DNA from: Macrostomum lignano
Lineage: Eukaryota
Length of the DNA: 64,000 nt
Assembly: GCA_002269645.1 (NCBI GenBank)
Contig: NIVC01001357.1
Location: 124,001 to 188,000 of the forward strand
Reading direction: 5' to 3'
This document shows, piece by piece, positions 1 to 64,000 of this stretch. Position numbers and translations under genes: made by a program. The notes under the pieces are model-generated. The model worked only from the letters and a program-made list of their open reading frames with translations. It searched no databases and was not told where the DNA came from. Every line of letters starts with the position of its first letter. The first letter of the stretch is position 1.

Positions 1-651
1 CCAGTCAGTCAAAGAGAAAATCCAATACAATCTGAAATCAGTCATTCAACTCGATTTACGCCAAACATATAGGCAAATTTTAATCCACTGAAACTCTCAA
101 GTTCTCAAGTGCTCGGCCCAGGTGCAGTTTTCCCAGCAACTGAGGCGGGCATGAGTCGCATGCAGGTGACGCTGCCGATAGGCCTCAGCTAAGCCCCTAC
201 GAGCGTATTTACAGCCTTTAAAACTCCAATGCATCATCCGAAAGCTATGGTGTGGACAGACAATTTTTCTCCCGACCAACACAATGAACTGAAATTTCCA
301 TTATAAAGTCGGCTTGCCAGATATGACAAGAGAAAAGTCTGCTGCTCTGCGAGGCTCTAAAAATAGAGCATGAAAAGAAGCTGCAGAGCAGATGAAGAGA
401 GTACAATGACTGAACGGGAAATAAGTACTTCATCTTTGTGTCCTCTCGCAATGAAATAACAATTTATGGGCAATAATAATAATCGCATCAGTATTTAATT
501 TTAAATTAAAAGCACACAGGTTCTTATCCGTGTGCTGCCATCTGCACACAGAGCTACCCAAACGCTTAAATTATCAATAAGAGTTCCCACGTGATGCAGT
601 CTACAAAATTAGGTAATTTTTACTATTCTTTCCCACTGATAATTTTATTTA

Positions 652-830
652 TGTAGCCAGATAACAGCCGAACCCCACCTCGAAGCTGATTGGCTGCCGA
701 AGCCCCCAGTCTGGCTGCTGTAGCCAGATAACAGCCGAACCCCACCTCGAAGCTGATTGGCTGCCGAAGCCCAGTCTGGCTGCTGTAGCCAGATAACAGT
801 CGAACCCCACCTCAAAGCTGATTGGTTGTT
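652..830. repeat. Tandem repeat, ~65-67 bp unit, ~3 copies
   Basis: tgtagccagataacagccgaaccccacctcgaagctgattgg... starts at 652, 719 and 784. Confidence 0.9.
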
Positions 831-945
831 GAACTTACTGAAGCCAAATCCAACTTTAAATGTGTTTTTCCCTGACCAGACGTTCTAGATTTATCAGATA
901 ATTAATAATCCGTTTTCCATATGATTTTACTTCTCTTTACTTTAG

Positions 946-3900
946 CGCCGACGAGAGCAGCAAAAAGTTCATGACGACAAATACAGTAGCCTGGTACAAT
1001 GGCAGCGTGCTCTGGATGTTTCCGGCCGTGGTCAAGGTCACGTGCACCCTGAATGTCCGCTATTTCCCATTCGACCGGCAGACTTGCATGATAACCTTCA
1101 TCAGCTGGACTTATCACCTGTTTGAGGTGGATGTGTGGCACGACGAATCAGTTGATGCAAATAAAAATTACTATAGGGAGAATAACCAGGTGTGCCCTTG
1201 TATGCCTTTTGCATCGTATGCGACACGATTTGCATCGTTATTTGTGTCATAGGTCAGTCTCAATTAACCGGAAGCAGGTCATCTTAATAAGCCGGAAGTA
1301 GGTTAGTCTCAATGAACCGGAAGTAGATTAGTCTCAATGAACCGGAAGTAGATTAGTCTCAATGAACCGAAAGTAGATTAGTCTCAATGAACCGGAAGTA
1401 GATTAGTCTCAATGAACCGGAAGTAGGTTAGTCTCAATGAACCGGAAGTAGGTCAGTCTCAATGAACAGGAAGCAGTTCATCTTAATAAGTCGGAAGTAG
1501 GTTAGTCTCAATGAACCGGAAGTAGATTAGTCTCAATGATCATGAGCCTCATGGGTTCATGACCCGTAGATAGTTCAAGTTTCATGACCCCGGATGTGGT
1601 TCAGCCTTTATGAAATATTTATAGTTCAGAAAATTGTACTCCTCTTTATCTCCCCCGCAGGAGTGGAACGTCTCGGCCATAAAATTTTCTAGAACGGAGG
1701 GTGTCTACGCCTGCTGCAAGGAGCCGTGGCCGGACGTTACCATAGTGATCGACATGACTCGACGCTCGTTGTTCTACGTATTTAACCTGATATTTCCCTG
1801 CCTGCTGATGTACGTGGCCAGCTTTCTTGGCTTCTTCCTGCCGATTGAAACGGGAGAAAAAGTCAACTTGGAGCTGACCATCCTGCTGGCTCTGGTGGTG
1901 TTCCTCCTCATCGTTGGGGACACACTGCCGCCAACGCCTGACGCCATTCCGCTTGTGGGTGAGTGACAACAGACTGGGCACTCACCTGAGTGAGGATGGA
2001 GATTCCCCACCGAGAGACCGGGTGCTCACCTGAGGGAGGATGAAGAGGTGCCCCAGCCTCTCCGAGTGACTGCATAGACACTCACCTGATGTAGGATGAA
2101 GAGGTTCCCCAGCCTCTCCGAGTGACTGCATAGACACTCACCTGAGGGAGGATGAAGAGGTGCCCCAGCCTCTCCGAGTGACTGCATGTACACTCACCTG
2201 GAGGGAGGATAAAGAGGTGCCCCAGCCTCTCCGCACAAGCTCACTAAGCGGTTTGTGCGCATGCATCGCATACTGTAGAAGTTCTACACTGGCGCACCGC
2301 CGTCCTCTATTGAACAAAGTGAACTGAAGTGCCCAATTCCGATTTCATGCAGAAAAATCCTTCTCCGCCCTTTCAAACGCATACTTTTAAGCTTCTAGCA
2401 GCTGGTGATTTTCTCGACCTGAGCAGATTTATTCACTCAACTCCCCGATCTTGTATGGCGGAGTGGGTGGGTGGATATAAAAAATTCAAAAGAATAGCTG
2501 AGTGAAGTACTTAAGTGTCCGAAGTTGAGTGTCCTAAGCTCACACACGCGGCCCATAGCAACAATCTGGCCTGGCCTTTGAGCTAGAGCTATAGCGGAGG
2601 CGCCAGAGCCTTTGAATTCAACGCAAACTCACAGAGACCAATTTTTATGAGGCATAAAATCTTTTTAAGGTAGAACCAATTGGAGAAAGTTTACGTTCTG
2701 ATTTGTCCTACATAAGTGTTGGTAAGTATAGACCCAATTAGGCACGTAAGTTTTTTGTCGTCTAAGAGACAAAATGCCTCGTGATTGCCAATCCATTTAG
2801 AAACCGGATTCAACTGATTAAATTTAAGCATTTTTTCTGAATACCGGGTTTTACTCATAACTTACGTCTGCATTTTAAATGTGGTGGGTTGCAAATTAAG
2901 TGGGCGTCAATGGGGTGGGTGTCGATGGGGTGAGTGTCAATGGGGTGGGTGTCGATGGGGTGGGTGTCAATGGGTTGGGTGTCGATGGGGTGGGTGTCGA
3001 TGGGGTGGGTGTCGATGGGGTGGGTGTCGATGGGGTGGCTGTTAATAGATTGGGTGTCAATAGGGTGGGTGTCGATGGGGTGGGTGTCAATTGGGTATGT
3101 CTATGGGGTGGAGTGTCAATGGGGTTTGATGCTAATGGGGTGAGTGTTAATGGGGGATATGCAAGGCGCATATGTAAGCATAGAAATACATATTACACAG
3201 CATTTTACGATAATAAAGGCAGCTTCATTCGCTATCCAGAGCTTGTGGATTAAGTCGAGCAATTATTAATCTGACAGATAATTTGATATTCTCTCTTAGA
3301 CTTTCCTGACTGACACCTACATGTGGAGGGCCACCGCCATCCTCCCGAGCCGCCACCCCCCCCCCAGAGAGGGCAATTACTTTCGAAGGACACCACTGCA
3401 GGCCAGAATATCTGAGCGAGACTGTCAGTACTGGGTCTAACGTTTTTTTCAATAAATTGGCATCATGAGAGAAGCGTGGACCTCGCAGCGCAGGTCTCCA
3501 TCTAGCAGAGTTGACCGACTCCCAGCTGTGCCATTAGCTTCAGCTAACACGGTTATCCATTGGGAAAACTGTAGCAAATAACAAAGCTTGCAAAAAATGA
3601 CCAACAGTTTGCAGAGAATCGATGAGCTCAGCGCTTTCACTATTAGGTAGATCAATCTGCCGCAGTTTCCCATGCAAACCGACACACCCGAAAAATCATT
3701 TTTTTCTCTGCAGATTCACCCAGATACAACAACTCGAGCCAGGGAACAGGGGACCGGGCACTCCCACTAATTGACTAATAACTTTGCGAAAGCTTTGCGA
3801 TATGAGTGATAGTTACTTTTCCACTGACTACGGACTCGGCCTCATTAATTCGGATTCAGCGCAGCCTCGCTGATCTGAGATTTTAGATTGAAAGTGTCCA

Positions 3901-5517
3901 CTGTCTTCTACAGACGTTGTAGGTCTCTTCATTCAGTATTCACGGGTTCTTTGACTTTGTCTGCTTTCAGCTTTGACTGAGATCGCACCAAGGAGGCCTG
4001 ACATGGTTCAGTAACTCTGTAGAATTTTCGCTTCTTTTAAAATAATGGAGTGAGTGACAGAGAATAGTGGTTTTTGAATCCTGCAATAGTCTTCCAAAAA
4101 TACCAGCTCGTAGTTTTGTTCAGACACAGACTTGAATACATTGAGTGGGCGAAGTATTAGCTCTCATGATGCCGGTTTATGAGATTCTCACTCTGGACCT
4201 TTTCCTATCGAGCCTTCCCCACCGAGCCTTCCCCACCGAGCCTTCCCCACCGAGCCTTCCCCACCGAGCCTTCCCCACCGAGCCTTCCCCACTGAGCCTT
4301 CCCCACCGAGCTTCCCCCCCGAGCCTTCCCCACTGAGCCTTCCCCACCGAGCCTTCCCCACCGAGCCTTCCCCACCGAGCCTTCCCCACCGAGCCTTCCC
4401 CACCGAGCCTTCCCCACCGAGCCTTCCCCACCGAGCCTTCCCCACCGAGCCTTCCCCACCGAGCCTTCCCCACCGAGCCTTCCCCACCGAATGCCTGCCA
4501 ATTCCTAACGCTTTCATGCCGCTACCAGTATATGTATGAAGACTGCTTACATGAATCTGAATCTGAAGATGAATCTGAAGCTGTCCAAAACTTTGATTCT
4601 GTCAATAAGTTGCAGCATGGCTTCCCCGCAATCGCCGGATGAACGATCTAGTTTCATGATACATGCGAACTTTCACATGCTGAGTTCAATGCCAAGGCAC
4701 AGAGTGTGTACACTGAAAGCTTGACTGGGAAGTCAGGGCGTGCAGCTCATCTCTGAGGGAAGAGTTATGGGGCTTGACTCCTCGCTTTAAACTATGCCAT
4801 AGCATTACAGCAGCTCAAGCAACAGCTAATCCTCACAAAACCCGGCCAGGCCTTCTGTTCGGCATCACAATGGTCATGGTGTCGCTAGCACTTGTGATGG
4901 GCGTCCTTGTCACCAACATCCACGTGCGCAAAGTGACGAGCAGCGGCCCGCCGCCCTGGCCGGTGCGCCTCTTCGTCAGCCTGCTTCACTGCCGCGAGTG
5001 TCGCCGCCGGCGCCGCCTCGAAGCCGAGCGTCATCGACATCGACACAGCCGATTTGCGGCGTTGAGCGGCGCCACCACCGCCGCTCGATTCCGTTTTCCG
5101 CACTCGACAACAGTCGACGGATGCGAGTCTGTCGGCAGCAACGGCGACGAGAGTTGCCAGCAGCTCAGGCAGAGGCCGCAGCAGCCATCCAACGGTAACG
5201 GAGCTGTGTCGTCAACTGAGCAGTCGAAGACCACGCACCTCATTCGCCTGCCAAGCCACCTGTCGCTACTGGACTACGAGGCCGGAGCAGCGGACGAGGT
5301 GGTGTCCAACAAGAAGAAGCCACACTCGCCGAGGCAAGAGTCGCAAGCTCATCCGAGCGATGGCACCAAAGAATGCATCTGCAACGGGCCCGATGCCTGG
5401 GTGGCGATGGCGAGGTCAACTGATCGGGCCATGTTCTGGCTGTTCCTGCTGGCCAGCGTTGCCGTGATGGGAGGCATCTACGGGCAGGTCCCGAGTTATG
5501 CCAGCGTGACCTCGTAG
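946..5517 (+). CDS. Nicotinic acetylcholine receptor alpha subunit (alpha9/10-like), 3' exons; 5' exons lie upstream of the window or were not found
   Basis: Exons 946-1189, 1661-1958 and 4850-5517 join in frame across GT-AG introns. Cys-loop CTLNVRYFPFDRQTC, loop B SWTY, vicinal cysteines YACCKEP (alpha type), TM1-TM2 GEKVNLELTILLAL, TM3 LLFGITMVMVSL, TM4 DRAMFWLFLLASV. Confidence 0.93.
1252..1540. repeat. Intronic minisatellite, 25-bp unit
   Basis: gtctcaatgaaccggaagtagatta repeated within nAChR intron. Confidence 0.9.
1975..2235. repeat. Intronic minisatellite, ~56-bp unit
   Basis: tgaagaggtgccccagcctctccgagtgactgcatagacactcacctga... at 2041, 2097 and 2153. Confidence 0.9.
2898..3150. 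repeat. G-rich minisatellite, 15-bp unit
   Basis: gggtgtcgatggggt tandem copies. Confidence 0.9.
4205..4490. repeat. Minisatellite, 14-bp unit
   Basis: ccgagccttcccca tandem copies. Confidence 0.95.
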
Positions 5518-6535
5518 CGACCTCGTTATGATAATTAACGGCGTAAAAATATCAAGGTGATCTACAATCAGTCGTTGCGTTGTGAGACTTTTTTTGAAGC
5601 AAATACTCTAAAAACACTTATCAGATAGCGTCTCTGTGAAGTCGCCGCGCCCTAATTTTAAACCCCGCAACCGTGTCTGCTCCGAGTACCTACCGGAAGT
5701 TCAAAAACACCGTTTGTAAATACAATAGATAAATACTGATTGTAACAGGTAGGCTAATCTCAATCAATCGAGATTCTTCTCCGCTCTTACTACCACTCAT
5801 ATTATTACGCTCGTACTTTGCCACTTTCGCCTCATTCCAAAAGAAGCACTAGCGATAAAAAGATTTCGGAGCTCCGGTGCGACTGAGATGAAATACCGCA
5901 TGTACGTTTTTTGTTAAGACCCATCATTGGCATTAACTATTTCGATTTTTGCTCTATTTTCTCCGCGTAGATTTTTTGCCCCGTCTTGTTAAAACTGCAG
6001 AGCGTGACCAGACCTGCACTATCCACCCTGCATGCTATTTTCGTCCTTTGTCGCATAGCTTTTACCTGAAGACTAACGTAACACTGTTTTACTATAATAT
6101 TCGCCACTATATATAAGTTAAAGTAAACTTACTACAACGCAAGACTCTTCAATATAGTCGTTCCGTAATACTGATCGGTTGACTGAAAGCCAACAGCCAG
6201 ACCTCAGCTCAAGCGTCATGTCCTTCCCTGTCATTTGAAATCCAGTCACATTTTGAAATCGCGTGCGCCTTCAAATTTTGAAAGCAGGAAGTTGGGTGAA
6301 AAACCCAACACGACACGCCTCACTCAGGCGAGCCCTAAAAGGCTGCCAATATTGATTTTCTATTGAATTTTTTCACTCATCACCTTAAACAAGCGCCGCG
6401 ACACCGGAACTCCCACTTCAGCACACTTTCCAGCCCAGACTCTTATCCCCCTCTCTACTCTCCACCTACCAATAGAAACTTCACCCTCGGAGCTGGCAAA
6501 AATTATACCTGGCTGTCTTATTCGACGTCCTAGCG

Positions 6536-7041
6536 ATGGCCGTTAAGTATAGTCGCCTGCAGCGCCTCCTGCTCTGTCTGTGGGGGCAGTGCGACTCGGT
6601 GGCGGTTGATGTGGCCTGCCAGCTGGAGTCTCCGACAGCGCAAACTAACAGATCGTTTGGACCGACGCCGCGATACAATGTCGCGTTGGTGACTCGCTCG
6701 TCGACCGAGCTTGAAATTACGAGAACGAGTCACCAACCTGTAAAGCAGGACCGTGTTGACCACCGTCTAGAACAACGCCGCCCTCTGGCGGTCAGGCAGA
6801 TCCTCGGACTACAGGAATGCTTTCGTTGAACGAAAAGATCCACCAACCGTCGGGAACCGTCGAAGATAGACGAACTGTTGACATCACGGTAGTTTCGTCG
6901 TTGCCCCTCAGCGCCTCGGCACAAAATCACAGCCTCGATGTGATTCGGCACGCAGAGCACAACGGTCTTATGCGTGTTGACAGTCTTTTGCTGTTGCTGG
7001 ACGCCCTTGAGGACGACTTCGTAGCCAGATTGTCAGCGTAG
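6536..7041 (+). pseudogene. Possible frameshifted coding remnant of unknown identity
   Basis: Two overlapping GC-rich ORFs (6536-6829, 6817-7041) in different frames. No family confidently recognised. Confidence 0.2.
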
Positions 7042-7590
7042 CCAAGCACGCAGTTTCTGTTAACTGTTGTACCCGCGTCTCTCTCAGTCGTCCTTGGCGT
7101 ACTTTACGAAGAGGACGTTGCACCGTTTGTCCATTTATTGACGTAATTCAAATGCCAATCTTAGTTCAACCCGAAATTATGAACTCATTGCCTGTTATTG
7201 TCTGCTTTTTCTTAACAAGGTTGCACACTTTGGATGTCTTTAAGTGTATTTTATTTGCTCAACCACAGAGTGGCACTGATTTGAGTTTACATTGGCCCAG
7301 ACAAAAGATGTTTTTACTGGAAAATATGAGCGGAGATCACTGGATAAATAAAATGTTGGATGCGCTTTATATAAATATTATTCAAGTGTATTGCTTCTGA
7401 GTGTGTAGAAATAACACTGGCGTATATGCTACTAGCAAAGTAGTGCGCGGAGCGAATTGATAGTAAATAAAATGCGATTAATTCAAGCCGAACAGCAAAA
7501 TAAATCGCTTTATCACTCAGGGGCGTAGCCAGGTAGAGGGTTAAGAGGGCCAAGACCCTTCGTTTGGCTGGCAAAAAGTATTGTATAAAG

Positions 7591-7878
7591 CGCCCCTGGT
7601 GCTGGCGCCCCTGGTGCTGGCGCCCCTGGTGCTGGCGCCCCTGGTGCTGGCGCCCCTGGTGCTGGCGCCCCTGGTGCTGGCGCCCCTGGTGCTGGCGCCC
7701 CTGGTGCTGGCGCCCCTGGTGCTGGCGCCCCTGGTGCTGGCGCCCCTGGTGCTGGCGCCCCTGGTGCTGGCGCCCCTGGTGCTGGCGCCCCTGGTGCTGG
7801 CGCCCCTGGTGCTGGCGCCCCTGGTGCTGGCGCCCCTGGTGCTGGCGCCCCTGGTGCTGGCGCCCCTGGTGCTGGCGC
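7591..7878. repeat. Perfect minisatellite, 15-bp unit
   Basis: cgcccctggtgctgg x ~19. Confidence 0.97.
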
Positions 7879-8011
7879 TCAATCAAATGACATCAGATCC
7901 CCAAAAATGCGCTCCCCAACACAAGTTCCTGGCATTAAGCCCCTGGCATCATGGCAGCGCTTACAATATGACCAGCAAACTTCCAACAAGAATCCGCGCA
8001 GTCTCCCAACT

Positions 8012-9951
8012 CTACACGCGCCAGCCGTCGGTGAGCAATGTCGCATTTTTAGTCCACAAAATGTCGCCAGGCCAGGCGCGCCAGTGCGGCAGAGGCAGCG
8101 GCACCAGCGCATTGGCTTGATCCCCAGTCGGCCGCAGCTCGTACGGCTTGTAGCCCCGGCCAGTCAGGAACTGCAGCATCCAGACGGCCAGGTTCGGCCG
8201 GTGCACTGCCGTGCCGCCCCATTCCATCAGCACCAGCGGCACCGTGTGGTTGCTGAACAGCTTCTGACCGGTGGCGAAGGCGCTCCACTCCTGACCTTCG
8301 ATGTCCAGCTTGAGAAAGACGCCTCTCGCTCCGGCCAGATGGCCGCCAGACGATGCGATCAGCTGGTCGAGGCCGGCAGCGCGCGGTCGGACAGCTTCGT
8401 CGACAAAATCATCGTCGCGGCCTCTGTCGGCGCCCTCGAGCGGAGCGGCGCCGCCGACGTTGCAGCCAGCCGGCAGGCGCAGGCGGAGTTCGGAGCCGCC
8501 TGGCCGGTTGGACAGCGCGTTCCAGTAGACGTGGATCAGTCCCGAGAGGCCGTTGGCTTGCGCAGATTTTGCCAACCTCAGTGCGCTCTGCGGGCCAGAG
8601 CGGGGCGAGTGCTGAGAGCCTGACTCAAGTATTGATTTTAGCTGAGCTAAACAGCTAAACAGGTCACCGGGTGATGAATTGGGCTGACTCATAACTCATG
8701 CATTCGTATGTACGCCTACACTAGCGAGATAGGAAGTTCTCCACTTTGACCACTAAATCCATAATACTCGTATTTTGGCTGGACCTAAGAATTTACAAAT
8801 ATACACGCTTGATATAGCATTTTCCAAGCCAGTAAAGTCAAGGAGCCAGATGGGAGCAGTCTGGGAGAATCAAGCTGTTGATATATACTGTGAAAAGGAT
8901 TAATTTTTAGTTGCGCAACCGAACTCTTAAACTGGCTGCTCCACAGACCCCCTTTTTAGACCATAGACATAGTAAGTCTTCAATACGAGCGTAGCTGAGG
9001 ATTGAACCAAAGATTCTATACTACATAGTTTGTCAACTCAAGCAGCGCGAGAACCCAGGGGTTAAGACCATAGACTGTAGCTTCTGTTGCTCTCAAGCAT
9101 TATCAGCAGCAGCTGGTGTCTGTGGCCCTAACCCTGGGGTTTTGGGGGCCTCGGAGACGGCCGCTATATGCATTGGCGAATGCTAGAGTGACACAACTAG
9201 GCTAGAGTGACACACCGAGGCTAGAGTGACACACCTAGGCTAGAGTGACACACCTAGGCTAGAGAGACACACCTAGGCTAGAGTGACACCTAGGCTAGAG
9301 TGACACACCGAGGCTAGAGTGACACATCTAGGCTAGAGTGAATGGCTTGGTTGGAAAATGCTATATCTTTAGAACTCAAAGTCATCGAGGCCAGCTTACC
9401 CGATAGTTGGCGTCTATGGCCAGAACCTTGCGGCCGACTCGAGCCGCGGTGAGGCTGTACACTCCGACGTTGCTACCGGCGTCAATGAGAACGGAGCGGG
9501 GCCAGGCGCGTAGCGCCATAGTCAGGAATCGAACCCGAGCCGCTTCCCAGCTGCCCCGCTGCCGAACACTGTCCGAGATGAGGTCCCCAGGCGGGTATAG
9601 GAAGATTTTAATTGCCGCGCCGGACGACGGCAGGCGGAGGCGGGACTCGGCAAAGCCGGTCAGGTCCAGATGGTCGAGGCGGGCAATTCGACACGGCTCT
9701 GGCGGCGCTTCGGCGCAGGCGGCATCCAGCTGAGTTGGCGCAATTTGTCTGGCGCCGTCTCCTAGGCAACGGCGTAGCGCCGAAGGCAACGTGGCCGGAT
9801 GGCGCGGCGCATCCGACGGTCGGGAGGTCCGCATTGTAAGAAGGATCGTCGGCAGGCCGACCGCCAGGACGACTGTCAGACAGACGACAGGCCGTCGACC
9901 ACAGCGACGCGGCAAGAGTCGCATTCTGGTGCTGGGGTTTCGTTTTTGCAC
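8012..9951 (-). CDS. FkbM-family (Methyltransf_21) SAM-dependent methyltransferase with N-terminal membrane anchor
   Basis: Exon 1 9951-9400 (donor gtaag) joins in phase 0 to exon 2 from ~8587 to 8012. Motifs ISDSVRQRGSWE, LIDAGSNVGVYSL, VLAIDAN, FLKLDIEGQE and VLMEW are typical of FkbM. Hydrophobic segment VVCLTVVLAVGLPTILL near the N-terminus. The acceptor could alternatively be at 8611. Confidence 0.85.
9181..9340. repeat. Intronic minisatellite, 19-bp unit
   Basis: gctagagtgacacacctag at 9182, 9201, 9220 and onward. Confidence 0.9.
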
Positions 9952-10502
9952 AAAGCTTGTAATCTTTGTTCAGGCTTTGTGAAATGCTAAGAGGAAATTC
10001 GAAAGACGAAAAATCTGTGCGTTTTAGGCGTTTCAGATGAGCTCTCATGATTTTTTTATTTTTCTTATGGAAGCCTTTTTTATGTGTTTATTTTTCTGCC
10101 CCAGGACCCCCCCGCCCCCCTACGCACAGTGTAAGACCTCAAATGCTTGTTTAGCCATTTGGAGACTGGGTCACAGAAATTGGCAAGGCACAGATAGCAT
10201 AGTCTCAAGAGTCTGCGAGCACGAACTCTCTAAATTGTAATCATGGAGAAGCCCAGTCTGTTCCAGCTAAGTGGCCTGACAGCTGCATCGCTGTCTGCAG
10301 GCTCACCCACCCCACTCCTAGGGCACTTCATCGTTTGATGGTTTCAACTAGCTCAATTCTTAGATTGTAGTAGCTACGACCGTAAACTTACAATTGTAGA
10401 AGTGCGAGCGAATGCTTGAGAGTGTTGTAACATCTTGTATCTTCTTTCCTGACCTGATCAGTGCATTTTCAAGAAGCTATTGCGATTTTCTAATAAACTG
10501 AG

Positions 10503-11425
10503 AGGTATTGCTTGTCAGATGGAGGTATTGCTTGTCAGATAGAGGTATTGCTTGTCAGATGGAGGTATTGCTTGTCAGATGGAGGTATTGCTTGTCAGAT
10601 GGAGGTATTGCTTGTCAGATGGAGGTATTGCTTGTCAGATGGAAGTATTGCTTGTCAGATGGAGGTATTGCTTGTCAGATGGAAGTATTGCTTGTCAGAT
10701 GGAGGTATTGCTTGTCAGATAGAGGTATTGCTTGTCAGATGGAGGTATTGCTTGTCAGATGGAGGTATTGCTTGTCAGATGGAGGTATTGTTTGTCAGAT
10801 GGAGGTATTGCTTGTCAGATGGAGGTATTGCTTGTCAGATGGAGGTATTGCTTGTCAGATGGAGGTATTGCTTGTCAGATGGAGGTATTGCTTGTCAGAT
10901 GGAGGTATTGCTTGTCAGATGGAGGTATTGCTTGTCAGATGGAGGTATTGCTTGTCAGATGGAGGTATTGCTTGTCAGATGGAGGTATTGCTTGTCAGAT
11001 GGAGGTATTGCTTGTCAGATGGAGGTATTGCTTGTCAGATGGAGGTATTGCTTGTCAGATAGAGGTATTGCTTGTCAGATGGAGGTATTGCTTGTCAGAT
11101 GGAGGTATTGCTTGTCAGATGGAGGTATTGCTTGTCAGATGGAGGTATTGCTTGTCAGATAGAGGTATTGCTTGTCAGATGGAGGTATTGCTTGTCAGAT
11201 GGAGGTATTGCTTGTCAGATGGAGGTATTGCTTGTCAGATGGAGGTATTGCTTGTCAGATGGAGGTATTGTTTGTCAGATGGAGGTATTGCTTGTCAGAT
11301 GGAGGTATTGCTTGTCAGATGGAGGTATTGTTTGTCAGATGGAGGTATTGCTTGTCAGATGGAGGTATTGCTTGTCAGATGGAGGTATTGTTTGTCACAT
11401 GGAGGTATTGCTTGTCAGATGGAGA
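10503..11425. repeat. Minisatellite, 20-bp unit
   Basis: ggaggtattgcttgtcagat x ~46. Confidence 0.97.
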
Positions 11426-11909
11426 TGCTGCTCATCAGACGGGGGTGTTACTTGTGACAAAATTATTGCCAAAGCAAATTTGTGCATCCGTCCAAAAGGA
11501 CGCACAAGGAGCTACAGCTATGCAAGTTGAAATGCTGATCTGAAAGTGGAGAAAAACTGTGAAAATTATATGCCAATGCTATAGTGCACACAGATACGAA
11601 TTAGCTGCCACCACTGCGCACGTACCCGCCGCCCTGCTGTCCGTCAGCAGCCGGAGACCCCCCACAGGTGGTGCTGTTGCAATCGACGCAATTCCCCCCC
11701 CCCAAGACCAGTCTTGGTACTGCACAGCCCCCACCAGCCTCTCTCACAGTTTGGCTTGGACTTCCAGAGCAAATGAAAGTTGAAATAAAATTTTGCAACA
11801 CCAATTCGCTTACTGATGACCTGATTTGTGTAAATAAATTTGACTAGAAAAGTCTGGAACCCAGCCAGCTTAAAATACTTGCTGCGGCGCGAAACCAATT
11901 AGCTCGTAA

Positions 11910-13440
11910 TTCAATGACAACACATTCAGTGACAACACATTCAATGACAACACATTCAATGACGACACATTCAATGACAACACATTCAGTGACAGCACAT
12001 TCAATGACAACACATTCAATGACAACACATTCAGTGACAGCACATTCAATGACAACACATTCAATGACAACACATTCAGTGACAGCACATTCAATGACAA
12101 CCCATTCAATGACAACACATTCAGTGACAACACATTCAGTGACAACACATTCAATGACAGCACATTCAGTGACAGCACATTCAATGACAACACATTCAGT
12201 GACAGCACATTCAATGACAACACATTCAATGACAACACATTCAGTGACAACACATTCAGTGACAACACATTCAGTGACAGCACATTCAGTGACAGCACAT
12301 TCAATGACAACACATTCAGTGACAGCACATTCAATGACAGCACATTCAGTGACAGCACATTAAATGACAACACATTCAATGACAACACATTCAGTGACAG
12401 CACATTCAATGACAACACATTCAATGACAACACATTCAGTGACAGCACATTCAATGACAACACATTCAATGACAACACATTCAGTGACAACACATTCAGT
12501 GACAACACATTCAATGACAGCACATTCAGTGACAGCACATTCAATGACAACACATTCAGTGACAGCACATTCAGTGACAACACATTCAGTGACAACACAT
12601 TCAGTGACAACACATTCAGTGACAACACATTCAGTGACAACACATTCAGTGACAGCACATTCAGGGACAACACATTCAATGACAACACATTCAGTGACAG
12701 CACATTCAATGACAGCACATTCAGTGACAGCACATTAAATGACAGCACATTAAATGACAACACATTCAATGACAACACATTCAGTGACAACACATTCAAT
12801 GACAGCACATTAAATGACAACACATTCAATGACAGCACATTAAATGACAACACATTCAATGACAACACATTCAGTGACAGCACATTCAATGACAGCACAT
12901 TAAATGACAACACATTCAGTGACAGCACATTCAATGACAACACATTCAATGACAACACATTCAGTGACAGCACATTCAATGACAACACATTCAATGACAA
13001 CACATTCAGTGACAGCACATTCAATGACAACACATTCAATGACAACACATTCAGTGACAACACATTCAGTGACAACACATTCAATGACAGCACATTCAAT
13101 GACAACACATTCAATGACAACACATTCAGTGACAGCACATTCAATGACAACACATTCAATGACAACACATTCAGTGACAACACATTCAGTGACAACACAT
13201 TCAGTGACAGCACATTCAATGACAGCACATTCAATGACAACACATTCAATGACAACACATTCAATGACAACACATTCAATGACAACACATTCAATGACAA
13301 CACATTCAATGACAGCACATTAAATGACAACACATTCAATGACAACACATTACTCGTATTCAATTGCCACACACATTCAATGACAACACGCATTAAATTA
13401 CAACACAATCAATGACAACACATTCACTGACAACACACAA
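11910..13440. repeat. Minisatellite, 15-bp unit
   Basis: tca(a/g)tgaca(a/g)cacat x ~95, degenerate right edge. Confidence 0.97.
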
Positions 13441-14500
13441 ATTCAAGTCAAGTAAATACTTACATAAAAGACTAGTAAAAATACAAGTATCATAACATCG
13501 CATTTATTATAGATGTATATAAAACGTTGAATAAACGAGAATAATGTAGTAAAAGAACACATAGAAGCAATGACATTGAAAATGTTCAATAGCTTTAAAT
13601 TTAAACTTAATTACTTAAATTTAAAATTTAAACAATCAGTTTACTTAATAGACTTCGGACTGAGCGTGTGAGGGAGCCCACCCGCTCTCTGATGGGGTCA
13701 AGCGATTAGCTGTGAATCTGGCAATCAGCCCTGCTTGCAAGCTGGGAGCATGTGACTTGCTGCAACAAACGGCTTGAAAGCAACTATTATAAACAATCAG
13801 ACGGCCCGAGAGACGGTCACTGGGCCAGAAGGACAAAAGTTAAACCGGTGTGACCGGAAAACTGAGATGGTACGCCAATTAACATTTGAAAGCTTTGAAG
13901 TCTTGCGTTGTTTAGTCAATTTCCGTCTCAGTAAGTCAAGTTATCAGTCAACACAAGCTCAGCTCTCAGGCTATTCTGCCTCTCGTTTCATCGATCTTAA
14001 CCGATCGTTAAATTTATTGTGACTAATAACATTGCGTAACATTTATGAAAACTGAAAATGCATCAATATCGATTGAAAAGGCCGTCTCAAGGCCTCAAAC
14101 TGAGACAGTCAACCGATGACTCAGAGACTGAAACAAACAAGACACCCCCGACCCCTTGCCCTGTACCCTCACTAGCGATGGCTTTGCGGGGAGACAGAGA
14201 GAGACAGAGAGAGAGAGAAAGAGAGTGGGGAATATAATCCCAGCTTCCCTGCACGACGTTACTCGCTTTCCCATTCGATGGAGGACGAGAGATGGCAGAT
14301 GTCTATTTTTGTGCGTCCACCAACCGCCCCTGGGAAAAAACACCCGGTGACGCTATTACGCAATCCTGGAGAGGAAGCTCAGGACTAATAGAAAAGAAGC
14401 TGGCTCTGAATAATCCATACATTATTTGAACTGAGCAGGCCGGCTCAAGCAATAGAAGGAAACCTGTTTCTATAGCTGCCGCATCTTGTTGGCTTTTGCA

Positions 14501-14512
14501 GCTGACGTCAGC
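14501..14512. promoter_or_regulatory. Palindromic CRE-like site upstream of innexin
   Basis: gctgacgtcagc, a 12-bp palindrome containing the consensus TGACGTCA, ~430 bp before the innexin ATG. Confidence 0.25.
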
Positions 14513-14944
14513 ATTTCAGGTGCAGCTGCCAGGAGTTGGTAGTCTTGGCCAACCTCCCCCCTCCCTTGTTCTACCGTTGGCCCAGTGAGGCCACCGCATT
14601 TTGGCCTCGAATCTTTGCCTTTTCTGGGTTTGCTAAATAAGAAAAAAGCTGAACAGTAGCAGCACTCGCCGAGTTTCCGTTTCGGATTTACTTTTTAAAG
14701 CAAATCAAGTCACTGAAAAGTGGTCCCTCCGTTCGTTTTGCGTGCGCAAGCCGCTCTTAATTCCATCTTCTTTTTCGGTAAGCAACTTTTCTCTGTGTTT
14801 CTTTCAACGATGTGTTGATATGCTAAGCCTGTGTAGCGAGTAACTGCTGACGAGACCTGCATTTTTGCATTATTCCTCCCTTCAACCATTTAGTAATTTA
14901 CCAGCGCGCCCGCCAAGGCCCGCTGCTAGCAGCCAGCAGTCAAG

Positions 14945-16741
14945 ATGGTTGGCTCCGACCTCATCGACATGTTCAACAAGTTCAAGGTGACAACCTACGT
15001 CGGCCTTGAAGACTTTGTTGACAAGTTGAACTTTCTATTCACCTGCTCGTTTCTAATGATCTGCTGCACTGTGGTGACGGTGAAAACGTATTTCATGTCG
15101 CCACTGTCGTGCTACATCGCCACTCCAGTCTCCGGCACTGGCAACATGGATTACGTGAACGCCTGGTGCTGGGCAGAGGGCACCTACGCCATCGACGTGC
15201 GTGACATGGACGGCTTGAACGTGCACAATCTGGACAACATCTCCCACTTGAAGATCCACTACTACCAATGGGTGCCGTTCGTACTAGGTAAAACCTAAGT
15301 GCTCTTCATAGTTGCTGCAACTGGGCTGATAGAGGGTCATTTTTATTATTCAGAAAGTCCACAGATTGAGCATGGCCCCTCTCTGCTAACTAACTGAATT
15401 TTCCAAATATTTTACATCCGCATTGTAGGACTCCAGTGCTGCCTGTTCTACATGCCTCGGGTGATCTGGCAGTTTTTCAGCCACAACTGCTCCGGTACAG
15501 ATCTGGAGTACATAGTGTCCCTTTCTAACGATGCCGTCCACGCGGAGCCAGAGAAGCGGAAGAAGCTGGTGGACTACATCAATCGGAACCTGGTGAACGT
15601 GTTTTATCAACACAGGGAGTACCGCACATCCGGACTGACTGTGCTCAAACGTCAGATGCACCGTGTCTTCAGCTTCCTAATTCCTAGCAAGCGACTGGGC
15701 ACCAAACTGGTGAACTTCTACTTGGTGGTGAAGATTTTGTACGCCGTGAACTCAGTGGGCCAGCTGTACCTCATGCACACCTTCCTGCGCATGCCTGGCA
15801 GCTATCCCTTCTTCGGCATCGACCTGTTGCGCAACCTCAGCCACGGCCAGGACTGGCAGAACACGAAGATTTTCCCGCGCATCGGCGGCTGCGGAATGAT
15901 GCTGAAAATTGCCGGCGCCACCCACTGGCAGATCGCGCAGTGCGCCCTGCCAGTCAACATGCTGAATGAGAAGCTGTACATCTTTCTGTGGTTCTGGATC
16001 TTCCTGCTGAGCATACTCAACTGCCTCAGCATCCTGCGCTGGGCAATCCGCATCACCATGGTGCCGCGCCAGTACAAATTCATCAAGAAATTCCTCCGCT
16101 TGAACGGCGTCTACAACCGCGATTCCGCCGACAGCCACGGCCTGAAGAAGGCCATCAGACAGTTCTGCAAGGCCTTCCTGCGCCAGGACGGCGTCTTCAT
16201 CCTCAAGATGATTTCTATTAACACTGGCGACGTCATCTGCTCAGACATTGTGCACCGACTGTGGGAAACCTACAAGAAGAAGTACATCGAGCGGGACTTC
16301 CGCGACGATACTGAGTACGAGCACAGTCAGGCGGCTGCGGCCGCGGCTGCCGCTGCTGCTGCGGCCGTCAGCGGGGCACCTGGCAGCGGCGGTGGCGAGG
16401 CTCCCAGCCAGGCGTTGAAGCTGCAGCCGGGCGAGATCGTCCCGGACACCATGCGGCCCATCGGCTTCACGACTGGTGGCAGTGACGACGGCAAGCGGCC
16501 GCTGCTCCACTCCGGCTCGCCAACTCCGCCGCCGCAGCCGATGCAGCCGCCGTCGGCAACTTCGTCGCCCCATAAGTCGACAATGAAGCTGAAGACTTCC
16601 AGTCAGCTGCAGCCGCCGGCTCTGCCCGACCGCTTCTATCAGCAGCAGGCGGCGCCGCCGAATCACGCGCTGTCGAATGGCGGCAAGTCGCTGCCGAGAT
16701 TCGACTCGCCGAATGTGTACACCGAGGACATGAGGAAGTGA
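14945..16741 (+). CDS. inx: Innexin (invertebrate gap-junction protein)
   Basis: Exons 14945-15287 and 15429-16741 (phase-1 GT-AG intron). Signature YYQWVP; EL1 cysteines (C...CWAEGTY); EL2 FPRIGGC...QCALPVNMLNEKLYIFLWFW; RQDGVFILKMIS; four TM segments. Confidence 0.96.
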
Positions 16742-17429
16742 TGGAGACGCCGAGAGAGAGAGGAAGTTTGCCGACCGGCATGGATAAACAGTTTCAAGGG
16801 GTGCCCACTGCGACTGTTGTTTGAAGCTGGATACTACTGAGGGTATTAATTGTTTATGCAATAAGTCATCGATAATATCGATTATTTATGTGTACAATAT
16901 CTTCGGCTAATCAGTTTTCTCAAAAATGATTTTGAATCAGAACAGAAAAATTTACCGTAGTTTTGTAAAGAAGAAGCTTCTGCATTAGAAATCTTTATTT
17001 AATTGCTGTTATTTAATCGAATTTATAAATTAAAAAAGCATTCACTTGTTATTCAGATTATGTCAAGCAAAAGTTTTTCTCAAATTTGTTTTTACAGTTT
17101 GTTTTACAATTAATGGAAGTTTTAAGTTTATACATTACATTTTATTGATTGAGACTTTCTTAGTACGAGCGTATTAAGCCGGCAATAAAATTTCCCATCA
17201 ATATTTCTTGCCTCAGTGAAATCAGTTTTTACCCGAAAGAAAAATACACTTGTTTGATCAAAAATTGTCTTGCAATGCAAATTCTTGACTTGTATTTGAA
17301 TATGCGTCAGCTGCTGTGGTTACTACTAGTAGCTAGTGGACATTTTTAATGCAAATTTAAGGTCTCAATGATGACTAATTGGGCTTTGATGATACTAATT
17401 GAGCCTAAATGGCGTTTAATAAAGGTTTG

Positions 17430-17756
17430 ATAGCACTTTATTGAGCCTCCAAAAGCGCATAATTGAGCGCCTAATTTAATCTTGATAGCACCTAATTGAG
17501 CCTTGATAGCGCCTAATTTAATCTTGATAGCGCTTAATTGAGCCTTGATAGCACCTAATCGAGCTTTGATAGCGCCTAATTGAGCCTCGATAGCGCCTAA
17601 TTGAGCCTCGATAGCGCCTAATTGAGCCTCGATAGCGCCTAATTGAGCCTCGATAGCGCCTAATTGAGCCTCGATAGCGCCTAATTGAGCCTCGATAGCG
17701 CCTAATTGAGCCCTGATAGCGCCTAATTGAGCCCTGATAGCGCCTAATTGAGCCTC
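17430..17756. repeat. Minisatellite, 21-bp unit (left array)
   Basis: cgcctaattgagcctcgatag tandem copies. Confidence 0.95.
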
Positions 17757-18297
17757 TAAAGTGCCAAAAGCAGTTCCGGTACGCTCGTATGCAATCAACC
17801 ACGTGATGAGCAGGCAATCAGAAATCTCTGCAGTAAACAGCAGCAGACACAACCTGGAGTGACAGGGCAGCAGGTTCAGTTCGAGCACAACTGCCATACG
17901 AATCCACTCTGCGTATCGGAATCGAAAGACGAAATCAATACGAGATACGCTGGTCAGCAAAGGCAGAGGATTAGCGAAGACGGGATTAAAGTATTACATA
18001 AGCCCTGTCGGTGCATAGCTACTATGCGAATATCGCTGACAGCTGGCGTGTGGCTGCTGTCGAATAGCTCGGAACCAACCCCCTCCCCACATGCGATGAC
18101 GTCTGTCTGCTCCGCATCCGCGCTTAGAGTGCTTTTATCAGTTCGAATCTCAGCCTTTCGTCTCAGCCTCATGAAAAATATTCATATTGGGATTCCATTT
18201 TGATAGCTAAATTTCCAACCACACCCGTGCAAGAACGACAGCTTCATCTTCAAAATGAATACTTATACACGAGCGTAATTTAGTCTTGTGGCATTTA

Positions 18298-18431
18298 ATC
18301 GAGCCCTGATAGCGCCTAATTGAGCCTCGATAGCGCCTAATTGAGCCTCGATAGCGCCTAATTGAGCCTCGATAGCGCCTAATTGAGCCTCGATAGCGCC
18401 TAATTGAGCCTCGATAGCGCCTAATTGAGCC
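18298..18431. repeat. Minisatellite, same 21-bp unit (right array)
   Basis: Same unit and orientation as 17430-17756. Confidence 0.95.
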
Positions 18432-19130
18432 TAACTCACCCTGCCCTCTTCTCACCCTTCCCTCTTCTCACCCTTCCCTCTTCTCACCCTTCACTCTTCT
18501 CCCCTTCCCTCTTCTCCCCCTTCCCTCTTTACACCCTGCCCTCTTCTCCCCTTCCCTCTTCTCACCCTTCACTCTTCTCACCTTTCCCTCTTCTCACCCT
18601 TCACTCTTCTCCCCTTCCCTCTTCTCCCCCTTCCCTCTTTTCACCCTGCCCTCCTCTCCCCTTCCCTCTTCTCACCCTTCCCTCTTCTCACCCTGCCATC
18701 TTCTCCCCTTCTCTCTTCTCACCCTTCCCTCTTCTCACCCTGCCCTCTTCTCACCCTTCCCTCTTCTCACCCTGCCCTCTTCTCACCCCCTGCCCTCTTC
18801 TCACCCTTCCCTCTTCTAACCCTTCCCTCTTCTCACCCTTCCCTCTTCTCACCCTTCCCTCTTCTCACCCTGCCCTCTTCTCACCCCCTGCCCTCTTCTC
18901 ACCCTTCCCTCTTCTAACCCTGCCCTCTTCTCACCCTTCCCTCTTCTCACCCTTCCCTCTTCCCACCCTTTCCTCTTCTCACCCTTCCCTCTTCTCACCC
19001 CGCCCTCTTCTCACCCTTCCCTCTTCTCATCCTTCCCTCTTCTCACCCTTCCCTCTTCTCACCCTGCCCTCTTCTCACCCTGCCCTCTTCTCAGCCCGCC
19101 CTCTTCTCACCCTGCCCTCTTCTCCCCTCC
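18432..19130. repeat. CT-rich low-complexity tandem repeat
   Basis: ctcttctcacccttcc-type units. Confidence 0.95.
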
Positions 19131-19419
19131 CCCGGGTACAGCACCGATTTGGTGACTCGCTCGTCAACGCTCTTGAAAGTGGGACTCAGCTGTTAGAGCA
19201 AGCCTGCTGGACTGTCTGAAGTGCATAAATGCAAAATGCAGCTACAACAGGTAATTTGATTCTAATACGAGTATGACTTGATTCTCTGACAAGGACATGC
19301 CATGAGTATACGACAAGTATATCTTTACGTTCGGTCCTCAATAAGCCTCAAATTCTTACGAGTATTTTTAATAAGTATGGTTGAATAAGCGCGCATAACT
19401 TAAGCGCCACTTAATTCGT

Positions 19420-19670
19420 GTCTGAATGAAATAAGCGAGCGGTTTTATTTGTGTCTCAATGAAATAAGCGAGCGGTTTGATTTGTGTCTCAATGACATAA
19501 GCGAGCGGTTTGATTTGTGTCTCAATGAAATAAGCGAGCGGGTTGATTTGTGTCTCAATGAAATAAGCGAGCGGGTTGATTTGTGTCTCAATGAAATAAG
19601 CGCCCAGTTTGATTTGTGTCTCAATGAAATAAGCGCCCAGTTTGATTTGTGTCTCAATGAAATAAGTGGC
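19420..19670. repeat. Minisatellite, 33-bp unit
   Basis: gtgtctcaatgaaataagcgagcggtttgattt at 19451, 19484 and onward. Confidence 0.9.
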
Positions 19671-20504
19671 GTTATGTGAGTAAAATGTCTTATCTGCATT
19701 GGTTCTGGCACGGCGCGCTTATGCCAGTGCTCACTTAATCAATCATCCCCGTAAGCAGATCTCAAGTCTCAAGCGTTCGCCATATTTGTCATTACCCGGC
19801 TTTGTTTAGATTGAAGTTAAAAGCAGAAAATTTCCATCTGATTAAATCACAGTGCTAGGCAAGCTAAGATGAAGAATGCTTCTGCTCAGGCTGCTACTTC
19901 CGACCGTGCGCGAAGCCATGCGGCTTCCTTTTCAGATTAAGCCCGCCCCATCCCTCCCCTCTTCCCGACTCGGCCCCATCCCTCATCCTCATTACGCCCC
20001 CTCCTATTCGAGTCTCGCAGGAGCACTAAAACTGACTCTAAAAATAGATTCTCGCCTATTCAGCCCCGGCGTCAGCTGAAACATCTGCGGATAGCAGAAA
20101 AAGAACGAAGCCATATAGAATTCGGGATCGCTTCTTTTGTTCGATTTTCTTCCCATCGGCAAGCGGCCTACCCGCGGGGAGCAAACTAGCGAAAACGTTA
20201 CTATGCCATGGCGGAGCCAAGCAAGCGATAGACATTGCGATGAAGCATGGACGACTGTATTTAAGCACCTAGGAGAATCTAGGAGTCCTTGGATGAAGCT
20301 AAAACCTTTGAAAATATCTACCCCTAACGTCTGCTTCAAGCTAGGAGTGCCAGTCTCCGTTTTAGAACTATGAAACTGTGCGGGATTTATGCTAACAGTA
20401 TTCTGAATAACATCAGTAAAATACCGAAATTCTTAGACAGAACTAAGACGAATCCTGTGCTGGAATTCCTTTCTCTCTTTCTTTCCCTTCTCTCCCCTAA
20501 CTCT

Positions 20505-20506
20505 CT

Positions 20507-20556
<50 letters not shown>

Positions 20557-21390
20557 CTTCTCTCCTTGTCTCTCCACTCTCCTCTCTCCTCCCCTCTACT
20601 TCTCTCCTCCTCTCTCCTTCTCTCTCCCTCTCTCTCCTATCTCCTCCTCTCTCCCTCTCTCCTATCTCATCCTCTCTCCCTCTCTCCTATCTCCTCCTCT
20701 CTCCCTCTCTCCTATCTCCTCCTCTCTCTCTCTCTCCTATCTCCTCCTCTCTCCCTCTCTCCTATCTCCTCCTCTCTCCCTCTCTCCTATCTCCTCCTCT
20801 CTCCCTCTCTCCTATCTCCTCCTCTCTCCCTCTCTCCTATCTCCTCCTCTCTCCCTCTCTCCTATCTCCTCCTCTCTCCCTCTCTCCTATCTCCTCCTCT
20901 CTCCCTCTCTCCTATCTCCTCCTCTCTCCCTCTCTCCTATCTCCTCCTCTCTCCCTCTCTCCTATCTCCTCCTCTCTCCCTCTCTCCTATTTCCTCCTCT
21001 CTCCCTCTCTCCTATCTCCTCCTCTCTCCTTCTCTCCTATTTCCTCCTCTCTCCCTCTCTCCTATCTCCTCCTCTCTCCTTCTCTCCTATCTCCTCCTCT
21101 CTCCCTCTCTCCTATCTCCTCCTCTCTCCTTCTCTCCTATCTCCTCCTCTCTCCCTCTCTCCTATCTCCTCTTCTCTCCCTCTCTCCTATCTCCTCCTCT
21201 CTCCCTCTCTCCTATCTCCTCCTCTCTCCTTCTCTCCTATCTCCTCCTCTCTCCCTCTCTCCTATCTCCTCCTCTCTCCCTCTCTCCTATCTCCTCCTCT
21301 CTCCCTCTCTCCTATCTCCTCTTCTCTCCCTCTCTCCTATCTCCTCCTCTCTCCCTCTCTCCTATCTCCTCCTCTCTCCTTCTCTCTCTC
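20505..21390. repeat. (CT)n plus CT-rich tandem repeat
   Basis: ctctctcctatctcctcctctctcc units. Confidence 0.95.
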
Positions 21391-22316
21391 CCCCTTGTCT
21401 ATTATGTTTTAATAAATTTGTTAACTTATGAAGTATTTAGTTGAGAGTTCGAAGCGGTATGAATCATCTGTTGGTCTCCAACTGCACAACGAGTTACTCT
21501 GCTCATCCTTTGCCTCTTTGACATCTCTTTCTCACCGACATGCCCTCCAGAATCGAGGACGGGAAACGGGAACTATCCGCCTTCTTTTCAAAAAATCCCC
21601 GGTAGCGAGCTGAATCAGCTTTCGAACCCCGCCCCTTACCCCCCCCCCCCCCCGGTCTGATAATCCCCTCCCCCGTAGCGTCTCGTCTCTGTAGCAGCCA
21701 GCATGAAGCAGCGACAGTCGAGAGAGAAATTGAGAGGCAATTCCCTAAAAATAGGATATAAATGTACAAATGGAGGCATAACAAGTGTGCAAAAAAATAC
21801 AATCAGACATTAATAATAGAAGCCGATTAATTATTATTTAACATATTGTATTTGCAACTTTGAGTGTGTAAAAATTGGTCAGGCCAAAGAAAAATACTTC
21901 AGAGAAGGGAGTGCCGACTATTGGCTCAGCTTCAAGGCTTCATCGCCTGCAACGAGGCGCAGGACATCCCTATTTTTAATGGGAAGGGCTGATTTATGAC
22001 TTGATATGGGAACAGGTCGCGTGAGGACAGATTTGAGTAGCGAGCGAGTCAGGGAGAGAGAGAGAGAAGCAGTAATGACCTTGGAACATTCGTCAGAGAA
22101 AAATGCGGAAAGCAAATGACAATGACGAGGCAAGCGGCTGATGGCTGTCGCCCACTGAGACGGCAACAGAGCGCACAAAGCACTATTTTTAGTATGTAAT
22201 TCTGATGAGCCGACAGATAGAATCAACAGTAACAAAGTGATCCGCCATTAGCAACACACAGCCTAAAATGCAGCTTTGTTTTGTGAGGCAAGGGGCGGTC
22301 ATTGGCATTTAGTTAC

Positions 22317-23684
22317 CGCCGCGACCTGAATTATCTGCACAGCGGCTGCTGGACGCAATAGCGGAAGCCTCGCATCTCATCTGGTGCTCCCAGAGGCTGC
22401 GCAGAATGTCTGAAAAAAACAAATGCCACATCGAAATATTATGGAGAATATCTTCAGCTGAAATTAAGCTCGTAGAGCACTTATTCTGCAGGCATTTACT
22501 CTAGAGGGGGTTGTAGCCTAAGTGGTTTGAGCGTCGGACTCACGACTTGAAGGTCGGGGGCTCGATTCCCAACCCACCTCGGAAAAATCTGTGTCCTTGA
22601 GCAAGATACTTAACTCTGCATTGCTTCAGTTCACCCAGCTGTAAAATGGGTGCCAGCATTAGCTGGGGTAATTGAAGGTGTGTGTGGCGACCCCCAGTCC
22701 TTGGACTGAACAGCCGTACGCAGCCTTCAGATGCGCCGCGCAATAGCTGCGGCTGAGCTGTCGGTTGCACATCTGACCCAATTGGGGCAGGTGTAATCAA
22801 TTATTATTATTATTATCTACAGGCTTGGTGCAGGCACGCATTCATACACACGCGCACACAGGGTGTACAGCGGCCTACACATGTACACCTGTGCTTTGGG
22901 GGTTGGCCCTCATGGCTGTGAATCGCACGACAACTTTCCGCCAATGTACACAAGGCCCAAATGAATTTGGCCGCGCATGCAATCGAACCAAGGGGTCGCC
23001 GGTCGTCGTGGCGCGAGAGTCAGATACCATTTTATCACTGACCCCAGCGTGGTGTTGCATCAAAGTTCCCTGGGTTCGATTCTCTGGCGAAGTTACAATT
23101 CAGAGTCAGGCCTGAGTTACTCTGAACAGTCAGGAGTCATTATATTTCACTGGCTCACAATGAGTCGGTTCAGCAGTAAACATATCCTTGTACGCAAGGT
23201 GTCTTCAAGAGGTCGCATAAACGGATATTTTTAACTTCCTATCTCGCCCGATCCTGTGGCCCAACGCACGCTATATTATAACAACAGTGCGGATCTAACC
23301 TATCGGGAAACTTAGTATTGTAACTAACCAAATTAGCTAGTTTTTTTAAACCAAGTTGCATGACAAGGTTGCGCAACATTTTTTATAAATGATCTCACCG
23401 GAAGAGCCGGCCAGGTGCTGCCGCATCAGCTCCTCGGGATCCGTTGCCGACTCCTCTGTGTCCATCGCTGGCGACGCCGACTGTCTCTTGTCGTTGTCGT
23501 CGTCGCAGTCGTTGTTGGCGACGGCAGCGTCTGGAAATTCGAACTGACGACCAAGTTCCACTGGAGACGGGCTGTCCAGGAATCTCCTGTTGGATTTGTT
23601 GTAGATCCGGTAGGTCGTGGCGTGCTGACGCGGTTCAGAATCGCCGCTGACAGACAGGCAGGACTCGGCCTCCTCATCTACCAT
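22317..23684 (-). CDS. Unidentified spliced gene, first two coding exons (downstream exons not resolved)
   Basis: ATG in ccaccATGg context at 23684. Exon 1 ends at 23399 (gtgag donor, phase 1). Exon 2 22409-22317 (ttttttcag acceptor, gtaac donor, 93 bp) stays open: ...PEELMRQHLAGSS|DILRSLWEHQMRCEAS... Confidence 0.55.
22498..22815 (+). mobile_element. tRNA-derived SINE with CORE (MIR-like) central domain, copy 1
   Basis: A box tagcctaagtgg; B-box-like gggctcgattccc; central gtgtccttgagcaagatacttaac...cagttcacccagctgtaaaatggg matching the MIR CORE pattern; (ATT)n tail. A homologous copy lies at 32227-32548 (-). Confidence 0.85.
22965..23095. other. Two degenerate tRNA-like/B-box fragments in opposite orientations
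   Basis: ggttcgatt on the minus strand (~22981-22989) and on the plus strand (ccctgggttcgattc ~23068-23082). No full cloverleaf. Confidence 0.3.
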
Positions 23685-24376
23685 GGTGGACAAAGCGCCT
23701 GGTCGGAGTGGGTGCAGGCACTCTTTAGATAAATTAATAAAGTCCCGTATGGTTTTGGGGATTGTCGGCTCGAATAGGGATTATCAAACACAAAGGGACA
23801 GGAAATAGGATATTAGATCCCCGCGTTTTGACTAATCCCCAACACGGGATTAATTAGGAAACAGCCTTCGAGTAGCGCGTTAGTTTCTGCCCACGATCAT
23901 AAATTTAGCACTTGAGTCTTTGCTTTGAACAGATCAGAATCGCACGCACTTACTAATTAAGCATCCAAAAACGTTTCTTGCCGGCTTTCGATGGGACGAT
24001 TTTTCTTGCTGTTGAGGTGCTTTGGCTGGCAACCTGCAGTGAGGCAGTTAGGAGTGCTTTCGATTGTAATCAAATTAGGCATAAAATATAGTATAAACAA
24101 CCCACACTTGGTCAATGCACACTTAAAAGTCATGAAAGCTACTCGTATTCGAGCGTAGAAGGCACGACTGAATTAACAGGGTAAATCATTTGTAACAACT
24201 TCTAATTAACTAGATTGTTGAATTGAATAATAACTATCTAAAGATTGTTCTTGCACCCAGAACAAACATAATAAAGAACTAAAAAAAGAAAAAAAACTCA
24301 TACAAGAAGTAACACGAATCAAAAAACAATTACAGTAAAGAAAGAAAAAATAAGATAAAATTTATTGGTCTCAACT

Positions 24377-24520
24377 CAGGGACGGGTACTTCAGGACGGG
24401 TAATTCAGGGACGGGTGCTTCAGGGACGGGGTACTTCAGGGACGGGTACTTCAGGGACGGGGTACTTCAGGGACAGGTACTTCAGGGACGGGGCCCTCAG
24501 GGACGGGACTTCAGGGACGG
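24377..24520. repeat. Minisatellite, 14-15-bp unit
   Basis: tcagggacgg(g)gtact copies. Confidence 0.9.
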
Positions 24521-25386
24521 ACAAGAACACTGGAAATAAAAGCACCATTTACAAACCTTTGCGACTGCTCTTTCTCTGCTACTTTAGAATTTTCATTTCG
24601 TTGCACAACTTCAACGATGATTTCTTTGGAACGATCGGACAAAAAATGTACCTTTATGATCTTCGTTTTTCCTGGTACAGTCACCTCTGACTTCTCAACC
24701 ATGTGACGTTAATTCGGCAGTTTCGTAGCAGAGCAAAGATGCAGAGAGTAAATGAACAAGAAAACCACTGTTTAAAAAACTGAGAAAGTAATATTAGTCC
24801 TCTTCGCTCTACATAGTAGTAGGTAATCGGTAAACTGTTATTAATCGAAAACACGAATTTTGAACTGTATTTGCTAGTAGAATGCGAATCACTCTGGCCA
24901 AGAAAATTTCTGTCCGCTTATTTGAAGCTAGTACAGTCTAGGATAAAAATATCCAGTATTGGAGGAAGTAGCGAATGATCTATAATAACTATTAAGACCT
25001 CGTGTTACCGATTCTATCGCTTTTTGAACAGTCGCGTAGATTTATATTTGCGATTAAATATCAGTAAAACAAAACGTTTTAAACTTACTAAGACAGAAAA
25101 ATATATATTAAAAACATGACCAACTAGCTAAGCTTCACTGTTAGTTTTTTTTTTTTTTTTTTAAGCATAAGTTTAGGCATCAAAAAGAATAACTCCGCAA
25201 ATGCTAATTTAAGTTTACGCGAAATCAATCCCAATCGAACTTCCGACCACTGTCGTTCGTTTCCAATTACGTGCATGTTGTCTGTCAAGAAAATTTGCCA
25301 ATAATTTACGGAAACAAAGTAACTTTTCTCTGTTCGCTAGGCACACTCGTTATCATATCCTCGTCAGATTCCATCTATAATCTACA

Positions 25387-28300
25387 ATGGCTGGGATGAA
25401 GTTTGAATATGACGAGTCAGGATCAACTTTCTATTATTTTCTTCTGGCTTTTTATGCACTTGTATTGTTGCCTATGACTTACTACTTTTGGCCGACATCT
25501 CAATCTGGTATGTAGAAAATAAAGTTTGCAAGTTTTACAATCATTCCTTAGACTACTTTTGAGTCTTGCAAATTTTTTTTTTAACTTTTAGCTTTTAAAC
25601 AAGCATTAGGGTTAGGGAAATAAGTAACAAGTCACATTTTGGCTACTTTAACTCAAGAGTTTTATTTTATAGGCCTATTTATATTTTTTCATCTTAGACA
25701 TAAGACAAAAATGAAAGTTACATGTTCTAGACTAGACTAGTATAGTGGTCTTAGTCTTAGACTAGCAATCGGTGCTCCCCTACTGGGGAACCAACAAAAA
25801 ATAAATACAAGTTTTTAATAAACTACATTTAGGCCTAGCTTCTTAATATCTTAGCAATTCTTCCCAAGTGTCACAGCATTATGATGTTTCCCCTAAGCAT
25901 ATAGTATTATTTTTTATTATAATTATACTATTTCATTTTGGAATACTTATAAAAATAGCAACTGCATGTCTAAAAAAATTGAGCTTATATATAGGCATGT
26001 TTGCCATGTAAGCACACATGGTATTGTTGGTTTAAATCTTGGCAATAAAAAGATTGCTATCATCTCTAGTGTTAAATGGATTCTATATTAGAAACATAGC
26101 CACTATATTTTAAAGTGTGAACTCATTAATGACATGGCCACTAGCATTTTGTAGACTTCATTAACATGGCCATTGTAAGACACCACTGTAAGAGAAGTAA
26201 GAGACATATTCTATACTATATGGACATGGCTGCCATGTCCATAAGCTTTAATATTATAGATATAGCTAGTATGTTTCTAAAATGATCGGACATTTTGTCA
26301 ACCAGCATTTTGTCAACTAGACATTATGGCAGCTCAGAAAGTTGTAGCTAATTATTATAGCTGCACCAGCTAGAGAATTTAGAAATGGTAATGCAATTTC
26401 AAGTTTGTTTAAAATGTATATATTTCTTAGAAGTAAATTTTTATAAAAACGTTTAGTCTTCAATGGTGTTGCAATACTTGAACCATAGTACCTGAATGCT
26501 ATGTACATGGTTTCAATATTTTTTATGATAAAACTTAAAATTTAAACTTAAATATGTTAATGTTAACAACCAACATAACGGACAAATAATTTTGGCCTAA
26601 ACCAAATGTCTAGTTGCCATAATGTCTAATTGAGAAAATACTAATTGACAAAATTCCAGTTGACAAAATGCTGGTTGATAAAATTCTAGTTGACAAAATG
26701 TCCTAGAACCATTTCTAAATGTAATGATTTCTTTTTCTATTATGGAAACAAATTTAGGCTTATGCTATGGTATAGCTATGTTATAAAGAATCTAGGGGAT
26801 CTTCTAGTTTGTTTTGCAATTTTTTTACAGTTTTAATTGGTGCCACAACATAGTGCCAAATCAGAAAATGTCTATGGCCAAATAAGTTGGCCAAATAAGT
26901 AAAAGTCTTGCATAAGGCAAATCAATAGTCTATAGGTTAAATCTTAGTATAGTAGTCTAATAAAAATATGAATAGCATCATATAGCTTTTTATTTTTAGC
27001 TTTGGAAGAAATCAGCTCTGCTTTATATATATATCTGCTAAGTAAATCTACAAACCTATATGTATGTTACAAGTTCAGGTCTACAAGCTTGACAAGTTTT
27101 AATAAAGTCTGCTATAGCTATAGATATAGTTACAGAAAGTTAAAGATATGGAGGTTTTTAGACAAAGTATATAGATATAAATATGGTTATAGGAACATAG
27201 ATTATAAGATAATAAAATGTTACCTTAAGTCCAAAATGTTCCATTATATATTTTAAGCAATTTTATATATAGGTAAAAAATAATCATTTTTTGTTTTAGC
27301 CTTTATATTAGAAAATTTTTAAGTCTAACATTGGCATACATAATTGGCATACTAAAAATTGCCAATTTCAGGTTTGGTATATATGCTAAATTTTGTTCAA
27401 AAAAAGCTCTTGCATGTAGTTAAGACCAGCAATTAGCTCCTCCTATTATTAAGCCAATAGAAAATGGAATAGTTCTTAGAATAAATTATATTTAGCTTCT
27501 TGCAGTAATCTCAGCAATTTTCCCTATAAGCAGTGTTGGGCACCATTAATGAAAATCTTAACTTCCATTAAAGGCAAAAGCATTAGTGTTCAAACAAAAA
27601 ATCTTAACTTTTTAACTCTTAATATCATTAAGTTAACTGAAAATTAACTGATAATCATTAATTAGGGTTAATCCGTTAAAGTTAACACAGAAAATACAGA
27701 AATCTTGCACTGCTTTTGCTTTTCCATCTTTTTAGCTAAACACAGGTCATCCAACCAATTTACAAGCTAAAAAAATAACAAAAAATTATAATAGTAAAAA
27801 CTTGTAAGTATAATACTACTAAAAGTAAGCATACAGTAAACAAATTAACTTATTTATTTGAAACTTAAAAAGCTAATTAGTTAATAATAAAATACGAATA
27901 GGAAGGTTTTTTCAGTAGCATTAGCAGGCACAGCAGAAAGTTACAAAAGATTGGCAAAGAAGTGAATCAAAGCAATCAATGCTCACACACAAGCAATAAA
28001 GTTCACAATTTTAATTCATTATTAAAGTTCATTAGTAAGAAGTTGTTACATCTGCATGATCATTGTCATAATCAAAGAGATTAATTAGGCATTTAGGTAA
28101 ATTCAAATACATTTGTAATGTTGTAACTTCTTGCCAGACTTGTATTTTTGTTTTTTCTTTGCATCGTTAGTCTTGACACTGTCATTGATGTTAACAATAA
28201 TTTTTTTGTTAACTCACAAAATAATTAACACAAATTTGTTAATCTGTTAGTTCAAAAAATCTTAATGGCAGTCCATTAACATTAATGAGAAATATTAATG

Positions 28301-31300
28301 CTTATTAATGGATTAATGCTTATTAACGGACCAGTGCCCAGCACTGCCTATAAGCCTTGACATTTCAACAATCCCCCAATGTGCCTTAACATCTCAGAAA
28401 TGCCACCAATAAGCCTTGAAATCTCAACAACTCCCCTGTCAGCCTTGAAATGTCAACAAATCCTTTGTCAGCTTTGAAATATCCCCCCATTCCCCCTAAT
28501 TCCCCTATTTAGCAATTCCCCCTAATCCTAATTGTAGCCCTAACCCCAACCCTAACCCTAAAGCCTTGACTTCTTAGAAGTTCTTCCCCTGTAAACCTTG
28601 AAATTTCAGTATTTCTCCCCAAAAGTCACAGAATTATAGCAATTCCCTTCAAGCTTTGACATTGTAGCATTTCCCAAATAAATTTTCTATGTTCGACATG
28701 ACACTTCTATATGTCTTACAGATGCTTATTTTATGTTTTACATGACTCTTATTTTTGACCTGACACTTTTCATGTCTATGACATTCTATCAGCACCCCCA
28801 TAAGCCTCGACATCTAAGCAATTCCCCCATACGCCTTGACATCTAAGCAATTCCCCCATACGCCTTGACATCTAAGCAATTTCCCCATAAGCCTTGACAT
28901 CTAAGCAATTCCCCCATAAGCCTTGACATCTAAGCAATTCCCCCATAAGCCTTGACATCTAAGCAATTCCCCCCATAAGCCTTGACATCTAAGCAATTCC
29001 CCATAAGCCTTAACCCGTGTGACAGATTACAATTTTCACTGGCCTGAAATTCGTAGATCGCATCGAGCAAGGCAAGCGGAAATGTCACTGCGACGGCTGC
29101 CAGATGAAGCGGCATCTGTTGAAATCTTTTTCGCCATGGAAAGAGCGAAAGAAAAAGTTATTGTAAGTTTCTATTCTTGGCCTCGGAAATAATGTAATTT
29201 AAGCTGACATGAGTTACTTATGTACTTTTCAATTGCAGGAAGCTTTTGTTCTTTGTCTTATGGATAATACTGGCAGTGCTGTTGTACAAGGTGAACACAA
29301 TTAAGGTCGAATGGATGGACTTCGATCCCTACAATGTTCTGGGCATTGATCGGGTAGGTAATTGTAAATTGTTGATTTATTACAGTATGTTTGATTTCCT
29401 GTCTCGTATTTATACATTATTCGCGTGATTCGCTACTTTTATAAGTAGTGCTAAAAGCATACTACAATTTTTTTATGAAATGTTTAATGACTTAAAAATA
29501 TCGGTAGATTTTTTCTTCATTTCTACTACTAGTAGTAAAATTAGAAGCGCGCGCGTATAAATTATATTGTTTCTACCCCCGTCAATCTGTTCAGGGCGCC
29601 AGTCCGATGGACATTCGCAGAGCCTATCGCCAGCTGTCACTGACGCATCACCCAGACAAAGGCGGCGATCCGCAGGTATTCCAGCAGATCTCCAAGGCCT
29701 ACCGGGCTCTCACTAACGAACAGGACAGAAAGAATTGGGAAATCCACGGCAGTCCTGACGGCCCTACGGCTATTAATTTCGGCATCGCTCTGCCTAAATG
29801 GCTGGTCCGCCAAGAGAACAGCATGCTAGTGCTTGGCGTCTACGGCCTCGTATTCATGGTGCTGCTGCCTGTGGTGGTTGGAACCTGGTGGTACAGAACC
29901 ATCAAGTTCACTGGCGAGTCGATATTGCTGCAGACTACGGAAATATTTCGCTATTTCCTTATGCGCACGCCTAATATGTCGTTTAGGCGCATCTTAATGA
30001 TTCTGGCCAGCGCCTGCGAGTTCAATCGGCTGCAGAATCCCGAAGTGGTTGAACGACCGTCAGACAACGAAGAGGTCAGTCAGAGCGGTTTGATGTCTGA
30101 TTTAGAGCATGACATTGTCTGAAGTCTATAATCTCCTGTTCTCCCCATAACTAACCTTGTCGCTCACCATCATTCCTCATCCCCTCTCCCTTAACCCGTC
30201 TCCCTCTCACCCTCTCCCTTAACCTGTCTCCCTCTCACCCTCTCCCTTAACCTTGTCTCCCTCTCACCCTCTCCCTTAACCTTGTCTCCCTCTCACCCTC
30301 TCCCTTAACCTTGTCTCCCTCTCACCCTCTCCCTTAACCTGTCTCCCTCTCACCCTCTCCCTTAACCTTGTCTCCCTCTCACCCTCTCCCTTAACCTTGT
30401 CTCCCTCTCACCCTTCTCCCCTTAACTTTGTCTCCCTCTCACCCTCTCCCTTAACCTTGTCTCCCTCTCACCCTTCTCCCCTTAACCTTGTCTCCCTCTC
30501 ACCCTTCTCCCCTTAACTTTGTCTCCCTCTCACCCTCTCCCTTAACCTTGTCTCCCTCTCACCCTTCTCCCCTTAACTTTGTCTCCCTCTCACCCTCTCC
30601 CTTAACCTTGTCTCCCTCTCACCATCTCCCTTAACCTTGTCTCCCTCTCACCCTCTCCCTTAACCTTGTCTCCCTCTCACCCTCTCCCTTAACCTTGTCT
30701 CCCTCTCACCCTCTCCCTTAACTTTGTCTCCCCCTCACCCTTCTCCCCTTAACTTTGTCTCCCTCTCACCCTTCTCCCCTCAACTTTGTCTCCCTCTCAC
30801 CCTTCTCACCGTAACCCTGTCTCCATCTCATCTCCCCCTTAACATTGTCTCCCTCTCACCCTCCCCCTTAACCTTGTCTCCCTCTCACCCTTCTCCTCTT
30901 AACATTGTCTCCCTCTCACCCTCTCCCTTAACCTGTCTCCCTCTCACCCTCTCCCTTAACCTTGTCTCCCTCTCACCCTTCTCCCCTTAACTTTGTCTCC
31001 CTCTCACCCTTCTCCCCTTAACTTTGTCTCCCTCTCACCCTCTCCCTTAACCTTGTCTCCCTCTCACCCTCTCCCTTAACCTTGTCTCCCTCCCACCCTC
31101 TCCCTTAACCTTGTCTCCATCTCATCTCCCCCTTAACATTGTCTCCCTCTCACCCTCCCCCTTAACCTTGTCTCCCTCTCGCCCTTCTCCCTTAACTTTG
31201 TCTCCCTCTCACCCTTCTCCCCTTAACTTTGTCTCCCTCTCACCCTTCTCCCCTCAACTTTGTCTCCCTCTCACCCTTCTCACCGTAACCCTGTCTCCAT

Positions 31301-33129
31301 CTCATCTCCCCCTTAACATTGTCTCCCTCTCACCCTCCCCCTTAACCTTGTCTCCCTCTCGCCCTTCTCCCCTTAACCTTGTCTCCCTCTCACCCTTCTC
31401 CTCTTAACCTTGTCTCCCTCTCACCCTTCTCCTCTTAACCTTGTCTCCTCACTGTCTTCCCTTAACCTACTCCCCTTAACTTTGTCTCCCTCTCGTCTCA
31501 TCCCCTATTACCTTTTTCAGCCTCAATCTTGACTCAGCTTTAATAACCTGAAAGAATAATGATTAGTTTTGCCTCGCCTATTCCCTGTCCAGGTTCCAAT
31601 GGTGATGAAGCAGCTGCCTCAGGTAAACGAAAAGAACAAGGAGCCACCGTTCTGTCTGCCATACGCTTTGAAGGCTCGCGTGTTGCTGCACGCGCATCTC
31701 AGCCGGCTGGACCTGAACCCCAATACGCTGGAGGTCGATAGGCGGACAGTTGTATGCAAGTGCCCGGCCCTGCTGCAGGAGATGGTGTCACTTAGCATGC
31801 AGCTTGTGGCCTGCGCCCAGTACTACGGTAGCCGCTGTGGCCACCCCCGCTTAGAGACTATCGAGTGCATCATGAAGCTGAGCCCCATGATTGTCCAGGG
31901 CCTATGGGAGAACAAGAGTCCAATATTGCAGCTGCCGCACATATCCGAAGATTCGTTGCGTCATTTTGTTACTAGGAAGCGAAATATTCGAACTATTCGA
32001 CAATTGGCCCTGATGCCGGATAGCGAGCGGCGGGCGCTGCTTAGGAGCCTGACCGAGGACCAGTACCGCGATGTTATGACCGTGTGCGCCGGCATGCCGC
32101 AGGTCGACGTGCAGAGCAAAATTGAGGTCATCGACGATGACAAACCGGAGCAGGTGAGCGGCTGGGCGAATGGGATCAGGGATATTCTGGGGAGATCTGA
32201 GATTTGTAGTAGTAATAGTAGTAGTAGTAATAGCAGTAGTAGCAGTAGTTAGTACTTACAGTATTACACCTGCCCAGAAACCGACAGCTCAGCCGCAGCT
32301 ACTGCGCGGCGCAGCTGAAGGCAGCGTACGGCTGTTCAGTCCAAGGACTGGGGGGTCGCCACACGCCCTCAATTACCCCAGCTAATGCTGGCACCCATTT
32401 TACAGCTGGGTGAACTGAAGCAATGCAGAGTTAAGTATCTTGCTCAAGGACACAAATTGTTCCAGTGGGATTGGGAATCGAACCCCCGCCCCGACCTTTC
32501 AGTTTTGAGTCGAGCGCCCTAACAAGTAGACTAAAAACCCTCCGAGTCTAGTAATAGTAGTAGTAAAAGTAGTCAATATTAAATTTGGGATCTGGGATAT
32601 TTGGGGAGATTTTATATATTTGGCTCCATCTGCGGTGTTAATAACTTAAGATCTGGGATAGATATCCAAAGGATAGCGGCAGTCCCGAATTTAGAAAACC
32701 TTATAGCAGTTTTTATACGGTTCGAAGTTTTATGCGCCACCCACACCGCCCCGGTAACTATGCAGGTGACCGCCAGCAGCCTGGTCACGGTGACGGTGAC
32801 CCTGACGCGGCGCGACCTGGCCGAGCTGATGTCGGCCACCTCCGCAGTCGGTGACGATGCCTCCGCCAACCAATTCGACGAAGCAGGAGACGATGAGTCG
32901 CAGCGGCAGCACACTCTGCTTCAAAATGGCTGCCAAGATGATTTGCTGACGGCGGCATCGCCGACGTCAAACGGCGGCTCGACGGTCGGCACCGACGGCT
33001 CCCCGGCAAAGAATTCGTCGCAGCAGCCTCAACAGTCGCATCATCATCAGCAGCAGCAGAAGAAGAAGCGCGGCAAGGACAGTTGGCTGAACAAGGGTAA
33101 GGGAAAGAGTAAACCGAAGCAGCAGGCCA

Positions 33130-33164
<35 letters not shown>

Positions 33165-35521
33165 AAGCAATCCGCCGCTGCTTCGGCAAACGATGAAGCC
33201 GGACGGAACACCGAGAACGACGAAGACGACGATTTGCCGCCGCTGGTCGAAATGTCCGTCGACGGCGACGCCCAGCAGCAGCCGGCCGCCGAGGCGCCCG
33301 ACGAAGATGCCGACGAGGCGGACGGTGCAGGCGCCAGTCGGGACGGCGACGAGTCCGACGGCGAGAGCGGCTGGGACCGGGTGCAGGAGCAGCTGCGCAG
33401 GGACAACTCGCTGGATACGCGGAGTCGGACAACTCGAGTCGTGCACTGCCCGATGTTCCCGGGCGAGAAGCTCGAGTTCTGGTGGCTGTACATCTGCGAC
33501 AAGCGCGTGTCCAAGCTGCTCACCCAGCCCGTGTTCATCACCTCGCTCGATGACACAGAGCAGGTGAGCTCGATTCTCCCGAGTTTCTCCCATCGAGTTT
33601 CTCCCATCGAGTTTCTCCCACCGAGTTTCTCCCATCGAGTTTCTTCTGCTTGAGTTTCTCCCATCGAGTTTCTCCCACCGAGTTTCTCCCATCGAGTTTC
33701 TTCTGCTTGAGTTTCTCCCATCGAGTTTCTCCCACCGAGTTTCTCCCATCGAGTTTCTCCCATCGAGTTTCTCCCATCGAGTTTCTCCAATCGAGTTTCT
33801 TCTGCTTGAGTTTCTCCCATCGAGTTTCTTCTGCTTGAGTTTCTCCCATCGAGTTTCTTCTGCTTGAGTTTCTCCCATCGAGTTTCTCCTGCTTGAGTTT
33901 CTCCCATCGAGTTTCTGCCATCGATTTTCTCCCATCGAGTTTCTTCTGCTTGAGTTTCTCCCATCGAGTTTCTTCTGCTTGAGTTTCTCCCATCGAGTTT
34001 CTTCTGCTTGAGTTTCTCCCATCGAGTTTCTGCCATCGATTTTCTCCCATCGAGTTTCTTCTGCTTGAGTTTCTCCCATCGAGTTTCTTCTGCTTGAGTT
34101 TCTCCCGCCGAGGTTCTTCCACCGATGGTTCTATACTAAATCAGAATTGTTCATATGCTTGTACAACTGCCTTCTATCTTTCTGATATCCATGTTGATGG
34201 GAAAAACAACTCATAAACAATTCAAAAGCAATAATCTATGAATGCAATTGCGTGCTAGCTGATCTCACGTAAATGCCGTCTTTCTGGCCGTCTGTCGGTG
34301 ACATGGTAGACTTTTTTTCTGCATGTTTTAATTTAATTTAATTGATAATTCTAAAAATGGCCACTTTTTGTCACGCTTCAAGCAGAATTCCCTATTGATC
34401 TTGTGTAGTGCGTGCATCTTTCCTTTGTAATTTAAAAGCTGGCTTAGTGACGCCTAATGCCAGGCAAAAATTAGCTCTCCGGCTTGTGATTTTGCAAAAT
34501 CTGAATTTTGTGCTCAATTGCAATACGGAAATACTGCAATCCCAATTCTGCAATCCTGCAATCCCAATTCTGCAAGACTGCAATCCTGCAATCCCAACAC
34601 TGCAAGACTGCAATCCTGCAATCCAATACTGCACTCCTTCAATCCCAATACTGCAATCCTGCAATCCCAATACTGCAATCCTGCAATCCCAATACTGCAC
34701 TCCTGCAATCCCAATACTGCAATCCTGCAATCCAATACTGCAATCCTGCAATCCAATACTGCAATCCTGCAATCCCAATACTGCAATCCTGCAATCCCAA
34801 TACTGCAATCCTGCAATCCCAATACTGTAATCCTGCAATCCCAATACTGCAATCCTGCAATCCAATACTGCAATCCTGCAATCCCAATACTGTAATCCTG
34901 CAATCCCAATACTGCAATCCTGCAATCCAATACTGCAATCCTGCAATCCCAATACTGCAATCCTGCAATCCCAATACTGCAATCCTGCAATCCCAATACT
35001 GCAATCCTGCAATCCAATACTGCAATCCTGCAATCCCAATACTGTAATCCTGCAATCCCAATGCTGCAATCCTGCAATCCCAATACTGTAATCCTGCAAT
35101 CCCAATCCTGCAATCCTGCAATCTCAATCTGTCATACTGCAATGCTGGGAACTCAATCTATTATACCACAATCCCAAGTTGCAATACTCTGTCTAAATCT
35201 CTGCAATCCCAATTTGCGCGGCAGATTCCGCTTCGCTTCCAAGCGCCGGACAAGCCGGGCAGCTACACCTACACCCTGTGTCTGCGCTCCGACTCCTACC
35301 TTGACCTCGAGCTGAACCTGCCAATCCGGCTGGATGTACTGCCGGCCGCCGAGGTGCCGGTGAAGAAGCCGGTGTACGACTCCAGCGACCAGGACGACGC
35401 CGACTCCGACTACGACGACGAGTCGGATATTGACGCCAGGCAGCGGCGCGGCGGCGGTGGCGCCAGACCTGGCGCCGATGATTCTGACGGCGGCTCAACC
35501 GAATACGACTATTCGGAGTGA
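25387..35521 (+). CDS. SEC63: Translocation protein SEC63 (ER J-domain protein), 7 coding exons
   Basis: Exons 25387-25507, 29057-29162, 29239-29353, 29595-30074, 31593-32153, 32766-33563 and 35225-35521 join in frame with GT-AG. N-terminus MAGMKFEYDESGSTFYYF; J-domain FDPYNVLG...THHPDKGG; FGIALPKWLV; Sec63/Brl domain (HCPMFPGEKLEFWWLY, LRSDSYLD); acidic C-tail. Confidence 0.96.
26288..26703. mobile_element. MITE-like element with inverted termini in SEC63 intron 1
   Basis: ggacattttgtcaac (26288-26302) and gttgacaaaatgtcc (26689-26703) form a perfect 15-bp inverted repeat, with internally reiterated ttgtcaac/gttgacaa. TSD unclear. Confidence 0.55.
27531..28346. mobile_element. Non-autonomous hAT-type element (816 bp)
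   Basis: Terminal inverted repeats (TIRs) cagtgttgggcac / gtgcccagcactg; perfect 8-bp TSD cctataag (27523-27530, 28347-28354). Confidence 0.85.
28795..29010. repeat. Minisatellite, 29-bp unit
   Basis: cccccataagccttgacatctaagcaatt copies, ending ~45 bp before SEC63 exon 2. Confidence 0.92.
30175..31495. repeat. CT-rich minisatellite filling SEC63 intron 4
   Basis: ccttaaccttgtctccctctcaccct(t)ct units. Confidence 0.95.
32227..32548 (-). mobile_element. CORE-domain tRNA-derived SINE, copy 2 (SEC63 intron 5)
   Basis: Reverse complement of copy 1; B box gggttcgattccc; flanked by the 17-bp direct repeat tagtaatagtagtagta (32210-32226, 32549-32565). Confidence 0.85.
33570..34115. repeat. Minisatellite, 14-bp core unit
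   Basis: gagtttctcccatc copies starting immediately after the SEC63 exon 6 donor. Confidence 0.95.
34530..35125. repeat. Minisatellite built from ctgcaatc / ccaata subunits
   Basis: tactgcaatcctgcaatcccaa copies in SEC63 intron 6. Confidence 0.95.
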
Positions 35522-36354
35522 GGCGGGCTTTGAAGGCTTTTCCAATAGGACTTTTGTGCTTGTTTTTGTTCAGAAAGTTCACTTCTAGCTTAGCTGAATC
35601 CTGCTGGTTATCTTAATAAGCAATTCCTTGTGCTGTGTCACGCGTGAAGGTGTCCATTATATAATAATTTCACTCTTAAGTCGGCCATTGCTCTGTCTGT
35701 CGGGTGCAAAGGACTGCATCAGATTCTGCTTCTACACCTAGGCGTACCTAGTCCATGCAAATATTTACTTTCAAGAGTTGATCTTGAACACATAATTAAA
35801 TCGTTCATAAACATGAAGGCTCTTCTTTTCTCCCTGCATGAAATAAAATTCCCTTTTAGTCAAATTTTTCTTTGTTTGTGTTAAAAAACTTTTGCTGGAC
35901 ACTGTCGACTCATCACTAGGCGGTTAAAGTTTCTGCTTCATCCTATTTTCAATCAGTTTAGGGCTGGTTTGTAGAGTTCAAATGATTTGATTAATTTGCT
36001 TTAATATTTCCATCAGTTCGCCAGTGTTCTAATATTCTATTTGTCTTTTTTTCTTGCTGTCTTCTCTAATTCTATTGTTTATTTCTAACTTTTGCTTTCT
36101 AGTGCGTGTCATTTGAAAGTGCGCAAACCGCTCGCTATGTGCAAATTTTGAGCCATAATGAGAATATTTACTTAATATGATACACATCGTGCCCGCTTGT
36201 GACACTCCTGGTTGTGTTGTGCAGCACTAATTCCCTTATGTCATGTTTTCTCATTGCCTACTTGATTATTTCTTATTTCTTGATTAAAGCTGCTTGAGTC
36301 GGATAAGCACTATAGCTTCTGCAACAGAAGTATCGACATTCCTAACGGATGCTC

Positions 36355-36415
36355 CAGAGTAGCTCAGGCCCCGTTGTGATCTTTGCGTCACGACTCGCGA
36401 TCCCTGGTTCGATTC
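36355..36415 (+). other. Degenerate tRNA-like head (SINE fragment or tRNA pseudogene)
   Basis: gagtagctcagg ... cctggttcgattc. Confidence 0.3.
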
Positions 36416-37649
36416 AAAAGGAAAACGTGCAATACCAGCTTGTGTCAATCAACAGTGAGATTGGGTGACAATGCACTTCCGCAAATCTTGCATAAAATTG
36501 ACTTCCAGAAAATCGCCTTTCGATAAATTCCCTGCCAGCTGTTTGACTGCTGCGTGGCAAAGCTGGTTAGTGTTGTAAGACTGCTGGCAGCCAGTGTTAT
36601 TGTAGACCCATTAGAGGGTTAAACTCACGTGTTTACCACTTACCAGAGAGTCAGACCACGTGTTTACCACTGTTTTTGATTGCGCTGCAAAATTGCTTTG
36701 GCGCTGTATTTTTCGATGTCTGAACGACGTTTTGTGAGCGGGAAAGATATTTCAGGCCAATTTCGTACGAAATCGCTATTGATGATTTGTTCAGTCTTCG
36801 TAGCCAAATCATCGCCAGATTCATCATGTGGGTGGCACGGCTGCGCTAAAATTTCTATAACGTCAGCCGGATGGTGAAATCACGATCGGCATCACAATAG
36901 GCCTTTGAGCAGTCTCAAAGAACCGCGGCATAAATGCGATGCTCCTGGGGCCACCTGAGCCGCCTCTGCGCAGATCATGATAGTGCCGGTGCACACACCT
37001 CGTGCCTGATTGCTCGGCAGTTATTTCTGAAATTTTCTCCAAAAGAAGACGGCATTCTGTGCCCCCAAAAGTGGTCAAATATGGCTGAGCCCATCTGCGT
37101 CTCATTCGCAGCTCAGCTATACAAGCATAGCGGTCCGATTATGTCTTCTAGCATTCCCTTTCAAGCAATCTCCAACTATCTTCTTTGCCGCCTTCGATGC
37201 CGGCTTTCCTGGCGTCGAGGGCTTCTTTGTGCGCCCGCATAATTGGCCATTGCGCCGCCAATTTTCCTTTAGCCATTTGAGCTGCAGATACGGCTCTGCA
37301 TCTGCGTTCGTACACGGTTATCACGCGCTAAAACTGGACGCTAGTCGGGGCCAAAATTGTGCTCAAAGCAAACACCTGAACATATTTTTATACCTGAAAA
37401 TGAGAACAAGGAGTGAAAAGGCGAAATTTAGCAAATAGCTCTCATGCATAATCTGCGCGGGCCCCAATGATCATTATAGGTGAAAGTTAAATAGTTCGGA
37501 AAAAGTACTCGAGCAGGCGGAGATAGCTGCTCAACCCGCGGGCCATCATCTAATCTCTTCGTGACGCACGCCATGGCTGGTGCCCTCCCGAGCGTAGCCC
37601 GCCATATCAGACCCATCAAATGCAGGTCCATCCAACCTGTCAGCCAGTC

Positions 37650-38750
37650 TTTTTAAATCTCTCTTGCAAAGTACAATTTCTGCTGATGCTGTTCTGAAAT
37701 AGCTAAAATCCTTTTTTGGACTTTTGAGTAGAAGTTGTCAGTCTCTCATTTCTAACTTGAATAGACTGTTCATCGCTTTGATTGATGCAGAAAAATTTAT
37801 CGACTGGTTTTCATTGCCTTAGTTAAAGATTTGATATGCTGGTGATCCATGGCGTGCTCGAACTCGTGACCCGAGTACTTAGGAAGCGTGATAAAAACTT
37901 CTCTTCTAAGCACCTCAGTATTGAGCTGGTATTTAGCCAACAGTCTATTGTACAGATGCTTTATTAGAGACAAACTGTGTGCAACCTGGCGCACAGAGCC
38001 AAGGCGAGATTCCAATTTAGACCCAAGTTAATGTGACTGCACTTGGAATCAAGCCTGGACCGCTGGCACATCAGAGCGCCGTGCTTATAATAACCACTAG
38101 GCTACGGCCCCCCTATAGCTGCCGCTACTCACGAAGCAGCTTAATTGTCATGTGCTCCCAGCGAACCAGTTTTTTTGCCGGAGCATTAGGGTTGTCACAT
38201 CTTGATTATTATTTTCTGTATGTGTCGCCGTGTCGACTTTACGCTCGTAAAACAATTTAGTTGGGGCGGAAGATGTACGAGATTTTGAGAACCGTGGGCA
38301 GTCTAACTTGTAGTTGTAGTAATATTTGCGCGACATGATGTGGGACCAGAATTTAGCCACTCCCATTACCAAACCACATAGTCCACAACAATGATGAAGA
38401 GCTGGCGATGCGGAACCACAGGAGCTCCTCTTGAATTCCTCTGTGGAGAGTCATCTTTCAACTGAACAAATGCTCTGGAGAGACTCACTGCAGCTGATTT
38501 CAGAACAGCTGTGCCAGCAGTTACCGTTCTGCACGCTGAGTTGAAGGCTGCAGTTTTGTGGGGCGGTCCTGCAGTCTGAGACCCTACCAGACCGCCGCAG
38601 GAACGGAGTTGATGCGTTGGACGGTGAGACCTCTTGCTGTACTAGTACAACGCTGAGACCTGAGCGCTGACAGACTCGCTCGAACAGCAAGTCGAAGCTT
38701 TCGGCACTCCAAATTGTCTGCGCCGAGTTGTACTGCCTCTAGCCGGTTCA
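37650..38750 (-). pseudogene. Degenerate P-element/THAP9-like transposase C-terminal remnant
   Basis: Frameshifted fragments GRVSDCRTA, AFVQLKD...RGAPVVP and HEFEHAMDHQHIKSLTKAM resemble the P-type C-terminal layout also seen at 45230-45650. Multiple stops and frameshifts; interrupted by a tRNA-like insert. Confidence 0.4.
38034..38112 (-). other. tRNA-like SINE head or tRNA pseudogene
   Basis: gggggccgtagcctagtggtta...ccaggcttgattcc (A box plus degenerate B box). Confidence 0.45.
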
Positions 38751-39446
38751 AGATGTGCCACTGCTGACGCTGCAGGCACCCTACTGGCGAAGTCAGGCAC
38801 GCACTCGGCGCTACACCGATTGCCTGCGTCCGTGTCTGGTAACTACTGAGGGTGCCAATGCAAACTCCAGCCCATTTTGTATGACGAAGTGCACAATCAA
38901 AAAAAGCCAGGCACACGCCGTCCAGCACAAAAGTACTTGGTCTGAGAGCGCTCCTGTTCAGCATTTTGTTCAAAAACGGGAAATTTGGTAACAATGAGCA
39001 AAACCTGGACTGTTAAGTCATTTTACATCCTGAATAACCAACACTTTTTCCTTTATCTTTGGCAACGGTTCGAAGTTCCAGGTAGCTGATGCAGTTGTTG
39101 CAGCACGGCCTGCTCCTGCGCTCTCAGGATACCAATAACTATTTACATGTACGAATTAGTTTAAAAAAGTGACCAACTCCCCAGTTTCAATGATTATGTG
39201 ACCAACTTAAAGTTTGAATCGTTACCGAAAAAATTAAAAAAAATACTGAATTGCTTTCAGACAATACTCAAAGCTAAGTTAAATAAGTTTGTCTGCCTAA
39301 TTTTGAAAAAGAAATTACAGAAATTCCCCTCTTCGAGTTCCGGCTCCCGGCTCCCGGCTGCACCAATCGAACCGTTAAAGCTAATTGACCGCAGCGCTAA
39401 TCCCCAACTTCAAGGCGTTTGGGCCCATCCGATTGGCTGTAGATGT

Positions 39447-39456
39447 CTATAAAAGT
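39447..39456 (+). promoter_or_regulatory. TATA box candidate for insulin-like gene A
   Basis: ctataaaag ~115 bp upstream of ATG 39562. Confidence 0.35.
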
Positions 39457-39561
39457 TGCTAAAGTCTCTGATCGGAACTTCCAGCCTGGAACAGCGCTCG
39501 ATTCTTGGACAAGCCAGCCTCGTCAATCTCTTCCGCTGGAGTCATTATTCGGATAGTGATA

Positions 39562-40107
39562 ATGGCCGTCTCCGCTGGAATTCTGAGTGCAGGTGAGAGC
39601 GAATGCTTCATTTCGCAGGTCGTTGTTCATTCTTTATATTTTTCGATGAAACTGTGAACTCACTATCAACACCACAACAAACTCGTTGCAGCCCTGCTCG
39701 TTCTGACGCTTCTGTTGCTGTGCAGTTGCTCGAATAGCCGAGCCAATCCGCCAAAGATCGGCATCAATGGTAAAGTGTTTCTACCCAAGGAGAAGTTCAG
39801 AACTTGCAACGCCAGGAAGCTGTTCGAAGTGCTCGGGACCGCCTGCGCTGGCGTCGGCCTGAACACCAGTGTGCAGCTGCGGTTTCTCGCCAGACGGCGG
39901 CGCAGCTCCGATATTGCCGGTGGGTTTTATATTCCATTTTAGTATGCATTGCGCTGTTCAAATTTCTAACTGTAATCAAAACTGAGACGTACATTGCGCA
40001 ACCTTGTTGCAGAGATTCTGAAACCAGTTCTACAGAGATGCTGCAAAAACGAGGCGGGCTGTTCACTTTGCGAGCTTCAAAGGTTCTGCAAATCGCAGCC
40101 GGCGTAA
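39562..40107 (+). CDS. Insulin-like peptide A (117 aa precursor, 3 exons)
   Basis: Exons 39562-39592, 39692-39919 and 40013-40107, both introns phase 1 GT-AG. Signal peptide MAVSAGILSAALLVLTLLLLC; B-chain TCNARKLFEVLGTAC; RRRR cleavage site; A-chain CCKNEAGCSLCELQRFC. Confidence 0.85.
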
Positions 40108-41479
40108 GACAAATGCTGTTCGTGTTTGGTGACAACTGAAACTCGCGACTTCACCGGTTTTTCATCACATTTTCCCCTCCCTGACACTATTCCAGCTGGG
40201 TTGAAAACTGGTGTTAAGCCTTCTCGGAGTTCGCTGGACAACAGTGGATTCACGAATGATTACGAATGGCAATTTCTGACCTTACTTTGTTTAACAAGTA
40301 TTGAGCCCAGATATGCTTGGGTTGAACCGTGCATATTTGTAGTGCTCACAGTTGCTCATTTCAAACTCAACTGCCGGTGAAAATTTACAAATAAACCTGA
40401 AGTCGGGGACTCAGGTCCCAGAAAACTTCGCTTGCTCCTAATTCTGAACTCAAAAGGCAATTTAACTGTGTTTTTTTTCTCTTTTTCTAGAGCGAATAGT
40501 GGTTTATATTATTTTTACTGCATATTTCCAATATTCAATGCTGACGATAGAACACATCGACAATTTGCAACTTGTAACAGCTTAAGGCATACTTATGTCG
40601 TACTAACGACTGGAGCATCAGAAACTAGCCGCGTACGCTTGAAGACAGGCATCATTTAAAGTTACGGTTGAACGTTACTCGAGTTGAATGGACAATGGCT
40701 TAAATTCAGAAAAACTGCTCCAAGAGTCCGAACAAACGCTGAAAACTTAGCAAAATCACCGTTCTTCCTGGCCTCCGCAATGAATTTTTTCTAATTGGGG
40801 ATTTTTCTTATCCCGAGATTGTCTGTGGTAAAACGTCATTCGATGCAATACAATATCCAAAAACTCATTTAGGGAGAACACACTGTACTTCAAGTTTTTC
40901 CCGCTTCTAGCAGTTTAAAAAGTTAAAAAAAACATCGGGCCTTCAACCGTAATTACAACCTAATTACAGCTGTAACTTCTAGAGGTCCTTGAGTTTAAGC
41001 CGATAGGTTGTCCATTTCATTAATTTGTTTTGCTTCGGGGATAAACTAACACAGTTTCTAACCCTTTGAAATTGGGTTCACGGAAGTTGGTTTACAGATG
41101 ATTTCAAATATGCGTGTTTGGATGGCTCTCCTGGAAGTCGCATATCTGAGTGTACTTACTCGTCTGTCGTCCATTAGGTCCAGCCTCCCGAGGCACGGCA
41201 CGTCAATTGGTAAGGATAACTCGCGTTGGATCATGAAAACTGTTTCACAGGCGTCTTAAAATCCGCTTAAGTCGTGCAATCATTTCCTAGGGCCTTGATT
41301 TGATCCGCGCCATTTTGAAATGAGCAGCTTCGTTAAAATTCTTTGTACCATTTTACAAAGGGCTTAAAAAATTAATTAGAAGGCCTCATTCAATAAAATT
41401 AAAAACGATTTAATCCGATTGAATTCTTTTTAATTAGCTCATAAGTCTCATTAATTCTTAAATTGAACGCAATTCAGTG

Positions 41480-42050
41480 TCGAACAGTAACGTCTTTTCT
41501 CAAAGGCAAAAAATAGCCTATCCAAACACAGTTGCATCTGTTTGTAGCTGTGCCTGCTACAGGCATTGCCCATCCACTCTGGGTATTGAGGTCACCAGAG
41601 TGATGAACCGCGCGTGCTCGTCGGTGAGAGGAGGCACCCAACGAAATGACCACGGCACACATCGTCGCAATTCTTAAGAAGCCGGGCACCACAGGACTTA
41701 AAGAAAGTGGAGCATCTGCCTTCAGTGCTGAGCTGCGAAGCTGATCAACCGGATGCTGCTGTTCCGGCCCCATTGTGGCACAAGTGGCCTACGGATCTGC
41801 AGCATTGCTGCTGGCTTGATTTAGCTGCCTTTCGTTCTTTGATGGCGGTCCTGCAGTCGGAGGCCCTACCAAACCAGGCTGTAGTTGTTACTTGAGTGGT
41901 TAAGTCTACAGCGCCCAAAACTTGGGCTTTGACAGATTTGCAAGTTGCAAGTCGACAATCGTCTGTCGTTACTTTGTTGCTTTACAGAATGGGCGACGAT
42001 TGAGTCACAAACATAGCCTACTTTATCGCCGCGCCGGCATGGCCCGTCCA
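41480..42050 (-). pseudogene. Degenerate remnant homologous to 38450-38750
   Basis: Shares ggtagggcctccgactgcaggaccgcc (GRASDCRTA), tcgacttgc and cctgtggt(g/t)cc (PVVP) with the remnant at 38.4-38.7 kb. Frameshifted. Confidence 0.4.
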
Positions 42051-42926
42051 AAAGACGTGTAACGTCATTTGAACGAGTCCTACAGGCATCGTACCATAGG
42101 CCAGGGCAGGAATCTGTCGTTATTCGGCAGCGCTGCTTATGTTCAAACCCGAGCGCTGGGGTGCGCCCTGTGACTCCACTTTTATAACCTTGAAGTGAAT
42201 CATGGTGTTTTTGTACATGTGCGTATGCTCAACTTGGTTTGAGTCTGAGTGTCTTCAACTTGAAGCCTCCGTTGTTTGAACTAATGAACTGAACTTTCCT
42301 GTTAGTTAGTTCTTAGGGAGCTTTGGTCACTACGGCAAATCAAGCCCTTCCACTGATCCCTGAGCATGCCCACGCATGCACATTACGTTCGGCAGAACCG
42401 CCCTCACACACGTAATTAGTCAGTATTATATATCTATTCTTCATAAAGTAGCTACCCTACACGTGCAAGTATGCTTTCCCTTATAAATACTTCTTTGCTT
42501 AGAAATCGGATTTCCTGAAAGTTGGATTCCCAGATTTCAAGCCTCGCCCCTTCGATGCAATATTTGCTGACCGCCCACCTGGCGTCTTCCTGTTTCCGCG
42601 CCAATCAAACCGAGTCGAGCAGAATTTCAATCATTGGCTTATGCAGCTGCATCAGCGCGCACTGATTGGCCACTGAAGCCAATAAATTGCTGCTACTCCC
42701 GGCCCTCAAAACTGATTTATCTGCCACTCGTCCAAGGCTCGACTAAAAAAGGCGTCTTTCAGGAGTGCACTTATAGTTTTCCCGTCTAAACTGTGTGGGC
42801 GTTTCCTTTACCTGCTCTTTTTTGAAGGCAGCTAGCACTACCTGTAGCTTCAATGGCTAGCGGAGCCGCGCTTTTCGGCGGAAGGTCTTCGAGTAAGTCT
42901 AACAGTCTCTCGCTCAGCCACTTCCT

Positions 42927-43493
42927 ATGTCTAATTTATCAATGCCTCACCTGTCTGCAGGGTGCATGCCGCTTCTCCTAATGCCCCTGCTGCTGCTGCC
43001 TTTGCTGCTGCTGCCAATGGCTTCAGCTTCATCAAAGATGACTCTGGAGGAGGCCAACCGGCTGAACGAGTACGCGCACAAGCGCATCCGGTCCTGCAAC
43101 TTGCGCAGACTGCTCAGCACCATCATGGTGCTGTGCAAAGAGGTGGGCCTGTACAACTCCAGCAACGCGGCGTGCAAAAAAGCTTCCGGCGAAGCTCCAT
43201 CCAAGCGGGACGTCGATTTCTCCAAACTGCAGGTGCTGCCGGACGACAGACAGACGGGCGGCGGCTCACTGCCTTGGAGCACAATGCACCCTGGTGAGCG
43301 CAACAGTGTAGTTGGTGAGCTCGTGACGCAGCAACTGCTTGATGCTGTGTACAGAGTTCGTCTGACTAAATAGATTTATTTTTGTTTCTTATTAAAATTG
43401 ATTTCAGCCGAGAGTGCTGTGCTGGATGCCTGCTGCTACCGGCACTGCAACTACTGCATGCTGCAGAGGTACTGCTGCACTGCGCCAACGTAA
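42927..43493 (+). CDS. Insulin-like peptide B (~150 aa precursor, 2 exons)
   Basis: Exons 42927-43293 and 43408-43493 (phase-1 GT-AG). Leu-rich signal peptide; B-chain SCNLRRLLSTIMVLC; KR site; A-chain CCYRHCNYCMLQRYCC (CC-x3-C-x8-C). The start may be a later Met. Confidence 0.88.
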
Positions 43494-44137
43494 GTTCACA
43501 CTGCGTAGCTCTGCGCTTCATTAAGCATAAGTGTAATCTCATCGCAACTGCAACCGATTTCCAGTTGGGCCAAGAAGTTCTGCTACTATACCATGCCCTA
43601 CGACGCGAAATAAGGACCTAAACTGGGCCGCGAACCTGCTTAAAACTAAAACCATTGATGAGCAACCCCTACCCTATGAGTTGATCCCAACCAACTCATG
43701 CCGCAGTGGTCTGCAAACGCATAGCCAATGGCTTTGACTGTTAAGCTCCCACAAGAAGCTATTTATTCAGCAAATATATCTAGCGGCCAACAGCGCCACC
43801 CAAATCACAAGTGGTTATATTTGCGCGTCTAAGTTTTTGCATTAAAAATGAAAAAAATCACGCCTTTAAGGCAAGCATTCCAAATTTCAATCGGTTGAAA
43901 CTTTGTGGACTTTTTTAATTTGATAAAAATTAAAATCAAACTATAAGTAAATAACTTTTGAGGCTTTGTATCTGAGCAATTACAAACTATTGAAATTATT
44001 TTTAATTAATTTTAATTGGTTTTGGTACATGAATTGAAATAAGGCAATTTTAAGGACTTTGAAATATCTCAGTCAAACTGATCATAAGGCATCAATACGT
44101 TATAGAGCAATATTGACAGGCTGCAGAGGGTTAAAAC

Positions 44138-44197
44138 CAAGGAGTTCTATAATTAGCAAGGTGCTAATTAGCAAGGTGCTAATTATAGAGCTCCTTG
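44138..44197. mobile_element. 60-bp hairpin MITE (P-superfamily-like termini)
   Basis: caaggagttctataattagca ... tgctaattatagagctccttg, flanked by gttaaaac / gttgaaac (8 bp, 1 mismatch). Confidence 0.65.
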
Positions 44198-44284
44198 GTT
44201 GAAACGAGCCAAAACCTCGAGGAGAGTAAGCGTCGGAACGTGAAAATGTCTATGGAAAAAACTGGAAAATCTATACAGCTGGGT

Positions 44285-44475
44285 CAAGGAGTTCTATAAT
44301 TAGCAACCTGGAGTGGAAGCGAGCTTTACCTCATGAGGCCATGCCAATTGTAAAGATAAGGAGCCAGCACTGAATGTCTATGGCTCTGTCTGACTCTGTC
44401 TATGCTAGTCTGGCCTAATGAGGCAAAACTGAAAAACTCGTTTCCACACCAGGTTGCTGGTTGTAGAACTCCTTG
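44285..44475. mobile_element. 191-bp MITE of the same family
   Basis: Begins caaggagttctataattagcaacctgg, ends ccaggttgctggttgtagaactccttg; 7-bp TSD gctgggt (44278-44284, 44476-44482). Confidence 0.7.
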
Positions 44476-44880
44476 GCTGGGTCAAGGAAGTCTGTGGTCT
44501 GAAGGCAGAGCTGCCCCACGTAAACAATAATCTATGTAGCTCAAAGAGTATTGAGGTCGTCTAGTATAGAGCACAGAATATACACAGAATAGTACATTAA
44601 TACCCATGCTTCAAGGGCGTTAATGGGAAAATCAGAGGGCGCCGTTATCATTGTGCCATAGACATTTGTGTCCTTGACAAAGTGGGACAAAATTAGTTAA
44701 TGATATTAACTGCCCGCTAATTTGCATTAGAGTAAGTGTGACTCCTGCAAGCGGGCTTAAATGTAGTTTATGGCATTAAAAGGCAAGAAAAAGTGCCCAG
44801 CGGGCACAAAGGTCATGGTACAATGCCGATTCGAGCATTTTTGTTTAAAAAATCGGTGCAAGAATTGAAATCACACCAGC

Positions 44881-45926
44881 CTACTCTTGTTGTGAAGCTT
44901 TGATAAGTAGGGCTTGAGTTTTTGCCATAGACTATTCAAAGAGCGACTTTTATTCTTTGCTTTCAAATGAAAATTAAGTTCAGTCTGAGCGTTTCTGCGC
45001 AGCATGGCGGGAAAATCCAGACTCCAGTGCGCAGCCTATGGATGCCCAAACTATGCCTACAAGTGCCCTCCGGACACCCGATTTCATCGATTTCCGTCAA
45101 GCCCCGAGAGGTGAGTAAACTTATTATATGAGGGGTCTTTCAAAAGTTCGTAGAAAAGCCATCTCCCCTTAAACATATGCCCTTGAAAATTTTCCATTCT
45201 CCAAGCTTTCTCCTCCATTCTCCAGGAGGCTGGCTGCTTTTCAAGCTATTCAAATCTGAGGAAAAGTGCGAGGAGTGCCAGCAGTCGTTAAAAGGCGATG
45301 GCTCGGGAGAAATGCGCTTCCTGCAGCTCAAGAACGGACAGGGCGGGACTGGAAATCTGATCATTCCCAACAAAGCAGTCATATCTGCAGTCTGTCAGAT
45401 GGAGCGCTCCTTCACGACAACGGACAAAGAGCTTCTGAAGGACGTGAGCAAACGGCTTCAGGAAAAGTTATTTCCCATTGTTCTTGCAAATATTCAGACG
45501 CACAGCTCGGATCACGGCGAACGCTGTGCTAAGGCAATGGCCAAGTTGTTTGCCAGACTTCGCCTGCATCACTGGTGCAACAGTCAGAGGACGCTCGCTC
45601 AGCAGAGAAAGCGGGGGCGTACGACAGGAATAAAGAGAGCTGAAGACTAAAGAGAGGAAGAAGCTGATGCGATTGAATGCTGTTTAACTGTAGTTTAACT
45701 GTGATGCGAATGAATTCTGCTTAGCTGTTGTTTGTTGATGATGCGAATGAATTTTGCTTAACTGGAGTTCTTCAGAGTGTTTGGTTTGTTTAGATGATAA
45801 AATACGAAAAATGATAAAATTTTACTTTTGGTCCTCCAGGTGGGATCTCTGACTACCTGCGAGACTTTGCTAAATTATTCTTCGCTAATTTTATACTACT
45901 GGCCATAGACTTCACAACAAGAGTAG
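44881..45926 (+). mobile_element. Internally deleted P-element/THAP9-type transposon
   Basis: THAP exon 45004-45110 MAGKSRLQCAAYGCPNYAYKCPPDTRFHRFPSSPER|gtgagt. Transposase C-terminus 45230-45650 (KCEECQQSL...FLQLKNG...LIIPN...ARLRLHHWC). 17-bp inverted repeat ctactcttgttgtgaag at 44881 and 45910. No TSD found. Confidence 0.75.
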
Positions 45927-45991
45927 TGCACACGAATTTTAATTCGGCTTCATGGAAATCGCTCGATTTGGCATTCTGTGTATATTCTGTG

Positions 45992-46450
45992 AGGATAGAG
46001 TGCCAATATGGATGAAAATCTGAAGCCAATTTTTAGAATCCACCTACCCCCTCCGGTCACCAAGCTTTTTAGTCTATGGCACAAGTTGTGGCTAGAATGG
46101 TGTACAAAGCCGATGCTTAAGATTAATACAGATGCATCAGAAACGCAGTTATTGCAATTAGCTACCGCACACTTTAGTGGCAAGGCTGTTGTTGTTCAGA
46201 CGCAAGGGCTATATGGCATGGCTGTTACGGAGTTGTGTATCGACGACGGCAACTGAGTCTGGTGACTGAGCGATGTTGTCTTGCTTATTTGATACATGCA
46301 TTTTCTAAGTGTGAAATGTCTTATATTTCTGAGCATCGGCTTTGTACACCATTCTAGCCACAACTTGTGCCATAGACTAAAAAGCTTGGTGACCGGAGGG
46401 GGTGGTGGATTCTAAACATCGGATTTTCATCCTTATTGGCACTCTATACT
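45992..46450. mobile_element. Fold-back element with ~120-bp inverted arms
   Basis: Arms ~45996-46121 and ~46328-46446 are reverse complements (e.g. caagctttttagtctatggcacaagttgtggctagaatggtgtacaaagccgatgct), with a ~205-bp spacer. Confidence 0.8.
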
Positions 46451-46941
46451 AGGCGACCTCAATACTCTTTGGTGTAGCTATATGTAAATATGCATCCGTG
46501 AATTTGACTTGACTTACTTGACTTAGCTGCAGGAGGCATCGTCCGGCGGATGCAGCGAGGAGGCGGAGGAGACCGTCCATTTTGCTAGGCCCTGGCGACC
46601 AATGACTTCCATCGAAGTGATGTCGCTTAGGGGGACCCGTCGGTCTCGCCTGCAACACGGTCCTCCTCACCGGCAGTGGGGAAGAACTCAGCTCGTCCCG
46701 TGTCCTTAAGGTACCGAGAGCGGTATGCTCTCAGGCCTTCAAACGTTCCTGCATCTGTGAATTTAGTCTGTGACAGAAACTGACGATCATTTTTTGCATG
46801 ATTAAAACAGTTTCCTTAGCCATCTAAGAGACAAAAATATGAGTAGTTCCTTAGTTTCTTAATCATTTAAATAATGGTATATTCTTCTGCAGTCGGCACT
46901 GCAGATGAGTGCATTGACTAGCGTTTCCCTATAGGCTAGCA

Positions 46942-48016
46942 GTCTATGGTCAAGAAAGACAATAACACGCAGTCTCGTAAGAAGTCTCTTTGGCCATAGA
47001 CAATTTGAACAGAACAGTCATTTAAGCGAGCATCAGTAAGAACTGTTTGCTGCGAGATATAAAGCTTGGGCAAATGCTACTTGAGTATGCAGAACTAAAT
47101 TAATTAAAAGCGAGACATGTCTACATCTACTAAACTTCTACCGCCGTTACTTAACTACAACGCTCTGCCGACGGATGAGATTAGTGGCGTCAGTGGCGCC
47201 AAAGCCCCTTAAAGGACTGCCTGGTCAACAGTTCCGGTTCTCTGAGAAATGTGCACGGGGATTTCGATTCCTAAAAGATTTCATGAAGACCCTGAGTGCT
47301 AAAGCTGGATTGAGTAAAAATTACACTAATCACTGTATCCGGTAAGTGTTGACCTCTGTTCAAGAATGATAAATGTTTTACAATATTCGTTCAATAATTA
47401 TTTATTCTATAACTTTCAGTGTCACTAGAGTATGCGACCTTGAAAGCCGTGGCCATTCGTTGCCAAGCATTATGATGGTAACGGGACACAAATGCGAAAA
47501 GACCGTGAAGCGATACTTAAGCACGCGCCGCGATCGGAGTTTGTTTAAGAGTTCCGAGGTCGTACACGATGCATTGCATCGTGACATTCCAAGCGCTGGT
47601 GAACAGGCCTCTGGTTCCGGCTTGTGTGCTGCTGAAAAATTTGATAAACCTACCGCCTGCACATCCGTGTTGACTGTCGCCAGCAGCAGTGTCGCTACGG
47701 TATCGTACAACAAACCTGTTCAAATCCAAGCTAGCCCGGCAAAAAAAATGCGTGTCAATATCGATGGCGGTAATAATTTGATAAGTATTGAATTTGAGTA
47801 ACGACTTTTTTGACAAGAATTTTAAACAATTTGTTGCTCGAAAAGGCTATTAACAAAAAACGTTTAATTGTGTTAAATACGTTTTTTTTACTCCGTATCG
47901 TTTGCACGTTTGTCAGTTTTTCGTTATTATGAAATAAAAACCATAGACTATAACTTGCATACATGTTGACTTTTTATCTATGGACAAAAACACGCAAGTG
48001 TGGACAATAACACGCA
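46942..48016 (+). mobile_element. Crypton-like tyrosine recombinase unit 1 (internally deleted)
   Basis: Coding remnant 47116-47801: MKTLSAKAGLSKNYTNHCIR|VTRVCDLESRGHSLPSIMMVTGHKCEKTVKRY (H-x-x-R, TGH, catalytic Y). Intron 47342-47419. N-terminal piece fused out of frame. Direct repeat gacaataacacgca at 46958 and 48003. Confidence 0.8.
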
Positions 48017-48679
48017 TCCCAAATGCGTGTTAATGGGTAGCGAAATGCTTGTCAATGCCCACTAATTTTAAACCATATAGTGTGCTGGACAAAAGTTGCA
48101 GCAGCATGCTTGAGAGAAAATATCTGGCTATAAAAAAATACGAAATACCCTACCGCAGAACTTTATAGAAGCAAATTTAAAGCAGTCAACTACAGTTTAT
48201 GAGAGAGCTATTCAGACTTCATGGACTCTGCTTAAACTTCAGAGGTCCAATCAGCCTTGGACTAAAGTTCCGCAACACGCATCAGCAGCTAGAAGAGTGT
48301 AGAAGAGTCTGAACTAGAAGAGCCAGTTCAACAGCGCCTCCCACATGTTTGTACCACCTTCAACTGGTTGCCTCCTTTTGGCTGCGTTTCAACTCAGCAC
48401 GCCTCCTGAAATCTCTTAATGATGTTGTCGGCTGCTATATTCCCAGCTGATTGGCCAACAAAATCCAGTCCTCGGCGGCGCGATTAAAAGCATTGATCAA
48501 TCTCTGACAATCGAGTCGAGAAATTTGCGCATAGTTGCCACGCTGCGCCATTGCGCCCTCGAAATTCCACATTGACAACTAGCAAAATTCTATGTTAATA
48601 AGATTGTCATTAACTTTTCTTAGCTCAAGTGTCCCTTTTCAGGGTATAAATGAATGAAATTTCGTCTCGAATTTTCGTA

Positions 48680-49480
48680 GTCTATGGTAAAACAAGTTCC
48701 AACCAAGTATGCTTTTATATTTGAAAAGAAATTATACTTTTATAGGATTATTATGATTTTGTTTTCTTTTACGCTTTCGTACTTTTATAATTTCGTAACA
48801 GTAACGCAACAATTTTCGGCTTGTTAGTTTAGTTCATTCAATCAGACGACGTTTTACTTTTTCCAAGCTACTGCTTACCAACGATCCAGTTAGATTAAAC
48901 GTGCAATTCTGGAAGGTCCCGTTGAAGTTCACGACGATTGCAGCCGGCTCTGATTGCCGTTCTCCATACTTGGTTTCAATAGCCCTTGTCTCACTGATCG
49001 CCACTTCACCATCCTGACCAACACGACGGATAGAGACCTGGGAGGCGCTTGTCTCGACGCTCAGCGCTGATGACATCGCACGGAAGTCGGCATCGCGCCT
49101 CACTCGCGTATAGCGCTCTACGCTCGCTGAATTCTTGTGGCCGGTGTTAACTGCGATGGTCCTGATCTTCGCTTAGGTCCTTAATCTCTTCAGCGTCTAG
49201 TTGTCGAGCGAACACGCCACTCAATTCTTCCAAATAGCGGGTTGCTGACTCTGACGACACCCAATTCAACTCCTTTGTTGACAGACCACTAATAAGTTGG
49301 TCGGGCAGATTCGCATAGTTCAACATTCCTAGTCAGTAGTTGATTAGACAGACAGAACTTTCTAGAATCGTTGCTTGAAAACGCGGCTCCCTAGCCCTGT
49401 CCTCTCGATCAATCAAAGTGTTTAGTCTATGGCACAAAGATTTGCCCATCCACCGAAAAAAATAGCCTTCGACCATAGAC
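48680..49480 (-). mobile_element. Crypton-like tyrosine recombinase unit 2 (internally deleted)
   Basis: Coding remnant 49326-48834: MLNYANLPDQL...LDAEEIKDLSEDQD joined by frameshift to IRTIAVNTGHKNSASVERY...NFNGTFQNCTFN. Confidence 0.7.
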
Positions 49481-49594
49481 TTTCTCAACTTCCTGCCTAT
49501 CTCTAACATAGTGCCCGCAAATTTCCACGTTGTTACCCGCAAATTTCTTGCATTGATTAAGTTAATGACAATAATTTTTTGTCGCTCGGAAGTA

Positions 49595-51083
49595 CCATAG
49601 ACAAAATACTTGGTTGAAATTGTATGGCCATAGGCTGCTTATCATAGTTTTTGGCCATAGACTATGTTTTCAAAGAAGAAAGGCACAGATGTGAGAGAGA
49701 GGATTGAGAAAATGAAAGCTCTCTAATAACCCTACTACGAGCTAGCTAGAAAAGCATCATGGAGCAGGACGAGGTGGCGTTTCCATGGATGAAGAATATA
49801 ATTGGATCGCCAAAAGCTCGATTTTTTGGTCCTAGCCATAGACAAGCACCAGCATCACAAGAAGCTCAAAATGGGATCACAACTCGTACGGCATTCGGCT
49901 GCTGTACGGACTGGGAGAACGGGGCAGAGAGCACCTGTCGAGCTTGGAGATAAAGGATTGGTTGGAGAAGAAAAGCGACTCTGAAGGAAGGATGTAACTT
50001 GGAAGGACAAAGAACAGGGCAGCTGATCAGGCGAAAGCCAAAAGTGACGTCGAAATCAAGCAGGCCAGGATATATGACACAGCAATTATAGACGAGTATT
50101 TTCTATACAAACCAGTGAAATCCTGCCTGGTGAAACGAAGGACACTTCCCTGTTCCCAAGACCGCTAAGAAATTCGCCGACTGGAGCACGGCGGTTTTGT
50201 GCTGAGCAGAAGAGAGGCGTAAACTACCTCATCAACTTCATGAAGACTCTGAGTGGAAAGGCCAAGCTATCCAAAGTGTACACCAACCATGCACTGCATC
50301 AGGTAAACCCCTTTGCCCAAACGTATAGCCTCATGATGCTTACAATTGTGCGATACCTTCTGCCCATTATGTTAGAGTCAGCAGGGTGAGCGACTTAGAA
50401 GCAGCTGGACATTCCATGACCGACATCATGGCGATAACCGGCCGGAAGTGCGAAAAGACCGTTCGCCGATATCTCTCAATCAGACGTGACAAGCTGCTAA
50501 AGAAGTGCAGCGACGCCGAAAGCAAAGTACTGGACATGGAGAAAAACCTACACCGGATTCAGATGGCCATGTTATTACGAGCGAGCGCCCATCAGCCAGT
50601 ACAACAGATGGCCCAGCAGTCAACACAAGCGTCTGCCCAGTCAACATCCAGAGCTCAACGGTCCAGTGGGCGGTCAACTTCGCAAACGTTCATCCAAATG
50701 GCAAGAACATCTTCGTCATTCAAAACAGCACGTTCAACCAATGCAGTCTGTGAGAATTCATGAGCAACTGACTCTACAAGCCAAAATATTTCAAGAGACT
50801 TTAGCCCTCTTGAAATTTGAAATTTGATTGTATTTCTTATTGTTTCTTGTCACCTTTTGTTACTGTGCATTGTTGTATTGTATTGTATTGTTACTGTGGT
50901 ATACTATTTTTCTAAATAAATTGTGGACATTATCCACAAGTCATGGACATTATCCAGAACTGTGACGCTAGAACCACAGGCCATAGAGTGAAATCAAAGT
51001 TGCGATAGTTTTTACCATAGACAAAATATTATCTAAAAGCACTGACTAGCGACAATGTCAGTTTCATTTTGCCATAGACTATG
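49595..51083 (+). mobile_element. Crypton-like tyrosine recombinase unit 3 (defective)
   Basis: Coding remnant ~49800-50763: KQARIY, SLFPRPL, FMKTLSGKAKLSKVYTNH, then intron 50303-50375 at the same position as in unit 1, then RVSDLEAAGHSMTDIMAITGRKCEKTVRRY. 4-bp insertion near the TNH motif and TGH changed to TGR. Confidence 0.8.
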
Positions 51084-52037
51084 AAACCCAGAAATTATCC
51101 TCCCCCATTCGCTTGCTTGCGTCTGGCAAAATCAATTGCAAATAGGAAGAATTCTATTGAGGCATATACGAGTATTGTGCTACGCTCGTAAAAATGGTTG
51201 CATTTTCTGACCATAACGAGCGTCATTCAAGTAATCACAATCTGAGCAATAAAAGGTCATCAAGGACCAAGCATTCAACCATCCCATAGGAACAAATTTT
51301 CTGTTTGAAATTTTTCTTTATTAAGAAATGAACACTTGCATTAGTGCAAGGGTACTTCTCCACAAAAAGAAAGTTTAGTTGCTGAGCTATTATTAATTAC
51401 TAATAGACTCATTGCTCTAATTGAAAGCATTTCTCCGTTTGTGTTTGTGGACGATCAACGCTTCCTAAGATGGCCCCCGCGAAGTCTCTGGATCCCACGG
51501 CAATCGTGCAGAAGCAGACGTGCTTAAAGATATTTTTAATTAGGTACTTGTAATTAGCTCTAGGCTACATGTAGCTGTTCCGCCTTAATTAGCAGCTTAA
51601 GGGCGGGGCTAGAGCTTTTTTGAGGTGATCAAGTTTGTTTCAAATCAGACATCTCTGAATTGGATTGTGAAAATTATAAAAAAAATTAATCCATTTTTCT
51701 GGCAAAAATGGAACAAAATAAATGCATTTACCAGTTGGAGGTTGCTGTGAAACCAAAGCTGAATTTTGCAAACTGGCATCTCTTCGTTGATGGTTACCTG
51801 AGCTGCTTGCTTTTCAAACGTACGACCAGCAATGCATCTAGGATGTCAACCATTGAGCATATGCATTTGGAAATAGAAGCACTTTTAAACACAATTCTGT
51901 AATTCTGTAATGACACCTGTTTTGTTTGAATTTCATGAAACTTTTCAATAGTTTTCATCTCTGCAGCTGTGAACATTTTTAATCAGATTTATGTAAGATG
52001 GCAACACAAATAGTCTGAAATGCTGAAATAAAAGCCC

Positions 52038-53117
52038 CAGGGACAACTAAAACCCTCGGGACGCGAAACGAGCCAATTCATGGCAAAAAATCTTAGGGGC
52101 TCGCTTAAAAGTATTGTTCTATGGCTTTTTTAAGTCTTTTCTGCTATCAGGCATTAACGGTTAGATTAAATAGTAAAGCGAGGCAATGTCGAGTATTTAA
52201 TTTAAAGAATAGGAACCAGTGATATAATTACAATGTATTTACAATAAAGTAACCGCCATATCAACAAAAAACTCCAACGGCAAGAAGATAAAAGATGAAA
52301 GCGAAGATATAACTCCAACGGCAAGAAGATAAAGGATGAAAGCGAAGATGAAACTCCAACGGCAAGAAGATAAAGGATGAAAGCGAAGATGAAACTCCAA
52401 CGGCAAGAAGATAAAGGATGAAAGCGAAGATGAAACTCCAACGGCAAGAAGATAAAGGATGAAAGCGAAGATGAAACTCCAACGGCAAGAAGATAAAGGA
52501 TGAAAGCGAAGATGAAACTCCAACGGCAAGAAGATAAAGGATGAAAGCGAAGATGAAACTCCAACGGCAAGAAGATAAAGGATGAAAGCGAAGATGAAAC
52601 TCCAACGGCAAGAAGATAGAAGCAAATACGGAACTCCAAGGACAAGACGACACAAACAGTCAGTAGCTCGTAAATAAAGGAAACGCTGGAACTTCACCTA
52701 CTGAGCATCTAACTTCCGAAGCTTTCTATCATGGGATGTCGTCGGTATTGGTGGGAGTTTTGACGAGCGTCTTTCTAGTCTTACCTGGAGAATATTTGGC
52801 AGCGCCTTTCTCCATCGCTCTCGCTCCTGTGGATCTCTGGGAAACGCAAATGTCCGTGTCCGAACGGCTTCAGAGTTGTAATTTGACGAGCACGGAAATA
52901 CGCTGCACTTTCTTGGCATTTCATCAAGTGAATAAAAAATGCTTCTCTTGATATAGTTCAGCTTAGCTTCACTGCAGGCCGCAGCTAAAGCAATTTTAAT
53001 TTGCCTGATAGCAGAGAAGACTTGAAAAAGCCATAGAACAATACTTTTAAGCGAGCCCCTCAGATTTTTTGCCATGAATTGGCTCGTTTCGCGTCCCGAG
53101 GGTTTTAGTTGTCCCTG
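52038..53117 (-). mobile_element. Non-autonomous THAP-carrying DNA element (1080 bp) with ~115-bp TIRs
   Basis: TIRs start cagggacaactaaaaccctcgggacgcg and end gtccctg. 9-bp direct repeat taaaagccc (52029-52037, 53118-53126). THAP exon 52919-52785 MPRKCSVFPCSSNY...FAFPRDPQERERWRKALPNILQ|gtaag. Confidence 0.85.
52270..52620. repeat. 41-bp tandem repeat inside the THAP element
   Basis: actccaacggcaagaagataaaggatgaaagcgaagatgaa x ~8. Confidence 0.95.
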
Positions 53118-53539
53118 TAAAAGCCCACGCTTTTAGACTGACAATTTGGCTTTCACATTTGCCTTGCTCTAGTGGTGGTAGCATTCACCATTACTCTTCA
53201 ACTTCCATTGTCCTGTGCTCAATGCTCTGTGTTCGAGTTATACCTTCAACCTGCTGGCTGAAAAGCAAATTTTGGCGTAGTTTTTTATCTTTCTGTAGGC
53301 TTTGGGACTCGAGGCAGACGGCAGCAGGACAAGCTCTCTCTGGGGCAGTGAGGATTCCATTCTTTTAATTTAGCATGCGCAACATGTTACTCTAGTGTTT
53401 TATAATATCTGTGTAGCTAGCATTTCATTTTTCTTTGTTTTCTTTGTACTCCATAAGCCCAAAGTTGTATGCACTATCTGTGTATGTATGTAGAAACTAA
53501 TATGCATTGAGATTGAATTACATTTAAAACAATGGCTTA

Positions 53540-54240
53540 GGAGTCCTCAGACTCAGTCTCCTTACCACTAGTGGTCCTCAGACTCAGTCTCCTCACCACT
53601 AGTGGTCCTCAGACTCAGTCTCCTTACCACTAGTGGTCCTCAGACTCAGTCTCCTCACCACTAGTGGTCCTCAGACTCAGTCTCCTCACCACTAGTGGTC
53701 CTCAGACTCAGTCTCCTCACCACTAGTGGTCCGGTCCTCAGACTCAGTCTCCTCACCACTAGTGGTCCCCAGACTCAGTCTCCTTACCACTAGTGGTCCT
53801 CAGACTCAGTCTCCTCACCACTGGTGGTCCTCAGACTCAGTCTCCTTACCACTGGTGGTCCTCAGACTCAGAGTCTCCTCACCACTGGTGGTCCTCAGAC
53901 TCAGTCTCCTTACCACTGGTGGTCCTCAGACTCAGTCTTCTTACCGCTGGTGGTCCTCAGACTCAGTCTCCTTACCACTGGTGGTCCTCAGACTCAGAGT
54001 CTCCTTACCACTGGTGGTCCTCAGACTCAGTCTCCTTACCACTAGTGGTCCTCAGACTCAGTCTCCTCACCACTGGTGGTCCTCAGACTCAGTCTCCTTA
54101 CCACTGGTGGTCCTCAGACTCAGTCTTCTTACCGCTGGTGGTCCTCAGACTCAGTCTCCTTACCACTGGTGGTCCTCAGACTCAGAGTCTCCTTACCACT
54201 GGTGGTCCTCAGACTCAGTCTCCTTACCACTAGTGGTCCT
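53540..54240. repeat. Minisatellite, ~31-bp unit
   Basis: ctcagactcagtctccttaccact(a/g)gtggtc copies. Confidence 0.95.
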
Positions 54241-54639
54241 CCGTCTACTTCTAGCGAATGCTGCGGACCAAGCAAAAGAAAACGGCCCTTAAAATCAAAG
54301 ATTGCGAAGGCACAGAAGCAGCTGAGCCTAGCAGGTTTATTTAAAGAAATTTTCCAAAAATTTCCCTTTCCTTTTCTTTTTTTTTACGCTATCAGCTGGT
54401 TGGAATCTGAAAAGCTTTTTATCTCAATAAAATCTCTAAAAATATGGGAAAAATCAGTTTCAATTATGCTTCTGATGTACTCGTAAATGCAAAACATATT
54501 TGTCCACACGGTGTTGACACCTGCGACATGCCGCCTTATTAGCAGCCCGGTACCACCTGAGCTGTCGCTTTGTGCGACAGAAATCCGAATTTGCAGGTAA
54601 ACACAGCTACCTGGAATTCCTGTCTGAAAAACTGCAAGA

Positions 54640-57600
54640 AATGAGGATCTGCAGGGATCTAAACTCAGGATCTGCAGGGATCTAAACTCAGGATCTGCAG
54701 GTATCTAAACTCAGGATCTGCAGGGATCTAAACTCAGGATCTGCAGGGATCTAAACTCAGGATCTGCAGGGATCTAAACTCAGGATCTGCAGGGATCTAA
54801 ACTCAGGATCTGCAAGGATCTAAACTCAGGATCTGCAGGGATCTAAACTCAGGATCTGCAGGGATCTAAACTCAGGATCTGCAGGGATCTAAACTCAGGA
54901 TCTGCAGGTATCTAAACTCAGGATCTGCAGGGATCTAAACTCAGGATCTGCAGGGATCTAAACTCAGGATCTGCAGGGATCTAAACTCAGGATCTGCAGG
55001 GATCTAAACTCAGGATCTGCAGGGATCTAAACTCAGGATCTGCAGGGATCTAAACTCAGGATCTGCAGGGATCTAAACTCAGGATCTGCAGGGATCTAAA
55101 CTCAGGATCTGCAGGTATCTAAACTCAGGATCTGCAGGGATCTAAACTCAGGATCTGCAGGGATCTAAACTCAGGATCTGCAGGGATCTAAACTCAGGAT
55201 CTGCAGGGATCTAAACTAAAGATCTGCAGGTATCTAAACTCAGGATCTGCAGGGATCTAAACTCAGGATCTGCAGGGATCTAAACTCAGGATCTGCAGGG
55301 ATCTAAACTCAGGATCTGCAGGGATCTAAAATGAGGATCTGCAGGGATCTAAACTCAGGATCTGCAGGGATCTAAACTCAGGATCTGCAGGGATCTAAAC
55401 TCAGGATCTGCAGGGATCTAAACTCAGGATCTGCAGGGATCTAAACTCAGGATCTGCAGGTATCTAAACTCAGGATCTGCAGGGATCTAAACTCAGGATC
55501 TGCAGGGATCTAAACTCAGGATCTGCAGGGATCTAAACTCAGGATCTGCAGGGATCTAAACTCAGGATCTGCAGGGATCTAAACTCAGGATCTGCAGGGA
55601 TCTAAACTCAGGATCTGCAGGGATCTAAACTCAGGATCTGCAGGGATCTAAACTCAGGATCTGCAGGGATCTAAACTCAGGATCTGCAGGGATCTAAACT
55701 CAGGATCTGCAGGTATCTAAACTCAGGATCTGCAGGGATCTAAAATGAGGATCTGCAGGGATCTAAACTCAGGATCTGCAGGGATCTAAACTCAGGATCT
55801 GCAGGGATCTAAACTCAGGATCTGCAGGGATCTAAACTCAGGATCTGCAGGTATCTAAACTCAGGATCTGCAGGGATCTAAACTCAGGATCTGCAGGGAT
55901 CTAAACTCAGGATCTGCAGGGATCTAAACTCAGGATCTGCAGGTATCTAAACTCAGGATCTGCAGGGATCTAAACTCAGGATCTGCAGGGATCTAAACTC
56001 AGGATCTGCAGGGATATAAACTAAAGATCTGCAGGTATCTAAACTCAGGATCTGCAGGGATCTAAACTCAGGATCTGCAGGGATCTAAACTCAGGATCTG
56101 CAGGTATCTAAACTCAGGATCTGCAGGGATCTAAACTCAGGATCTGCAGGGATCTAAACTAAAGATCTGCAGGTATCTAAACTCAGGATCTGCAGGTATC
56201 TAAACTCACGATCTGCAGGTATCTAAACTCAGGATCTGCAGGGATCTAAACTGAGGATCTGCAGGGATCTAAACTCAGGATCTGCAGGGATCTAAACTCA
56301 GGATCTGCAGGGATCTAAACTCAGGATCTGCAGGGATCTAAACTCAGGATCTGCAGGTATCTAAACTCAGGATCTGCAGGGATCTAAACTCAGGATCTGC
56401 AGGGATCTAAACTCAGGATCTGCAGGGATCTAAACTCAGGATCTGCAGGGATCTAAACTCAGGATCTGCAGGTATCTAAACTCAGGATCTGCAGGGATCT
56501 AAACTGAGGATCTGCAGGGATCTAAACTAAAGATCTGCAGGGATCTAAACTCAGGATCTGCAGGGATCTAAACTCAGGATCTGCAGGGATCTAAACTCAG
56601 GATCTGCAGGGATCTAAACTCAGGATCTGCAGGGATCTAAACTAAAGATCTGCAGGTATCTAAACTCAGGATCTGCAGGGATCTAAACTCAGGATCTGCA
56701 GGTATCTAAACTCAGGATCTGCAGGGATCTAAACTCAGGATCTGCAGGTATCTAAACTCAGGATCTGCAGGGATCTAAACTAAAGATCTGCAGGTATCTA
56801 AACTCAGGATCTGCAGGGATCTAAACTAAAGATCTGCAGGTATCTAAACTCAGGATCTGCAGGGATCTAAACTCAGGATCTGCAGGTATCTAAACTCAGG
56901 ATCTGCAGGGATCTAAACTCAGGATCTGCAGGGATCTAAACTCAGGATCTGCAGGTATCTAAACTCAGGATCTGCAGGGATCTAAACTCAGGATCTGCAG
57001 GGATCTAAACTCAGGATCTGCAGGGATCTAAACTCAGGATCTGCAGGGATCTAAACTCAGGATCTGCAGGGATCTAAACTCAGGATCTGCAGGTATCTAA
57101 ACTCAGGATCTGCAGGGATCTAAACTGAGGATCTGCAGGTATCTAAACTCAGGATCTGCAGGGATCTAAACTCAGGATCTGCAGGGATCTAAACTCAGGA
57201 TCTGCAGGGATCTAAACTGAGGATCTGCAGGGATCTAAACTCAGGATCTGCAGGGATCTAAACTCAGGATCTGCAGGGATCTAAACTCAGGATCTGCAGG
57301 AATCTAAACTCAGGATCTGCAGGGATCTAAAATGAGGATCTGCAGGGATCTAAACTCAGGATCTGCAGGGATCTAAACTCAGGATCTGCAGGGATCTAAA
57401 CTCAGGATCTGCAGGGATCTAAACTCAGGATCTGCAGGTATCTAAACTCAGGATCTGCAGGTATCTAAACTCAGGATCTGCAGGGATCTAAACTCAGGAT
57501 CTGCAGGGATCTAAACTAAAGATCTGCAGGTATCTAAACTCAGGATCTGCAGGTATCTAAACTCAGGATCTGCAGGTATCTAAACTCAGGATCTGCAGGG

Positions 57601-60600
57601 ATCTAAACTGAGGATCTGCAGGGATCTAAACTCAGGATCTGCAGGGATCTAAACTCAGGATCTGCAGGGATCTAAACTCAGGATCTGCAGGGATCTAAAC
57701 TCAGGATCTGCAGGTATCTAAACTCAGGATCTGCAGGGATCTAAACTCAGGATCTGCAGGGATCTAAACTCAGGATCTGCAGGGATCTAAACTCAGGATC
57801 TGCAGGGATCTAAACTCAGGATCTGCAGGTATCTAAACTCAGGATCTGCAGGGATCTAAACTGAGGATCTGCAGGGATCTAAACTAAAGATCTGCAGGGA
57901 TCTAAACTCAGGATCTGCAGGGATCTAAACTCAGGATCTGCAGGGATCTAAACTCAGGATCTGCAGGGATCTAAACTCAGGATCTGCAGGGATCTAAACT
58001 AAAGATCTGCAGGTATCTAAACTCAGGATCTGCAGGGATCTAAACTCAGGATCTGCAGGTATCTAAACTCAGGATCTGCAGGGATCTAAACTCAGGATCT
58101 GCAGGTATCTAAACTCAGGATCTGCAGGGATCTAAACTAAAGATCTGCAGGTATCTAAACTCAGGATCTGCAGGGATCTAAACTAAAGATCTGCAGGTAT
58201 CTAAACTCAGGATCTGCAGGGATCTAAACTCAGGATCTGCAGGTATCTAAACTCAGGATCTGCAGGGATCTAAACTCAGGATCTGCAGGGATCTAAACTC
58301 AGGATCTGCAGGTATCTAAACTCAGGATCTGCAGGGATCTAAACTCAGGATCTGCAGGGATCTAAACTCAGGATCTGCAGGGATCTAAACTCAGGATCTG
58401 CAGGGATCTAAACTCAGGATCTGCAGGGATCTAAACTCAGGATCTGCAGGTATCTAAACTCAGGATCTGCAGGGATCTAAACTGAGGATCTGCAGGTATC
58501 TAAACTCAGGATCTGCAGGGATCTAAACTCAGGATCTGCAGGGATCTAAACTCAGGATCTGCAGGGATCTAAACTGAGGATCTGCAGGGATCTAAACTCA
58601 GGATCTGCAGGGATCTAAACTCAGGATCTGCAGGGATCTAAACTCAGGATCTGCAGGAATCTAAACTCAGGATCTGCAGGGATCTAAAATGAGGATCTGC
58701 AGGGATCTAAACTCAGGATCTGCAGGGATCTAGACTCAGGATCTGCAGGGATCTAAACTCAGGATCTGCAGGGATCTAAACTCAGGATCTGCAGGGATCT
58801 AAACTCAGGATCTGCAAGGATCTAAACTCAGGATCTGCAGGGATCTAAACTCAGGATCTGCAGGGATCTAAACTCAGGATCTGCAGGGATCTAAACTCAG
58901 GATCTGCAGGGATCTAAACTCAGGATCTGCAGGGATCTAAACTCAGGATCTGCAGGGATCTAAACTCAGGATCTGCAGGGATCTAAACTCAGGATCTGCA
59001 GGGATCTAAACTCAGGATCTGCAGGAATCTAAACTCAGGATCTGCAGGGATCTAAACTCAGGATCTGCAGGGATCTAAAATGAGGATCTGCAGGGATCTA
59101 AACTCAGGATCTGCAGGGATCTAAACTCAGGATCTGCAGGGATCTAAACTCAGGATCTGCAGGGATCTAAACTCAGGATCTGCAGGTATCTAAACTCAGG
59201 ATCTGCAGGGATCTAAACTCAGGATCTGCAGGGATCTAAACTCAGGATCTGCAGGGATCTAAACTCAGGATCTGCAGGGATCTAAACTCAGGATCTGCAG
59301 GGATCTAAACTCAGGATCTGCAGGGATCTAAACTCAGGATCTGCAGGGATCTAAACTCAGGATCTGCAGGTATCTAAACTCAGGATCTGCAGGGATCTAA
59401 ACTCAGGATCTGCAGGGATCTAAACTCAGGATCTGCAGGGATCTAAACTCAGGATCTGCAGGGATCTAAACTCAGGATCTGCAGGGATCTAAACTAAAGA
59501 TCTGCAGGTATCTAAACTCAGGATCTGCAGGGATCTAAACTCAGGATCTGCAGGGATCTAAACTCAGGATCTGCAGGGATCTAAACTCAGGATCTGCAGG
59601 GATCTAAACTAAAGATCTGCAGGTATCTAAACTCAGGATCTGCAGGGATCTAAACTCAGGATCTGCAGGGATCTAAACTCAGGATCTGCAGGGATCTAAA
59701 CTCAGGATCTGCAGGGATCTAAAATGAGGATCTGCAGGGATCTAAACTCAGGATCTGCAGGGATCTAAACTCAGGATCTGCAGGGATCTAAACTCAGGAT
59801 CTGCAGGGATCTAAACTCAGGATCTGCAGGGATCTAAACTCAGGATCTGCAGGGATCTAAAATGAGGATCTGCAGGTATCTAAACTCAGGATCTGCAGGG
59901 ATCTAAACTCAGGATCTGCAGGGATCTAAACTCAGGATCTGCAGGGATCTAAACTCAGGATCTGCAGGGATCTAAACTCAGGATCTGCAGGGATCTAAAC
60001 TGAGGATCTGCAGGGATCTAAAATGAGGATCTGCAGGGATCTAAAATGAGGATCTGCAGGGATCTAAACTCAGGATCTGCAGGGATCTAAACTGAGGATC
60101 TTGGATCGAAACTGAGGATCTACAGGGATCTAAACTGAGTATCTGGGATCTAAACAGAGGATCTTGGATCGAAACTGAGGATCTTGGATCGAAACTGAGG
60201 ATCTGCAGGGATCTAAAATGAGGATCTGCAGGGATCTAAAATGAGGATCTGCAGGGATCTAAACTCAGGATCTGCAGGGATCTAAACTCAGGATCTGTAG
60301 GGATCTAAACTCAGGATCTGCAGGGATCTAAACTCAGGATCTGCAGGGATCTAAAATGAGGATCTGCAGGGATCTAAACTCAGGATCTGCAGGGATCTAA
60401 ACTCAGGATCTGCAGGGATCTAAACTCAGGATCTGCAGGGATCTAAACTCAGGATCTGCAGGGATCTAAACTCAGGATCTGCAGGGATCTAAACTCAGGA
60501 TCTGCAGGGATCTAAACTCAGGATCTGCAGGGATCTAAAATGAGGATCTGCAGGGATCTAAACTCAGGATCTGCAGGGATCTAAACTCAGGATCTGCAGG

Positions 60601-61740
60601 GATCTAAACTCAGGATCTGCAGGGATCTAAACTCAGGATCTGCAGGGATCTAAACTAAAGATCTGCAGGTATCTAAACTCAGGATCTGCAGGGATCTAAA
60701 CTCAGGATCTGCAGGGATCTAAACTCAGGATCTGCAGGGATCTAAACTCAGGATCTGCAGGGATCTAAAATGAGGATCTGCAGGGATCTAAACTCAGGAT
60801 CTGCAGGGATCTAAACTCAGGATCTGCAGGGATCTAAACTCAGGATCTGCAGGGATCTAAACTGAGGATCTGCAGGGATCTAAAATGAGGATCTGCAGGG
60901 ATCTAAACTCAGGATCTGCAGGGATCTAAACTCAGGATCTGCAGGGATCTAAACTCAGGATCTGCAGGGATCTAAACTCAGGATCTGCAGGGATCTAAAA
61001 TGAGGATCTGCAGGGATCTAAACTCAGGATCTGCAGGGATCTAAACTCAGGATCTGCAGGGATCTAAACTCAGGATCTGCAGGGATCTAAACTCAGGATC
61101 TGCAGGGATCTAAACTCAGGATCTGCAGGGATCTAAACTGAGGATCTGCAGGGATCTAAAATGAGGATCTGCAGGGATCTAAAATGAGGATCTGCAGGGA
61201 TCTAAACTCAGGATCTGCAGGGATCTAAACTGAGGATCTTGGATCGAAACTGAGGATCTACAGGGATCTAAACTGAGTATCTGGGATCTAAACAGAGGAT
61301 CTTGGATCGAAACTGAGGATCTTGGATCGAAACTGAGGATCTGCAGGGATCTAAAATGAGGATCTGCAGGGATCTAAACTCAGGATCTGCAGGGATCTAA
61401 ACTCAGGATCTGCAGGGATCTAAACTCAAGATCTGCTGGGATCGAAACTGAGGATCTTGGATCGAAACTGAGGATCTGCAGGGATCTAAAATGAGGATCT
61501 GCAGGGATCTAAAATGAGGATCTGCAGGGATCTAAACTCAGGATCTGCAGGGATCTAAACTCAGGATCTGCAGGGATCTAAACTCAGGATCTGCAAGGAT
61601 CTAAACTCAAGATCTGCTGGGATCTAAACTGAGGATCTTGGATCGAAACTGAGGATCTACAGGGATCTAAACTGAGTATCTGGGATCTAAACAGAGGATC
61701 TTGGATCGAAACTGAGGATCTTGGATCTAAACTGAGGATC
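54640..61740. repeat. Large satellite, 23-bp unit (~300 copies)
   Basis: caggatctgcagggatctaaact; right edge decays into ~20-bp variants out to ~62020. Confidence 0.98.
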
Positions 61741-62566
61741 TCGGATCTAAATCGAGGATCTGATACATGTATTCAATATGAGAATATGATATATAAACTG
61801 AGGATTTGGCATCTAAATGGAGAATCTGGGATCCAAACTGAGGATCTGAAATAAAAAATGAGTATTTGGGATCTAAATCAAGGATCTGATATTCAATAAG
61901 AGAATATGGAATCTAAATTGAGGATCTGGGATCTAAACTGACGATCTGGGATCTAAACTGACGATCTGGGATCTATATCAAGGATTTGATATTCAATATG
62001 TGGATCTGGGATCGAAACTAAGGATGTGCAATAGAAATCCCTTTAAAAACCAGCATGATCGCATGACTAACAGGCAGTGCTTTCAATTATCTTATACATT
62101 AATTAAAACAGCATAGCTAATGAAGGAGCCGATAGTCAAGATATTTTAACGAGTTCAATAAACGCTTCAATTCAAAAAATCAGGGGTCTCATTTTCAACT
62201 GATTGGGGCGCCCCTTTGATCGCTAGTCAGCCTGCAACAATCAGTCATGACTGGCTTTTGCTGGGCGACTTTGAAGCAGACAAATATGCGTGTGCTAATT
62301 ATAGTTCCTGCCATTGATGTGGGCGAGCTAATGAATGGAATTGCTTGCTTTCTTTCAGTGTGGTCCCTGCAGGCACAGTTAGGATAAATAAAAAATGAAA
62401 TGCATTGTCTATTCATTTTCGTTTTTCTGCTTTTTTGCAAAAAATCGAGTTTTATTTCAGGCTGCAGATTTCAACCCGGGCAATTCAGGGTCGGGAAGTA
62501 CTTGCAGTGAGTTCATTTGTGGCGTGAGCAACGTCATACTGCACCCCCGACTGCTCTACCCCCCTT

Positions 62567-63466
62567 GTCCTACTGGCGCCTCACTTGTCCTACTGGCGCC
62601 TCACTTGTCCTACTGGCGCCTCACTTGTCCTACTGGCGCCTCACTTGTCCTACTGGCGCCTCACTTGTCCTACTGGCGCCTCACTTGTCCTACTGGCGCA
62701 TCACTTGTCCTATTGGCGCCTCACTTGTCCTACTGGCGCCTCACTTGTCTTACTGGCGCCTCACTTGTCCTACTGGCGCCTCACTTGTCCTAATGTGACG
62801 CCCTCCTTGTCCTACTGGCGCCTCACTTGTCCTACTGGCGCCTCACTTGTCCTACTGGCGCCTCACTTGTCCTACTGGCGCCTCACTTGTCCTACTGGCG
62901 CCTCACTTGTCCTAATGTGACGCCCTCCTTGTCCTACTGGCGCCTCACTTGTCCTACTGGCGCCTCACTTGTCCTACTGGCGCCTCACTTGTCCTACTGG
63001 CGCCTCACTTGTCCTACTGGCGCCTCACTTGTCCTACTGGCGCCTCACTTGTCCTACTGGCGCATCACTTGTCCTATTGGCGCCTCACTTGTCCTACTGG
63101 CGCCTCACTTGTTCTGCTGGCGCCTCACTTGTCCTACTGGCGCCTCACTTGTCCTACTGGCGCCTCACTTGTCCTACTGGCGCCTCACTTGTCCTACTGG
63201 CGCCTCACTTGTCCTACTGGCGCCTCACTTGTCCTACTGGCGCCTCACTTGTCCTACTGGCGCCTCACTTGTCCTACTGGCGCCTCACTTGTCCTACTGG
63301 CGCCTCACTTGTCCTACTGGCGCCTCACTTGTCCTACTGGCGCATCACTTGTCCTATTGGCGCCTCACTTGTCCTACTGGCGCCTCACTTGTCTTACTGG
63401 CGCCTCACTTGTCCTACTGGCGCCTCACTTGTCCTAATGTGACGCCCTCCTTGTCCTACTGGCGCC
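62567..63466. repeat. Minisatellite, 20-bp unit
   Basis: tcacttgtcctactggcgcc x ~43. Confidence 0.97.
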
Positions 63467-64000
63467 CTTTCGTTCAATTTGACGGATGCTGAGTGCACAG
63501 TAAACCAATCAAATGAATTCAAGACTTTTTTTGCTCTTTTTGATGGTGAATAGATTTTAGTGAATTTTTCACAAAATGAAATAATTTATTCAAAATCTGT
63601 CTAATATGCTTTGCAAGGATCCGAGCATTTGCAACCAATGAACGCAAGCGGCGAAAAAATTACAATTCATTTAAGCAATTCAAAATTAAAAAATTAATTT
63701 CTTTGTACTATGCCGCCTTTACTATTTAATTGATTGAATTCGTTGAAGCACTCGTCACAATCTCCGCTATTCTCGGACAGGAGGTACTAATTAATTAATT
63801 AATAATGATAAACTAAAAATGAAATTGCCAACTTGTTCGACTCTTCGACTTTTTTATTACTTTTTTTAAAAATACGTTTTTTGTTTTACCCTCTACTTTT
63901 ATGAGTATCATAAATAGATAGATACAGTAGTTGATTCTGCACATCAACTGCACAAATCTCTCTTTAGGGTTTTTTCGAGTTCCGGATTCGTATTTGATTA

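Follow-up and report, generated by a model that had tools for sequence, protein, structure and literature searches.

A 10-bp motif carried by several transposon families of Macrostomum lignano, a candidate host-factor site

Elements and motif copies at the locus

The stretch of Macrostomum lignano DNA analysed here, a window of 64 kb, contains MITEs, a non-autonomous THAP-bearing TIR element and three remnants of tyrosine-recombinase genes (U1, U2 and U3), crowded together with copies of the octamer CCATAGAC (Table 1). A string search of the window found 18 exact copies within 44248-51079. An earlier sequence-only reading had reported the same 18, and each was recovered where, and on the strand on which, it had been placed. 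Their number is far above chance: the whole window holds 23 copies against 1.61 expected, the highest of the dinucleotide shuffles reached 5, and no other 7- to 10-mer is as strongly enriched in the region as CCATAGAC. Except for those in a perfect inverted repeat with 72-nt arms (46072/46370), the copies have mutually unrelated flanks, so they are not pieces of one longer repeat. The extended motif R-CCATAGAC-W (RCCATAGACW, the 10-mer) fits all cluster copies but one (17 of 18) and occurs 20 times in the window against 0.48 expected; the copy at 44248 falls outside the rule because its flanking base is T. One-mismatch variants of the octamer show no such excess: the window has 37 of them, and the ~8 within the cluster compare with ~5 expected by chance. 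The CCATAGAA variants that had been described in the TIRs of an element at 52-53 kb are present, but they come down to one one-mismatch variant, tallied twice because the TIR repeats one sequence.

Table 1 Features and motif copies in the 64-kb window
Feature	Position	Strand	Details
CCATAGAC, forward copies, cluster	44656, 44925, 45903, 46370, 46994, 47941, 49473, 49595, 49655, 49836, 51015, 51072	+	
CCATAGAC, reverse copies, cluster	44248, 44376, 46072, 46942, 48680, 49425	-	
CCATAGAC, copies beyond the cluster (n = 5)	3099, 8961, 9068, 9412, 26870		
Two 10-mers outside the cluster	8960-8969, 9067-9076	+	apparent intron of minus-strand FkbM-type methyltransferase gene
Lone 10-mer	26869..26878	-	AT-rich surroundings
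Palindromic short MITE copy, 66 bp	44135..44200	.	terminal sequence CAAGGAGTTCTATAATTAGCAA; no octamer
Octamer outside RCCATAGACW	44248..44255	-	between two MITE copies
190-bp MITE, same family as 44135..44200	44285..44475	.	43-nt inverted ends
Non-autonomous THAP-bearing TIR element	44542..46471	+	30-bp TIRs and 8-bp target duplication
Octamer before THAP ORF	44925..44932	+	79 bp upstream of ATG 45004; gene's orientation
Hairpin within THAP element	45992..46450	.	right subterminal region of the element, duplicated in inverted orientation
Candidate U1 element, deleted	46911..48058	+	imperfect 21-nt inverted repeat GCATTGAC(T/A)AGC(G/A)TTTC..., 86%
Divergent pair A (GTCTATGG-N44-CCATAGAC)	46942..47001	.	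10 bp inside U1 left inverted repeat
U1 coding remnant	47085-47801	+	tyrosine-recombinase family
Candidate U3 element, deleted	48603..49572	-	perfect 14-nt inverted repeat ATTGTCATTAACTT, 100%
U3 coding remnant	49166-48966	-	tyrosine-recombinase family
Divergent pair B (GTCTATGG-N40-CCATAGAC)	49425..49480	.	between oppositely oriented U3 and U2
U2 element, deleted, approximate ends	49548..51100	+	recombinase element
U2 coding remnant	49785-50763	+	tyrosine-recombinase family

The THAP-bearing element has TIRs of the form CAAAGAGTATTGAGGTCG(T/C)CTAGTATAGAG (44542-44571 and 46442-46471, identical at 29 of 30 bases) and the target duplication ATGTAGCT / GTGTAGCT. These boundaries place all five of its octamers (44656+, 44925+, 45903+, 46072-, 46370+) inside the element and away from the joints, those closest to the ends being 114 and 94 bp inward. 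Two of the five occupy the hairpin, one in each of its perfect 72-nt arms (46046-46117 and 46332-46403). A truncated THAP ORF begins at 45004, and a C-terminal ORF of 172 codons follows at 45132-45647. The matches to THAP are weak (E 0.016 and 1.5e-4): CAAYGCPN...RFHRFP aligns to Pfam THAP positions 1-28 with a sub-threshold E of 0.016, and the remaining domain is deleted. The 172-aa ORF, for which no Pfam match at E<=1 was obtained and no relative among PDB sequences, might on reading be likened to a P/THAP9 C-terminus. The TIRs and 8-bp duplication agree with those of the P-element / THAP9 superfamily (TIRs of ~31 bp), although an 8-bp duplication is common to hAT elements too and does not discriminate between the two.

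A profile search with U1 and U2 gathered 1648 relatives, the top ones matching Pfam DUF3504, Phage_integrase and QRICH1; the three remnants themselves fall below Pfam thresholds. The highest-ranking relative, 58% identical to U2, comes from M. lignano and is named a 'Tyr recombinase domain-containing protein'. Through the Pfam matches of their relatives, U1 and U2 can be assigned the tyrosine recombinase/DUF3504 domain that characterizes Cryptons, and the family appears similar to the CryptonA / DUF3504 lineage in consisting of a stand-alone protein of ~450 aa whose N-terminal QRICH1/SAM-like region precedes that domain. These relationships largely support the view that U1, U2 and U3 belong to a Crypton-like/DUF3504 tyrosine-recombinase family and are remnants left by deletion. 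The gene identities proposed by the sequence-only reading thus stand for the recombinase, by profile and by the 58% relative, and stand weakly for THAP; a P-transposase domain match was not found.

The surviving residues of U1 align to ~302-442 of the 449-aa relative P0195 (47187-47756) and keep HxxR (as HCIR), GH and the tyrosine (RY, in the C-terminal box), the first arginine falling within the deleted part. An intron-like insert at ~47343-47430 has its counterpart at the same position in U2. The latter consists of a tentative N-terminal stub from about ATG 49785, a deletion and then ~217-405 of P0195 (49878-50538); its coding part has 1 stop, at least 1 frameshift and H-to-R among its changes, and AATAAA lies at 50916. 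U3 preserves ~359-417 of relative P0046 (49166-48966). No target duplication was found at the ends of the U1 element, both of which carry GACAATAACACGCA. The animal Cryptons so far described lack terminal repeats, and those of fungi and oomycetes have terminal direct repeats of 4-6 bp (Kojima and Jurka 2011, PMC3212892); unlike these, the units described here are apparently bounded by short inverted repeats, their candidate ends, with the octamers inside. U1 contains 46942-, 46994+ and 47941+, with the variant ATCTATGG at 47976, and U3 contains 48680-, 49425- and 49473+. U2 has 49595+, 49655+ and 49836+ on its 5' side (variant at 49628) and 51015+ and 51072+ on its 3' side (variant at 50981), and its 5' and 3' modules have CCATAGACAAAATA(C/T)T and ATAGTTTTT..CCATAGAC in common. 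The junction at which U3 and U2 abut (49548-49572) is free of octamers.

Arrangement of the motif and its recurrence in other loci

The divergent pairs that had been claimed for this cluster are both present, at 46942-/46994+ (44-nt spacer) and 49425-/49473+ (40-nt spacer), as is a tatggccata palindrome at 49623. Gene remnants are also flanked by copies in their own orientation, as had been stated: of the 16 cluster copies that can be assigned to a gene, 13 are co-oriented with it. Spacers of octamer pairs measure 40-76 nt in divergent and 27 nt in convergent arrangement, and an inverted pair spaced by 6-8 bp, the layout of a tyrosine-recombinase core, was not among them. The distance from octamer to ATG is similar across five unrelated or diverged genes, one of them without transposon hallmarks: 79 bp for the THAP ORF, 104-130 bp for U2, 107 bp at locus L001, 101 bp at L005 and 151 bp for a gene at L087. 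Copies are also found downstream of genes, beyond poly(A) signals (45903, 47941, 48680, 51015, 51072), so a plain promoter element is insufficient as an account.

The M. lignano sequence covered amounts to ~106 kb. L001 (contig NIVC01002014.1) holds an intact 449-aa homologous gene, enclosed by a candidate 23-nt inverted repeat (96%), and, over 21 kb, six motif copies where 0.47 would be expected, including the single copy upstream of its ATG and divergent pairs at 6807-/6880+ and 9623-/9707+. Another intact family member is found at L005 (a Logan contig), with a second copy 191 bp upstream of the ATG; both copies are in reverse orientation. Exact copies at these two intact genes are upstream only, and all eight copies near the recombinase genes of the two loci keep the R...W rule. 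A Merlin/IS1595-like element with an internal deletion (46-bp TIRs, 8-bp target duplication, DDE_Tnp_IS1595 match at E 1.8e-5) has the 6807/6880 pair immediately within its 5' TIR, and the other pair, at 9617-9720, forms a near-perfect palindrome with 36-nt arms that are 86% complementary.

The larger MITE of the window carries the 10-mer centrally, at 44375-44384 (-), and a copy at M. lignano locus L087 (3748-3917, 81% identity) has kept it. A second 10-mer at L087 precedes a gene of 546 aa that has no transposon hallmarks, and a third falls within an innexin intron. Among ~10 host gene starts in the loci read, none has the 10-mer within 300 bp save this uncharacterised L087 gene, so that a role in ordinary host promoters rests on a single case. 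Within the recombinase family, the motif accompanies members that are 50-58% identical in protein (window, L001, L005) and is absent from two relatives with 42-46% identity (L085, L086). At 76 distant recombinase loci (218 kb) the octamer occurs 3 times against ~6.7 expected, which is chance level, and the motif is therefore not inherited along with the recombinase.

Candidate roles of the motif

The explanation we favour, and to which we give about an even chance, is that RCCATAGACW is a host-factor or promoter-proximal site, specific to the lineage, which several transposon families have adopted. The strictly defined 10-mer would be recognised by a sequence-specific Macrostomum factor, most likely a host transcriptional DNA-binding protein, which would influence transcription. 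The site would be carried subterminally or promoter-proximally by Crypton-like, THAP-bearing TIR and Merlin/IS1595-like elements and by the MITE, often in the form of two divergent copies just within the 5' end plus one more ~80-130 bp before the ATG. The 6.9-kb cluster would then be a pile-up of five or six elements with one to six sites each. As its alternative to a recombinase crossover box, the sequence-only reading had offered a host-factor site taken up by elements of both kinds, and this is the better supported of the two.

In several clades of M. lignano LTR retrotransposons, the promoters have gained heat shock elements independently (PMC12801592). The 10-mer is like these in being a short motif with one to several copies near the starts of unrelated families, and, like co-opted host sites, it is also found beside a gene without transposon hallmarks; unlike the heat shock elements, it is carried by DNA transposons and occurs at their 3' ends as well. 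We know of no factor with a site matching RCCATAGACW. Octamers past poly(A) signals, the reverse orientation of the L005 copies and a host-gene case of n = 1 count against a host-factor site. The recombinase remnants do so too: all three are internal deletions that retain both octamer-bearing ends, the pattern expected if the ends were needed in cis for mobility.

Such a need is at the center of a serious rival explanation, though one that we consider unlikely, in which the octamers would be subterminal cis-elements for Crypton-like mobilisation. They would serve as arm-type or accessory sites for the recombinase's DNA-binding domain at its N terminus, with assembly at both ends or on an excised circle, strand exchange elsewhere nearby and, possibly, cross-mobilisation of the other carriers. 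U1, U2 and U3 have lost their interiors yet kept both ends, as non-autonomous DNA transposons do, and in each unit octamers lie ~30-150 bp from both candidate ends with none in the centre; the likeness of the modules flanking U2 and the company of the motif with the 50-58% identical family members point the same way. By analogy, the presence of several sites in both orientations also resembles the En/Spm and Ac subterminal repeats and the lambda attP arm sites. Subterminal transposase-binding repeats include the 12-bp TNPA motifs of En/Spm, the AAACGG hexamers of Ac and the THAP-domain site inside P-element ends. They too come in many copies and both orientations, lie up to 100-300 bp from both ends and overlap the promoter, but each belongs to one family and is bound by that family's own protein, whereas the 10-mer is spread over at least four unrelated element types (recombinase, THAP TIR and Merlin/IS1595-like elements, MITE). 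The non-recombinase carriers, in which the divergent-pair layout also occurs, move by other chemistry, with TIRs and target duplications of their own. The copy before the hallmark-free L087 gene, the lack of the motif at the 42-46% relatives and the 76 more distant loci, and the upstream-only copies of the intact L001 and L005 genes likewise argue against a mobilisation site.

It seems quite improbable that the 10-mer is the shared cis-element of a trans-acting Macrostomum mobilisation system, in which numerous, otherwise unrelated sequences would be bound at their two ends by a Crypton-like recombinase or by a partner (e.g. a THAP protein), and any DNA flanked by the 10-mer could be mobilised or rearranged by it, as a eukaryotic counterpart of cassette/cross-mobilisation. 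We give slightly less credence still to the divergent pair as a tiny mobile or exchangeable module, a palindromic mini-element of 60-110 bp or a captured promoter cassette that inserts into, or swaps among, the 5' regions of different transposons. Pairs do recur beside the 5' ends of unrelated elements, and the L001 9617-9720 pair is nearly palindromic, but pairs A and B and L001 6807/6880 have spacers that are neither alike in sequence nor palindromic, the pairs lack flanking target duplications and the majority of copies are single.

The proposal that the octamer is a crossover core, and the locus a hotspot that took up, by serial integration at CCATAGAC, cassettes from two superfamilies, is very improbable. 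It could draw on the direct copies around gene remnants, on a likeness to integron-like cassette arrays and hotspots, whose serial units are each flanked by one short motif, and on the presence in the octamer's reverse complement of TATGG, the terminal direct repeat common to most CryptonS of oomycetes and diatoms (PMC3212892), a coincidence with a chance of ~1% for an 8-mer on either strand. Unlike in such arrays, however, the sites are off the joints and in both orientations, even within single units, and one 'cassette' is a cut-and-paste TIR element whose joints, TIRs with an 8-bp duplication, are octamer-free. Its boundaries lie 94-114 bp from the nearest octamers, and the sequence-only reading had itself named boundaries away from the motif as evidence against a hotspot. 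The candidate inverted repeats of U1 and U3 fall outside the octamers, as does the U3/U2 junction, and the usual recombinase core, inverted arms around a crossover spacer of 6-8 bp (PMC3212892), is absent. Animal Cryptons are reported without terminal repeats, distant relatives lack the motif and M. lignano copies occur in non-recombinase contexts. These observations weaken the case for a recombinase crossover box, and a cassette array built by octamer recombination is not supported.

Were the octamers to serve Crypton-like mobilisation after all, they would represent the first cis-requirements of Crypton mobilisation in an animal. If the 10-mer is instead a shared factor site, as we favour, it would offer a way into the question of how a regenerating flatworm switches on, or recognises, its transposons. 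Macrostomum combines stem-cell biology with working transgenesis; the motif could be mutated in reporters and the factor sought by pull-down. A shared factor site would also provide a simple annotation marker for the poorly characterised transposons of Macrostomum, including Crypton-like elements with apparent short inverted ends.

Extent and abundance of the motif

The window contains 23 copies of the octamer CCATAGAC; shuffling predicts 1.61 and gave 5 at most. Among the 7- to 10-mers of the region it ranks first. All 18 positions and strands that the sequence-only reading had listed for 44248-51079 (hereafter the cluster) proved correct on recount. A purine precedes the octamer in 17 of these 18 copies and A or T follows it in every one. 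The site exceeds eight bases and takes the form of the 10-mer RCCATAGACW, found 20 times in the window where 0.48 would be expected. This R...W rule separates the remaining octamers from two probable chance copies, one within a 15-bp tandem repeat (3099) and one in a methyltransferase exon, where it codes for Ala-Ile-Asp (9412). The site is preceded by a T-rich stretch, and its flanks show no relatedness beyond about 15 positions. Sensitive self-comparison yielded no longer repeat carrying the copies, except that octamers 46072 and 46370 are explained by a perfect 72-nt inverted repeat.

Variants with one mismatch stand near chance (the cluster has about 8, with about 5 predicted by chance), so that the CCATAGAA previously taken as a form of the motif in the terminal inverted repeats (TIRs) of the 52-53 kb element carries no weight. 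Their scarcity had been considered a sign of selection, an idea that was withdrawn because young insertions predict the same; signs of young insertions are the perfect hairpin arms, TIRs that are 97% identical and few disabling mutations in the recombinase remnant U2. Two plus-strand 10-mers lie 107 bp apart at 8960-9076, in an apparent intron of the minus-strand FkbM-type methyltransferase gene, and no transposon remnant was recognised around them. The literature searched gave no description of the motif, and this includes work on promoters and transposons of M. lignano; searches with the raw octamer returned primer coincidences only.

Elements that carry the motif

A profile built from U1 and U2, two of the three recombinase remnants in the cluster, recovered 1648 relatives from a library of 1.8 billion proteins, the best being an M. 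lignano 'Tyr recombinase domain-containing protein' with 58% identity to U2. These relatives match Pfam DUF3504, Phage_integrase and QRICH1, and the family appears to belong to the CryptonA/DUF3504 lineage that Kojima and Jurka described (PMC3212892). No search except the full profile worked: a word-indexed protein search with U2 gave zero relatives, Pfam gave no DUF3504 match on single ORF pieces or on the repaired U2 translation, and a PDB sequence search with the intact recombinase was uninformative. When full-length relatives were mapped to the window, U1 was found to retain only what aligns with about 302-442 of P0195, a 449-aa relative, U2 residues aligned to about 217-405 of the same protein plus a probable short N-terminal stub, and U3 only residues aligned to about 359-417 of a second relative, P0046. 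With so little coding sequence surviving, U1, U2 and U3 are therefore internal deletions that kept both flanks. An intron-like insert occupies one shared codon just after the HxxR box in U1 (47343-47430), U2 (50302-50385) and the intact gene of Logan contig L005 (1313-1410); the intact recombinase of M. lignano locus L001 is without it.

Short inverted repeats of modest significance are candidates for the ends of the recombinase units, and the octamers sit 10-150 bp inside those that bound U1 and U3. Animal Cryptons as published are said to have no terminal repeats; the Crypton-like genes described here are flanked by short candidate ones. The window and M. lignano left arms have ACTAGCGTTT in common, with a single occurrence per sequence. 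Another short motif, (GACAAT)AACACGCA, is present at both U1 ends (46958-46971 and 47989-48032); of AACACGCA itself the window has 8 copies where about 2 would be expected, five of these between 46964 and 48274.

Coordinates of elements, bounding repeats and genes
Feature	Locus	Coordinates	Details
U1 bounding inverted repeat	window	46911-46931 / 48038-48058	21 nt, 86%
U3 bounding inverted repeat	window	48603-48616 / 49559-49572	14 nt, 100%
Recombinase gene flanking inverted repeat	L001	9723-9745 / 11547-11569	23 nt, 96%
THAP-bearing TIR element	window	44542-46471	30-bp TIRs, match 29/30; 8-bp target duplication ATGTAGCT/GTGTAGCT
Hairpin in THAP-bearing element	window	45992-46450	perfect 72-nt arms
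Second TIR element	window	52038-53117	116-bp TIRs; THAP start (Pfam E 1.5e-4); internal 41-bp tandem array
Merlin-like element	L001	6199-6969	46-bp TIRs; 8-bp duplication CAAAAGCC
MITE copies	window	44135-44200 and 44285-44475	longer copy has the 10-mer in its centre
FkbM-type methyltransferase exons	window	about 9951-9382 and 8692-8012	minus strand
Innexin gene	window	14945-16741	139-bp intron (15289-15427)
Minisatellite array	window	54644-61762	7.1 kb, 23-bp unit
Further minisatellites (examples)	window	10502-11424, 11909-13437, 30182-31448	

In the THAP-bearing element all five octamers are internal, at least 94 bp from either end, and one precedes the THAP ATG by 79 bp. The THAP identity proposed earlier is tentative, the truncated start matching Pfam THAP at E 0.016; the 'P-like' label found nothing to match it, as the 172-codon ORF of the element resembled no family or structure and a PDB sequence search was uninformative. 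The right subterminal region is duplicated in inverted orientation as a hairpin, and since its arms are perfect it points to a recent event. The target duplication of the second TIR element, TAAAAGCCC, is very like that of the unrelated Merlin-like element in L001, which hints at a target preference common to the two.

Besides these elements the window holds an innexin gene, a Cys-loop receptor fragment, Sec63 and the FkbM-type methyltransferase. The best named relatives of the innexin are flatworm proteins, no near-identical protein is on record, an exact-protein look-up of its ORF hit no contig, and its gene shares 81-83% DNA identity with Logan contigs L088 and L089. M. lignano contigs match interspersed repeats of this DNA, the longer MITE copy included, at 81-91% identity, by which the source would be a Macrostomum, M. 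lignano or a close relative. Minisatellites are exceptionally abundant, and the 29-bp unit at 28795-29011 is present also in M. lignano locus L002.

Related loci in M. lignano and beyond

The M. lignano sequence read for motif comparison amounts to about 106 kb. Locus L001 (NIVC01002014.1), which encodes an intact 449-aa recombinase relative, holds six octamers in 21 kb against 0.47 expected, and all six satisfy the 10-mer rule. Its recombinase gene has a divergent pair, that is, two octamers pointing apart (9623- and 9707+), a further copy 107 bp upstream of the ATG and, as in U1, a one-mismatch octamer after the poly(A) signal. A second divergent pair (6807- and 6880+) is immediately internal to the 5' TIR of the Merlin-like element, which bears a minus-strand remnant of an ISXO2/IS1595-type transposase (E 1.8e-5). 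An ORF adjoining L001 14059, THAP-like in appearance, is not THAP by Pfam. In L005 the intact recombinase gene is preceded, at 101 and 191 bp, by two octamers in reverse orientation.

M. lignano loci chosen for their innexin genes contain five 10-mers in 84.6 kb against 0.64 expected. One is inside a MITE family common with the window, one is in an innexin intron, and one precedes by 151 bp a 546-aa gene without transposon hallmarks and with only a faint resemblance to tau-tubulin kinase. Another (L002 14059-14068) lies upstream of a piggyBac-like (DDE_Tnp_1_7) remnant, at a distance given once as 760 bp and once as about 190 bp, the latter to the start of the coding part; this single case is compatible with chance. 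The octamer is absent from both recombinase relatives at 42-46% identity, and 76 more distant metagenome recombinase loci (218 kb) gave three copies where about 6.7 were expected, which is below chance. On these comparisons the 10-mer appears to be a lineage-specific feature of Macrostomum, and is neither inherited with the recombinase nor limited to recombinase elements.

A putative host-factor site and its rivals

Several identities for the motif were dropped. Scanning the window for Rfam families and tRNAs gave zero matches, so there is no known small-RNA gene for which the octamer could be an upstream element; a bacterial-type promoter and terminator scan was set aside as having no bearing on a flatworm. 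That the octamer is the 8-bp target duplication of P/hAT-type elements was rejected, the duplications being ATGTAGCT and TAAAAGCC(C). A trans-splice or 3' splice acceptor, suggested by the T-rich upstream flank and ATAG, was discarded, since the motif is strict, is found on both strands and has copies outside genes. Its invariant positions fit none of the THAP1-type (TxxGGCA), YY1/Pho, RFX X-box or NF-I sites.

The 10-mer lies inside cut-and-paste elements, off their joints, and a layout recurs across unrelated elements: a divergent pair by the 5' end, with a further copy that precedes the ATG by about 80-150 bp. We give roughly an even chance to its being a host-factor binding site adopted by several transposon families, because the same layout is found in unrelated elements, away from joints and not tied to the recombinase. 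Two observations are not well explained in this way: every unit has copies at its 3' end, past the poly(A) signal, and all three dead recombinase copies kept their octamer-bearing ends while losing their middles. They keep alive the rather doubtful proposal that octamers are accessory binding sites required in cis at both ends of Crypton-like elements, those in other elements being secondary. That an octamer pair is a self-mobile mini-module seems improbable. Least credible is the crossover box of a cassette array put forward by the sequence-only reading: the octamer's reverse complement includes TATGG, the terminal repeat that the majority of oomycete and diatom CryptonS elements have in common (PMC3212892) and here a lead only, but octamers are off the joints, lack the inverted arms and short spacer of recombinase cores, and take both orientations within single units.

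The host-factor reading has a direct precedent in the heat shock elements of several M. lignano LTR-retrotransposon clades (PMC12801592). The cluster, set in a repeat-rich region beside large satellites, would then be five or six neighbouring elements that each bring one to six sites, and a special mechanism would be unnecessary. Several transposon families would have taken up the site of a host factor, most simply as a promoter-proximal element.
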